DNA of 64,000 bases from Sphyrna mokarran (taxonomy: Eukaryota): the NCBI GenBank assembly GCA_024679065.1, contig JAGIQG010000002.1, positions 82,894,001-82,958,000 of the forward strand, in the 5' to 3' direction. The first letter of the stretch is position 1, and each line of letters begins with the position of its first letter. The notes under the pieces are model-generated. The model saw nothing but the letters and a program-made list of their open reading frames with translations. It made no database searches and was not told the origin of the DNA. Positions 1 to 64,000 of this stretch are shown one piece after another. A program made the position numbers and the translations under genes.

Positions 1-770
1 TGTCTTTCGTATCTTTCCTGCAGCAGCCACCACCTCCCTCTTGTGGCATTGCTGAAGAGCTGTCAGCTAGCAGCCAGGCAAGACATCTCCATTCTTGAGA
101 TCTTGATAGGGAGGAAAAGTCAGTCGCTAGTCGCTTCAATGCCTGATTGTCTCCTAACCCAGTGGCTCTTCGCCAAAGGAGATAATATGGGTCTCTCACT
201 AGCTCTCCAGTCACAGGCGAGACCCATAGTCCCGATATGAAATTCATCCCAACAGACAAAAATCTGAATTCAACCTGAAGGAATGCTCTAAATATATATC
301 AGCCCATCTGAACTGGAGGAGACTAAATTGACATTTCACAAGTGATTTTTCTAATCAATCTGCTTTTGCTCTTTGATATTTTAAGTGTTGATGTAGTGTA
401 CATGAACTTTCAGAAGACATTTGTAACATACTTGTGAGAAAAGACTTGTGAGAAAAGTCATAACTCATAGGCTAAAAAGGACAGTAGCAATGTGGATACA
501 AAATTGGTTGAATAATAGGAAGTAGAGAGTAATGGTCAATGGATATTTTTTGGGCTGGAGGAAGGTTTGTACTGGTTTCCCAAGGAATTGATATTAAGAC
601 CTTTGCTTTTCTGATAATTATTAGCAATTTAGATCTTGGTGTGTGGGAGACAATTTCAAAGATTACGAATGTTCACAAAACTGGGAAGTATTGTAAACGG
701 TGAAAAGACAATACAGAAATTCAAAAGGACATAGAGAATTTGCTGGAGCGGGCAGATGGTTGGCAGATAG

Positions 771-1157
771 GAAGGCGATGCCCCATGGTATTATTGCTGG
801 ACTATTAATTCAGAAGCTCAGCCAATGTTCTGAGGACCCGGCTTTGAATCTCGCCATGGCAGAGGATCTAATTTGAATTCAATACAAAATATCTGAACTA
901 AGAATCTACTGATGAACATAAAATCATTGTCAATTGTCAGAAAAACCCATCTGGTTCACTCATGTCCTTTAGGGAAGGAAATCTGCTATCCTTACCTAGT
1001 CTGGCCTACATGTGACTCCAGAGCCACAACATGTAGTTGACTCTTAAGTGTCCTCTGAAATGATCTAGCAAGCTACTCAGTTCAATGGTGATTAGAGATA
1101 GGCAATAAATGCTGACCAGCCAGCAATGCCCAGGTCCCATGAATGAATAAAAAAAAA
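771..1157 (+). mobile_element. tRNA-derived SINE with a conserved central block (possibly MetaSINE-type) and a Zenon-like LINE tail
   Basis: B-box-like ggctttgaatctcgcc; central ggttcactcatgtcctttagggaaggaaatctgc...ggcctacatgtgactccag; tail gcaataaatgctg...atgaatgaataaaaaa. Splits the CR1 coding frame. The superfamily name is uncertain. Confidence 0.8.
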
Positions 1158-1861
1158 TGAACTTTAATGCAAAGAAGTGTGAGGTGATGTGTACTTTGGC
1201 AGGAAGAACATGGAGAGGCAATATAAAATCAGGGGTAAAACTCTTAAAGGAGTGCAGAAGCAGGTGTTTTTGTACATTGCTGATTAAAGGTAGCAGGACA
1301 GGTGGAGAGAACAGTTGATAAAGCATATAGTATCCAAGCTTTATTAATAGCGGCACAGAGTACAAGAGAAAGGAGATTATGCTGAATTTATATAGGATAC
1401 TAGTTAGATCTCATATGGAATATTGTATTATTTCAAGCACCACATTATAGGAAGGATGTGAATGCATAGGAGAGAATGCAGAATGATTCCAGGGATGAGA
1501 AACTTCAGTGAGAGATAGTTTGGAGAGGTTGAAACTGTTCTCCTTGGAGAGAAAGCTGTCAAGAGATTTCATAGAGATGTTCAAAATCATGAAGGGACTG
1601 GATGGAGCAGAAAGGGAGAATCTGTTTCACTGGTAAAAGGATCAAGAATGAGAGATCATAGATTGAAAGTGATTTACAAAAGAAGCAAATATGATGTAAA
1701 AAAATTGCTTTTTCACATGTTGAGTGTTTTCGGGCTGGAATGTACTACCTCAAAGTGTGGTGGAAGCAGTTTTAATCAAGGCATTCAAATGGGCATTACA
1801 TGATTATTTGGTAGAAACAATGTGCAGGAGTACAGGGTGAAGGCAGGTGAATGGCATTAAG

Positions 1862-1979
1862 TAGAGATGCCGGCGTTAGACTGGGGTAAACTCAGTAAGA
1901 GGTCCGACAACACCAATTCTAAATCCAATTTTAAATCAAATAAATTGGGTGGATTTAAAATTGTTGTCAGACCTCTTAC
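1862..1979 (-). mobile_element. Short fold-back Penelope-derived (pLTR) insertion
   Basis: 14 bp direct repeat tgaatggcattaag at 1848-1861 and 1980-1993; internal inverted arms ~1893-1927 and ~1950-1981; reverse complement of the 62385-62452 terminus. Confidence 0.75.
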
Positions 1980-4784
1980 TGAATGGCATTAAGCCATAAT
2001 GCTTGTTTAGAGAACCAGTGCAAACACAATGGACCAAATGGCTTCCTTCTGCACTGTAACATTATTACTCTGTGAAGTAAGTGGGTGTCATGGATTGTAG
2101 AGAGCAGAAAATGGAGACACATCTAAATCTGGACAAAAAGAAAGACAAAATGAGAAAGAATGAAACTTAAAAACAAATGGCAAGGAGCAAAAATGATGGG
2201 AACTGAGGAGAGAAAAATGAAAGAAATAAAATAGAACACTACCAGCAAAGCTTGCAAAAGAAACTTACTGGAAAGGAAGGGAAGGTAAGGAGAGAACTGG
2301 AACAAAAGGTGGAAAATGCAGGAAATTCTTTTCAGTAAGTCTAATTTTTCAATAACAATAATATTGCTTCTCAGTGGTATTGCTCAAAATATTAATTTTT
2401 CATGCTTACTAACATTGCCGGATATATTCTGCTGCAGTGAAGCAACTTGATTAATTTGTACAACACAGGACTGTGCATTCTTTAAAAGAAAATCTTTGAT
2501 AGTTGACACCTCATTGAGAACTTACTAGTCATAATAAGCTGTTTTGCTAAAGTAAAAGGGCATATGTGTTTCACCCTTTAAGAAAGGGATTAACACATTT
2601 CAGCATTTTCTTTCAGTATGGCAATGGATTGCTGATGAATGATTGGTGTTGTAGACTGAAAGACTTATAGGGTGGAAGGTCGAGCTTACATCACAATGGT
2701 GCTGTGGAGCTGAAACACTTAACAAGGAAATAACCTTTGCTTTAAGTGAAATGCAGTGACAAATAAGCGGATGGCATAATATCCTGAACTTCTTTCCAAG
2801 GACAATATTACTCCTCAGTTGATTTGTTTTCGAGCTGCATTATTAGTAATGGCTAATGCAAATCTGAACAAAACAACAAGATAGGTAAGTGATAAATTGA
2901 GGAAATGATCAATTGATAAATGAACATGTGAATAGACAGACAATTACAGCCAAGGACAAGACCATTCCCTTGTTGATAGACATTTCAGAAAGTCAGGCTG
3001 TTGTTGGTGATTTTAATAGGTCTGGTAAAGCAAGGTCTGGTTATCATCTTGGATGAGTTCATAATTCAGCAACATTTATTCTTGCATGCTATTTATCAGA
3101 TGTTCAGCTATGCATCCTCAGTATCTGATGAGGTGAATGTGAGCCTAAAAGGAATCTTTTCCCTGCGATCACTGCCTACAAATAAATGTTATTGGGAATT
3201 CTCTTGAGTAAGGGGAAGCAAAGGGCTGGGAGCTCATAGTTTTCAGGTGAGGAATTAACATTCGAATAGAGTGTCAAAAATGGATGATATGCACAATTAA
3301 ATTGGCTGTTAACCCTTTGTCTTCATAAGTTCCTAAATAAAATTGTCACTGAGTTTCCTGAGCAGCTTTGCTCAGACTGCACTAGCCTTGAAGAGACACT
3401 ACAATGTCATTACATACAAATGAATATCAGATGGCTCTGGACACAGATCTCCTGAAGCAATAGTGGGTAAAGATCAAGGGCAGGCTACCAGTATAAAAAC
3501 GGCATTTCTGATTTCTGCCATTTAATACTAACTGTTTTGAGAGGCAGACTAATATTTCCCTGAAAGATCTTTAGTTTTACCTTATGTTAAAATAATATTT
3601 GGTTTCACTGATTCAGTATCCATAGAATGCTGATACTTTATTTATACTTAACGATGGAAATAGTGTCAATTTATATAATGCCCAATTTCCCCTTTTATTC
3701 ATTTTAACACTAAGGGAAATAAGGCTTGATATATAACAGATGACTAAATTAATATGACCCATTTTATACCATCACCAAAGTAAAATTAGACCATGTTTAG
3801 TATAACAGCAGCCCCACTGTTTATGATATGCTACAACTGGAGGCAGCTGCAGAGGAATAACCATAAGTTTTCTTGGCAGCTATTCAGTCTACTTGCCTGG
3901 CCATCTCCTGAACCATTGTCGCATGTAAGGATTGGAAAAGAGTTACATCAAAACATTACTTTTTTAAGCAAAGTGCACCGAACAAGATTTTAAAGAAGTA
4001 CAAAGATGAAAGGTGGTTAAAAAAAAATGAATGAACAAGGCATCAAAGCTGTTTACCCCCACAAATTGAAACCAATAAGTAATCATTAGCCTGTCTTAGT
4101 AATTGATAGTTACTTACAACCGTTATGTTATAAGTCCCTGATCCTGGGGTTTTTGCCAGGGTGGTCTCACATTGGCCATTCCCCCTACTTGTGAGTACAT
4201 GGAGATACATTAAGAACAAAACACTAGGCAAATATGCTGGAGTAGGCTTTTCTCAGACTCAGCAAATTAAAATTCATGAAGACAGATAGAAATGATTTTG
4301 TGTCTCAAGCAAGATGGCCCACTGATGTGAGGAAGCATATGTGTTTATCTTTTTAGATTCCACAAAGAAAAAATTAACAGATTGAATTAATGAGTGTGAT
4401 CATAACTGTTGTTCTGTTTATTCATGTGCTTTTTTTAAAAAAATAATATTAATGCTTCATTCTGGGTGAATTCCAATAAGTCCACTGAATAACACAAATG
4501 CCCTTTTCTACTGCATCTACAATAGTTTTTAACTCTTAATCTCTAATGTATTCTCCAGATGCTGCCATAGTTGGAGCTGACTATGGAATCTGCTATTGTT
4601 CGCAAGATGAAGAATAACTTAATGGAAGCCACAACATATGAAGAAAAAGTCAGTCCTCTACTTGGTTTCAATGCCATCTTTCTCAAGAACAGCTTAGCTT
4701 ACCCAATCTTTACGTGTGTGATAGAATGTGTACATAAATTTTGAGTGAATTAACTACATTTCTACATTGCGGAATGTTAAACAA

Positions 4785-5095
4785 CAATATGAACTTGCAT
4801 TTATATAGCAGCTACAATTGTAAAGTACCCTAAAGTGCATTATGGCAGAGTTATCAAACAAAATTTGTCCAAAATCACTTCAGGAAAAAGTGACTTTTCA
4901 CAACCACCAGATGTCCCAAAGAATTTTACAGTCAATGAAGTACTTTTGAAGTTAACCACTATTGTAATGTGAGAAACATGACAACTGATATCTGTAGTAA
5001 ACACTCACAATCCAGCAGTGTGGTAATGACCCAAATCAGCTGTTTTGTGTGATGCTGATTCAGGGATAAATATTGGCCAGACACTAGGGAAACTT
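4785..5095 (-). mobile_element. L2-type tail plus DeuSINE (SacSINE1-like) 3' portion
   Basis: aacttgcatttatatagc tail; caatgaagtacttttgaag...attgtaatgt; gggataaatattggccagacac, shared with the copy at 44280. Confidence 0.65.
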
Positions 5096-5834
5096 TACAT
5101 TCACACAAATGTAAAGATCAAAAAAGCTGCTTCAATTTTGCCTTCTTGAACACTCCAATCTCATTGGGCATGAGAAATTAAAGCCAGGCTTAAAAATGTA
5201 CCCCTAAAGGGCAGTTTTTCCTCAAGCCTTGTCCCTGAGGAAATCCCATTTCCTCAGATGAAAAAAATTGGCTTGGTGCATCCACTCCATTTTTACATTG
5301 CTCCAGGATTTCTTATGCTTTCTTGGGAAGCTAGAACTGGATCAGAAAAGGCTCTTTGTAGGTATGCTTTCTGACCTTCATCTTCCTGGCCATTGTCTCA
5401 GGTAACCCCACCATTCCAATTTTAGGTTCGTATCAATCCCTCACCGAGCTTCTGGTCTCATTTTCATTCCGTGATTGCATACTTCCAGTTCCATAACATT
5501 GGTCATCTTTTTCCATCTGCCACTGGAACTCTGTGCCTTTGCCTCCTCCAGCCTTGACTAATCCAATGCGCTGCCAGCCAGCCTCCTATTCTCCATGGTT
5601 TTAAAACTCCACTTGCTGCACCTATCTTATCCAGCATCCATTTCTGCTCACTATTCAACTTTGTTGACCATCTGATTGCCAAAGGCAAAGAGTGGGTTTA
5701 AGTGTTTTCATTTTAACTGTACCCCAGGATCAGCAAACAGAAGGTTCTAGTCTAAGAGACGGCAATACTATACTCAAGGAGCTGCCAAATTCCATGACTA
5801 CATGTCATCAGCATCTGCTTTATTTGGAATGGTA

Positions 5835-6125
5835 TGGTGGCACAGTGTTTAACAATGCTGCCTTGAGGCGCCAGAGACCCAGATTCAATTGTGTGGAGTT
5901 TGCACATTCTCCCCATGTTTGTGTGGGTTTTCTCTGGGTGTTCTGTTTTCCTCTCACAATCCAAAGATGCGTAGGTTAGGTTGATTGGCCAAGCTAAATT
6001 GACCCTCGTGTCAGGGATATTAGCAGAGTAAATATGTGGGGCACGGGTGGGATTGTGGTCAGTGCAGACTTGATAGGCCAAATGACATTCTTCTGCATTG
6101 TAAGGATTCTATTGATTCTATGATT
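5835..6125 (+). mobile_element. V-SINE (HE1-like), CR1-tailed type
   Basis: A-box-like tggcacagtg; V core tgtggagtttgcacattctcccc...ggtgttctgttttcct; tail ttctgcattgtaaggattctattgattctatg. Confidence 0.9.
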
Positions 6126-6857
6126 ACCAACCCTCGTGTATTCCTGAAGTTTTCAAGGATAGAACGTGCATTAGCCTGGTGCAGCCCGGAGGATTTTATC
6201 ATTTAACAACTCTTGTCATCACAGTAGCAGCTCACCCCTTTCCACCAATCACTGCTCCTGCAAACAGATATCCTGTACATCAACCTACCCCTAAAAGCCC
6301 CATCTACTCTCAGCCATCTGAGAGATCAGGACCAGCTGCTTAATCAGAAATAGTTGGGAATTGTAGGAGATTTGAAAAGATTTTGGGAGTTGGGGGCACA
6401 GATTTGGCAGTGAGAATGCTTGGGGATCGGTGAAGCTCAGGAGTCAAGATGAGTCAAGGAAACAAAGGAATGGGGGTTGGGCCTAACGTAAGCTTGGGGT
6501 AAGCAGGGAAATTGGAAAATAAGGTTGATGTTCATCAAAAGACATAGACAGCCAGAGGAACAGGGGCTGAAGGATTGGTCTCTGGAGGAGGGGAGACAGT
6601 ATGATTGGAATTGAAAAATGGAGCTCCAGTAGAAACAGAAACAGGGGCACTGAAGAATGAGGTAGGATTGTGGACTAGCATTTTCTGTGGAACAGGAGCA
6701 CCAAGCATAGCACAGTAAATGGCAGTGGTGTCAAGAGAAGGACAGCAAGTGAATGAGTGAACGAAACCTGGGGTCTGTACTGTGAGTAAATAATGAAAGA
6801 AGTCCCCTCAGATGGAAAGAGTAAATTCTCACAGGAAAAATAATGGAGGAAAGCAGA

Positions 6858-7733
6858 AGGATGACATCAAGATTGGTGGAGTATTGGATGAGGTATATGG
6901 TTCTTTTAGGTTGCAGACAGACTTTGATAGGATGCAGAGCTGGACAGAAAAGTGGCAGATGGAGTTTAACTCTGATAAGTGCGAGGTTATTCATTTTGGT
7001 AGGACAAACTTGAATGGCAGGGTTCTGAGAAATGTGAAGGAATAGAGAGGTCATGGGGCTCATATCCACAGATCTCTGAATGTTGCCACTCAAGTGGATA
7101 GGGCCATGAAGAAGGCTTATAGTGTGTTAGTGTTTATTGACAGGGGGGTTGAGTTTAAAAGCCATGAGGTTATGCTGTAGCTATTCAGGACCTCGGTGAG
7201 ACTACTTTTGAAATATTGTCTGCTGTTCTGGTCACCTCATTATAAGAAGGATGTGGAAGCATTGGAGAGAGTGCAGAGGAGATTTACCAGGATTTGGCCT
7301 GGTTTGGAGGATAGGTTTTATGAGGAAGGTTGAGGGAACTGGTGCTTTTCTGATTAGAGCAGAGGAGGATGAGAGAACACTTAATGAAGGTTTATAAGGT
7401 GATGAAGAGGATAGATAGAGTGGACGTTCAGAAACTACTTACTCACGTGGATGCAGCTGTTACTAGGGGGCATAACTATAAGGTTCATGGTGGGAGATAT
7501 AGGAAGGATGTCCGAGGTAGATTCTTTACTCAGAAAGTGGTTGGGGTGTAGAATGTACTGCCTGCTGTGATAGCGGAGTTGAAACTTTAGGAACTTTCAA
7601 GCGGTTATTGGATAGGCAAATGGAGCACACCAGAATGATAGGGAGTGGGATAGCTTGATCTTGGGTTCAGACGTAGCTTGGCACAACACAGAGGGCCGAA
7701 GGACCTGCACCGTGCTGTACTGTTCTATGTTCT
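6858..7733 (+). mobile_element. 5'-truncated CR1 LINE
   Basis: DDIKIGGVLD..LQTDFDRMQSWTEKWQMEFNSDKCEVIHFG; RGRFFTQKVV; tail gggccgaaggacctg...gttctatgttct. Confidence 0.95.
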
Positions 7734-7919
7734 AAGGAAAGATTTTGAACTGTGGGCTATTAGAGTATTGAAAATTTCACCACAACTGGTTACTGAGGCT
7801 GAATTAGAATATAATTAATAAAGGAATGAGGGGGATTAGCAGGAAATATACAGAGATCTGGGAGAATGAAGTTAAGATGAGAATGGCAGTACCACCTCCA
7901 GGCCATTTTTGATTCTTGA

Positions 7920-8260
7920 CCAATAAGGCTTGACAGGGTAAATGCTGAGAAAACATTTCCCTTCACGGAAGAGTCTACGACTGGAGGACATAGTCTCAGA
8001 ATAAAGGGGTGCCGATTTAAGATTGAAATGAGAAGTACTACTTCCCTCAGAGAGTTGTGAGTCTTTGGAACTGCTGTGGCAGCAGAGTCCTTGCAAACAT
8101 TTAAGGCTGGGATAGGTAGATTTATGATAAGTAAGGGAATCAAGGTTACAGGGAAATGGACATGAGGAATGTTGTTGGATCAGGAGTGATCGTATTTAAA
8201 GACAGGTCAGGTTCAAGGAGCTGAATGGCCTACTTCTGTTCCCATTTTTAATAGTCTTAT
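7920..8260 (+). mobile_element. CR1 3' fragment of another subfamily
   Basis: ggcttgacagggtaaatgctgag...cagagagttgtgagtctttggaa...gctgaatggcctacttctgttcc. Confidence 0.8.
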
Positions 8261-9045
8261 CGGTCAATTAAAGGATATAATAAGGTCAGTATCAATAAAC
8301 CGGCATGATCTCTTGGTGGCAGACCATAATGAGGGGTCAGTGTTTTATCCACCTAAGGAACAGCCGTCTGCCTTAGTCAATGGGACTGTCAGGTCTGTTC
8401 AATGCTGGAGGGCATCCTCTTGGTCCTTCGGCTTCAGGTGCCTACCCACTGTCTTTAATCGGGAAGCTAGAGTGTGCCCTGGCCTCTGCTTTAAACATTG
8501 TGTTGGGTATCAGGCATAACACAATGTAGATTTGGGTCCAGAAATTTGCCTGGCGTTGAAGTTCCAGAACAAAAATTCAGCACATGAGAAACAAATACAA
8601 ATCAGCTTTGTCTGCTTTTCCCAGTGCAGATTCAGACACAATCTGAGTTCAAACCAGAGTACGAAGAGATAGTGAAAGATTAGATCTGTTAAAAAGGATG
8701 TTGACTGGAAACTTGTTACATCTGGTGAATATCAGTAGGTGACAGGATTACTACTCATTACATGGAAGATATGGGGCATTACACCAATTATATCAATTGG
8801 ACATAAACCCATCACTGATTAACTATTGGTTATGAAGTTAAATCAGTGTCAGTTATTGCAGCAATTTCAATGAGTTATTATTAGTTAGTGGTTGAGTCAA
8901 AGTTCCTCCCACTTCTTGTTCCCTCTCTGAAAAATTGTCCCCATTTTCCAGTTGGTTTCCTGTCTTCATCTTGGAGTAGCTTCCAGGGTTTTCAGAACTC
9001 CTTGCACAACAGCTACTGAAATAAAACTACAACATGGTAAAATAA

Positions 9046-9248
9046 CAGGGTAGTCACTCTTTAGAAGGTAAATGAAATCACATTTACTGACATCATGTCA
9101 TCAGACAACTCATGATCAGGCATCCTATGATCAGATGCCATGTGGCCAGATGTCATGTGATGAAACATCACGTGGTCAGAAATCATATGATTGAAATGTC
9201 CTGTGAGCAAAACTACAGGAATGCATCCCATCAGAGTTGGCAACTCTA
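9046..9248. mobile_element. Possible hAT (Blackjack-like) MITE containing a 15-bp tandem array
   Basis: Right end agagttggcaactcta (reverse complement TAGAGTTGCCAACTCT); degenerate left end cagggtagtcactct; no TSD visible. Confidence 0.4.
9077..9196. repeat. Degenerate 15-bp tandem repeat, 8 units, consensus approx. ATCAYRTGATCAGAY
   Basis: Units atcacatttactgac/atcatgtcatcagac/aactcatgatcaggc/atcctatgatcagat/gccatgtggccagat/gtcatgtgatgaaac/atcacgtggtcagaa/atcatatgattgaaa. Confidence 0.8.
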
Positions 9249-9271
9249 AGCTGCATTCAAATTCTACCCGC

Positions 9272-9449
9272 GCTCCCAAGATATGCATGTTAGGTGAATT
9301 GGCCGTGCTAAATTGCTCCTGAATGTCAGAGAGATTGGCAGGGTAAATACATGTGGTTATAGGGATAGGACCGGGTGTGATTGTTGTCAGTGCAAGCTCA
9401 ATAGATGAAATGGCCTCTTCCTGCACTGTAGGGATTCTATGATTCTATG
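9272..9449 (+). mobile_element. V-SINE 3' half, CR1-tailed
   Basis: gttaggtgaattggccgtgctaaattg ... ctgcactgtagggattctatgattctatg. Confidence 0.85.
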
Positions 9450-11446
9450 TAATGTCCTCTCTCTTCTGCTGCTACTAAGCCACCAGGGATGACTGCATAT
9501 CCTGTAAGTGGTCCAGAATGAGAAATATTATCTTTCCAACCTAGACAAGAGCAGTACTCTTCAGCTATGCTGCTCCAATTCTGTGTTGGAACAAAGCGGA
9601 GCTAGGAAAGTTCACAGTGATTCATTCCATAAAGGTACGGGTAGAGTGGAAGGAAACATTTGGAATGATTCTTTGAATCTGAATACTTTTGGACATAATC
9701 ATTCCTCAAATTCTAAGAAGAAAATAAATCAGCTAACAGGATCTTTGGAGCATCAAGGCACTAATTGAAATGGGACTGTCATTTTAATCAATCTGTATTT
9801 GCATTTGGTGGGACAATGTTCATCCTTTCCCTAAAAAAAAATAATCTAGAACATTTTTATGGCATTTTTACTCTCTTACTAATCAAAGGAATATTTTTAA
9901 AACCATTCATATATAGATCCTTACTACATACATGTTTAAACATTAATGCAGACTGAAGTCAAAGGATTGCATACCTATTAAAATAAAGACTGCTTTAGTA
10001 ACGTTGACTGAATCGTGTCAAAACTATCTGGAGGATTTAGACCATTGATGCTCCAGGAAAAGAATCTGTATGAAATGCTGGACAGGAGAAAAAGTATTGA
10101 TGCAAAAAACTGCATAACTTTGATATCTCCAAATCCAAGTTATCAACCCTGAAAAAAAAAGCCTTTGAAGGTTACCACTGAAGTCAGTCTGGTGCTGTAA
10201 CACTTAACTTTTATGACCTTTTGCAGTTGAAATTGGACAAGTGTGCTGGACTTGTTCAATGAGACAGCCCTAAAGTTTCGTTATTTAGTGGAGTGCGAGG
10301 CTAATGATATCTTCAGACCAGGAGTAAACTGAACAAAGTTGCACAAACTGCAGCCTCTAATAAATACCTCTCTTTCATGTTTTGGGTTCAAAGCAGTGAA
10401 AGAGTCTGGAAAGTCTAGCATACACTGGAGAGCTAGGCTATTTCAATTAACACTTTTATATCCGGTGAGTCCGGTTGTCGGAAGGTGACAAGGTTCACCT
10501 TTGCCTTTCCATTAAGACTAATTTCAATGTCATCAGCTCTCTTATATTTTTTTCCTGATTGGAAGTGCAGTATTTTAATGCACATTTAGTCAACCTAAAT
10601 TCCCCGATAGATTCAAGGAAAATGAACTTTAAGCAGTAATATATTTACATTATTTTCTCTATATTAGAAACTTAGTTTGAATTTATAAGACCAAAGCTGC
10701 ATGCTTGCTTGCTGTCCATTCTCTTACAAAGATAACTTGAATTTCTGTGTTTTTAAGCTATTAACATTAAAATTCTACTGGACTATAAACAGATGTATTT
10801 TATAAAATCAAAACCTGGATATTGGGCATGATAAGTATGGGAGCTTTTCTGTAAATTGTATCAAGTATTTAATTAAAGATATAGGCAATCCTGTGTATTA
10901 CTTGGAAAGTGAGAAGACAACTCATCTGAAAAATGAGGCCACAGGGTTCTCAATCGCCTTATCAGGTAAAAGATATTTTACTGCTTTAAATTTTCATTTT
11001 TGTTTCTATTTGAAAAAGTTCCTTATTCTTCACAGCTTTCAAAACATATGCAAATTCAAACATGACTTGAAATTGATGTATTGTTGCTGGTCATCGGACA
11101 AGGTGATTTTGCAGATGCTCTATCACCCCTTCAGTAAGGCACTAGGTGTCACCTGATTGTCCTCCATCAAATCTAATGTGATATCATTGATCAATCATTC
11201 ATCACAATAGTTCTGCCACCATCAATCAGCCACTTCTATACATTCATCTTTGATGCTTTTGTCCCAAGCAAATCTTTACTCTTTCCCACTCAAGATGATT
11301 CCCCTGGTATGGGTCCCACTTTCACAGCAGCTGGGAAGATCCTCAGCAGAAGCATCCATCTGATCTGGAGAAGATTAGAAGAGAACAAAAGTGGTTGCAC
11401 TGGTAAACCACCATGAGTCAGCAACCTGCCAGTGACAGAACATTTT

Positions 11447-11730
11447 AAGTTTAAGTTTATTATTAGAGTCATAAGTAGGTTTGCATCAACATTGCAATGA
11501 AATCTCTTAGTTGCCACACTCTTCAGTTACACTGAGGAAGAACTTGGCATGACCAATGTGTCTAATCAGCACGTCTTTCAGATCATGGAGGAAACCAGAA
11601 CACTCGGAGGAAACCCACGCAGACATTGGGAGCACGTGCAGGCTTTGCACAGACAGTAATCCAAGCTGGGAATTGAATCTGGATCCCTGGTGCTGTGAGG
11701 CAGCAGTGATAACCACTGTGCCACCATGCC
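11447..11730 (-). mobile_element. V-SINE, Rex1-like-tailed type
   Basis: Reverse strand head ggcatggtggcacagtggttatcactgctg, V core, tail ...acttatgactctaataataaacttaaactt. Confidence 0.9.
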
Positions 11731-11819
11731 GTGGCCATGTCGTGAAGTATGTGACTATCTAGGTAGATGGTCTTGGACATTTGCTCTGAGTTTGTGGTTC
11801 TTAGAGATACCTCATGGTC

Positions 11820-12280
11820 CCTAAGACAGTCCATTCACTCCTGTAGTCATCAAGGTCACCATCATGCTGAATTTTTATGTATCTGGTTCGTTTCAGTGTA
11901 AGCTGTGGCTTGGGTGGCATTTCACAGTTGGCAACTCATCATGCCATCAGGAATCACTAATGGACAACGAGCCATATTCTGTAACAGGAATGGATTCCAC
12001 TCATTGAATGTGCAGGTGTTCTGTTAACACAAAAAGCATATTTAGAAGGTCTACATTCAGTTCCAGTGAAGCTGTCCTGATATCTTCATCCTGCAAGAAT
12101 CCTGCATCTCTTCAGGTCAACATTCAGACCCTCTGGATGGCTACTGGGGGTAAAAGTTATCCCTGAGGAGGCGGCTCTTAACATCCGTCCCATATCCAGA
12201 CACGGAGACACAGAGGTATTACAACCAGAACCAACTACTCACATGTATTTGCAATGAGCAGACATTTATATTGCCCTTAA
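11820..12280 (+). pseudogene. PIF/Harbinger (HARBI1-like) DDE transposase remnant
   Basis: Across frameshifts: PVVIKVTIMLNFYVSGSFQ, GISQLATHHAIR, RNGFHSLNVQVFC, SCPDIFILQES, GWLLG-KSYP, YNQ...EQTF; collinear with Harbinger transposase motifs. The IDC segment is deleted. Confidence 0.85.
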
Positions 12281-13445
12281 GAATGAACCAGCAGTTGTCT
12301 GTTGCATGCTCTGTTAAAAGAGCTTTGGAGTTCCATGAGGAGAGGGTTGGATACACAACTCTTTCTCAGAGGGTGATGGTGAGTAGAAAGAAATGGAAAA
12401 ATGGAAGGATGAAGGTAGCATTACAGAGAAGCACAGTACCCACACAATTAAGGGAGACCACTGATAACCATTCCAGCCTTCACAGCAATTAGTGGCTGAC
12501 ATGTCCCCAGGGTTCACATTAATTCAACAATGCTTCGCCTGAGTGGCTTCCAGGTTTATATCAGATGACTTCCAATCTAGCCTTGAATCACTGAGACTTG
12601 TTTTCCAACCAGCACATAATCAGTACAATCCCATTCTTACTCAAAGAAGTGGAGGATGGTGTCTCCACCATCCCCATCACCTCACTTCATAGATTCAGCA
12701 TCCACAACAAGTGCATTGTTACTCCATTCCCTAAATCACCCTCAGTATTCTTCATGCAATCCATGAATATACAGAAGTCTCAGCGATACCATCAAACAAT
12801 ATTTTTATAACCACATAAATAGGGACAACATAAGCAGAGCATACATCACCCAGGTGACCCTTAAAATGTAAATAATTGCATTCTTTCCCACTCTTATTCA
12901 GTAATCTCCCTAAAGAAGAGGTAGAAGCAACCTGCTCCAGTGTACCTGCATCCAGCTGAGATGTCCATGGTTTTAACACTTGTTGGCAATGGCCACTGGG
13001 CCTCTTTCACAGGCTGCTGCAGTTGCTTCATCCTGGCTTGCAGCAAGGATAGCTCCTGAGTCAGAGGAGCTGAGAAGGAAAGCAATGACACTGGTGTCTC
13101 CAGTTCAGCAATTGTTTGATGTCCAGCATCAAACAGCAATCCACAATGAGAAACTACAGAAGTGAAATTTGTTTGCACTAAAGGAGAATAATGAGGAAAT
13201 CATGATTCTTAAAGGTTTCAGTAAATGGATCTTTGAAAAACTGTCCATCACGGCCTTAAAAATGTCACTGAGGATGAATGGAATGCAACTGAAATGAAAG
13301 ACAGTTTCACAGATAGTTTTGAATGCTTAAAATGTATTGCCCCATGGTGGTGATCAATAACATCAATAATCTTAAGATGGTGTAGGGCTGGCATTTGGTG
13401 AGAAATGAGGGATGTAAATAATGGACTATATTCTCTGTTTTGAAA

Positions 13446-13772
13446 TTTGATTTTGATTTGATTTGAGTTATCATTGTCACATGTACTAACATACAGTGAA
13501 AAGTATTGTTTCTTGCATGCTATATAGACAAAACATACCATTTACAGAGAAGGAAACAAGAAAGTGCTGAATGTAATGTTACAGTCATAGTTAGGATGTA
13601 GAAGATCAATTTAATGCAAGGTAAGACCATTCAAAAGTCTGACTGCAGCAGGGAAGAAATCGGTTGGTACGTGACCTCAGACTTTCGTATCTTTTTCCTG
13701 AAGGAAAAAGGTGGAAGAGAGAATGTCTGGAGTGCATGGGGTCCTTAATTATGCTGGCTGCTTTGCCGAGGC
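13446..13772 (-). mobile_element. Rex1/Babar LINE 3' end
   Basis: CLGKAASIIKDPMHSRHSLFHLFPSGKRYESLRSRTNR (ORF 13606-13854); (CAAAT)n tail. Confidence 0.85.
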
Positions 13773-15404
13773 AAAGATCTAGAACTGACCGGTTAAGTCT
13801 ACTTAGTACCTCCCTATGTTTCTTTGCACATATGATCATCATCACATTTCTCAATATAATGATTGATTAGTATTATCTTTGGTTGCCAACCCATGACAGA
13901 TCATGTAAAAAAACTAAATATAACATTAGATCTGATAAATAATTTGCATCTTTTATCAGCTTTAAACATCCAGGTGTGATTTTTTCATCAATGAATTCAG
14001 CTAGCAAAAAAATTGTGCCTTCACACATTGATGAATTGCACATTGATTTTTATAGATTTTTTTTCAGTTGCTAATACTTTACATTTTTACTGTCCAGAGC
14101 TTTAATACAGAGGGAATAAAACTTAACATGTAGCTACATAGCCATCTGTGAAATAAATGCCTAGTTAATTAAATAACTTAAATGATGATAGTAGTGAATT
14201 CTGTAAATTAATCTAGGTTTTTTCAGAATACAATACTCTTCACAGGGAGCAACACACAGCCGAGTCCTGCTGTGTGGGTAAACTAGTGACTCAGGTTTAA
14301 TATTAACTTCAGCTCAGAGCATGAACTCCAGCAAACCAATCAAAGGAGCTCCACAGGGAACATCAGTTTCAGCCACTCGAATTTCTGTATTTCAGTAATC
14401 CTATCAGTTCTAAATAACTCACTTTAAAGAGAGGTTCTGGCTGCAAACTCTAGGTTCCTTTCCGAATGACAAGTTCATTCAAGAAATGCAAAAACAATAT
14501 AAATCACTACTGTCAAAAATCTCTTTGTAAATGACATTTTGACGAAGAACTATTTGTTCAGAAAGTAGATTGAATCAATGCTGCAGTTGCTGCTACTGCT
14601 GCTTTAGAATTTGGGCATTTGACTCACAAAATTAGTGGCGTCAAGGCATTATGTCGTTAGTATGAATAATCCCTAAAATATAGATTGACATTCTTTTTAC
14701 CATTTCTGCATTCAGTGATGATATTTTTGTACAACTAGGCAAAAAGTATACACCACTCAGCAGCTATGATACTTGCAGTCTTCCAGACTGGCGCCACAGG
14801 ATTAACAATGACTCTCATTATACACTAATGGCCCTTGTAAAGATTGTAAGGAATTAAGAGCACATTCAATACTGACCTGTTGATTATTAATGTTACACTG
14901 AATTTTCCTCACCTCTTTGAATGTACTAGCCTCGGTTGATTCTTTTTGATTGCTGATCTCTTGTAGAACAGTTTACAGCTGGGTGAGGCATCCAGCAGTC
15001 CCACTCTTGAAATAATGGTGAGAAAATGCCTGATAGTGATCTAGTAATAAAGCTCTAATTCTCATCTTGTAAAAAAATGGGGCAGTACAGGGTAGCTCTG
15101 ATCCATGATTAATCTCCACATCTTTCTTGCAGTGCAAGCAGCACACAGACTTTGTTTGGTCTGTTCATCTACATGACTATCGCATGCAACCAGTATCTAG
15201 CATGTTTTGAGTGACTACTCATCTCAGCAGGAAGTGAGAAATCATGAGATACCAGCATAAGTTCAAGCTAACCTGCAGTAATTAAAGCTGAATGCACATC
15301 TCAAAGAGGACGTGCATTTTGATCAAAACCAGATAGGAAGGCATTCTACTAGTGACATTAACCAGGGAAAGACATAAGAATTGCACAGCAAATCTTAAAG
15401 TCAG

Positions 15405-15915
15405 ATCCATGGTTCTCAAACACATTCTTTGTGGATTTGTGTGCAGGAGGTAGGCAGGAAGAGAGAGATCATCTATCCATAGGAGGCCTTACAGTTTGAC
15501 AGTGCGGAGGCAGTTGAGTAGATAGCCAATGCAGTCAGTACCCAGCAATCCATATCCAAAAATGTGGATACAGTGCCACAAGAGGTTTATTGTACTCATA
15601 GAAGTAGCCAAGGTCAATGGATGCATTTTCAAATTACATATCCAAACAATTGAATCATTAACCTCTGACACTGCTCAGTTTACCTCTTCATTTAACGCAT
15701 CTACCAACAATCTTTATTACACGTGACTCATAACTTACACTCATAATTTCACCTTACCCTCAGGCAGTTCACATTACTGCAAGCCACACATTCACATTAT
15801 GCTCAGAATATATACATCAACAGCACATCACCCAAAAGTATTGCATCATGTTCATTAGTACAGTTCCCCTCCTTTGCAGGAGATGGTGCAGTTACAGACA
15901 GCAGTTAACGGATCG
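15405..15915 (+). pseudogene. Myb/SANT-like DNA-binding gene remnant (Harbinger partner ORF), two exons
   Basis: PWFSN..VQEVGRKREIIYP..MWIQCHKRFIVLIEVAKV resembles APRFS..RRDVLYP..TWxQCRKKFNDL; acceptor tttgcag at 15873-15879 followed by GAGATGGTG (EKVAHN-like exon). Confidence 0.7.
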
Positions 15916-16207
15916 AGGAAAGGAACAATTGTTTGCCTTCACTCTCAATGCATTCTGTCATTTTCAGATGGAATAATGAGGGAAATTGGAAAAGAGGAGC
16001 AAGGAGTGGGGAAGATATGAAGTTTCTCCTGCATAGTTCAGGATATCACTGAAACATGTCAATAGTCTAAAATACAGCAAAGAAGAAGTGAGAGAATCTT
16101 TGAGAGGGTTTGATCGCACTAGAGGATCAAAAGCTTGTTTTGCCTAATTGTTTGTCTCTCACGAGAAATTACACATTAAGTTGGTGTTGAGACCATGTAG
16201 GTACACA

Positions 16208-17100
16208 GGCCTGGATTTTCACTCCCAAAGTAGATGAGCAGAGTTGGAAAGTTTTCCAGCTTGTCACATCAGGGTTGGGAAAATATAGCCAAAATTGTTG
16301 CAAAGCGTTGAGGTAGGCTGGTTAAAAGTCCCATTTTGGTTCTCTGGGACTCTGTCCCAATTGTTTATTTAATATTAGGCTTCCAGCCCTCACATCTCCT
16401 CACACCACCCCCCCCCCCACCATCGTAACAAACTCACGCCAACTCATGCCCCTTCACCTGCCCCAAAAATTCCTCATGCCCTCCATGCTAGCCCATATCT
16501 TTCCACTCATCATCATCGCCTCATATAGCCCCTATGTCAACTTAGTGCCAACACATGATCCACCTTTACCCTTTTCCTTATATCCTCCATGCAATACACA
16601 CAGTATCCATCTTGGGCAGATCTCAGAAGCCACTGTGAGATAAAATAAAAGTTCCAAGTACGTATTACAATTATTCTATTATTATTCTAAATCTGTTATT
16701 TACAACATTTAGAAATGTTCTCATTGTTAAAAGCCCAATCATTATATTTAATCCTCTCAAGCAGTTAATCTCTTCTAGAAACAATCATCTTTCTTCATAA
16801 CTACACAGCAAATACAGCAAATCCCTTAATAATGTCATGGAGTAATCAGTCAAATAGTGAATCAATAGCCCTTCACAATGATAATAACAGATCATAGATG
16901 CAGCCAGGAAGTAATCATGTAATATTAATCACACTTAGTTTCATGTTAACAACTGGGCCATGCAACTGCAAGTACTGAGTTATTTCAACTCAGGGGCACA
17001 GGCAGGCTATTTTAGTTGAAATTTAAAGGGCAAGAGAATTAAATATCTTTGCAACTTGACACCGCCACTGTCTTATAAGAGTATTTACCTCTGCTTTAAA
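16208..17100 (+). repeat. Unclassified interspersed repeat (copy 1 of 3; others near 34230-35030 minus and 42610-43500 plus)
   Basis: Shared blocks gccaact(t/c)..tgccaac, cc..gggcaga.ctca, gaga..aaataaaa, and tttcaactc..gg.cacagg across the copies. Confidence 0.6.
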
Positions 17101-17950
17101 AGATTGTAAGTCAGATACTGTGAGGTAAAGCCTTCAATCCAATGCAAGAGTGGTCCACTTAATCTCAGCACTGAGTTCAAATAGCCCTGTTGGGTTGGAT
17201 TTTCCTCTATGCACAAGCCACATACTATATCTATTCCCTTTTGACAAAACTAAGAAATAAGGATGGGAATTCTGGATCCAGGGTCCTGGTGACCTTTGGA
17301 TAAAGCACAAAGTCTCCACAGAAATCTTGGTCAGAGTATCTACATGAATGAAGATGTTTCCCATTCTTTTTCTATATTTATACATTCACTGACCTAGCTA
17401 TAAATTGTGCATCCATTTACTGAAAATGTCAAGAGAATATTCTAAGAATTGAATAATCAATATTGTACACACTCATAGAAATGGTCAATGTGGGTATGCT
17501 CAGCTGAACTGATTGCGATTACAAAATCATATTTCAGCCGAAGGATGTGACCTCTAAAAATGCCATATTCTTTTAGTATGGCACTAAATTGTCAGAGATT
17601 ATGGGCAGAATTATTTGGTTGATGGGGTTTCTGCCCTGCCACCCAAACAGTCAGCAAGGAATGCATTCCCACCAATACTCATTGCCCAGCTGCCATTTAA
17701 TGTTTGCTAAGGCTTTGATTGGTTAAGTGTGAGACTTCCAATCCCATCTGGAGAAGAAGTCCCACCTTAAAGAGTTATTGGACAAGCAAATGACCGGCAG
17801 CTCTGTAGTCCTGACAGCGCTACATTTGACTGATGATCATTACTGGGACACTATCAATCTCTAAATCAGAGGCTGTTTTAAGGTAAATCCAGAGTTTAGG
17901 TGAAACCTGACTAGCAGACGTCAAGAAAAGCTATCTGCTTGGCATGGAAT

Positions 17951-18110
17951 TCCAAAAGATGCATTGGTTTGGTGAATTGGCCATGCTAAATTCTCCATCA
18001 GGCATAGCTGAACAGGCACCGGAGTATAGTGACTAGGGGATTTTCATACTAACTGCATTGTAATGTTAATATAAGCCTATTTGTGACTAATAAATCAACT
18101 TTAACTTTAA
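17951..18110 (+). mobile_element. V-SINE 3' half, Rex1-like tail
   Basis: attggccatgctaaattctcc...gactaggggattttca...ttgtgactaataaatcaactttaacttt. Confidence 0.85.
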
Positions 18111-18395
18111 ACACCTGTTATGGGTAAAATGGTTATGGGGGCAGGATGAAGCACTTAAGAGGCTTGTGAGCCCTGATGCCCTATTCCTCCTCCTATTTTT
18201 AATATTTCTAATATGAGTTGTATAATTCTACCTATGTGTTTATGTGCAGGATGGATTCTAAAGCCACAGTCCTCTGATTCAGAGTGAAAATATGAAAAAA
18301 ACCTCAAACCACACAGTCCCTAAAGACGAATAGCACAAGCTACTTTTGGGCACAAATTGGATTATTTGGGTTTATGATATGCAGAAATATGTAAT

Positions 18396-18729
18396 CATGG
18401 TCTGCACAGTGTTGAGTACTGCTGCCTCACAGCTTCAGGAATCTGGGTTCAATTCCAGCCTTGGGTGACTGTCAGTGTGGAGTTCGCCCTGGGTCTGCAA
18501 GAGTTTCCTCCAGATTTTCCGGTTTCCTCTCACAAATTGGCCATGCTAAATTGCCCCTAAGTGTCTAAAGATGTGTAGATTAGGACGATTAGTGGAGTAA
18601 ATATATGGGATTATGGAGATAAGGCGGAGAGTATGGATGAACCAGGGTAAGATACTTGGTTGGGGAGTCGGTACAGATTTAATGGACTGAATGACTGCTT
18701 GTACACTGCAGGCATTCTATAATTCTATG
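18396..18729 (+). mobile_element. V-SINE, CR1-tailed
   Basis: gcacagtg..tactgctgcctcacagc..gggttcaattcc; tail acactgcaggcattctataattctatg. Confidence 0.9.
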
Positions 18730-19628
18730 GTGAGATTTTTAAAAGAACTCTGAAAAATCCTCCTTCCAATTGGGTATCAGTTAGAAGCAGTGCTCATGGA
18801 AGAAAAGAATGCATATATTTATGGCCTGCACTCAATGTTTAGGCGCTGCTCCCTGTAGCTAGCTGGAAAATAAGAGCTGAGTTCACCTTGGATGACTCTC
18901 AAAGACATAAGTGTTTCAGGCAATTAACTGCCTGCAGTCATGTCTTCTGCCCCTCAGAAGGAGAATATTCCTGCCTCCAAGATCATCTGGTCAGAAGATG
19001 AGAACGGAGAGGTGTCAATCGGTAAGGTCAGAAGTAGCGGGGTCCTCCAGAAAGGGTACCATTTGTCATTGATTTTACCCACAGCAAGGGTTTAAAGTTA
19101 AAGTTAAAGTTGATTTATTAGACACAAATAGGCTCCATATAATATGTAGACTGCTTGATCAGAAGCTCCACCACCAGCCCCCCCAAAACAAACAAGTCCC
19201 CAGGGAGATTTTAATGATCAGACTTTCTAGGTGACAAAATGTCCAGTCACACTTGGTAAAGTCGGTATGGGTAGGAAGGGGCCCTGCAGTGGCCATTAGT
19301 CTGCCATCTATCCCACTACTGATGAATTAACAGTGGAAATGTGAAGGCGATGGACATGTCATCTTCACCCCACTCCTCCTCAACCTGCTCCAACTTAATT
19401 ATACACCTTCCCTGTACCCAGCTCCCTGCCCGCTGTCCAGCATCATTTCAGCCCATGAAGTACAAGACAGCACAACAACAATAAATAGTCTGCACATTTA
19501 CACTCAGATCAACCATATTTGTAACGTTTAAGAACCACCTCAGAAAAAAATCCCTCATTCTGTTTCCTGCTTCAAACTGTTGGTGGAAATTTTAACTCAA
19601 GATACAACCTGAGTCTTCCTCAGATAAT

Positions 19629-19757
19629 GGGCAGAATTTACTCCAGACAGTGTGGAGGTCTCACTGGGTCAAGCAATGCCCATTAAGTATTAAATGGTTG
19701 TGGGGGAATCTGCCAAGGCAGTGGGCAGGAAAACCAATGCAACATAAAACCTTATCC
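19629..19757. mobile_element. Harbinger-type MITE
   Basis: Degenerate TIRs gggcagaattta / taaaaccttatcc; aat on both sides. Confidence 0.5.
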
Positions 19758-20583
19758 AATGAGTATTGATTTGTATAACATTTTTGCTGATGGTTAAATC
19801 TTATGTAAGTATTAAAGAGATAATGACTATATCTGTTCCATTGTTACCCATTTAATGGCAGCTTAACCACACAATGGGCAAAATTTGCTTTTCTAAGTGG
19901 TGCTGTCAACTACACAGTGAAGAGTGGAAATAGGGTGTAGTGATCATTCCCACTCCTAGTGACAGGGTTTCTAGAACCTCACATTGATGAAGGATTACGT
20001 TCCCTTGTGAAGCACTACCTCCACAAACATCAAAATAAGAAATTGCATTTACAGAACACTGTTATATCAGAAACATTCTTATTGTAATTAACAATAGTGA
20101 GGGTTGTGAGTCCCTCTCCACGGCCTCAAGCCTGTTGTGTGACCTACAGTGTCCTGATCGGTATGTAACTATTCCTCTTTTAAACAAATCTGATCTGATG
20201 CTTATGCTGCTTAATTCAGCAAAACAAAATCCCGAGACAAATCATCCAGCTCTGCTCACTGTTGAGATCCTGCCAGCAGCCTCCAATGTTTTTTTTATGC
20301 CAGAATTAAATTGGAGACATTAAGATGATGTGGGAATAAAGTAAGTCCCACATAAAACTCTGACATTCCACGTTAATTTCTGCTTAATAATCAGCTGACA
20401 CCGAAAATAGACCAAACTCAGTTGGCTTGTGAGTTTCTGTTACGAAATACCAGTGTTTTGTTCTGCTTAGGAGCCTGGACTAAAATCAATGGCCCTCATT
20501 AGTGCAAAATCACAAAATTACTGCTCCTTATTCATGCAATTTTTCTACTGCAAGTTGTAGCAGACTGATTAGATGCCCCTATT

Positions 20584-20706
20584 GGGCAGAATCTTACTAT
20601 ATTTTTTCCAGTGGGAAAACTGATAAGTATCCCATCAATAGCAGGAAATTTTATAGAACATTCAGCCACTTCAAGAAAATTTTTACCCTTGTGAATCAGA
20701 TTGCCC
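20584..20706. mobile_element. Harbinger-type MITE
   Basis: TIRs gggcagaatct / agattgccc; att on both sides (20581-20583, 20707-20709). Confidence 0.6.
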
Positions 20707-20719
20707 ATTGCAGGTCTCC

Positions 20720-23250
20720 CACCTACACTCTCTCCACCTGTCTCTTCGGAGGCTAAATCCAAACACAACTGATGTGAGTGGACACAGCCTGTCAGAGTCA
20801 TGCCCCAGCTGAGAACCCAAACCCCTTTTGAGGAGACAGCTCTTGATTGAGGAGCAGGACCACATTTACGCAGAGGATGAGGTGGGTCAAGAGACAAAAC
20901 TGAGAATCCTGAAGGCACACAGTCATGGGAAAAGCCTCTCGTGAGTTAACTTTCTCCCATCAGTTATCCCCCATGAAGCACTAATGCCATCTCTCTTCTC
21001 TTACAAGTCAGTAAGGCAACCAGCCCATACTTTCCCCATCCCCTCTAGAGACCACAGGCATGAGCAGCTTCAATGGAGATATCTCAGAACCGAGCAGAGA
21101 AGAGGTTTCACAACTATCATCCACATCCTCCACCAACACAAATACTTACCTTGATGGATTCCATAAGTAGGTAGGCTTCTGGGTCACTCACTTGTGAGCA
21201 CCTCACAAATGAAGATCTGCAGCAGCAGAGACAGTGATGTCCCAGGGAACTTGCACTCAGAGGGATGGCAAAGCTCATGACTCTGTAGAGCCCCTAACCG
21301 ATGCTGTGCCCCTGGGTCTGGTCATCCCAGAGCTGCTGGGCTATCAAGGCAGAGTCAGGAAGGATAACAGAATCCCTCCTCATACTGCAAAGCTGACAGA
21401 ATAAGTCCCATTGTCCTCTGTCCGAGGGGATTGTGCCGTTACTCCAACACAGTGAGGCCAACACTGCAACGGTGGCATCAGCAATGGAAATGTTGGTGCA
21501 GGATGTGCACTCCATGGGGGAGGGAATGTTCTTCAATGATTCAGCTCATGATCTCTCTGGCTGAGGGCATGACCTCCATAGTGTAGGGCTTCAATGGAAT
21601 CCACAAGTGTCAGTGCCAGAAGATAGAGGGATTCCTGAATCTCAAGCCAACTGCTCCTTTGTCCCATGGAGGAACTCCTGGGCACCGAAACGGGAGAGAA
21701 TCAGCAGGGGTGCAGCTAAGACCGTCCACCAAGAGTTCCTGGGGGAATCCAACCCACCTGAGACCTCCATCCCTGTGAACATCACACCTCCAGCCCTGCA
21801 CACTGCAACATCCCTGCAGCCCAAAAGTAGGCCCGGATCCTTAAGGTCCAGGCCTAGAACCACGCACTCACCAAGATATCTCAAGCAACAGGTATGAAAG
21901 TCAGTAGGCTGCCTCAACCTCAGCTGTTGATCCTGGGGATACACCTGGATGTAACAGGAGGGTGAAAAAGAATAAGAAACACTAGACACCTAGTGGGCAT
22001 GGGTGAATCTAAGCATTAGAAGAGATAAGTCACCATTGTAATATTGCTCTTGTATTAAACCTCACTTTGTTCATTTACAGATCCTCCACTCTGTCTTTTC
22101 ATGTTGCCATGTTCAGCAACCCCCCACGTACACTTGGGTTTCATCCTTTTGGAGTGTGAGAATGCAGTGTTACGTCTTTCACACCTCCCAAACTGATGAT
22201 TCAGTAAAGACATGTTGCTCCTGGTATGGGGACCCTCCTCCTACTCATCATCCCTGGATACACTCCCTCCAACCATTCATCCATGGAAAGTGGCAACCCC
22301 TCAGCATCGATGTTCAGGCCTCTCATGCCTGCCACTCTTCTCCACTGCTGAAGAGACCAAGAATTGTCAGTGTTGAGAGGCTGTCCACCTCAGATGTAAG
22401 TTGGAGGAAAGCACCAAGATCCCTGACCTGGAAGGGGACAGGATTAACTGAGATAAGTCATCCAGTGTTTCTGTATCCCATGATAAGCCCATTTCTTGGC
22501 AGGATGTGTTCAGCACTCTGTATGGCAGAAATCAGGCAGATTGCCGACGATGAAAGGAGAATTGCTGTGTCATAAATACAAGTCATCATCACTCTCCTGC
22601 AGAATTAGACCGATGACTTTAGAGTGCTATCCATGAACGTAGGCACCATTATAAGGACTTTCCACTGGCAACACAGTTGATGTCGATGAAAGAGCTCTTT
22701 ATTCCCTGGTCCTGATTGTTCCCAAACAAGAACAATGAGAGCGTCCTTAGTCCTTAGCCCCATGCGAGCCATGCCCTTTGCCCAAGATCTTTCTTCATTC
22801 CCTGCCTTCACATATTGACAATCAATACTTTCCTCAACCTCTCTTCATCCACGGAAATGTAGCGATTCCCCATCTCCTCCTGGTCCAGTGACTCTCCCAG
22901 GGCACTGTCAAGTGTCCACCCTGGAGAGTCTCAGCGGTATCTAACCCTGACCATTCCCCCATCCCCCCGCTCCCCCAATAAGTGTGAGGGCTTAGAACAT
23001 TTGGATGCATGCATTGGACCAATGTTTTAACATCACAAGGGACTTCAGTGCTGCTCCTGTCACCAATAACATGATGTTAAAAGGATGTTTCCAGGCTTCC
23101 TTGGTATTTTTCTCATTACTCCATTGGCCAAGGGAATTGAAAATTGAAAATCGTGAATCCACCGATGAGATTCATGTTTTCTGATTCTGTCTGATTTTGC
23201 ATTTGCATCAACAACTGCACGTGGCTAACACAGGGTCAAAATTGCCTTCA
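20720..23250. mobile_element. Large, heavily decayed GC-richer element, probably Harbinger-derived
   Basis: Compositional shift; weak PFQ..DLG..Q similarity to the transposase on the minus strand near 22400; ends in the TIR-like caaaattgcc. Protein motifs are not clean. Confidence 0.35.
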
Positions 23251-23266
23251 TTATTTTTGTAACAAG

Positions 23267-23391
23267 TGGTGGAATTTTATGGCCTCCATCTGGCAGGATA
23301 TCCCAGTCTCATTGAGGTCAATGAACTTTTGAACAACTTGTTGTATTTTCTGGCTCCACCCTCACCACAACAGGGCTGTAAAATTCCACCC
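23267..23391. mobile_element. Harbinger-type MITE
   Basis: TIRs ggtggaatttta / taaaattccaccc; internal gaggtcaatgaacttt shared with the 30347 and 56868 copies. Confidence 0.7.
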
Positions 23392-23743
23392 AAAAATTGG
23401 CTCATGGTTTGATAGTGTGCAATTTGTTAGACCTCTGTATACTGAACATACTGTTGTCATTTTGGAACACTGGTTCATAAACCTTATCCCCTGTCTGTCT
23501 ACCTCCAAATGCAGGAAAATGTATCAAATGATCTGAAAATGCCAAAAATCTAAATTTTCTTATGTTTCTTTGTATTTCAAAATTGAAATGTGGTGGGTGA
23601 TGCCCCCAAAACACTTCTAACTGTCGAATTCCCATAAAAACTGGAATAAATTCCATTACTTTTTTCAGTAGGAGTTTCAAATTGAATTTCCCACACTTTG
23701 TGCCCTGCTGAGTGCCTAAACATTAATACCATTAAAAATCTGT

Positions 23744-24560
23744 GGGCAGAACCTATTCCCATTGCACAAACCAGCAACATAGTGCTGAATGGGCTGCTAT
23801 GCATGCCGATCTGTCAGTGACAAGATTGACAAATGTGCACACACTGCTTGCCATCTGAGAGCAGGGTAGCCCCATGACACACTATCACTGGCTATGCAAC
23901 ACTTCCATGACCCAATCGCTGGCCCCCTGGATGTGGCTGGCCAGCCTTGACCCCGCTGCCGGCCATCTCGATGTCTCCCTCCGACCCCACTGGCAGTCCC
24001 AATTCCGCCCACTCACTGACAGCCCCAACCCCATCCTTCCCCCAGTTCTGAACATCCCTCAACACCACCAACACCCCCCCGCCCCCACAGCCCAGAACCT
24101 CACACCACTCTGATATCCAGCCCTGATTAGTGGCCTCCCTCTCTCTGTAATTGATCCCAATGCAAACTGGCAGCGGGATGCTCCATCCCCACTGATCTCC
24201 CCTCCAGATGCTCTGCCTCCATTAGGCTCCACCCTGTTAGACCCCATCCCATTGGCATTGCCGATGCCCAGTGGGCAGTGCCGAAGTGCCCCCTTGGGCC
24301 TTGCCAATTTACTCCTTGAGCAGTCCCAGGGAGCCAGAGTGGCACTGTCAAGCTGGAAATGTGCAGGAGGACCCTCGCTTACATCTGACCCTCTGGAGGC
24401 TTCAATGGCCCCACTTCACTTCAGTGGGGTCCCGCCACCAGCTTCCCCAAGTGGGATGTTATTATAAGTGGAGTGAAACTCTCCTGGCAAGGATAGCTGA
24501 AAGAAGCATGGATGAGGGTCAACTCTGCAAGTTGATGATATATTAGGAAAGCTTTTATGA
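23744..24560. repeat. GC-rich non-autonomous element (related copy at ~28245-28990)
   Basis: Starts gggcagaa; gcatgccgatctgtcagtg matches gcaccgatctgtcagtg near 28415; internal ggca(c/g)tgcc repeats and C-rich tracts. Confidence 0.5.
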
Positions 24561-26679
24561 GTTATTAATACCTTTGCAGAACGCAACTGGTAAAATATGA
24601 CAGCGGAAGCATTTAGAATTAAGAAGTCAATTTTAAGCAGTAAAATTATGTTTAAAAAAACACCTTCTTTGCTGAAAACTTAAAAAAGTTCTAGACTATT
24701 ATAATCTCCTGAGAAACATGATAAGGCCAAAAAACACTTAGTGTAGCTAAAAATGTAGCAACTCACAGCAAAATATTGGCAGAAACTAATTAAAATATCT
24801 TCAAATCCCAGTTGATATTGTACAGGAACTTCTTTAAACTATCCATCCAGCCCCTCTCAGAGTTATGAGCAATTACTTTCTTATAATATCCACCCAACAC
24901 CAATTCTAATTCAGTGCTAAGTAACAGCCAAGCTAAACAGTTCTCCGTGCTGAATCAGTACAATGCCACGTCGCTAAGTACCTTTACAGCACAGCTATGT
25001 CAAACACAGCAAATTTAACCACAGACAAAGTTCAAAAGCACCAAAGCATTTCCTTGTTGAAATAATTATTCCAACATAATCAAACAGCACAAGGTCTGTG
25101 AAAGATCCAAGGCACAAATGTTGGAACACCCAGAAGCAATTGCATTTTCACATTCCTCTGTAAATATCAATTTAGCACATTAGGCTTAAAGATTTTTTCA
25201 GATTCTACATTGCTTGTATTAAGGCAATGTCTCTATAAATATGATGGATGGGAATTTATTTTTCATGTAGATATGATCTCAATGCTCTTTCTAATTGCAT
25301 GCCGAGCAAAAGACAACTCGCAGTGTTATGATGCCCACGTACCTTTAAGGTGGCATATTGTAAACTGCTGTCAATCACTATCATGTGGACAGAATATGCT
25401 GTAGTAGTCACTTGATTCTGTACTCACTATAAAGCAGCAACTCTATAAGATATATAGATATATTCAACATCCCAAATATTATCCTCAAATAAAGAACTCA
25501 CAATATTGTTTTACCAAACCTTGTTATATGATTTGTATGGTTATGACAAATGGAAGAACATAACATGGTGGCAGCATCAGAGCTTTAACCATTTCACGTG
25601 CAAAACTGGTGTAGAAATGAAACAGCTATCAAGTATTGTGTATGTGATGCTGCAGCACTGTCAAATTCTACACACCATACCTTCATGCTGAGATATTGCA
25701 CCTCACTCAAATCAGCAGGCAGTAAGATTGTTCAAATTTGTGCGTGCTTAATTAGTATCATTCTGCCTACTGCAATGTTTGTGCAGGAATAGAGACTTAA
25801 CAGCCAACATTGCAGGGTCTAGCTTTAAGCAGAACTCTGCAGAGACAGGACTCCTTTACTAGTGCATACTATCCCTTCAGGCAAGCATCAAGGGGCCAAT
25901 TAAACACTGGGGACTGGGCCAGGGAACAAGAATCCATCCGGTAATAGCTCCCAAATTTCCTAACAGCTACAAGAAGGTTCCAGAAAGTTGTTTTCTTCAG
26001 TTATACTTCCCCTTCAAGTATGCAGTCTATTTTCATGGAGAATAAAATCACTGAGATTTAGTCAGCCTGAGAAAGCAGAAGCAGCTCAGCAACACCACCA
26101 TTGCAGCAATCTGTGACAAGATACAGCTGCAGCCACTTAAAATACTGCAAATTAGGAGTCTGACTAAACTCTGAAGGATTACAAATAAGTTTGACTAGTT
26201 GCTCTTGTTCCAAGTAATTGTAATAATCCTGTAAAAAGCTACTTTCAGAGTATATGCTGCAAATGTAGGGACAGTACAAATTGAATGCAGAATTGGACAC
26301 TGGTGCAGATTAAACATCCTTCACTTTGGACATTTGAAGTATATGTACCTATAGATGTTGCAAGTAATGATTCAACCAACTATTGCCAAACTTACTTTGT
26401 GCAATGGCTTAGAGTCTCAGACCTACTATACTCAAATTTTGCTACAACTTACCCTGTCGTTCTAGTTATTTGTTGATGTGGGCACCACGGGTCCAGTGAT
26501 TGTAGGCCCTAGATCATGGCGACCTGTCCTTGGTGATCATCCATGATATCATCAACACAATGACAAGAACTAAACCACAAGAAGCCCCATTGACAACCTA
26601 TGCTTACAGTGGGAGATAACCAAAACAGCACAGGTCATCAGCTGAAAGGCAATGTGGCACATGTGGAACTGAATATGTA

Positions 26680-26868
26680 AAACAAAATAAAGTCACCATA
26701 GTCCCAGATCACCATAGGCTTTCCCCTTCGAAGGAGGTGCTGACTTAACCTGAGGAGAATCACACCTTGGGTAAAAGGCAAGTTTGAAAAGGAATGAATA
26801 ACTTCAGCCAATACACTGTTGGCATCACTCTGCATTGTGAACCAACCATCCAACCAACTGAGCTAATC
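26680..26868 (-). mobile_element. tRNA-derived SINE (distinct family)
   Basis: Reverse strand begins gattagctcagttggttggatgg (A box) and ends gcctatggtgatctgggactatggtgactttattt. Confidence 0.7.
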
Positions 26869-27159
26869 AAATATGAATTACTATTGTGATGGATAAGTGT
26901 GGACAATGCTCTACAGTTGTCACTTGCCAATACTTCCAGAAGTAGAAGATTCATTCATGGCTAAATGGGGAAGATGAATAATGCCCATGATCAACATATA
27001 AGTAACTAATTGCTCAACTTGATTGTCAGATAAAACGTTTATATGCAACACCCAACTGATGGCATGTAAAATCCAACAGAAATCATCAGCTTATACCAAG
27101 AATCAAGATCACACCAAGTACAAAAATCAAACAGATAACAGTATGACAAAACAGATGTT

Positions 27160-27295
27160 GGCCAGAATTCTCTGGTCTCGTATACCCCACTGCCGCTGCC
27201 AATAAGAACGGTCAATTTGGCATTCAGCCAAATCTCTGTTCACTGCAGCAAGACTGGAGAATCCCAGCTGCAGCTGAGATAGGAGAATTCTGGCA
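27160..27295. mobile_element. Harbinger-type MITE
   Basis: TIRs gccagaattctc / gagaattctggc. Confidence 0.7.
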
Positions 27296-29025
27296 ACCAA
27301 ATCAGAACAATGCCACAACAAGGTATTGGCATAGTGCCAATCTGGGAGTGCCTACCTGTGCCAGGGCAGTGCCAAGGAGCATTTCCCTCTCCTCTGGGCA
27401 GCTAAAATCATCTTTAGCACTCCTCCCAAGGATCCCCAAGACAGGTTCATATCTAGTTGAACCTGTTGTGAACCGTGCCATGACGTGACACTGGCACAGT
27501 TTGAATATACGAGGGGTGTCAACATTCGGATGGGGGGTGGTTTTTATATTTAAAAAAGATCAAAATGAATGTAGAGCAGATTCACACCCATACGTCATCA
27601 GTGAGGGGTTGTGAGAATTGGAAGCCAATTGTGACTTCTGGGATTTTGCCAAATCTTAGGCACTACCTCCTGTAACCATTACCATGGATAGTGTGAATGG
27701 GCTCGAGATTGCCCCAGTGTTATTTTCTATTGCTGTCATGTAAATAATTTGATTGCTTAAGGATAGAGCTCTGATATAGAGAAACAGGAGGGATGTTACA
27801 GGGGCAGGAAAGGGGGGGGACTTGATAGTCCCACGTGAGGTCTTGATAAGCCAAAGTACGATGGCCTCAAGATAGGAAGGGATAAGTTCCACATGGGGCA
27901 TTGGGACATTGACATCAAACGGTTCAAGAGGGAGGACAGAGGTATCACCAATTACTACAATGGGACTAATGATTAGAAGGGGAAGAACTGGATGATTGGA
28001 GAGAGATCAGCTTTCAAAGATCCTTTGTTCCTCTTGTGGGAGATCCCCTGTGTAGAAGGAACCAACTAAAAAGGGGAAATAAGACGGAACTATTCCAAAT
28101 GAGCTGAAGATCTTTAAACGCTGCAGCTGCCACTGGAGGAGGATAATTTGGGACACCAAACTATATGGAAAGGTATTCAACATCGGATGTAAAATACATG
28201 GCCAACAAAAGAAGAAAACCTCAGCCTACTTCGTAAAAAAGTGTCAAATTTGCATAAGAACTGAAGTAAGTCCTGCTGATTTTTTCAGCGGGGTTTTCAA
28301 AATGCATCTCCCGCACTCTGTGCATGCAGAGTGCATTAGCACGAATCTCGCAAAAAAAATCAGTGGGTGGGGCCTATTCCTACATAAGAGGCCAGCAGCG
28401 GGCCAAAGTGCATGCACCGATCTGTCAGTGCCAAGATTGGCACATGGACAGTAGCCTTTTTCTGGCAGCCTCCCAATCACTGGCTATCTCAACTGCTGGC
28501 CAGCCTGCGATCCCACATCATCTTCCAATTCCCCCTTCTCCCCACCTCCCCACTATGATTTCTGTGGTGAGGGAATGGGAAAACTTTCCTCTTTGCTTTC
28601 AGCTGTTTCCCTTGACTCAGCATTCCCCCTGGCCCCCCACAGCCAGTCAAACATTAGCCCTCCAAATTCCCCCTTTACCTCCATATCGCCTCCCACTGAT
28701 CCTGCAGGTCAAGCAAGCCTTGCTTCCCACACCCCACTTTGCCTCCCCGGCGGAATTGGAGCAGCTGTGAGTGCAATGCCGTGAAAGTTGGAGAATGTTA
28801 CACACACATACCTCAAGGTCATGGGTGAAGAAGGCTTGCCATGTACATGTCACCTATATATGGTTGTGAATCATGCTGGTCTAGCTGCTGATATGGCCTT
28901 TTTGAATGGAGGGGCTGGAGGTCTGAGTTTTCAATGAGTATTCCTAATATTCAAACTAATATGGGTATATTTCCCAGTATGGCATGGAAGTTAGGAATGG
29001 AAAATCAAGAACTACTTTTTCTTTT

Positions 29026-29310
29026 TAAAGTTTATTTATTAGCGTCACAAGTAGACCTTTATTAATACTGCAATGAAGTTCTGTGAAAATCCCCTAGTTG
29101 CCACAGTCCAGCGCCTGTTTGGTTACACTGAGGAAGAATTTAGCATGGCCAATCCACCTAACCAGCACATCTTTTGGACTGTGGGAGGAAACCACAGCAC
29201 CCAGAGTAAATCCACACAGACAAGAGGAGAACTTGCACAGACGGTGACCCAAGCCAGGAATGGAACCCGGGCCCCTGAGGCAGCAATGCTAGCCACTGTG
29301 CCGTCATGCC
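29026..29310 (-). mobile_element. V-SINE, Rex1-like tail
   Basis: aaagtttatttattagcgtcacaagtag...gaaaatcccctagttgccac...ccactgtgcc. Confidence 0.9.
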
Positions 29311-30346
29311 ATTCAACCCACCAGTGGGAAACTGACTTTTGGTTATTTCCACATTTTCCCCTTTCCTTATGACACTCGCCTCTGACAGGACCGGAAAATT
29401 CCGACTTTAGTATTTGTCTTTTTTTACAGGGAGAGTAATTCTTTAATGGCACTGCTCCACTCTGGCCATGCTCTCCAAACCTTATTATGGACCATGAACA
29501 CTCCTGCCAATTTTTGAATGTATTAAACAGCTTTTATTTTACCATTCTCAGTGTCTTTCTTTGTTATTGGACTGTAATTTTAGGGGAAATGTTCAGCTCA
29601 GGAAGTGTCTGTTCTCTGCTATGTACATACTTTCTTTTGAGCTATTTATTTTGTCATTCCTTTCAAACAATTGGTAAGTTTGTGCTCTTTGCAATGTGAT
29701 TTTGTGCACTTTTGCTTCTATTTCCACCACTATAATTCAGCCTGACACATTACCAAAGGTTAAGTGGTTTATTTCTGGTTGCTAAACCAATTATATTACA
29801 TGACTTTATCCATTATTCGGTTAGATTATTTGAACTACAGTTAGCAGCCAAGTTGATTTGCTTGGACATAATCTTCAATGGACTGTCAACAAATATTCCA
29901 ATTTGACAGCCATTAGTCATGCCATAGATCGCATCCATTATCATTTGTTTTTGCCTGTTTTCATGAACTTATCAAATTCCACTCATTAAGATCTACTTTC
30001 ACCTCCAAATTGGGTGAAAGCCAAAAGCTGTAAGATATATTCAACTACTTTGTTAAGGAAAGACAGTATGAAGAAACAATTAAGATGAAATAGGATAAAA
30101 TTGAAATCAAAGAGACATAAAGTGGGGGAGAGAATGATAGAATGGAAAACAAAATAAATGGTAAATGACAAAGATAGTTATAAAATGATGTGTTTTATTT
30201 TAATTAAATGTTTTATTTAATTCTATGTCTATTTATTGTTTAGGGGTATTGATACAATAATGAATCTACTTCTGTCATCATTTATTTTTATGATGGTAAT
30301 ATTAGGGCTTGTTTCAGTGTCACACACATTCAAGGATAAACATAAT

Positions 30347-30473
30347 GGGTGGGATTATATCGCCTCACTCATCCTGAAACCATAAAATCCTGACCAAGGT
30401 CAATGGACCTTTCCATGGTCTGCTTCTCAACTGCTTCGATTCCCATGGCGGGCAGGACAGTAAAATTCCGGCT
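30347..30473. mobile_element. Harbinger-type MITE
   Basis: gggtgggattat ... gtaaaattccggc; interior similar to 56868-56993 (aggtcaa..gaccttt, cttcgattcccat). Confidence 0.65.
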
Positions 30474-31529
30474 ATTACATTGGAAAGTGAGTGGGAATTG
30501 GAATTTATTGAAGCTACTGTTATTAGATCATGCATTTGTGATTAGTTGATAAGTATATGGAAATTTACTTCACATTTTTACTGAAATGAAGTACTGCTCA
30601 TATACAGAATAAATGCAGCATTGGGCTTTACAAAAAAAAACATTTTCTGAGAAGAAATTATCTTAAACAAGTTTGTTCTGCACATTTCTTGACATATCTA
30701 TTACTTCTGATTTGAAATATAGAGTATACGAATTGTCAAATCGGTGACTGTAACAGCTCGGGGTCTCTGCGGCATCACATTTTGGAATTTTCCTAGATTA
30801 GATGCAATCCATGTCAGGACCTCACGCATCAGAGTTTTTATGTATAAATCTGCTCTATCAATGGGGAACTTGGTTTTCCAACCAAAGGCTCAAAATTACA
30901 CTTTTCCACCACTATATTTAATGGCCTGAACATTGTGACCATCCAAATTTCTGATAGATGCTGCCACTATGTAAGGTTCCCTGCCAGCAGCAGAGTTGTG
31001 AAGTAGACCATGGATGTTTCAGTGAGATTGGTCATGTGAAACATAACAGTAGCATCATCTGCTACCTACATCAGCACAGCCAGCTTTTGTCATCTCTGAT
31101 AAATGCCTCACCCATCACTCACTCCTCAGCCTGGTTTTAATCTTTCATACGTTAATCAACCCACTATGCATTAACATGGTTTCTATGTTTTATTTCTGAA
31201 GCTATCATTTACAATCCTATTCAGGCACTGCAAAAATCCTTTTCATCATGCAAGTGTGCGATTACTTGACATTTGCCAATTATTGTTCACTATTTTGTTT
31301 ACATTGCATAAAAGAAACCATTAAAAACAAGCTTTACAAGTAGGCCAGGATGGAACAAGGTGTCAGTCCAGTTCCAATTGCTCCAAACTTCACAGTACTA
31401 GTTCTTAATATTCAAACAGAATTTCCAAATTTACTAACCATTGGATAACAAAAGCGTAAGAAAGGAATTTTTGCATTTCTGTTGCAGTCCTGATTCTCCA
31501 GACAGAACTTGCATACATTCCCAAATCAA

Positions 31530-31840
31530 TGAGTGGGAGTCCAGAACAAAGATACAGTCTTAAGATTAGAGTAAGGCACTTCAAAGGATTCGCCTGGAAG
31601 CACTGCTTAACACTAGGAGTGGAGAAATCTGCTGGAGAAATCTCACTCCTAAAGAAAAAATGCTTAAAATAGACTAACTGAAAATGTTAAGACATATTGT
31701 TAAATTTTGGCTAGTCAAGTGTGTAACGGGCTACTGAAGCAAGGCAGGTAGATGGAATTAAGATAGAGATCAGCCATGAGTTAAGTGAATGTTGGAACAG
31801 GCTGGGGAGCTTAAATAGCCTACTCCTGTTCCTACATTTC
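31530..31840 (+). mobile_element. Old CR1 3' fragment
   Basis: gggagtccagaacaaag..agtcttaagattagag ... agatcagccatga ... aatagcctactcctgttcct. Confidence 0.75.
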
Positions 31841-31967
31841 TAATAATTCCCTGTAACTTTGTCTGCACATTTCCTACAATATAACAGTGAGCTTTTGTAC
31901 TCATCAATCCATATTTTTTTTATGTTGGCCAGTCTGGTGACAAGTGCTGATGCTGCAAAAGTACTTA

Positions 31968-32108
31968 TATAATCCCTACAGTGCAGAAAGAGGTCATTTG
32001 GCCCATTGAGACTGCATCGATCACAATCCCTTCCAGACCCTATCCCCATTGCTCTACAAAGGGGCAATTTAGCATAGGCAATCAACCTAACTTGCACATC
32101 GTTGGACT
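31968..32108 (-). mobile_element. V-SINE 3' fragment, CR1-tailed
   Basis: aatccctacagtgcagaaagaggtcatttggcccat...gcaatttagcat..caatcaacctaac. Confidence 0.85.
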
Positions 32109-33789
32109 TCATTGGCTGTAGAGCACTTTGACATATCCAGTGGGTTGTGAAAAGTGCTACTTCATGCAAGTCTTTCTTTCTTTTCTTCTTTTCTATAAAA
32201 GGCAGCTGAATCTATTTTTTAGTCCTTTTCTCAATCTGTCAACCCTGCAGGATTCCCCCACTCTAATATGTCCACCTTATTAGTTTCTCTGCTGGCTTTT
32301 GTGCTCATCAACTTACTTTTTTTGTTTTGAAGTTGGCTTTCTTGGTTTCACTGCCAGTCTGGTGACTAGTGGCGATGCTGCAAAGATCAGGAAATCTATC
32401 CGTTGCAGGTCTGCCCCAGAATAAAATCATCCTGTGTTAGGATTGAGGAATTCAGGTGTAGGATCAGATTTGGGTTTAAGATTCAAACTAGAGCTGATCT
32501 TTGGGTTTGGAAGAATTTATCAGGGTTGACTTTATTTTGTTGAATTATGATGTGGGAAAATTTCTGTTGGCAATTTGCTGTTGGGTAATAGATCTGTGTG
32601 TGTCGGGGTCAACACCTGGATGTCAGAGGAAGATTCTTAGTTCTGACAAGTGTTTTCTTTTGAATAAACCACAGTTCAACATTTTTACACAAGCATGCTA
32701 TATTTTCTGAAAAATTAATAAATTGCTCCTTTAATATCATGATATGTATTTAAACAAGTACCTTTTGTGGATTCAGTCACTTGTTAGAAGGGTGAAGTCA
32801 AAGGTCGTACTGGCAAGTTGGGGTGAGCACCCCCAACTTGACCTTAGCCACTAACTAAGAGGGTTAAATGCCCCTGCATCTCTACAGTCTTTGTTCTGAA
32901 TTTCTTGGACTTAATAAGTACCGGTATCTGTCTTATATCAAAATTTTACTGCAATGATATGCCAACAGCATTCTTACATAAGGTTGTACAACAGCCTCTG
33001 TTATAACAGATTTATGTTCCCAGCTCCCACACTAGAGTAATCATTTTGTGAGTGAGCACTGAACTATCTATCTGAGCTCCTCAATAAAAATGCCAAGCTG
33101 TCCAAAATCAATCCAGTAGTGAGTTTACATCTGTTGGAACAAACTTACAAAATAATTGCATGTCAAATTTCTTTGGATGAATTGAGCAGTCGAGGAGCCT
33201 CACTTGCTTTGTTGTTATCCATTAACATGTTACGTGGACCATTGTGCATTCTAAGCTAAATAAACGGAGTTTCATCAGTCTGGGTTACTAATAGAAAACA
33301 CAATCTTGAAAGATTTTCAGTTGCAATGCCCAGACAAGGTAATCTGTGGAGAAGCTGAAGTTTGCAGTGAATCTTGTTTGTGTCAGGCAATGGGATATCT
33401 ATAAAGTCAGGTGCATTGCCTTGGACAACTGCAAATAAATCTTTAAACAGTGAAAATAGAGGGATTTTAATAGCTCTTCACAGACAAACCATCCTTAAAA
33501 TTTTATTTTAGTTCTTTTTACAGAAATAACTGCTTTAATGATAAAGTTAAAAATGAAAAATACCAGAAATTCAAAACAAAGGTACCAAATGCTTACATTA
33601 CACTATATGTGGGTCAACATCATAAATGGATAAAACACTTCCAAAGAAAGGTTTGATTTTATATAACTTCATTCCCAGTCTCAGCACTGTCCCCAGTTGC
33701 TTGACAGCCAATACAACAATTATTTTGGAAATGTCACAACTACTGTCATATAAAAAACATGGCAAACAATTACTGTTCAGTAATCTTCC

Positions 33790-34040
33790 ATAGACATTGG
33801 GACAATTCCTTTGATATTCTTTACAATAATGCCATAGGATTCTTTCTTCCATTTGAGTCAGCAGTGTGCCCATTAGTTTAACTTTTCATCTGAAATAAAG
33901 TGATAGTGCAGAATTTCCTCAGTACTGTTCTGCAAAGAGATGTTAGCTAGGTTTTGAACTTGAGTTTAGAATGGGACTTGAATCCACTAGCCATTGATTC
34001 AGAGATGGGAATATTACCACTGTGTAATGGCTGACACCTA
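33790..34040 (-). mobile_element. DeuSINE (SacSINE1-like)
   Basis: aataatgccataggattc, gtttaac..tcatctgaaa, agtgcag..tttcctcagtactg, gggacttgaatccac, ggctgacacc. Confidence 0.75.
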
Positions 34041-34164
34041 GTGAGCTAACCAGGGAAGCAGTTACTGACTTCTCTTAACAATAATCTGATAAACATGAGT
34101 AAAAAAGTCATTGGTGATGACAGAGTGGTACATTAAATCATTTTCCACTTTTTCTGTTCACTTG

Positions 34165-34240
34165 TAAGAAGTCTCACAATATCAGCTTTATTTGGAATCA
34201 TGAACTTTCAGAGCGCTGCTCCATCATCAAGTGAGTGATG
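34165..34240 (-). mobile_element. Penelope pLTR fragment with a degenerate hammerhead core
   Basis: gtaagaagtctcacaa...actttcagagcgctgctccatcatcaagtgagtg; matches the left arm of 56053. Confidence 0.7.
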
Positions 34241-36849
34241 ACTCATTTGATCTAAAGTGAGGGATCTGCAAGTTCACAATTTGATTGTCAGCTCAGTAGG
34301 GTGATAAAGGTTTTAGCTGTCTTTGATGTAGAACTATGAATACAAAAGTTTGTTTTTGTAAGGGATTATTCCTTGAATTAAACATTTCTTACCATAGAGG
34401 ATGAAGTCCTTGAAAGAAATGTTTCACTGGTTTTATAATGGATTAAGTACCTCAAATAATTTGAATGCATTGAATGGGTATTTATCAATGAAAGTGCTTA
34501 TAAACAGATTGAAATCTGCAACTGATAGTTTAACTTCATTTTATTTCACCTCAGCATAGCTCATGAGGGCTGTCCATGGTGGACACTGGTGACTTGGCAT
34601 GGAGGGTATAAGAACAAAGAATAGTGGAAGGGGGCATGGGTTGACGTGATTTGGTACTAAGTTAGCATAGTGGTTATTAATGGCAATGGGGATATTTGGC
34701 AGGATGTGGTCATGGGTTGGCATGAGTTGAGACTGATTTGGCATGGTGTGCATAAGAAGCTATGAGGAGGGTAGAGGAGTATAAACTTGCATTGAGGGTA
34801 AGATAGACTATGTTATGAGCTGGCATGAATGGGACAGGGGGAGACTGTGGAAGGGGCTGATGGGGAAGTGCTTTAGGGCTGATTTTCATTTTAATTCATT
34901 TTTTACAACTGGGATAAAGTATCAGACCATCAAGGTGAGCCTTTTAAACAGCCCTCCTGGGAACGGAGCAGCTACTGTGGGTGCCTCCCACTGTTTCCAA
35001 GGACAGCAGCTCTTCTCTTTTATTCCTTGACCTTTTGCTTCATATATCCATTTTCCCCTCAGGATTAATCTCGATATTGATATAAAAACAGTTAGTGCTA
35101 TTTTTAGTGGCTAGTCTAGTATGCTTTGATTCCATGGAAACAACTGGACCAAAGCCCATTTGCAGAAGATCTGTTTTCTGGTTATAATGTACAAAGAGTA
35201 AAATAGGTAGGTTAATTATCCTTTAAGTATAATCCCCAATAACATGTGCAGTCTCTGGTTGTGTTGGCTGTATGGTCACTTATACTGGCCCAATCTGCAG
35301 CAAAAACGACCCCATCAACTAAAACAAAAGTTCTCTGTTTTTCCCTCAGAGGATATATGGAACAGACTTCCAGTAAAAGTAGCTGACGCTGAGACAAGTA
35401 ATTATTTAAAAATAAAGAGCTGGATAAATATCTAGTTGAGAATAGGATTGTTGGCAAGAGGGTACGTCTAGATGAGATGATCACAATGGTTTGTGTGTTG
35501 AAGAAGCACTTGCTCAGTGGGAGAGGGCAAAGTTATTAGGTGAATCATTCTTATCCATTTTCAGAACTTGGGTCTAACAAGAGTGACTCATGAAAAACTA
35601 ATAAAGAAGTAAAGGAAGTTCTACATTTCTAGCCAAGGGAGACAAAGGAATGGGGCAGACAGGAAATTAGGGTTAAGGCCATAATCAGATCAGCCGTAAT
35701 CTTAACAGCTTGAGAGGCCAAACAGCCTACTCTTGCTCCTAGTTCTTGGGTTCTTATACAAGGCACCTTTCACAACCTCAGGATCACCTGAAACTTTGAG
35801 AATGAAGTGTGGGAAATTTATGAGGGTTAGCTGTACTTTGAGATTAGATAATAAAATTGGTTCACCATCTCAGCATGTGGTTCCCTGGTTCTGTGGTGGC
35901 AAGATGTATATTGGAGAATATTATAGTTAGCTATGAAATGTACAATTAAAAACATACATCATCTGTCTATTTATTTGTGTTAGGGTGAGAACTGCCACAA
36001 GAGTTATTTATATTTATTTCTGTGCCACTTTCAACATAGAAAACATACCATTGATACTTTACAGAACAGGAAGAAACAATAATTAACATAGTTGCAGAAT
36101 TGGACATCTTCCCGTGGAGCAGGTACAGACTGGTAGTGAGGGGAGGGCCAAGATGGCTGACTCCTCTGCCCAAAGTGAAGCCCAAAGTCAGAAAATCACA
36201 GGCTGTTGTAAGACTAAAGGAGAATGCAGAAATAGGGGGCTGGATGTTGTGTTTCAGAAATGGAATGATACTAGTACCACGAAAGAATAATTTCCAATAT
36301 GATGCCATCAAGTGACAAATCCAACATCATCACGTCAGTCAACAATAATACAGTGGGCAACTATGCCCTAAAATCAGGAGTCCTCCCACTATTTTGAAAT
36401 GAGTAATTAACAACTATTCAAGTTCATTAGCAGTTCAATCGACTGTAATAATATATTCCCAGTACCATGATATATCAAGTATCTAAAACATAGAAATTGT
36501 GAACACTAATACTGTAGGAGCCTCCAAATCCAGCAACTACAGGGAACCTCGTTCAGAAGAAACATATGGTAGTGCCATCTTGGATTACCCAATAGCATTT
36601 AAAGTTCAACACACTGTTTTAAAATGTAATGACCATGGATCAAGCATCTACCACACCAGACATATGTACCACTCAGTTCTCACCAATGACTTTTTTACTC
36701 ATGTTTATCTGAATACTGTTAAGAGAAGTCGGTAATTGCTTCCCTGGTTAGCTCACTAGCTGTCAGCCATTACACAGTAGTAGTACTCCCACCCCTGAAT
36801 CAGACCTACATCAGTCACACAATTGGGAACTTTGCATAAAGTTCATGAT

Positions 36850-37995
36850 TGCTTCAGGTCTAGAAGAAGGGGTGCAGGCAAAGCATGGTACAGAACAACT
36901 CCCAGTTGGTAAAACAGCAGAACTGCAGGGAGACTCCAGACTAAAGGAAGCAATATTATAATGGACCATAAAAGGACGGGCAACCATGCCATCGCTGTGG
37001 AACCTAGTGACCCATATAAGCATGACCAATCTCAGCGCAGCATTTTAATTGCAACTGTATAAGATACGTTGGTAAACTATGCAAAGCTAAAACAAGATGC
37101 ATAGATGATCCCAAAACGACTCACAAGATCAAGAAGAAACATACCCATGCTTCTTTGGTTAGGTCAAAGTTCTGGGATTTTTATTCTAGCAATGACTGTA
37201 ACACTACATTCTGCACTCTCTCTTCTTCTTCTCTATGAACGGTGTCTGTACAGCATGCGAGAAATGATACTTTTCAATGTATATTAATACATGGGACAAT
37301 AACAAATCAAATCAAATCAAAATCAATTTCTGGAACGTAAACATCTCAGGTAATGATTATCTCACAAACTTTAAACTGGACACGGGAGCCAGTGTCATGG
37401 TCCCCTCAGACAATGAACTGTGGCTAGTGACACAATTTGTTAATGCCACCCAAAACACAGCCGCATGTATTAACCTTCCAGTGAAAGATACTGTGCAGGC
37501 AGCACTCAAATACAAAGACAAAACCCACATTCATCATCTACAACCAAGAATGTTCCCTTTAAGCCAAAAAGCCTGTGTCAATCTCAACCTCCTACAGAAA
37601 TTTGACAAAGTTAACTAGATTCTGATTCCAAAGTAAAAAACAGTTCCTGAAAGATTGGGCTACTCAGAGCCACATGCAGAATATACTGAGAGAGAATGCT
37701 AAGCCCATGTGCCTGCTTGTACCACGAAAAATATCCTGTCCACTCATGAAGCAAGTGCAGCCACAGCTGGACAAGATGAAAAAATGGATGCCATCGCTTT
37801 GATCACTCAGCCAAATGAATGGTGTTCCAGCAGGATCCCATTCCCAAAACTGAGTGGGTCCATCTCTACCTGCTTCAACGTGACACTCAATAAAGCTGTG
37901 GCAAGGGAAGTCAATTAGATCTCCTTGGTGGATGACAATCTGATCAAACTCTCTCAAAGCATAGTGTTTTCAAAGTTGAAAGCTGACAATGAATA
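36850..37995 (+). mobile_element. Decayed Ty3/Gypsy LTR retrotransposon internal region (gag zinc knuckle, aspartic protease, RT start)
   Basis: FNCNCIRYVGKLCKA (CCHC-like); FKLDTGASV (protease); ITQPNEWCS..PKLSGSI..LNKAVARE; VDDNLIKLSQSIVFSKL. Confidence 0.85.
37186..37326 (+). mobile_element. Rex1/Babar 3' UTR fragment inserted in the Gypsy element
   Basis: Reverse complement of 13446-13590; ends (CAAAT)n. Confidence 0.85.
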
Positions 37996-38804
37996 ACAGA
38001 CAAGCAGAAGTAGAAGTAAAGTAATGTAAATAACAGGAATACACTGTAAGTATTTTGGATAAAGACGAGGGGGAAGTGTAGTATAAGGGACTGGTATTGA
38101 AATGGTTAATGTGGGACTGGGTACATTACTGCTCATTGAGTGGGACCTAAAAAAATACATGACCCAAGTCTAGAGGGCAGTCATGGACTGGACAGAACCA
38201 TGTGTAGAAGCAAGCATGGAGACAGCTCATAACTTAAAGCTTATAATGTATACACAGTCCACTGGCCCTTGTCTGCAATGCCTTTTGCAGCTGCCCTCTG
38301 ATTCCCTAACGCCATGAGGGCCCCAACATGCTGGGGGTTTCCTACACAGTGACAGGAGGTGGCAAGCAAAGATACCTGTGCCAATGGCAGAGAAATGAAG
38401 GAAAGACACACTGCATCACAAGCACCCTGAGAGTTGCCCTTGACAACATCAACTGCTGCTTCCCTTCCACCACAAGATCCATTTGTTACTGACTGCTTTC
38501 TTGAGAGGGATGTAAATTTGGGATCCTTATCCCTCCTATCACCCTAGCTCTGATCCCTACTCTGAGTATAGGTCAGAACGAATGCCCACAACTACTCCAG
38601 TAGTTGGGTTTGGCCACCCAAGACAGTTGCCAATAGAGGAAGTGGTATGTCCTGTAGAGTTGGTGATCCCTGTGCTCACGGCCTGGATGGACTCCTCCTG
38701 TGACCGTGTCAAAACATGCAACCCTCTGCCTCATCGCCACACACCTTGTGCTGGTCGGCCAGCATCTGGTGATTTATAAACGACTCCAGAGATTTCGACG
38801 GGGA

Positions 38805-40080
38805 CTCAACGGGGTTTCGTGAAGGGTAGGTCATGCCTTACTAACCTCATTGAGTTTTTTGAGAAAGTGACCAAAGAGGTGGATGGGGGTAAGGTGGTTG
38901 ATGTAGTATATATGGACTTTAGTAAGGCGTTTGATAAGGTGGCCCATGGAAGACTTCTACAGAAAATGCAGATGTGTGGAATAGAGGGTGATTTAGCTAA
39001 TTGGATTAGGAATTGGCTGGCAGATAGAAGACAGAGGGTGGTGGTTGATGGGAGATATTCATCGTGGAGTTCGGTGACGAGTGGTGTGCCTCAGGGGTCT
39101 GTTTTGGGGCCCCTGCTGTTTGTAATTTTTATAAATGATCTGGATGAGGGTATTGAAGGATGGATTAGTAAATTTGCAGATGACACTAAAGTCGGTGGAG
39201 TGGTAGATAGTGAAGAGGGGTGTTATAGTTTGCAGAGGGACTTGGACAAGTTGCAGAGCTGGGCCGAGAGGTGGCAAATGGAGTTTAATGTGGAAAAGTG
39301 TGAGGTAATGCACTTTGGCAGGAACAATAAATGTGTAGAGTATAGGGCTAATGGTAGGGCTCTTAATAGTGTTGAGGAACAGAAGGATCTTGGTGTATGT
39401 GTCAATAGATCCCTGAAAGTAGGCAGTCAAGTGGATAAAGTTGTTAAGAAGGCATATGGAGTCTTAGCTTTTATTGGTAGGGGGATTGAATTTAGGAGCC
39501 GCAGCATCATGTTGCAACTGTACAAAACTCTAGTGCGGCCGCACTTGGAGTATTGTGTGCAGTTCTGGTCCCCACATTATAAGAAAGATGTGGAGGCATT
39601 GGAGAGGGTACAGAGGAGGTTTACCAGGATGTTGCCTGGTATGGAGGGCAGGTCCTATGAAGAGAGGTTGAAGGATTTGAGGTTGTTTCGTTAGAAAGGA
39701 GGCGGCTAAGAGGGGATCTTATTGAAGCATATAAGATGATTAGAGGTTTAGATAGGGTGGACAGTGATAGCCTTTTTCCTAGGATGGAGAAAGCTAGCAC
39801 GAGGGGACACAGCTTTAAATTAAGGGGTATGAGTTATAGGACGGATATCAGAGGTAGGTTCTTTACTCAAAGAGTGATTAGGGAGTGGAATGCCCTGCCT
39901 GCAGCTGTTGTAGATGCGCCAAGTTTGGTGGCGTTTAAGAGGTTAATTGATAAGTATATGGAAGAGAAGGGAATGGTTTAGTTTGGAGGGGCATTGCTTT
40001 TTATTTTGGTCGGCACAACATCGAAGGCCGAAGGGCCTGTTCTGTGCTGTAATGTTCTATGTTCTATGTTCTATGTTCTA
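38805..40080 (+). mobile_element. Young 5'-truncated CR1 (HER1-like) LINE
   Basis: Open RT frame; tail gggcctgttctgtgctgtaat followed by (GTTCTAT)n. Confidence 0.97.
38819..39981 (+). pseudogene. CR1 ORF2 reverse transcriptase C-terminal half with a single frameshift
   Basis: GRSCLTNLIEFF, YMDFSKAFDKV, GVPQGSVLGPLLF, KFADDTK, RPHLEYCVQFW. A 1-nt loss at ttt 39686-39688 joins LRLF to (S)LERRRLRGDLIEAYKMIRGLD (ORF 39736-39981). Confidence 0.95.
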
Positions 40081-40399
40081 ACATTTGGCTCTCCTCCAAC
40101 ACTCCTCTGACTGCCAGAAGCCTGCTCCATCTCAGTCTCTGACAGCTGCACGTGTGACTGTGATGTGCTTTCAGTTGTTTGTATTCCCCTTCACAGCCGA
40201 GGGGTTACCTACTGATGTATCTGTTATCTATGCTGTGCTGGGTGCAGAGTGAGGATGTGATGTTGTTCCCCCTGAAGTTTCCTCTTCCTCCTCAAAGGCA
40301 AATGTGGGACCCTCAGGGCTTGTTCTGATGGCAGCCAATGTTGTCCTTGTGCAGAAGAGTAAAATAGGACGCAGAAACAAACTTCCCCACTGGTAACAC

Positions 40400-40940
40400 A
40401 GTAAGCATTGTGTAACAGTTTTGGTCCCCTTGATTTTAAAAAGAATATTGTAACATTTGAAGCAGTCCAAAGGTGATTCACCAGCCTAATCCCTGGGATG
40501 AGAAGATTGTCTGTCAAGAGAGACTAAATATTCTGGGTCTGTGTTCCTTGCAGATTAGAAGAGTGAGGAGTGATGTTATTTTGAAGGGGTGACCTTATTA
40601 GTGAAAACACCCTTGACAGAGTAAATGGTGTGATGATTTCATTACTATGAAAGTGTCTAGTAAGGGGACATAGCCACAAGGATAAACGGTCAATTATTTT
40701 AAAACTGAGACGCATAGAAATTTCTTCTCACAGAGGGTGGTGAATCTCTGGAATTCTCCCGCCTTTAAGGGAGGCTGCATCCTTTGAAATAGAGGTGGAT
40801 AAATATTTGATAAGTTGAGGAATAGAGGGCTATGAGGAAATGGCACAGAAAAGAAGGTGAGGTTGGTCATGATCATCGTGAATGGTGGGCAGGCTTGAAG
40901 ACTCTGGTGGCCTACTCCTGCTTTTATTTCTTGTGTTCTT
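40400..40940 (+). mobile_element. Older CR1 3' fragment
   Basis: CVTVLVP/QFWSP-like cagttttggtcccc; RNFFSQRVVNLWNS; tail ggcctactcctgc..ttatttcttgtgttctt. Confidence 0.85.
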
Positions 40941-41199
40941 ACTCATTGTTTGCATCTCCCAACTACCAGAATTGCAATCACTTTTTACTTCCCGAGAGTG
41001 AAGGCTTTGAGAGCCTTCAAAATCACAAACCCTCAATACCTCATTCCAGATGCACTCTCCCCTTAGCACTCTTATCAGCTCTCTCTTTCCATTGTAAATA
41101 ATGGAGCAATCTCACCACCCTGGAATCTTTCTCCTATCTTGTGCCTACTAATAGAATAGCTCCACTCATTCACATCTTGCTCCAACACCCCTCCTTGAG

Positions 41200-41830
41200 G
41201 GGTGTGAGGATGGCTAGGTTTGCCATACCATTTCCTGCGCCTGGCATTGTGCACCTTCATCTGCTGCAGTGAAGTGAGACACTGATGATTTTGCATCTCC
41301 TGTGCATTAATTCCTTCACACACATGGCCTATGAGAATACCACAGGCTTCAGAATTTGCACATATGTTAATACCCAATTTACCAGTACACCATTCATACT
41401 ATGTCTCACAACCACTGCATACTCCCCACCCTCCCCACACCCAGCCTCCTTTCATGGACCTTGGGAAAAAGTATAGTTTAACAATAATGTAACATTTTGC
41501 CTCACACTTCTTGGGAAAATAGAAGGCAATATGCAAAAACAGCCTTTGCAAAACCTTCTGAGTATGTGCATCTCCATAGTGGAGTCTCACCTTGTGGATC
41601 ATCAGAGGTCATTGAGACATTTTCATCACTGCCCCCCAGTTAATGGAGCAATGCTAAGGCTACTGAATTCTGCTGTGATCATCACCCAGTGTGCAGGCTA
41701 TGGTCAAGGTGCAAGAGTTTTGTTTTCCATCAGCTTGCGTGAGGACTTCCCGCCTGCCACTTACAGCCTGGAGGGAGTTGCTGTTGAACATTTGGGCTAT
41801 CCTGGACCTTCTTCGCTCCACATCACTTGG
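41200..41830 (-). pseudogene. Myb/SANT-like Harbinger partner gene remnant
   Basis: RIAQMFNSNSLQAVSGRREVLTQADG; KCLNDL followed by donor aag|gtgag near 41590; downstream cag-ATGAAGGTGCACAATGCCAGG (EKVAHNAR-like). Confidence 0.75.
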
Positions 41831-42256
41831 CTCCCTTTTTTGATCACCTATGGAGAGACAAGGAGATAACTGATTGATGCTCCATTCTCCCCTTCGTTCA
41901 CCATTCAACTAAAACATTCCATGTCTTTGCAGTTGTCTCCCCTTCAGTGAAAGCATTCAGGAAAAGCAGAAAAATCTCACCTATCTCTGGCCATGTTTCT
42001 GAATTATTAGACTCAGCATAAGCATTTTCTTGCTTCAGGTGAATGAGTCTCCTTGGTACAGTCCCGTGTCAGATATTCCTTTAAATATATGGCCGTGACC
42101 TCCTTCTGGGTCATAGTCTGCCAGCTCAGTAGCCTGACTTCCCACTAACCTAGGCCCATTGGATGAGCAGCCCATCCTACAGGGACACTGTTGACCTGGA
42201 ACTCACCTGGTTACTGCTAATTGAACATTAGGTCAGAATGTCACCTTCATTCACAG

Positions 42257-42366
42257 TGGTGGGATTTTTCCATCCCACTGCAATGAACAAAGATTTAGCT
42301 GGGTGTCAAATTCACTGTCCTCGCTGCAGCAGGAACACGGGATGAATGGCTGGTAAGATCTCACCC
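42257..42366. mobile_element. Harbinger-type MITE
   Basis: ggtgggattttt / aagatctcaccc; interior resembles 27160 reversed. Confidence 0.55.
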
Positions 42367-44279
42367 TTAGCATTTCATACAATTCTTTGGGAGGACAGGG
42401 GTGAGAATCAGTGATTGCCAAATTTCCAAATTTGACTCATGTCCACTGGCGCAGACCACAAAGTTCTGCCCAGATAAGGGACATAGCCACAAAAAATGTG
42501 AATTCAATAAAAAACTCTCTGTAAGTTAGTGCAGAGAAGAGTCATGGGTAGATTGTACTTACTGCAGAATAAAATCCAAGCAGCTGTATCCTAGACAAGT
42601 TTGACTTTAGGGCAGGTGCACCAAATGGCGAAATTTCCAAGCTTGCCATATTCACCTCTCATGATTGGCAGGATCTTCTTTCCAGTGGGGCGGGAGGCAG
42701 TCTGGCCTGCTGCCCACGAATACAGATTGGAGAGGCCACTGGAGCTGCTGATGCTCAGTTGGGCTATTTAAAAGGCCCGTCTTTATTCTGTGGAAGTTCA
42801 CTCCAGTTGTTTTTTTCAAATATTAGGCCCCTAATCCTCACGCCTTATACCCCCTCACCTCCCCAATCTGCTCCCCATGCCCATAATTTCAACTTATGCT
42901 TTGACCCAATAGTCCGCTGTACCATCCATTCAAATCCATGCTTCCTCCCACCCCATTGCCTCCTTGCCAACTTGGTGCCAACTCACCACGTTTTGGGCTT
43001 CCCAACCTCCATGCCAATTCACCTTGCATCCACCATGGGCAGACCTCAATAGTTATGCTGTGCTGAGATGAAATAAAATAAAATTCTAAATATCGACTAC
43101 AGACTTCACTACATAGGTAAAGCTCACATTCATGAAAGCCCATTCATACATTTAAATTCCTTCAAGTCTTTAATCTCTTTTAAAACAAATGTTTGTATTC
43201 ATTGCTCCATATAAAAGAAGGCTAATCCTCTAATACATTTTCTCGACTGTCAATAGAACTATGAACTTACAGCCATGCACTGTGATGATAGATTGTGGAA
43301 AGAATCAAGCATTAACAATGCCTTAGTGATAAAATTAGGATCACATCAGCAAAACATCCGTTGAAACTACTAAAACAGATATTTTTCAACTCTCAGGGAC
43401 ACAGGTTGACAGTTTTATTACATTTTATAGGGCTTGTCATTTGAACAACTTGATAGCTTAAAGTTCTACAGATTTTATCTGTCTTTTACAGCACATATGA
43501 TTTATCTTTAAAATTATAACTTACATGCTGTGGGATTAAGAGATTGCTCCAACAAAAAAAAGTGCCTGTTTGAACTCGGCATTAATTTCAAATGACCTGA
43601 CTGCCTTTGGGTTCCCCACCTGTGGGATTCATATCCTGTCCTCAATTCATGTCCCCAAGTAAAAGTGATTTCTGCTGTCTGTGGTGATATGAATTCCACA
43701 CCCAAGGTCCACTGACCATTTGGATAAGGCACAGGATCTCCAGAACTCCCAAAGAATCTGGGCAAAAGTCCATAAAAGGAGGCTACAATAGGCAAAGATA
43801 GCTGTGGAAAGGGCAAATGTTGCAGAGATGAAACTGTCTCAGTATTGGAAAGAATTGAGACCTGAAATTCAGTTCTGAGTTTGACTGAATGCTGAGATTT
43901 TGTACAAGTGTCTTAGTGAGTGGCTAAGGAGGACCAGAAGTCAATGGCAAGGAAGTAGATGTTATGGCAGCAGCTGAAAATTATGCCTTTTGTTTGCAAA
44001 AAATATTGAATCTTGATTTTTGGTAGAACAGAGAGAAGACCTGCCACATTAAGTATAATCAGGTACTTAACTGGGCAGCAGCAGGTTTTCCCCAGAATCC
44101 CCAACCCCAGGATGAAAGTCCCACCCACCAAAAACCAACCAAATGACAACAGCTCTTCGTTACTCAGCAGCACTGCCAAGTAGGGTGGCTACTGTCAGCA
44201 ATGCACCCATTTGATGCCCAGGGTTGATGAAGACCCAAGCCACAAATGATGGTGAGAGGGTTCGTTCTAAAGTGTTGAA

Positions 44280-44675
44280 CAGCCAATGAAATACTTTTGA
44301 AATGTAGTGATTTTTTTGTAATGTGGGAGATGCAGCAGCAAATTTGATATATGCTATTCTTTTAAAGACCAGTTTAATCTATGATAATCTATCTTAATGA
44401 TTTTGGTTGAGAAATAAACATAAGTCAGAACACTATGGGAACCCCCTAACCCTACCTCACCCCCGTTGTTCTGCAATCAATGGCAACACATCTTTTACAC
44501 ATCCTGAAAGTGTAGATGGAATCTCAGTTTTGCATCTCACTCAAAATAAGCACCTCCAACAGTGCAGTATCCACCTGCAATGTCAGCTGAGATTCTGAGC
44601 ACCAGGTTTCCAAAACAGAGTTTGAACCCACTACCTTCTGACTCAGTAGGTGTGCTGCCAACTGAACCACAGTTA
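44280..44675 (-). mobile_element. DeuSINE (SacSINE1-like), near full length
   Basis: agccaatgaaatacttttgaa; ggttgagaaataaaca; atcttttac; gcacctccaacagtgcag; ttgaaccca..accttctgactcag..tgccaactgaaccac. Confidence 0.85.
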
Positions 44676-44832
44676 GTACAATAAAATCTATTCCCTGTAA
44701 CTAATGAAGCAGGTACTTTGGTCCGCCTTGTTGTCCAACACGGTGTATACACACGGGTCATGAAAGGGCTGCTCTTGGATTTTTCGGGAGTAGCCAAGAG
44801 CTTCACGTCATTAATGTACGCTTGAAATGGAC

Positions 44833-45015
44833 CATGACAGCTCAGTGATTATCACTGTGCTGTGCAGATACATGGATTTGGGCCTGTACCTGTGGGAGTT
44901 TGCACATTCTCCCTGTGCTTGCCTGGGTTTTCTCCGGGTGCTCCGGTTTCCTCTCATACCTCAAATATGTGCTCTTAGGCTGATTGGCAAAACAAATTCT
45001 CTCTAAATTGTCTCA
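44833..45015 (+). mobile_element. V-SINE head and core
   Basis: ggagtttgcacattctccctgtgcttgcctgggttttctccgggtgctccggtttcc. Confidence 0.85.
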
Positions 45016-45084
45016 TTAATTTGGTTCCAAAGCAGATTTCTATAAACATAGACAGAGATCATGGCTGGACGTGGGAACGTCAAA

Positions 45085-45156
45085 GTGGCGGCGCAAGCTT
45101 GTTGGGCCAAAGGGCCTGTTTCCCGTGCTGTGTTGTTCTTTGTTTTTTGTTCTTTG
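45085..45156 (+). mobile_element. Very short CR1 3' tail
   Basis: ggcgcaagcttgttgggccaaagggcctgtttcccgtgctgt followed by GTTCTTT-like repeats. Confidence 0.75.
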
Positions 45157-45949
45157 AAGCAAGCATATTGTTGCTATACAGAATGAATTGTAGATAATTA
45201 TTCCAAGCATGACTTGGGCATATTTTACAAAGCCAAATGCTGTTTAGCAGTATACACCATCCTTGAAACCAATTATTTTCACTACAGAAGTTCATTACAA
45301 AGTTTCCCCATTTTAAAACAAAAAGAAATTAGACTGTTAATTTTCTGAGTTGGTACATATGGTGATTTATTCTGCATATCTTGGATATATATTGAGAATT
45401 TTGGTCCATTGATTTTATTTCAATGATTTCAATTACAGAATTTCACAAGCAATAGAAGTATAATTTTGTGAGGCATCCTTTCACCAGGAGCAATGAAATG
45501 CCAAAACATGAGCACTCAGTTAATGTATCCCTAGATGAGAGAAGAAATGAAGTAAGAGTTTATAGAACACATCCATCTACCTTAACTCTCCCATTATAAC
45601 ATCTACTAGATTGTAAATAGACCTACCACTGTTGTCTCCAGTTCCCACTTGACAGATTGTTTCTGATTTAGTTGTGTCGGTGTCACAGACTAATCTCCAT
45701 ATTCCATCAACGTTTATATGGGTTGCATCAGCTAGGCCCGACATGACCTATTGAAATATAGTGAAAACTTACAAATGGAAACATTCTAAAGATGAGCTTT
45801 GAAGATTTGAAGTAATGGGGCTGTGATTATTTCCTTTGGCGACTTGTTCTATTATGGGATTGTCCTTGGGAAGAAAGATTGTTGATACACTGTCTTAAAA
45901 ACAAATAGTCTTTGTAGTTTATGTTGATGATTACCTTGTGCTTTTTCAT

Positions 45950-47020
45950 TGCCACAGGACACCAGCTACTTGTTTCTGTTAATTCATATTAATTCATTCT
46001 ATATTTTATAGAAACATGACCAATCTGTTTTTCTCCCTCCTTGCTGTAACAATTCTCATAAATTTTTGATCAAGGGTGTGAAACTGGAGTATTTCTCATA
46101 CAGAATCACATTTTTGAATTGCTTTGATCTTATTTATTCTTTGCACCACATAAGGATCTCACACTCAATTTGCAAAGTCCAGGATCGGACAAACAAATGT
46201 TTGGTAAGTTATAGCTCTGACATTTTTGTTGCAATATCAAAGATTCCTCCACAGCAATCAAGAACCCTGTTTATTTTGGATGTTATCTCCTGAATGTGGA
46301 ATCGCATTGAAGATTGTTTTTAAGATGAACCGCCTGGTTGTCTAGCTATTTGTTGGAGAATTTGATTACAGAACTTTAAGCAATCTATTGGTGGATCCTT
46401 GTTGCATAAAGTATTTGATAAAGTATTTTCTCATATTGCATACTGTCTCCCATTGATCCTGGCTTTTTTGAAATTTCAGAAGATCGTCTTGCAGGGAATT
46501 AATACCATCTTTAATTTTCCCCTGATGGGTAAACCACACAGTTATTTTCTAAAAGTCACACTTTTTTAACTTCTTATGGAGATTGGTTATCTATGTTAAG
46601 AAAAGGAAAGGTGCCAACACACTTCCCTGAGACACTGTAGACAGAATAACCAAATCCTCTAGTCCAGTTGGCAGTCCACACAAGCCCATGAGTTTTGTGC
46701 CAGCATGGGGTGACATCAATGGGAATTCCCATTGACAGCGATGGGCCATCCATTTCCTGTTACCGGCAAATAATTCACCACCTCCCACCAGTGTGAAACA
46801 AACAACTGGGAGGTCAGAGAATCTCATCCACCATTTCTATGGGAGGATGATTCCTCAACACAAACCATCCTTTATCTTCAGTTGATAATGAAGTACTGGA
46901 TCCAATTTAACAATGTCTCCCTATTTCCATAAAATTGAAGTCTGGAAAATAACTTTTCGTGAGGAATTCTGTCAAAAAGCTTTTGAGAAATCTAATATTG
47001 CTATGTCAGTGAGTTCATCT
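45950..47020 (-). mobile_element. Ancient CR1/L2-group LINE RT remnant, interrupted by a MITE (~46640-46830)
   Basis: Minus strand AILDFSKAF-DRIPH near 46960-47001, LLNWIQYF, and VSQGSVLAPFLF near 46600-46636. Confidence 0.7.
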
Positions 47021-48559
47021 CTTTTGTGATTTGACGACATCAATGGTGTTTTAAGGGCATTTCTCTGATTCCACTCTGCTTGCTGTATGTTTAAGTAATA
47101 ATTGAGGGTTTATCTTATCTTTGTCATTTCATGTTTTATATACTTTATAGTATATTAACTTCCTTTTACTAGTCTGAAACACTTTAAGCTTTATGACCAT
47201 CATTTAAAGCTCACTCACTTTACATTTGAGATCAAGCTAGTTGTAGTTTGCTGTAACCGTTCTCAGGCATGAATACTGAACACTGTACTCTAAGGGCACA
47301 CACTATTTATAGGTCTCTGAATTTCTTGAGCACAATTATTAACTCACCTAGTTAACAGCTGTGTTAAAATACCAGAAATGAAAATGTAATGCTTAATAAT
47401 TAAAACTTTTAACCTGTGTGAAGAAAATAATGAGCAGAGGAAATTAAACACTTGCGTGTGGCCTGACTCCTGAATTGTAAAGCCAGAATATAACTTACTC
47501 AGAGCCAAGAGCACATTTTCCAAACATGATCTTAATACACAGCCAAATTTGGTGACAGCACGTATCAGCAAATCATATATGAATTTACTACAATTTTTAA
47601 TTCACAGTGAACAGGGAGCAGAATGATTTATTGTCGCATAGAGATTGATTTTAACCTTCCTCCCCTTCACCCACCCACTTTCCACCCATTGCGGTACAGA
47701 ATTCTGACGTGAAGAGACTATTAAAATAACACCTCCATTCTAATCTAGTGAAGGGTGATATTAAGTTTGAACACCAGCCTGAAATCAACAAGTTCCTTCT
47801 TTAATTGCATGGATTAGGCAACAATTACCCCATTGAGACCTAACTGCTTTCCTTCTGTCCCACTTTAGGTCTAAGCAAGAGAACAGTCGTGTCTTCCCCT
47901 CTGGCCAAAGACCAGGGACCTGGACATCGAATCAGAAGATGCTTGTGCCTACATTTTAAGTTTTCTACAGGTTCCTTATGAGCCATTACGTGCACGAGAG
48001 CAGGAAATCTAGGGTGTCCTGATCCCTAACTGTTTCCTCTCTCTGACCACAATTCTAACTCTGAACCTTCTGGTGCAGTTACCTTGTTCAATAGATTGTT
48101 TCCTCAGATCTCTGGCCTCACTATTTTAACTGCCGGGCTCCCACATGCCGACAACTTTCAGGCAGTTTTGGTTTGGAAGTTGGCCAACTGCATGTTAAAG
48201 AGGTCTAGCCACTGAAATAGACTGAAGCTCCCTGCTACTGTTCCCAGACTAGGCTGGCCAATCACTAGGCCGGATTGCTGCTCAAGAGCAAAGGTTAACC
48301 ATAAGCTGAGGCTTTGTGTTTCAGGAGCATAATCAGAAAATCAACCATCTGTATCCTACTACCTTGGTGGCATGCTGATATTCTAATAACCTGTTGTATT
48401 GTTTTGCCTCTTGAACTGTATAATTAACATGGTGTATCTACTAACAATAGAATAAAGCAACAAGGATAGAAGATACAAAAATCAAGCTCCCTTCCTGATT
48501 CCCAAGTCCTTCCCAATATGCCTCCCCCTCCACTGCACTCCCTCATTTCCCACCTCCTT

Positions 48560-49320
48560 GCATCAACTCATATACTGCTGAAAAATTCATTCATAACTTT
48601 GTTACCCCCAGATTTGACTATTCATGGTGGCACAGTGGTTAGTACTGCTGCCTCACAGCTCCAGGGACCTGGGTTCGATTCCCGGCTTGCGTCACTGTCC
48701 CTGTGGAGTGTGCACGTTCTCCCTATGTCTGTATGGGTTTCCTTTGGATGCTCTGGTTTCCTCCCACAAACAGAAAGACGTGCTGGTTAGGTGCATTGGC
48801 CATACTAAATTATCCCTCAGCATACCCAAACAGGCACCTGAGTGTTGCGACTAGGAAATATTCACAATAACTTTGTTGGAGTGTTAATGTAAACCTTATG
48901 TGATACTAATAAATAAACTTCAAACTTAAAGACTTATTCTAACTCATTTAGTTAGATCTGCCCCTAATGCTCTACCCTCTAAATTTGACATTATCCAAAA
49001 CTCTGCTATTTGTGTCCTAACTCGCGTCAAGTCCCATGCACTTATCATTCCTACTGCTCAATGACTTACGTAGGCTCCTGGTTAAGCAACATCTCAGTTT
49101 CAGAAATCTCATTGCTTTCTTTCACATAATCCCATGGTCTTGCCTGTCCCTAACGCAGCCTCACAATCCTCGGAGATAGCTGTCTGGCTCTAATCCTGGC
49201 CTCTTGCACATCACTGAGTTTAATTGCACTACCATTGTTAGTTATGTCTTCAGTTGCCTCAGCTCTAAGCTTTGAATTCCATTCTTAAATCTCACTGCTT
49301 TTCCAACTTGCTTTCCAAAC
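48560..49320 (+). mobile_element. L2 LINE 3' region interrupted by a V-SINE
   Basis: FVTPRFDY(S) resumes after the SINE; IIQNSA..VLTRVKS..LND(L)..LLV; typical L2 C-terminus and tail. Confidence 0.75.
48623..48930 (+). mobile_element. V-SINE, Rex1-like tail
   Basis: catggtggcacagtggttagtactgctg, gggttcgattccc (B box), tail tgtgatactaataaataaactt; flanks gactattc / gacttattc. Confidence 0.92.
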
Positions 49321-50102
49321 TATTATTGATCATATTGCTAATCTTCCCATGCAAAACATCTGAATGACAATATGGCAGCACAACATTTATGTATTCTCCA
49401 AAATGAGTGTCAGCTCAACATGATACAAGTTGATGCACATAAGTGTCGACATAGCAAATGATAAATATTATTGAAGGTTATCTCCTCTCACAGAAAGGCA
49501 GAGTAAAAAGTGGAGGGGAATTCTCTTGAGAGTCCTCTGTCACCTTCTAGATTTTAGATCAAAGGTGGAACTGATTGAAGCTTAAGAGTAGGTCACTTCC
49601 CCGCTTTCCTATCAGGAAGTAATGTGCCAAACTAGAGACTGAACAGAAAATAAAGCATACTAAAAGTAAAGGGAAATGAAGGCTGGAGAAATGTTCCCAT
49701 GCCCTCATTTTTAAATACTTTCTCCGATTATCCTATTGTAATATTTGCAAATGAGTATCCCTTCTTGCACCTAACCCTTCTCTGTCTGAATTTGACCAGG
49801 AGTAAAAGGAACTACTGGTTCAATAGAGTCCAGACTGAATGCTGAAACTGCATTCTGACTGAAAATGCAGTCACAGTTAAGAGCAGAAACTGAAATGATG
49901 ACTTCAATCAAGTTGGAATTCTTCCAATGAAAACAAATCCTGAGTGTAGTCTGAAAAAAATTATGTGCATATTATATGGAGTGTCTCATACTTATAAAAA
50001 GAAACCTGCCTGAAGATGTACAGATAAATTTAACCATTTACTCTCCTCAGGACCATTTTTTTAAAATCTAAACTTGAATTTACTTCTTTTTAGTGAGATA
50101 CT

Positions 50103-50290
50103 GGATAGGATTTACCAAGCAACTGTGGAAGGCTGCCCATCATTAGCCAGCAGTAAAACTTTTTGGTTCCACCATTGTCAATAGGCTTTCTCAGTGAATG
50201 TGCCTTTCGCTGCCTGCAAATCCATGATGGGGTGTACCATTGGCAGAACTATAAGATCTCAGCAGCCTGAATGGCTGGAAAGTTGTGGCT
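50103..50290. mobile_element. Harbinger-type MITE (family of 46640-46830)
   Basis: ggataggattt ... gaaagttgtggc; internal ccattgtcaatagg..ttctca matches aatgggaattcccattgacagcg reversed. Confidence 0.5.
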
Positions 50291-51255
50291 GATATATTTG
50301 TTTCGACACTTTTAACTATTCTGTCTTAATTCATTCAGCCACATTCTATTACATATATTCTTTTTGTTATAAGAACTCAATGTTATAACTGAAGTAAATT
50401 TTCATCTCTAATGCTTGCAGAGCAGAGCTTTTCACTCCAGTATGCATATTGGGAATTTTGAACAACAATCTATATTGAAAGTGGAAGGGTTAAAAGGGCA
50501 ACTAATGAATCTAGACAGGGTGTGCATGGTAACCAGAGAGCAAGGACATCAATTTGCATAATATATAGCCTTAACTGTTGGAATGGGGGTGGTTACTGAA
50601 TAATGTCTCTTAAAGAAATCTTCATAGTCTTCAGTATGTTAACAGCAAATTTTTATTAACTACTTTATTAACTATTATTTATTTACAATAGACAGTAAAA
50701 TGTACAACCAAGAAGCTATCTCCAGGTCTATGTCTTCATTCACCTGCAGTCAGCAGTTAAATTGAGGTTGTTATTCATTTTACTGACAGCTAGCCACAGA
50801 ATTTTCACAGGATTTTAGCAGCGACTTGATGTCATTGAGCAGCTGAATCAGCATTGCACCCTCTACAGGATATCTGCACATTCACCGGACAAGTAACAGC
50901 AAGGTCATTTTAATCAGTAGAATCCTCAATGAGATAAAAAGGGATTTATAAAAATGTTAGGGCTCATTGTTGAGCAAAAGGGTGTGACCTGCCCAGGTCC
51001 ATTCCTATTTAAGGGAGACAATGCTCAGAGCTTGGTCAGCTTCCTAATTTCAATGACTGGTCATGCAGACCAGAATAAAGAAATGTTGTTGACTGGATTC
51101 ATACATAACATGGGGACTGATAACCCATGAGACAAGTATCAATGCCAGTTCTGTAAAAAAGTTTTAATTCTGTACTGTTTGCAAAGATTTGTAATGTTTT
51201 TTTTGAGGGTTTTATGAATGAAGTATATTTTTGAGAAAAAAAACTGCCCCTTTAT

Positions 51256-51573
51256 GGCACTTCTCAGCCTTTTGGCTAAAATCAACTGTGGTACCTACAT
51301 GCTGCATTTGGTTGAAGTCATTAGGTTACATTTCAACTTCATTTGAAGCAATTTTTTAAAACAGTATCTTGGCCTTTTGGCTAAGATGAAAATAAGATCA
51401 AGTCTTGGAGGCGGAGCTACACCTACTCCAATCAGCTTAGATCGTGTAGATCAAGCCCAAGAGAGGTGGTGAGAGCCCTGACTTGTCAGCTTGGATCAGA
51501 AATGTCCTAAGTTGTTGGGACTCTGAATTTGATTTAATTTGACTTGATTGGATTGGAATAAAGTTTAAAAAAT
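51256..51573 (+). mobile_element. U2 snRNA-derived, A-tailed SINE-like retroelement
   Basis: 51256-51296 matches U2 nt 1-41 at 33/41 by manual alignment; second U2 block tcttggccttttggctaagat at 51367-51387; aataaa and A tail; TSD aactgcc(c/a)cttt at 51242-51253 and 51574-51585. Confidence 0.8.
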
Positions 51574-51639
51574 AACTGCCACTTTTAAAGTGAAGCTACA
51601 CTGAATCAAAGAAAGTTTCTGGTGATTGGCGAATGGAAA

Positions 51640-51840
51640 TGGAGCACCAGGGCACACAAAGGACCATTCAGTTTATAGATTGGGCTCTGGTAGTCATCAA
51701 AATGAACGGGAGGAAAGATACTATTATTTTGTGGAAAGTCAGGTGACACTCTTCTGTAAGGTCTATGCCAGAAGTTGGTTTTAAAGACCAGGAAGCAGTG
51801 CAGGAAGATATTTAATGACTTAATGCAGGTGGCCAATATG
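51640..51840 (+). pseudogene. Myb/SANT-like Harbinger partner remnant
   Basis: KTRKQCRKIFNDLMQVA (ORF 51775-51960). Confidence 0.65.
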
Positions 51841-53589
51841 ACACACCAACTGCATGTTGACAGAATGGTAGGCCTTGCAGCCCTATGTCCTTTCCCATTG
51901 GTTAAGAGCACTTTTCCTACTTCAAATGCACCTAGCACATGTTCACCAAGGAAGTGCTGATAGAACTGTGCCACCTCCATCAACCTAACCTGGAAGTTCA
52001 CATAATGCCTCAGGCCTTTGTGTTGCTTGTCCAGCTCCATGGAAGAGCAACCTCATGAATCAGATGCAGCAGGCAGCTGAGTGTAGGCTGGTCCTCACAA
52101 ATAGCCTGCACATTAAGCTCTCTTCACAACATGGATGAAAACGCAGCCTTGGTCATTCAGAAGCTCACTGAGGTACAGTAAATGGTCTCCAGCTCTTAAT
52201 AGCAGAGATTAGCAGGTGGATCATGATAGGGAGGATAAAGAAACAACACAAGGCCATGAGGATTCTTCTTCAGTCTCTTCCAATCATTCCTCTTGCTGAA
52301 GCCTGTATCTAAACCATTGCTTCTTTATGGCAGTCCTCATCTACAAGTCATTGTTACTACACTAATATTGAGGCCCCATCTCTGTCATCTCATTGGAATA
52401 GGTCAACCACCTTGCTATGGATTGCTTTGGTCTCCCAGAGATCAACAATAGTGTAAACTGAAAAAAATTATGGCAGTTGTGAATGCCTCAGGATAAAAGA
52501 TTCATGGCAGTAACATGTATAAAGACCTTAGTGTGGTCACATAAAACCTGCACATTAATGGGGTGGAATAGTTTCTGAACACAAATGTTTTTGGTTGTTG
52601 CATTAGTGCCATTATTGACATGGCTGAAGTCTATCATTCTTTGAACTTGTGGGAAGCCAGCCTATATTTATGAAGAAGATAAAATGTTTCCAAATCCAAA
52701 TAAGGGGTGCATAGCACTGTGCTGATACACCAGTGAGCTGTTGATTGAGAGACGCAAGAGAAGTCTGCACTAGCTAGAAGGAGCTGGCTGCATAGAATTT
52801 TATGGCTATGGTAATTTCAAATGTAACAAGTAAGGGCATGGTTGATTGTGATGCAAGGTCTTTTTCCACCATGGCACAAACATCTATAATCATTTCCCTT
52901 GAAATTTGGAGCCTTCACCTAGACTGCCTCTCACTCATATCGCAATAACTTCTTCAGAGACAGTATACCCTTCACCTTGGATAGTATTTCTTTTTCCTTC
53001 CTCTTGCACTCTGTGATAGCCCTGCCAATCCTGAGCAAGTTCTGGCTGCACATTGCTGTTGCTGTGCTTCCTCTATTGTGTGTATGTAGGAAGATGCAGT
53101 GGCCATTTTTTTCAACTTCCTTCCTTCACTACACCGTCAGCAAACATGGCAATCTATCCTGTCCCCCACTTAGTTGCCTCAGGCAGGAACTCCTCCTTGG
53201 GAGCCACACAGATATTCTCTTTCACTTTCACCACCCTACAACCAGTTCCCATTGTGGTCAGGGGCCAACCTCCATCTTTATAGTAAAATTTCTGTTCAAA
53301 CTTTCCCTTTGCAGAGTTCTGCACAGATCTCTTTTAGGAGCCTTCTGAAGTCTTTACACTTCCACCCATAAACTCATGAATCCTGCACTGCAGGCCAAGG
53401 CAATTGCAGCAGAGAAAATTGTCTGTTTAAACTCTCCATTAATGTTAAATCGTACAAATCATGTCCTCTCATTTTCCCCTTCTGACAAAAACACTTCCAA
53501 CTGGAAAAGGAGGCAGGAATTCTGTACCCAGGTTCTGCTCATCCTTTCAAAATGTCTGTTGAGTCGGGAAGAGGTTTTGAAAATCCAGG

Positions 53590-54440
53590 CACTTATCTCC
53601 AAGGAGTTAACTGATGACTCTGTTTGGAGGGACGAAGATTGATGAGGATTGTGACAGATGTAAAGGTCCATTGGCAGTTTCCAAGCTACCTTGCCCAGAC
53701 ATGCATGAAAACCATTCAGTGGTCACATATCAGCTGGACATTGATGGAGTGGAATCCGTTGTATAGAATTGTAGAATGGTTACAACACAGGAGGCCTTTA
53801 TGTCCATCATGTCTGTGCCAGAATGATTGACAAATTCTATTAGAGGATCTAAGAGTGCCTTATTGCACTCTGCAGTCAATGACCACTGAAGCCTGTTGAA
53901 ATCCAACTGTTGCAGCAAATCTAAGAGCCCTTTGCGTCTGACTAACTCCATCAGTAGCAAGCTAAGTGACAACACTGGTAAACAGAACAGATTGTGAAAA
54001 ACTGCAGACCTCACAACTAGAATTCTAGAAAGAGACAGTGGCAAAGAAATTCAAGCTACAGGGATCTCAACAACCATTGGCAATACTTACCCACCTACTC
54101 CACTGGGAAGGAAATTTTGTTCACGTGAACATATGATCAAGGATCAGATCTCAGCTGTGACCTGCACGGAGGTTTGAGCCGCCTGAAGCACAGTTGCTTA
54201 GTTGTGTCCAGAAAGTTGATCCTTTGTTTAAGTGTACTGAGTTGGCAGTACACTTCCTTCAAGCTAGGACCTCTATTCAATTTGTCTGTCCTTATGGACA
54301 GCCAGCGTCTGAGAAGAAGGCAGCTGCTGGTATTACACGCTGAGCTCTTGTTTCTGCTGGCGTTGATGTTGCTGATGCTGCTCCATTTCATCCCCATCAA
54401 AAATCCAAGATAGAGCTGCAAAAGTTGCTTCCATGTTGCA
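53590..54440 (-). pseudogene. PIF/Harbinger (HARBI1-like) transposase remnant
   Basis: Gln-rich N-terminus, QRINFLDTTKQLCFRRL, ALNFFATVSF, SQTQRALRFAATVGF..VIDC, EFVN / NGFHSINVQLICDH, LLGDK; interrupted by a CR1-type tail at ~53762-53825. TIR-like gtaaaatctaagcc at 55376-55389 may be the element end. Confidence 0.88.
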
Positions 54441-55153
54441 GTGAAAGCTGACAGTAGGGAAATACAGATCAAAATAGAAAAAAAACACAAGAATAACAGA
54501 AATCATCTCAAAAGAATTAGAAATCACCTCTAAAACAATGAAAGGACATTCTCAGAGCAAGTCCTATAAGCAATCATCTTTCACATTTGTGAAAAAGTAA
54601 CTGAATGGTTCAGCTGATGTCACAGCCTGTCAAATCCTGACTGAGATCTTGCCTTGTTGATTTTAGCAAGTTTCAGACAGTTTAGCAAGTTTTGTGCTGG
54701 GAGTTAAAGCCAGGATGCATTCTTGAATCTTCATTCAACAGCCATATTACATAATCTGATTTCTATCTGCCAGCCTTACAATGCTTTCTGCATACCTCCA
54801 GAAGCCCACTGGTTAAATGTGGAAGTGAGCAATGTCTTGTTTGATTTCCAATATACTGGTATGTTTTGCTGTTCTACCACCTACTTCCTCCCTTGAAGGT
54901 TAAAATTCTCCATAAGCAAAGAGAAAACAAGATGGGATTGAGATAGATGAAAAGTAACCATAGTAACCATAAAGTTAAGCAATTTTGCTTTTAAATATCC
55001 AACAATAACTAAATTCCAGTGGAATGAGACTCTACACTTGTAAAATTAAGTTTTTGGTGTCAGAGAGGTTGTTTGGCAATAATTATGATTTAATTACAAA
55101 TTACATTCATTTACTTTAGAATACAACTGCCCTAAATTTTTCTACCATGTTGT

Positions 55154-55179
55154 GGGGCGGGGGGGGGGGGGGGGGGGGG
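55154..55179. repeat. Poly-G tract (GGGGC followed by 21 G)
   Basis: Direct count; could form a G-quadruplex. Confidence 0.9.
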
Positions 55180-56052
55180 CGCTGAGGTAAGTTCCCCAAT
55201 TTCAAACTCTTATGTTTATATCAATGCCAAGTTCGTTGGCAACATTCTGCTATTGTGCAGCCTGTGAAGGGCCACAGCCTCTGCACTTTCATATTCAAAT
55301 GTGCAGCATGAACTCTAGAGACTGATCTTCAGTTTGTTTCATAGTAATGGGAAGCATTTTACTGTTATTCTCAATGTAAAATCTAAGCCAAAGATGCATC
55401 AATAAAAATGTAAACAAAGTAATAGCAAAGAGCAAAGAACACTGTTCTCACTAAAAATAAAAATTGTGAAACATCTTTAAAAAGTTAAATACTGCAGGCC
55501 AGGCCACCTGCATACAATCTTTTTTTTTTAACCATAGATCTACCATACCTCATGTTACTGTTGAGGGGGCTGTAAGAAAGCTACTAAATGAGTAAATGAG
55601 AAAAACATGGTTGATTTCACTCAGCTCGACTCAATTGGGAGAAATTTTGTTTTTAAGTCAAGCCCCTCTCCAGAACTTGACCACATGTGCGTCTGTGAAA
55701 TGCTGAGAGAATGCTACATTATTATACTATGTTGGACAAGAATTTTCTTCTGGGATCAAGACCCTGAGGTTGCAATCATTTCCAGGTCCTAATCCCGTGC
55801 GGTGTTAGCATGCTGTGCACGGCACGTTTTTTTAAAGATTGTCAGTGAGACCCTCACTTTCCAACTAAAGGTAGCATGAAGGTGCCCAAAACTGGAGGAC
55901 CAAAAGAGGTTCCCAGCACTGAGTGGTGGTCTGTGGATGAAAACAAGAAGGAAAGTGGGTGTCCCAAGACTCTTCAAAAATAAAAATAGCTATAGCTACC
56001 AGACCACCATTTTAATGGGGGGAGCATAGGGCTGCCTGCAATCATATCTATG

Positions 56053-56416
56053 CAGTAAGAAGTCTCACAACACCAGATTAAAGTCCAACAGATTTATTGG
56101 GTAACACAAGCCACAAGCTTTCAGGGTGCTGCTCCTTCATCAAGTGAATGAGAGTTTAATCCTTTCTCCACTCACATTTTCTGTACCTTTAAGACTTGAT
56201 CACATATAAAGACTCACATTCCAACCATTATTTTGTAAATTGAGTTTGTATCTTTATATGCTCTGTTTGTCAACAGAACTTCCACTCACTTGATGAAGGA
56301 GGAGCCTCTGAAAGCTAGTGGCTTGTGCTACCAAATAAACCTGTTAGACTCTAACCTGATGTTGTGAGACTTTTTACTGTACTTATCCCAGTCCAACGCC
56401 ACCATCTCCACATCAT
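56053..56416 (+). mobile_element. Penelope-like element 3' end with inverted pLTR and hammerhead-like cores
   Basis: Inverted arms ~56053-56156 and ~56277-56379; ttgatgaaggaggagcctctgaaagct; terminus cccagtccaacgccaccatctccaca. Confidence 0.8.
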
Positions 56417-56867
56417 GGTCACAGCTGTGGCTAGGATTCTGCGTAAGTAGTTGGGGTGGATGTTAATGTCCATCAAAAGAGTTGGCTCTCCTGATCTACT
56501 GCTGTCGAGCCACGTCCTTTCACTGGCCAGGTTCTGACAACAATGGGATGCCTACTTGCTGAGTGGAATTTTCCAGTTGGTGTGGGAGAGGCCCATTAAA
56601 TGCGCCATTTTGATTACCCATCATTTGTGGGCACTTAGCCATTGCACATCCGACCTAGCCTCCTTGGAAATAACCTGGAGTTGGGAAGATGCTGGCAATT
56701 AGCACTTCGCTCTCTTTTGGTAATTTTCCTGCTGGGCTGCCTCGACCCTGCTTCTGTGGTCACTTGAAAAAATGGCCAGCGGTATTTCTGTTGGAATTTT
56801 CAGCCACAGATTTAAAAATCTGAAGACATTGGAAATCTGAAACATAACAGAAAATGCTGAAAACATT

Positions 56868-56993
56868 GGGTGAGGTTTTCCGGTTGTGCTCGCCTCAAAA
56901 CCGGGAAGTTCCAGCTGAGGTCAACAGACCTTTGCACGGTCTGTATCTTGCCCACTTCGATTCCCATAGCAGATGGACAAGAAAATTCTGCCC
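56868..56993. mobile_element. Harbinger-type MITE
   Basis: gggtgaggttttc / gaaaattctgccc; att on both sides. Confidence 0.7.
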
Positions 56994-57055
56994 ATTGAGT
57001 CAGAATTAAATGGAGAGATTTTTATTCAACAAGAGCATGAAAAAGTTAAAAAAAT

Positions 57056-57300
57056 AAAGTTTATTAATTAATCACAAGCAAGGCTTACATTAACTTTGCA
57101 ATTAAGTTATGGTGAAATTCCCTTAGTTGCCACACTTTGGTGCTTGTTTGGGTCAATGCACCTACCAGCACATCTTTCAGACTGTAGCAGGAAACCGAAG
57201 CACCTGGAGAAAACCTACACAGACATGGGGAGAACATGCAAATTCCACACAGGCAGTGACCCAAGCCAGGAATCAAACTCAGGTCCCTGGCACTGTGTCA
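57056..57300 (-). mobile_element. V-SINE, Rex1-like tail
   Basis: aaagtttatta..tcacaagcaaggcttacattaac...gaaaccgaagcacctggagaaaacc. Confidence 0.9.
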
Positions 57301-57749
57301 TGCTATCCAAAGGGATATAGGACAAAGGCAGGTTGTGGTACAGAGTTGAGTTATAGATCAGATATAATCTAATTGATTGGGGAAAAAGTCACAGACAGCT
57401 GGATGACCCAAATCTATTCCTGTGTTACAAGCAACATCTGTGACAAGAAAAGAAAAACTTTACAATTTAGGTCTGGATCTAGCAAATGAATAAGAAAATG
57501 TTACATAAGAGCGGCATTTTAAAAAGTTCAGCAAAAAGGTAGGATGGGGGAACATTTACACATGTTTGTTTGCACACACATGGAGAGGAACACACAAGTA
57601 CACATGTATATGCACTTGAACATGGTTGTAGTGATGTATTTTTGGAGATAGGCCACCAAAATGTGCTGATTGGCCAAGCAATCACGCAGATGATTGTGAA
57701 TTTGGAATTTGCTGCCCTAGAGGGCTGTGCCTGATTAGCTAGTGAAAAT

Positions 57750-57900
57750 GATTGAGACTGACACTTTTGGAAAACAGCAGAATTGAGGGATATGGGGATA
57801 AGGTGGGAAAGTGGAGTGATGGCAAAACTCAACCATGATCACAATAAATGACAAAAGCAAGTTCAAAGGGCCATATAGCTCAGTCCTGCTACTATTTGTT
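57750..57900 (+). mobile_element. CR1 3' tail fragment
   Basis: gagggatatggggataaggtgggaaagtggagt...caaccatgatc...aagggcc...tcctgct. Confidence 0.65.
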
Positions 57901-57969
57901 ATATTTTTACATTTGTATTCTGGTGACAAAGTGGTTCCTGTCATTTAAATTGGCAGCCAAGTTGAAAGT

Positions 57970-58205
57970 TAGACATCCTAATGCATCTCACCAGCTTTGA
58001 AGCCTAAATTTTCTCTAAAGCTCTCCTGCCCTATCCCTGAACTCGCATCTTTCTTTATGTTTTTTTCTATCCTCCCTCATGCCCACACTGAATTAATCTT
58101 ATCCATTGAAACCACCACCTTCTCCCTTGACCTTGTATTCGTTGAACTATTAGTTATCCAACTTCCCCTTCTGGTTTCTATGTTCGTCAGTGTGTTAATT
58201 GTTTT
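57970..58205 (+). mobile_element. L2 LINE internal fragment
   Basis: LSIETTTFSLDLVFVELLVIQLPLL resembles L2 SMxPTTCSLDPIPTKLL. Confidence 0.55.
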
Positions 58206-58373
58206 AGATTCTCCCCAAAAGGGAAAACATTCTTTCTCCATCTATCCTGTAATCTTCCCTTAGAATCATATACGTTTCAGTCAGATCACTCTTGTTCCTC
58301 ATTGGAGTTTAGAAGGGTCCTGGAAGAAATGCAGGGCAGCATCAAGTTGGGAGAATGTTCAAGCAGAATAGCA

Positions 58374-59010
58374 ATTTGATTTGATTTATTGTTGTCATAT
58401 ATATTGTTATACAATGAAAATATTGTTTCTTGCACACTATACAGACAAAGCATACTATATATTGAGAAGGAAAGGAGGGGGTGCAGAATATAGTGTAACA
58501 GTCATAGACATCCTAATGCATCTCACCAGCTTTGAAGCCTAAACTTTTTCTAAAGCTCTCCTGCTCTATCCCTGAAACTCGCATCTTTCTCTACGCCCCA
58601 CACAGGGTGTAGAGAAAGAGCAACTTAGTTTAAGGTAGAGCCAGTCAAAATTCTGATGGCAGCAGGGAAGAAGCTGTTCTCAAGTTGGTTGATACATGAT
58701 CTCAGACTTGTGTATCCTCTCCTTGACGGAGGAAGGAACAAGACAGTATGAACAGAATGCTTGTGAACATTGATTATTGCTGGCTATTTTTCTGAGGCAG
58801 TGGGAAGTGTAGGCACAGTCAATTGATGGGACACTGGTTTGTATGATGGACAGGGCAATATTCACAATCCTTCGTAATTTCTTGCAGTCTTGGTCAGAGC
58901 AGAGGCCATACCACAATGTGATACAACCAGAAAGCATGCTTTCTATGTTGATTCATAAAAGTTGGTGAGAATCATGCTGAATTTCCTTAGCCTCCAGAGA
59001 AAGTAAAGGC
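58374..59010 (-). mobile_element. Rex1/Babar LINE 3' end carrying a ~95 bp templated insert
   Basis: LSGCITLWYGLCSDQDCKKLRRIVN..SHCLRKIAS; (CAAAT)n tail; homologous to 13446-13772. Confidence 0.88.
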
Positions 59011-59099
59011 ATAGAAAGTAGAGCAATCCAACAATAATTGTTGCTTCTCAGAAGATTCAGGTCATTGTTTCCAGTCCTTTCCTAATCTCTATTCCTTAG

Positions 59100-59400
59100 C
59101 TACTGACCCTATCCCTTATCAGATAACATTTGCAATTGTGGCAAAGATTATACTCATCAAAGAAGAGTAGGACTCTCACTCCAGAGCCTGGCAAACATTT
59201 TCTTCAAAGATACCACAAAGACAAGATAAAATAATTGGTAATCTATCTCATTTGCTGCTCAAGGAATTTACCATGAACATCTCATCTCTTGTGATTGCTG
59301 ACCAAACATCAATAGAACTCAGAGTAATCAACTGCATGTGAAGAATCACAATTTATTAATGAAAAACATTATATGGCACTACTTACATTCAAGTCTATTT
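59100..59400 (+). mobile_element. Old DeuSINE fragment
   Basis: aagaagagtaggactctc..cctggcaaacattt; atctcatttgctg. Confidence 0.5.
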
Positions 59401-60171
59401 TCCTTTCCTTTATTTCCTAAGGTAGATATCAAATAAGTTATATCTGTAAATCTGTTATTGTGTGCATATCATCATTACTGATCTTCCCATTTACTTGTAT
59501 AAACTTCTAAAATATCTGAGCAGTTACACAGATGATGGTCAGGATAGATATTCTCTGTTTGTTACACTTTGAGAAATGTGTCAACAGTCTCCACAGTACT
59601 TGAATAGTGGTTGAAGGAACTTGTAGGACTACAGGGTGGCAAGTGATGTTCAAACATCCACAGATCAAACACGTGTCATTCCCCATGTGGGGACCAGATG
59701 TTGTGCTTTTCACATTTGTGAGAAACGATGAAATAATTTAAACCCAGTGAGGGCAGGAAACTGAAGGTGCCTATCTGGAGCCCCCTTGGATGTTTGAATG
59801 TGATCAAAGTGAGGAATTCGCTGGCACCAGTATGGGAATAGCATGCCAAGATTCCTTTATTTAATAAGCAGCCTTGTTATCATTGGGATCAGAGGCTTAA
59901 ACAGTGTTCTATATTCTGAGTTGTAGTCTCATAGGAACACAGGGACATGAGAAGACCGTGCGTTGCAATGAGACTGCTCTGCCATTCAGTTAGATCATTT
60001 ACCTCAACACCACTTTCCTGGACTTTCCGCATATCCCTAGACTTTTTCATACTTCTACCAAGCAAAGAATGCATAACCATTGTTACCTTTGCTCCCCATT
60101 CCCAATTTTTTCAAGGCTATGTTGCAAGGAAAGCAGAAAAAGTTGAAAAACCAAGAATGCAAGGCAGCATC

Positions 60172-60802
60172 TTTTTATATTGTTCATTCGTGGAACATGG
60201 GCAGCATTTATTGCCCATCCCTAGTTGCCATTAAGAAGGTGGTAATGAGTTCTTGAATAACTGCAGTCAATTGATGTGGATTGACCACAATACTGTTAGG
60301 AAGAGAATCCCAGGATTTTGACCCAGCGACTGAAAAAGAACAGCAATATATTTCCAAATCAGGATGGTGAGTGGCTTGGAGGGAAACTTGCAGATGGTAT
60401 TGTTCCCATGTTTCTGAAATCTTATCTTCTAGATGGAAATGGTCTTGAGTTTGGAAGGTGCTTTCTAAGGACCTTTGGTAAATTGCTGCAGTGCATCATG
60501 CAGCTAGTACACAGTGCTGTTATTGAGCATCAGTGGTGGAGGGAGTGGATTTGGTGCCAAGCTTTGTTGTGGATGATGTGTCAAGCTTTTTGCGTGTTAT
60601 TGGAGCTGCACTCATCTAGGCATGTGGCGAGTATTCCATCACACTCCTGACTTGTGCCCCTTGTAGATGGTCAATAGGCTTTAGGGAGTCAGGAGGTGAG
60701 TTACTCCCTGCAGTATTCCTAGCCTCTGACTGCTTTTGTTGCCACTGTGTTTATGTGGTGAGCCTAGTTGAGTTTCTGGTCAATGATAACCCTAAGGATG
60801 TT
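60172..60802 (-). mobile_element. CR1-Zenon-like LINE 3' end
   Basis: Minus strand NILRVIIDQKLN, QRLGILQGVTHLLTP, IYK-AQVRSVMEYSP, KKLD; tail gggatgggcaataaatgctg...gaatgaa. Confidence 0.75.
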
Positions 60803-61020
60803 TGGAATAAGGAGATCTATGTCCTCCATAGATGTTGAAGATATATAGCCAAACCTCAATCCAGCACCATGGTTGATTCTGCATTAGAGGCTGCTGTTTG
60901 CTTTCAGCGATATTCAGAAGTTCTTAGAGCTGTTCTTTGTTCTATTGTAGGTCATCCGTCTTTGATCATTTGCAAAGAATAGCGTAGGACTCTAGTAGTG
61001 TATTCGAGCCATCAAACATT

Positions 61021-61160
61021 GAAACATAGAAGTTAGAAGCAAAAGGAGACCATTTGGCCTTTCAAGCCTGTTCCGCCATTCATCACAATCATGGCTGATT
61101 GTCCAACTCAATAGCCTAATCCTGCTTTCTCTCCTTTACCTTTAATTCCATTCACCCCAA
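61021..61160 (-). mobile_element. CR1 3' tail
   Basis: gaaacatagaag..gaccatttggcctttcaagcctgttccgccattca..atcatggctgat. Confidence 0.8.
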
Positions 61161-61787
61161 GATCTTTGGCAAATACTTCCCTTACATAGAATATTCCGTG
61201 CTAACCCCCACAGATTTTCCATATCACCCTACACATTTTTCTAGCTGCCTGTAGGACATGCAATTGTTTCTCCCTTAGTGTTATTTAAATGTGTTGAATC
61301 CTGGGTTATCTAGTAGATTCCGCATCAATTCAGATAGATGGATGGGAATCCTGTGTTAGTGCATCCCCACCAGCCGGATGTGTGGTTTGGATATTTAGAT
61401 CATCATGTGCATCTATAGCCAAACAACAGAGCAGCAGCTTCATTAAGTTGAAATTACTTGGCTTGTCTGTCTAGTTTTTGATGTGACCTGACACCAAAAT
61501 TAAGAGGCATTTTGTCTTGGCATAAAAGCATTGTTACTCAAACAAAATTGTGCAGTAATGCTGAAGAGTTTGATGTTTATTTGGGCAACAGCAATAAAAG
61601 CACTCTGCTTCCCTGATTAACAAAACAAAAATCATAATGTATACAGCTGTCCAGCTAGAAAAAATAAACCATTCGGATATGAACAAGAAAATGTCAATGA
61701 CTCAATGCATGCAACAGAATGAAATTATTGGGATTGCTCTTCTGCTTCCAGAAGAAATTAACTGTTTACTCTAGCCATGTGTGATAC

Positions 61788-61940
61788 AAAACCCAACTAG
61801 TTCACTGATAACATCCAAAGAAAGACCTGCCAGTCATACCTGGTCTGATCTACAAGTGATTCCATTCCCATGCAACATGACTGATTCTTAATGCTATCCC
61901 AGCATCAAGGGATAGGCAATAAAATATTATCTTGTGAGCA
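61788..61940 (+). mobile_element. Decayed copy of the 771-1157 SINE family
   Basis: aaaacccaactagttcact..acctgcc..tacctggtctg..gtgattcca..gggataggcaataaa. Confidence 0.7.
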
Positions 61941-62291
61941 TTTCAAAGGCAAAATTTTAAAACGTCAGATGAAAGGTTCTAGGGCAGCTATTCTGGGAGG
62001 TACAGATCATTTTTTCTAACGAGAATAGTTTTGTCAACAACAATAGAGATCAACAGTTCAGGACCATAATAAAGACTAATTAAGTGAATACTTCAGGCCC
62101 TTACTACTGACTGGATGTTCTAAGTCTACCAAAGTATCCCCACAGCAGCAGGAGGGGCAAGCCATGAAAAATGCCATAGACATTGGCAGGACAGGAAGAT
62201 CCCACTGGCACCTCGATTGCCAGAAAACTTACTGCAACATGGCGATGGAGGTGGAATCTAGCCTCATTTAAGTCTGGTAAGTGAGCTGAAG

Positions 62292-62454
62292 TGAATCTGC
62301 AAGCTTTCAACTTTCGTCTTTGTCAGGCAAATGCCTGACGATGACGAAAGTCGAAAGCTTGCAGATTTACTATCAAATAAATCGGTTGGATTTAAAATTG
62401 GTGTTGCCACACTGTTACTGAGTTTACCCCAGTCCAACGCCGGCATCTCTACAT
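62292..62454 (+). mobile_element. 163 bp fold-back Penelope-derived element
   Basis: 12 bp TSD agtgagctgaag (62280-62291, 62455-62466); 36 bp inverted arms; terminus ccccagtccaacgccggcatctctaca. Confidence 0.85.
62329..62368 (+). ncRNA. Minimal type I hammerhead ribozyme motif
   Basis: CTGACGA (62335-62341), T, stem II GAC-GAAA-GTC, GAAA, palindromic AAGCTT in place of stem III; stem I aaatgc pairs with gcagattt. Confidence 0.7.
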
Positions 62455-62979
62455 AGTGAGCTGAAGGCCAGCAATGAGGGAATCAGTGTAGCTCATTGGA
62501 TTGAAGCCTAAAGATCAGATTTGGCTGGCTGCAGCAAAGATAACTCGCAGAAATAGGGGGATATCCTGGAGCTTCAGTGAATCTGATTATTCTTGTTAGT
62601 CCAAAAAATACACTCCTGCCTCTTGTTATGGCCGGTCCCTGGGTGAGGTCTCCCAGCTTGTTACGAATCTACATGGGATACCCCCAAATTTTTACACTCC
62701 TGGATGAGAACGGATGAAATGACTTCTCTTTATTTGTACGCCCCTATGATCACAACAAGGTTAATTTAAAAAGAAAGCCTTTTCCCTTGTGGATACCTTT
62801 TTCCTACTATATTTCCCATATAGTTATGTTTTAAAAGGAACCAATGTAATCAAGTTTTCTTGAGTTAAAAAAGATTGTGTTTGTTAGTTGCTGAAATGCA
62901 AGTAGAAAATAATGAAATTCAATGGACATACACACAAATCAGAAATGAGAAGTGAGCCTAAAAATAATATTTAACCAAT

Positions 62980-63292
62980 GGCATGGCATTATGGCACAGT
63001 GGTTAAAACTGCTGTCCCATAGCGCTAAGCACTGTGTTCGATTACCAGCTTGGGTCACTGTCTTTGCAGAGTTTATACATTCTTCCCATGTCTGCGTAAG
63101 TTCCCTCCAGGAACTTTGATTTCCTCCCACAGTCTAAGAAACATGCTGATTGGGTACATTGGCCATGATAAATATTCCCTCAGTGCATCCAAATAGGCGT
63201 TGGAGTGTGGCAACTATGGGATTTTCACAATAACTTCACTGCAGTGTTAATGTAAGCCTACTTGTGACAATAATGAACAAACTTAAACAAAA
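62980..63292 (+). mobile_element. V-SINE, Rex1-like tail
   Basis: tggcacagtggtt..gttcgatt..; tail cttcactgcagtgttaatgtaagcctacttgtgacaataat. Confidence 0.9.
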
Positions 63293-64000
63293 ACTTACGT
63301 ACCTGGATCAGTCTTTGGCTTTTCCATGAGGAGATGGTAAAATGCTGCACCTGTTAAGTTGGGAAAGACTTCTGACTTTGACCATTTGGTTTGGAAATTC
63401 TTGGTTCTGCAGGTTAGCTGTAATTACGAACCTGTCCTGTTTCCTTTTTGACTATGGCTTTGCTGACTTGTGACTTACTTCCAGTAAGCAGGGAGAGATA
63501 GAGACTTCTTCATCTGCAAGCAGGAGTGCCTAGTGAACATTCCTCAACTGTGATTCTCACATCGCACCTTCGTATAGTTGAACTAGAACAACAAACAAGC
63601 ACCTAGGGACAAGGGTTTCAGTTGATTTTTTTCATACTTTTTCCTTTGTACCCCTGGAAAGAGAAAAACACAAATATGTCTAGGATATAACTCATAGGAG
63701 ATTGCCGTCTCTGCTGAGACTATCAGCTTCCATTATCTACACAAGACATTACAGCTCAGTTTTTGTATTATACCTCTTCCTTTGAAATGTCTTTCTGAAA
63801 AAGGGTGCAATATTCTGCTGTCTCTCTTGGGACTGAATATAATTCATGTAGGATTTCCAATAATTGATTACACCACAGTCTCAATTTTTACTTGCATTTT
63901 CCTTTCTGTACAAAACATCTTATTTAAAATATCAATATGTCCATATGTAACTTGTCTAGAAAAACTGCATTTCAGATTTTTGAAAAGTTCCAAACTTAAA

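Follow-up and report, generated by a model that had tools for sequence, protein, structure and literature searches.

A probable SINEU-like retroposon family with a U2 snRNA-derived head and a predicted fold-back antisense arm in the shark Sphyrna mokarran

The window analysed here is a stretch of 64,000 nucleotides from Sphyrna mokarran (assembly GCA_024679065.1, contig JAGIQG010000002.1). At 51254-51575 of its plus strand lies an element of about 320 nt that comprises a head derived from the 5' end of U2 snRNA, a second U2 stem-I block, an AATAAA signal and a short A tail, and that is flanked by a 12-bp target site duplication (TSD). The element is non-coding, with stops in all plus-strand frames and no open reading frame. 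Other copies were sought among contigs of four of the 18 runs listed, from four studies (X1, X2, X5 and X7), which were placed on 50500-52300 at 80% likeness and numbered 2,749-4,694 per run. X1, in which 95% of the words are present, could itself be the source of the window; X2, X5 and X7 represent relatives.

The U2-derived head occupies 51254-51296 (+). The Rfam model of U2 (RF00004) aligns to the element from 51256, which corresponds to model nucleotide 1, with 27.7 bits and an E value of 0.0025 at a relaxed threshold, the gathering score of 46 not being reached. No Rfam family other than U2 matched the element, and none reached its gathering score within the 64-kb window. Compared by eye with the Rfam consensus, 32 of the first 41 model positions are identical, or 33 when position 3 is given what we take to be the vertebrate letter, which bears out the U2 head of about 41 nt proposed in a first-pass annotation of this DNA. 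That annotation also placed the start of the element at U2 nt 1. Such a start is not established: model positions 1-4 are all mismatched in the Rfam alignment, and the first six letters of this copy are those that precede the internal U2 block in the contigs of other copies. Among the 24 of 1,282 loose contig ends listed, which include ends before 51297 and 51308, U2 letters extend to nt 39-40 in other copies and are followed by the same body. The head of the present copy is about 78% like U2, near the 80% cut-off used for the contigs.

In the body, an AT-rich linker (51328-51364, +) with a run of six Ts at 51352 leads to the second U2 stem-loop I block (51365-51388, +), for which a 10-bp hairpin is predicted (z -5.2). 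The first reading had put this block at 51367-51387; it is present at 51367-51390, 105 nt downstream of the head block and 83% identical to it, and an 18-nt U2 motif has two matches, at 51263 and 51368 (the mean in shuffled sequence was 0.04, and none of 100 shuffles had two). The GATC-type echoes reported earlier are likewise there, at 51395-51497. A first hairpin unit of about 53 nt (51393-51445, +; z -2.6, with 3 of 200 shuffles folding as well) has its basal stem in common with a second (51446-51500, +), a tandem counterpart with a different middle whose folding by itself is not beyond chance (z -1.1; 29 of 200 shuffles as good). In unit 1, one loose end had suggested by eye an antisense echo of the U1 loop or of U2 stem-loop IV; this was rejected, as cmscan returned no minus-strand snRNA match.

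A further hairpin precedes the tail (51504-51521, +; z -2.6). Judged by eye among the loose ends listed, relatives' copies have other letters at this hairpin, with two pairs changed and the stem still formed. A subfamily-like variant of it appears as loose ends behind 51497 in X2, X5 and X7 and is not among the X1 ends listed. The (TTGA)-like tract of the earlier description exists at 51526-51554 (+) but is weak, being a degenerate T/G/A-rich tandem tract of period 10 with a TRF score of only 37. The AATAAA and A tail described there occupy 51557-51575 (+), with AATAAA at 51557, a short and interrupted A run and a family 3' end at about 51572. No tRNA was found in the element, and a search for a pol III promoter in this one decayed copy returned no exact A or B box, only matches to loose motifs with one mismatch.

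What had been taken for a non-U2 spacer between the head and the second U2 block contains, at 51300-51327 (+), an antisense arm that copies U2 nt 11-38 colinearly. Against 51266-51293 of the head, 23 of its 28 columns pair, six of them as G.U, which gives a predicted fold-back stem of 23 bp with -24.0 kcal/mol, a value reached by 0 of 200 shuffles. Equal pairing was met at one other non-trivial place among 127,944 on both strands, and within 300 nt chance would supply about 0.007 such places. For the 5' hairpin, the z scores are -3.2 to -4.0 on the plus strand against -1.2 to -1.9 on the minus strand, and equally good folding occurs in 6 of 760 GC-matched tile strands. The whole element folds at -97.3 kcal/mol (z -4.07), as good folding being found in 2 of 170 GC-matched tile strands and 27 of 398 tile strands overall; its difference between strands is ordinary, since 42 of 199 tiles show one as large. 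With the majority letters of other copies (the X1 row before 51308 and the window's letters at 51308-51313), U2 nt 25-38 form 14 consecutive pairs by eye. All departures from the exact complement (6/6) are confined to the eight sites that allow G.U pairing (p about 0.009 in a post hoc test), and the four As of the exact complement are all G in the majority letters of other copies, so that A-to-I editing or CpG decay could contribute to the wobble-biased changes besides selection, or instead of it.

The stretch covered by this arm, U2 nt 11-38, carries the U6-pairing and branch-recognition sequences. The earlier suggestion that the RNA of the element carries this region holds in so far as the sequences are present, but the antisense arm is predicted to bury them in the fold-back hairpin rather than leave them exposed. 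This antisense arm, with its predicted fold-back over the U2 head, is the distinctive and new feature of the element.

The two TSD copies lie at 51242-51253 and 51574-51585 (+) and agree over 12 nt with one mismatch, as the first reading had it; of 20,000 pairs of 25-nt stretches drawn at random, 8 have such a 12-mer in common. The first two As of the 5' copy are perhaps part of an upstream A tail, and no third copy of the TSD was found upstream. That tail belongs to an A-tailed piece at 51110-51243 (+), and the view that the element adjoins another apparent retro-insertion is confirmed by the repetition of this piece itself: relative to the flank, its depth is 213-1,154x in the bin 51171-51231 and 1-51x in the bin 51110-51170 across the four runs, the clearly repeated part being about 51171-51243. 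It may bear a likeness to a 5'-truncated Tx1-type 3' UTR. Its tail showed no similarity to the 3' end of the element (548 of 1,000 shuffles score as high).

An empty site is preserved in the relatives. In each of X2, X5 and X7, a single contig connects 51109 with 51576 across 63 intervening letters, so that both the element and the upstream A-tailed piece are missing from the orthologous site in all three (one locus), and the joint resumes inside the 3' TSD copy, as an insertion predicts. These 63 letters may correspond to 51110-51172 in diverged form, or else be target sequence that the lineage of the window has lost, which leaves the 5' breakpoint approximate. The flanks of the relatives differ from the window by about 8% (X2), and the three runs share nearly all of the flank variants listed, so they count as approximately one outgroup lineage. 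Contigs of X1 span both junctions of the element with 0 differences.

Similar arrangements elsewhere are no more than hinted at by single contigs among the 15 of 38 joints listed: tail-to-element joints at 51231->51367 (X2) and 51243->51308 (X5), and a head-to-tail joint of element to element at 51566->51366 (X2). Jump-back joints between the two U2 blocks were rejected as a sign of tandem monomers, as either block can catch the same letters. A remnant of Tx1 ORF2 at 50900-51100 was also rejected, this segment being single-copy orthologous flank in the relatives and without a Pfam match. A Harbinger-type transposon as the insertion target is unsupported (Pfam gave only Myb_DNA-binding_7 at E 0.15, and PDB nothing meaningful). 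Just downstream of the insertion, a decayed, frameshifted frame at 51633-51870 (+) may resemble a Myb/SANT-like Harbinger ORF, and depth rises 2-10x at 51781-52146. Upstream, at 50561-50743, lies a small repeat whose depth reaches at most some 60-85x that of the flank; three runs share a loose end behind 50665 in it, and it probably forms part of a longer element.

Depth in the flanks is at the level of a single contig (15.5, 18, 7.8 and 6.5 in the four runs), and over the body (51293-51536) it stands at 4,300-11,196x this level in X1 and 9,916-23,882x in X2, X5 and X7; summed contig depth is no copy number, and these values are to be read as 'thousands or more' only. At least 38-52 contigs per run leave the element at 51572 into dissimilar A-rich flanks (agreement 0.39-0.42), and 24-48 contigs per run have U2 letters before 51297 (24 of 1,282 loose ends listed). 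The body depth, the varied A-rich 3' junctions and the U2 letters in other copies together show a dispersed family and not a one-off. The multi-copy, U2-headed retroposon envisaged in the first-pass annotation is thereby supported, a single-copy body being contradicted by depths of thousands of times the flank in all four runs. Since 3,929 of 4,584 X1 contigs are less than 95% alike to this copy, it is not young. There is no second copy inside the 64-kb window, and motif scans for other full copies gave 0 in viral contigs, metagenome contigs (two patterns) and prokaryote genomes.

Depth does not increase toward the 3' end, unlike that of piled-up truncated LINE ends, and the bin of the head, at 195-672x flank, is much shallower than the body; either the head of this copy is too diverged for capture at 80% or many copies are 5'-truncated. 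The shallow head would also suit a chimera, formed once or repeatedly and independently, in which U2 RNA was template-switched onto an abundant A-tailed RNA, and chimeras of this sort are known (available text of PMC4494074). Its probability seems to us negligible: contigs of all four runs (4/4) have the same head-to-body junction, and a body in which a second U2 block occurs together with an antisense arm that matches the head indicates that head and body were built together.

Two further readings of an abundant structured repeat were weighed. A satellite, a Helitron or a non-autonomous DNA transposon that carries U2 sequence by chance could account for the high depth and for the internal tandem units and hairpins. 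We hold this to be very improbable, since the 64 kb contain a single copy, the 3' junctions vary, a 12-bp TSD and an A tail are present, and none of the 13 inverted pairs found is a terminal inverted repeat. Alternatively, the copies might be retrocopies of a functional structured ncRNA gene that was assembled from parts of U2 and is copied by a LINE only incidentally. The strong predicted structure, the 3' stem kept by eye through different letters in relatives' copies, and the presence of the family in runs whose flanks are about 8% apart all agree with such a gene; depths of thousands to tens of thousands, an AATAAA with an A tail, tandem units and subfamily-like variants typify a selfish element, and Rfam matches nothing but U2. 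On balance a functional gene appears quite improbable.

We consider it likely that this insertion belongs to an abundant, U2-headed family of non-coding, A-tailed repeats of SINEU-like type, likely pasted in by target-primed reverse transcription of a Tx1/L1-type LINE, in which the antisense arm is predicted to fold over U2 nt 11-38. In the available text of the original description, SINEU-1, -2 and -3 are reported from crocodilians only (Kojima 2015, PMC4494074), with about 7,700, 1,600 and up to 1,058 copies, respectively, and the transcription of these promoter-less elements is stated as an open question. Compared with that account, the shark element resembles SINEU in being short and non-coding, with a U2-derived 5' head, more than one snRNA block, a poly(A) tail, TSDs of about 10 bp and thousands of copies. 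SINEU elements further have an internal oligo-T, no pol III promoter and tandem insertions beside Tx1-type ends (PMC4494074); the T6 run of the shark copy and its position on another A-tailed repeat, if that tail is of Tx1 type, may be the counterparts of these traits. The features of this class seen in the shark are an snRNA head, a non-coding, A-tailed unit of less than 500 bp amplified as a whole (contigs), and a TSD with an empty site.

The shark element differs from SINEU in its host, the two being set apart by host and description and not by aligned consensus sequences. Neither an antisense copy of the head with fold-back nor tandem 53-nt hairpin units are described for SINEU in the available text (PMC4494074), and no preference for one DNA-transposon target is seen in the shark, where 3' flanks are varied. 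What is already known is the class of U2-headed SINEs, as crocodilian SINEU; what is new, apparently, is a shark example with a predicted fold-back arm. No shark snRNA-headed SINE was found among the papers listed in the literature searches, though most subscription journals, Repbase Reports and Dfam lay outside the search and the family may already stand there. None is mentioned in the available text of PMC4640811, PMC6136364, PMC5786205, PMC4758252, PMC5381603, PMC5499810, PMC7245038, PMC7922186, PMC5322556 or bioRxiv 10.64898/2026.10.27.761883. Tailless or chimeric U2 retropseudogenes (Noll et al. 2015, PMC5322556, available text) also combine a 3'-truncated 5' fragment of U2 with TSDs, but they are independent dead copies, whereas the shark element has a fixed body of 280 nt amplified as a unit.

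LINEs with ties to U2 provide the other comparison. Keno, of the Tx1 clade, and Utopia insert before U2 nt 39 (PMC4640811, PMC6136364, available text), and the U2 head of the shark family ends within 1-2 nt of this site. In contrast to these LINEs, the shark element has no ORF, does not lie in a U2 gene, lacks U2 nt 39 onward at its 3' flank and occurs in dispersed flanks. U2-headed Tx1-Mar LINEs such as Tx1-11_Crp resemble it in carrying a U2 head on a retroelement (PMC4494074, available text) but differ from the shark unit, which measures about 320 nt, ends in an AATAAA and A tail of its own and was seen to have no LINE continuation. The family might accordingly consist of an internally deleted, non-autonomous Tx1 that is U2-headed or U2-targeting (Keno-like), with the U2 5' flank and the 5' UTR fused to the 3' end of the LINE; it would work in the same way and be classed as a non-autonomous LINE instead of a SINE. 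Such a descent would fit the Keno and Utopia insertion site, a fold-back stem that ends at nt 38 with a family head ending at nt 39-40, and the existence of a crocodilian Tx1 with a U2 head. We nevertheless judge it unlikely, as no common LINE continuation is found at either end (24 of 1,282 loose ends listed), depth does not pile up at the 3' end and the head extends 1-2 nt beyond the Keno site. The related proposal that the element is merely a Tx1 UTR is disfavoured by other copies with U2 upstream, unrelated A-rich flanks downstream and no shared ORF among the ends listed, although a deleted Tx1 would look alike.

For the U2-headed SINE family that we prefer, the following cycle can be proposed. 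A few master copies would be read by Pol II from an outside promoter, that of a U2 gene or of a flanking unit, as we infer from the T6 run and from the fact that no pol III B box was seen. Their RNA would be polyadenylated at AATAAA and copied by target-primed reverse transcription with an AP-endonuclease LINE of Tx1/L1 type, a partner suggested by the 10-12 bp TSD, the A tail, the position on another A-tailed repeat and the crocodilian precedent. CR1, which as a rule leaves no poly(A) tails with 10-12 bp TSDs, is for this reason an unlikely partner. Held in the fold-back, the U6-pairing and branch-recognition sequence may be unable to engage either the spliceosome or the pathway of U2 assembly, and this might let a U2-headed RNA be polyadenylated and copied, a masking role that is predicted from the modelled pairing.

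The origin of the family is probably independent of crocodilian SINEU. The end of the stem at U2 nt 38 and of the head at nt 39-40, set beside Keno and Utopia insertion before nt 39, suggests that the family arose at a Keno-type junction within a U2 gene; the 3' truncation of U2 retrocopies at preferred single-stranded sites counts against such an origin (PMC5322556, available text). A fuller scenario, in which an independent and undescribed shark U2-headed retroposon is more abundant than crocodilian SINEU, has an antisense arm under RNA-level selection that masks U2, has captured a U2 promoter and descends from the Keno site, is offered tentatively and appears to us doubtful as a whole.

If the preferred reading is true, sharks would possess a second, apparently independent lineage of snRNA-headed SINEs beyond crocodilians, one with many copies. 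Being large and having both subfamilies and lineage-specific insertions, the family offers material for finding master copies and promoters, and the sites of presence or absence are possible phylogenetic markers for sharks. The antisense arm moreover provides a testable idea of how a selfish RNA may include the functional end of a spliceosomal RNA and yet leave splicing undisturbed.

The window holds several other repeats. A CR1-type reverse transcriptase frame of 304 aa lies at 38780-39691 (+) (Pfam RVT_1), with a second copy, 68% alike, at 6860-7734. Among the 120 matches listed, proteins labelled Chiloscyllium and Stegostoma are 73% and 75% identical to it, two rays reach 66% and 59%, and birds, turtles and lizards 41-59%, which points most probably to an elasmobranch host, a shark rather than a crocodilian. 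Three close relatives (P0001, P0002 and P0013), from a JGI contig (94%) or labelled Klebsiella (78%) and Proteus (68%) on contigs of 1.5-1.7 kb, are probably host DNA contaminating microbial assemblies.

A tRNA-like SINE family gives 10 matches, 72-79% alike, that make up 3.2% of the window (48623-48936, 29024-29308, 62992-63297, 11444-11728, 57057-57297 and shorter pieces) and that we take to resemble elasmobranch V-SINE/HE1. For scale, all SINEs in a crocodilian genome amount to about 15 Mb (PMC4494074, available text). A 177-codon open frame at 22042-22572 (+) has a weak DUF5948 match (E 0.022, below the cut-off), probably by chance, and 133 further open frames of at least 72 aa gave no Pfam match. 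Another dispersed repeat family, 68-79% alike, occupies 13444-13773, 37183-37329 and 58374-58799, and 57970-58057 and 58505-58593 form a local duplication (94%). Finally, the inverted pairs 33995-34133 / 36664-36802 (90% alike) and 56053-56156 / 56277-56379 (86%) could be transposon ends or a MITE-like hairpin.

Follow-up and report, generated by a model that had tools for sequence, protein, structure and literature searches.

The locus under study occupies positions 62280-62466 of a 64-kb stretch of Sphyrna mokarran DNA (hereafter the window, being the whole stretch that was analysed) and consists of an insert enclosed by two + strand copies of a target site duplication (TSD) of 12 bp, at 62280-62291 and 62455-62466, which are identical at 12/12 positions and allow no extension. 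The perfect 12-bp TSD proposed in an earlier reading of this DNA (the original prediction) was thereby reproduced, and its bounds bear out the proposed insert length of 163 bp. Read from left to right, the insert starts with an inverted arm of 38 bp (62292-62329, - strand), which is 34/38 identical to the sense arm and holds a broken copy of a hammerhead ribozyme, followed by a turning point (62327-62334), read from the sequence as a 3-bp micro-palindrome with a 2-nt spacer at 62330-62331. Next come, on the + strand, a minimal type I hammerhead (62332-62363), the body of a pLTR-like end (62364-62418), which includes an AATAAA at 62376-62381 that is common to other copies, and a one-sided "tail" of 36 nt (62419-62454), which forms the 3' end of the insert and is not followed by poly(A). 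The arms 62294-62329 and 62332-62367 are complementary at 33/36 positions, as had been predicted, and are part of an ungapped inverted match spanning 62290-62371, the sole one above the score cut-off in a hairpin scan of the 64-kb window. The proposed 2-nt loop is correct as regards the spacer between the arms, but the loop of the predicted RNA measures 4 nt (62329-62332).

In order to locate hammerheads, the RNAmotif descriptor of PMC4209133 Fig S7 (stem I of 3-7 bp, CUGANGA plus an optional base, stem II of 3-7 bp, loop of 3-10, and GAAANNUH) was implemented for a search of the window. In its strict form this descriptor gave a single match, on the + strand at 62332-62363, while any strict match occurred in 3/200 dinucleotide shuffles. 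The motif is composed of stem I (62332-62334 with 62361-62363), the core (62335-62341), an extra U (62342), stem II (62343-62345 with 62350-62352, capped by a GAAA loop), the GAAA box (62353-62356) and a palindrome (62356-62359), with cleavage predicted after 62360. It has in common with the hammerheads of Penelope-like elements (PLEs) in PMC4209133 the core boxes, the extra base 9/10.1 (U62342), the G10.1-C11.1 pair (G62343-C62352), the palindromic 15.2-16.2 positions (62356-62359) and a stem I of 3 bp. The claims of a Penelope-type minimal type I hammerhead, of a + strand core with a 3-bp GAAA-capped stem II, and of a cut after 62360 are all consistent with this strict match. Stem I (UGC/GCA) is that of coelacanth family 1, and the G-C-U-U ending is that of listed turtle and Philodina motifs (PMC4209133); stem II, with its 3 bp and GAAA tetraloop, lies at the short limit, Caenorhabditis briggsae having 3 bp and vertebrates 5-7 bp (PMC4209133). 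No motif from a cartilaginous fish was found among the 56 listed in PMC4209133 Fig S3, and Rfam returned no hammerhead family at E values up to 1.

The original prediction placed a hammerhead on each strand, of which only the + strand core is complete. The - strand copy fails the strict descriptor and matches only if G8 is relaxed, its changes being G8>A at 62321, C11.1>U at 62309 and two others at 62319 and 62293; both core changes are CpG-type transitions. According to PMC11167929, single changes of G8 or C3 in an anole element (tested as G8C and C3G) abolish cleavage. Considering the G8>A and C11.1>U changes, the insert is therefore taken to carry one complete core and not two. The palindrome AAGCTT, proposed to replace stem III, is present, but the helix III of a dimer would, judging from the descriptor, be confined to the 4-nt palindrome 62356-62359, because A14 and the base at the cleavage site would be engaged if all six bases (62355-62360) were paired. 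If the two spacer bases are read on the - strand, they allow a better extension of stem I (6 bp, -6.7 versus -4.1 kcal/mol).

Searches of the window by blastn and nhmmer identified three further inserts. One of these (1848-1993, - strand) is a sister insertion of the same family, in which an insert of 118 bp (1862-1979) is flanked by TSDs of 14 bp (1848-1861 and 1980-1993); it is the one other copy of this exact family that was found. It is approximately 90% identical to the 62280-62466 insert (61/68 over the 3' end), and both combine a short TSD with the absence of poly(A). The sister copy is arranged head-to-head with its turning point downstream of the ribozyme, so that it carries none, and its tail-less arm holds about 20 nt that are absent from the tail-bearing arm. 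A 12-nt tandem duplication is present at the junction of this sister insertion.

The remaining two inserts represent a second family. The first (56055-56413, + strand) is again head-to-head, is more decayed, has no detected TSD, and contains in both arms a hammerhead with U at position 3; the other (34164-34240, - strand) is a lone inverted arm with a decayed hammerhead, for which only weak TSD candidates of 10 bp or less were found. This arm is situated just inside the left copy of a 139-nt inverted pair (33995-34133 and 36664-36802), the members of which are 90% complementary and 2.5 kb apart. U replaces C at hammerhead position 3 in all three arms of the second family while G8 is kept, and for this reason U3 may be a subfamily trait; the U3-G8 motif is also found in Saccoglossus (PMC4209133 Fig S3).

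Along 104 nt, a stretch that begins at the GAAA box and reaches the end, the 163-bp insert is 73% identical to the second family. The original prediction had described this family as distinct apart from a shared 3' terminus; the distinction holds, but the likeness exceeds that terminus. The proposal of a second Penelope lineage is likewise supported, given the identity of about 90% to the sister copy against 73% to the copy at 56055-56413 (the 56k copy), together with compensatory changes in the ribozyme stems. These changes affect both sides of 3/5 pairs of stems I and II between the two families, and 24/25 cells of the covariation table are paired, versus 20-62% in slid controls; the predicted covariation was thus found, within a set of five arms that represents only two independent lineages and from which the third stem II pair was omitted owing to an alignment gap.

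Both arms are present head-to-head in 3/4 window inserts, the fourth being the lone inverted arm, and the inverted pLTR layout that had been proposed is hence seen in the 163-bp insert and its relatives. The inverted arms of 1862-1979, 56055-56413 and 34164-34240 start at the same 5-mer, the mirror of 62414-62418, where the body of the pLTR-like end stops. Because of this shared start, the 36 nt of 62419-62454, delimited by the arm ends at 1979, 56055 and 34164, occur on one side only. The left arm of the 62280-62466 insert ends 49 nt short of this usual tail-less point.

The right arm of the 163-bp insert retains 6 CpG where 1.1 would be expected at the window ratio (P about 0.001), whereas the 56k copy holds 1 CpG in 365 nt. 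Together with the intact TSD, this suggests that the family of the 163-bp insert is probably younger than that of the 56k copy, as had been predicted, although the identity between arms does not contribute to this claim, as it is no different in the two copies (33/36 versus 63/72, p 0.75). The uneven loss of CpG between the arms of the insert could point to two different template RNAs, in numbers too small to test.

A peptide profile was built from five window frames and used in two database searches, which returned 3 and 11 proteins, two of them shared, and hence 12 distinct proteins. As judged from their sequences, these look like chance read-throughs of genomic copies, because the similarity ends at the end of the element: after the tail in 7/12, at the tail-less point in 4/12 and between the two in the remaining one. 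None of the 12 is closer to the family of the 163-bp insert than to the 56k family. An antisense arm precedes the sense arm in 4/12 and the turning points vary. In P0003 the antisense arm is only weakly matched (E 2e-4); as read from the translations, both arms of P0127 appear to cover the ribozyme region, P0004 turns within or beside that region, and P0132 turns downstream of it. At the level of these conceptual translations, short hairpins in which both strands contain ribozyme sequence thus prove to be a recurrent outcome. Upon inspection, none of the 12 read-throughs continues into an RT/GIY-YIG ORF, the same protein-database search matched the profile to no PLE protein, and a search among proteins of 39-126 aa with the - strand ORF 62267-62482 gave no candidate.

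The window is repeat-rich animal DNA. Linkage of the insert to an RT/GIY-YIG ORF, as had been suggested, was not observed: among the 225 ORFs in the window with a length of at least 62 aa, a Pfam scan detected no GIY-YIG family (shorter decayed pieces would escape it) and a single RT, which is CR1-like, in addition to one sub-threshold CDT1_C match. The CR1-like LINE piece (38780-39981) contains an open RT frame of 304 aa and a second frame of 106 aa. Its best named vertebrate matches are from the sharks Chiloscyllium (73%) and Stegostoma (75%), followed by rays at 59-66%, turtles and birds being mostly under 60%; a higher-scoring database protein reaches 94%, a Klebsiella-labelled one 78%, and a Proteus-labelled record is also close, these two bacterial labels probably reflecting contamination by animal DNA. 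The ranking of the named vertebrates makes a shark the likely host. A SINE-like family, which presumably resembles the tRNA-derived SINEs of sharks, is present in many copies on both strands (5833-6009, 11519-11730, 18397-18561, 29019-29277, 44895-44969, 48623-48920, 57057-57297 and 62987-63293), one of them about 520 bp to the right of the insert. The window further contains a decayed U2 snRNA-like sequence (51256-51448; Rfam 27.7 bits, E 0.13, below gathering) and a 72-nt direct repeat (57970-58041 and 58505-58576, with 96% identity at a distance of 535 bp), which may represent a long duplication on either side of an insertion. When the flanks were blasted against the window, no empty-site homologue spanning any insertion point was found. 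The ribozyme pattern had no match in GTDB; the tail pattern had four bacterial ones (21-29 nt, plus one of 54 nt at 74% seeded on the pattern), which were taken as chance. Blastn against plasmids and phages gave no match, and a bacterial promoter/terminator scan, not relevant to animal DNA, returned nothing.

The candidate start codon ATG at 62341-62343 (+ strand), which lies at the base of stem II, takes its three letters from A9, the extra U and G10.1. The distance from this ATG to the 3' end of the insert is 114 nt, the 56k copy having 118 nt from A9. The frame stays open over 26 codons and, owing to a one-base gap, is offset relative to the sister copies; its codon-position bias is not significant (third positions account for 9/19 differences, p 0.15; permutation p 0.27). 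For PAc, the Poseidon element of the anole, PMC11167929 places the beginning of the ORF at the base of stem II and the initiation of reverse transcription 111-118 nt further on within the ORF, with the tail enclosed by two RT start sites. Cutting and extension affect both strands of the target, the main template is uncut RNA, and the ribozyme cleaves only when the protein is present. The insert is like PAc in the position of its ATG, in the 114 nt (versus 111-118) to its 3' end and in its one-sided tail of 36 nt. It is unlike PAc in being an end only, with no RT/EN, in having its cut site 20 nt from the ATG (26 in PAc), and in a target that is not notably AT-rich; moreover, the likeness is one of anatomy and not of sequence alignment.

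Further parallels are found in the inverted pLTR insertions of Penelope (PMC3846280, PMC8557442, PMC8969392), which comprise a head-to-head 5'-truncated inverted copy, a palindrome at the junction, a one-sided tail, a short TSD and solo pLTRs, all features shared with the insert. The tail in PLEs is given as 30-40 bp on one side in PMC8557442 and PMC3846280. The present insert differs in its extreme truncation (123 + 38 nt) and in the inverted arm that stops 49 nt short, and the window copies have TSDs of 12-14 bp versus 8-10 bp in the rotifer examples contained therein. PLE minimal hammerheads in pairs on opposite strands and as single truncated copies are described in PMC4209133. The 163-bp insert thus displays the anatomy of a truncated Poseidon/Neptune-type insertion (solo inverted pLTR); the assignment to PLEs rests on this anatomy, and the fact that the whale shark carries PLEs was counted in its favour.

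With a probability of approximately 0.85, we consider that the insert is a single, dead-on-arrival integration of a PLE 3' end that was duplicated head-to-head in the course of its insertion, and that it contains one intact hammerhead motif, which is predicted to be masked, and one copy broken at G8. Known PLE biology explains such a structure well, and for elements of this class it is nothing out of the ordinary. An autonomous EN+ PLE was rejected as its identity, the insert being closed by its TSD at 163 bp and devoid of an RT + GIY-YIG ORF; such an element elsewhere in the genome would have supplied RNA and protein. Since the insert spans the predicted cut site after 62360, the template was uncut or rejoined there. 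The duplication of 12 bp would have arisen when the GIY-YIG endonuclease nicked the target at staggered positions. From one target strand, reverse transcription would then have initiated at the outer end of the tail (62454) and, having copied 123 nt, would have come to a halt just beyond stem I, while the other target strand would have primed a second copy of 38 nt, 49 nt short of the tail-less start, with its 3' end paired to 62370-62375, to which the 3' end of the left TSD is indeed complementary (5 pairs, one bulge). Alternatively, the first cDNA may have used the micro-palindrome to fold back on itself, before it transferred to the target by way of the 62370-62375 microhomology. The left arm would subsequently have undergone neutral decay; 2/4 arm differences are CpG-type transitions in that arm.

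Two-strand priming and fold-back followed by a jump both fit the 163-bp insert. A single fold-back of a tail-primed cDNA cannot, however, make the sister copy, because about 20 nt occur only in its tail-less arm, although a later deletion could also be the source of this difference, a 12-nt duplication being located at its junction. Considering the target-end microhomology and the sister-copy arm difference, we lean towards priming from both target strands, which we take to resemble the twin priming of L1. The standard arm starts of the 1.9k and 56k copies have 2-3 nt of complementarity to the target. For the origin of head-to-head PLE insertions, self-priming on an antisense template is proposed in PMC3846280, and PMC11167929 shows that the protein, for which a dimer is predicted, acts from two internal start sites in cutting and extending both strands. 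Several observations count against the preferred reading of a duplicated PLE end: neither the window ORFs nor the read-throughs provide an RT/GIY-YIG ORF of a PLE, the codon-position bias of the ATG frame is not significant, a single further copy of the exact family was found, the read-throughs are no closer to this family than to the 56k family, the left arm begins short of the usual tail-less point, and in the mirrored stretch the right arm keeps 3/3 CpG while the left has lost 2/3, which is the direction that selection would give.

The folded hairpin RNA has a predicted energy of -80.8 kcal/mol (z -8.8), a value reached by 0/200 shuffles, and forming the ribozyme stems costs 47 kcal/mol with the left arm present versus 4-5 kcal/mol without it. 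Whichever strand is read through, transcription reaches the complementary arm before the ribozyme. Read-through RNA is therefore predicted to form a hairpin of about 40 bp and not to cleave, and the modelled gap of about 47 kcal/mol agrees with the proposal that the fold-back masks the + strand ribozyme. Published minimal hammerheads do not cleave as monomers and do so weakly as dimers. A match to Rfam MIR7807 (38 bits versus a cut-off of 90) reflects the long hairpin only, and a miRNA precursor was rejected; a MITE was likewise dismissed, as inverted repeats at both ends are lacking and approximately 85 nt at the 3' end are not mirrored.

The original prediction also offered a retrozyme-like element, for which no support was obtained. 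The insert resembles non-LTR retrozymes (PMC7229834; 10.64898/2026.07.22.740005) in being short, non-coding and pLTR-derived, with a type I hammerhead and a TSD >4 bp. It differs from them in that it contains no head-to-tail array (0/14 tandem rows in the window overlap the insert) and one complete motif only, with no second same-strand hammerhead in the window, in that its ribozyme is minimal and not canonical, and in that its inverted layout prevents a dimer fold in cis. A related reading, to which we assign a small chance, regards the 163-bp hairpin itself as a non-autonomous unit amplified with PLE proteins, that is, a palindromic SINE- or retrozyme-like family. The clean TSD and the near-symmetric turning point are in its favour, as are the statements of PMC3846280, that mobilisation in trans is possible for pLTR sequence by itself, and of 10.64898/2026.07.22.740005, that retrozymes derive from pLTRs. 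Yet the sister copy turns at a different place and lacks a ribozyme, turning points differ among the related copies, there is no tandem array, and the RT would have to copy through a duplex of approximately 40 bp, so that the hairpin as mobile unit is not supported. An extension of this reading, whose prospects are slender, is a palindromic Penelope-derived family in which a working hammerhead is caged by the antisense arm and released only when PLE protein acts on it or the duplex is processed; if true, this would be a caged-ribozyme retroelement, unlike the tandem retrozymes.

Retention of the insert by the host for its RNA, as a source of small-RNA hairpins or as an antisense-shut ribozyme that is conditionally opened, appears very improbable. 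The excess of CpG in the right arm, its intact core and a duplex of about 40 bp, the size of a pre-miRNA, would agree with it, but a recent insertion would also leave the CpG in place, the Rfam miRNA match stays well below its cut-off, the Pfam scan identified no host exon, and the energy gap leaves little scope for switching. Equally hard to credit is the proposal that a simple truncated PLE end was inserted and that its left arm arose later by local inverted duplication through template switching at replication; this would account for an arm that does not start at the usual tail-less point, and the microhomology at both left-arm ends also fits template switching, whereas the exact abutment of the left arm on the perfect left TSD, and the fact that head-to-head layout is the rule among related copies, contradict it.

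In the literature, no description of PLE hammerheads or of the family of the 163-bp insert in sharks or other cartilaginous fish was found, while retrozymes are reported in one chondrichthyan in 10.64898/2026.07.22.740005. The insert is a PLE end that has probably not been described before; its hammerhead ranks among the smallest of the class, and its host is probably a shark. The origin of head-to-head PLE insertions is unsettled, and short copies bounded by a TSD record both junctions; many such copies from one genome would provide a countable test of the priming mechanism.
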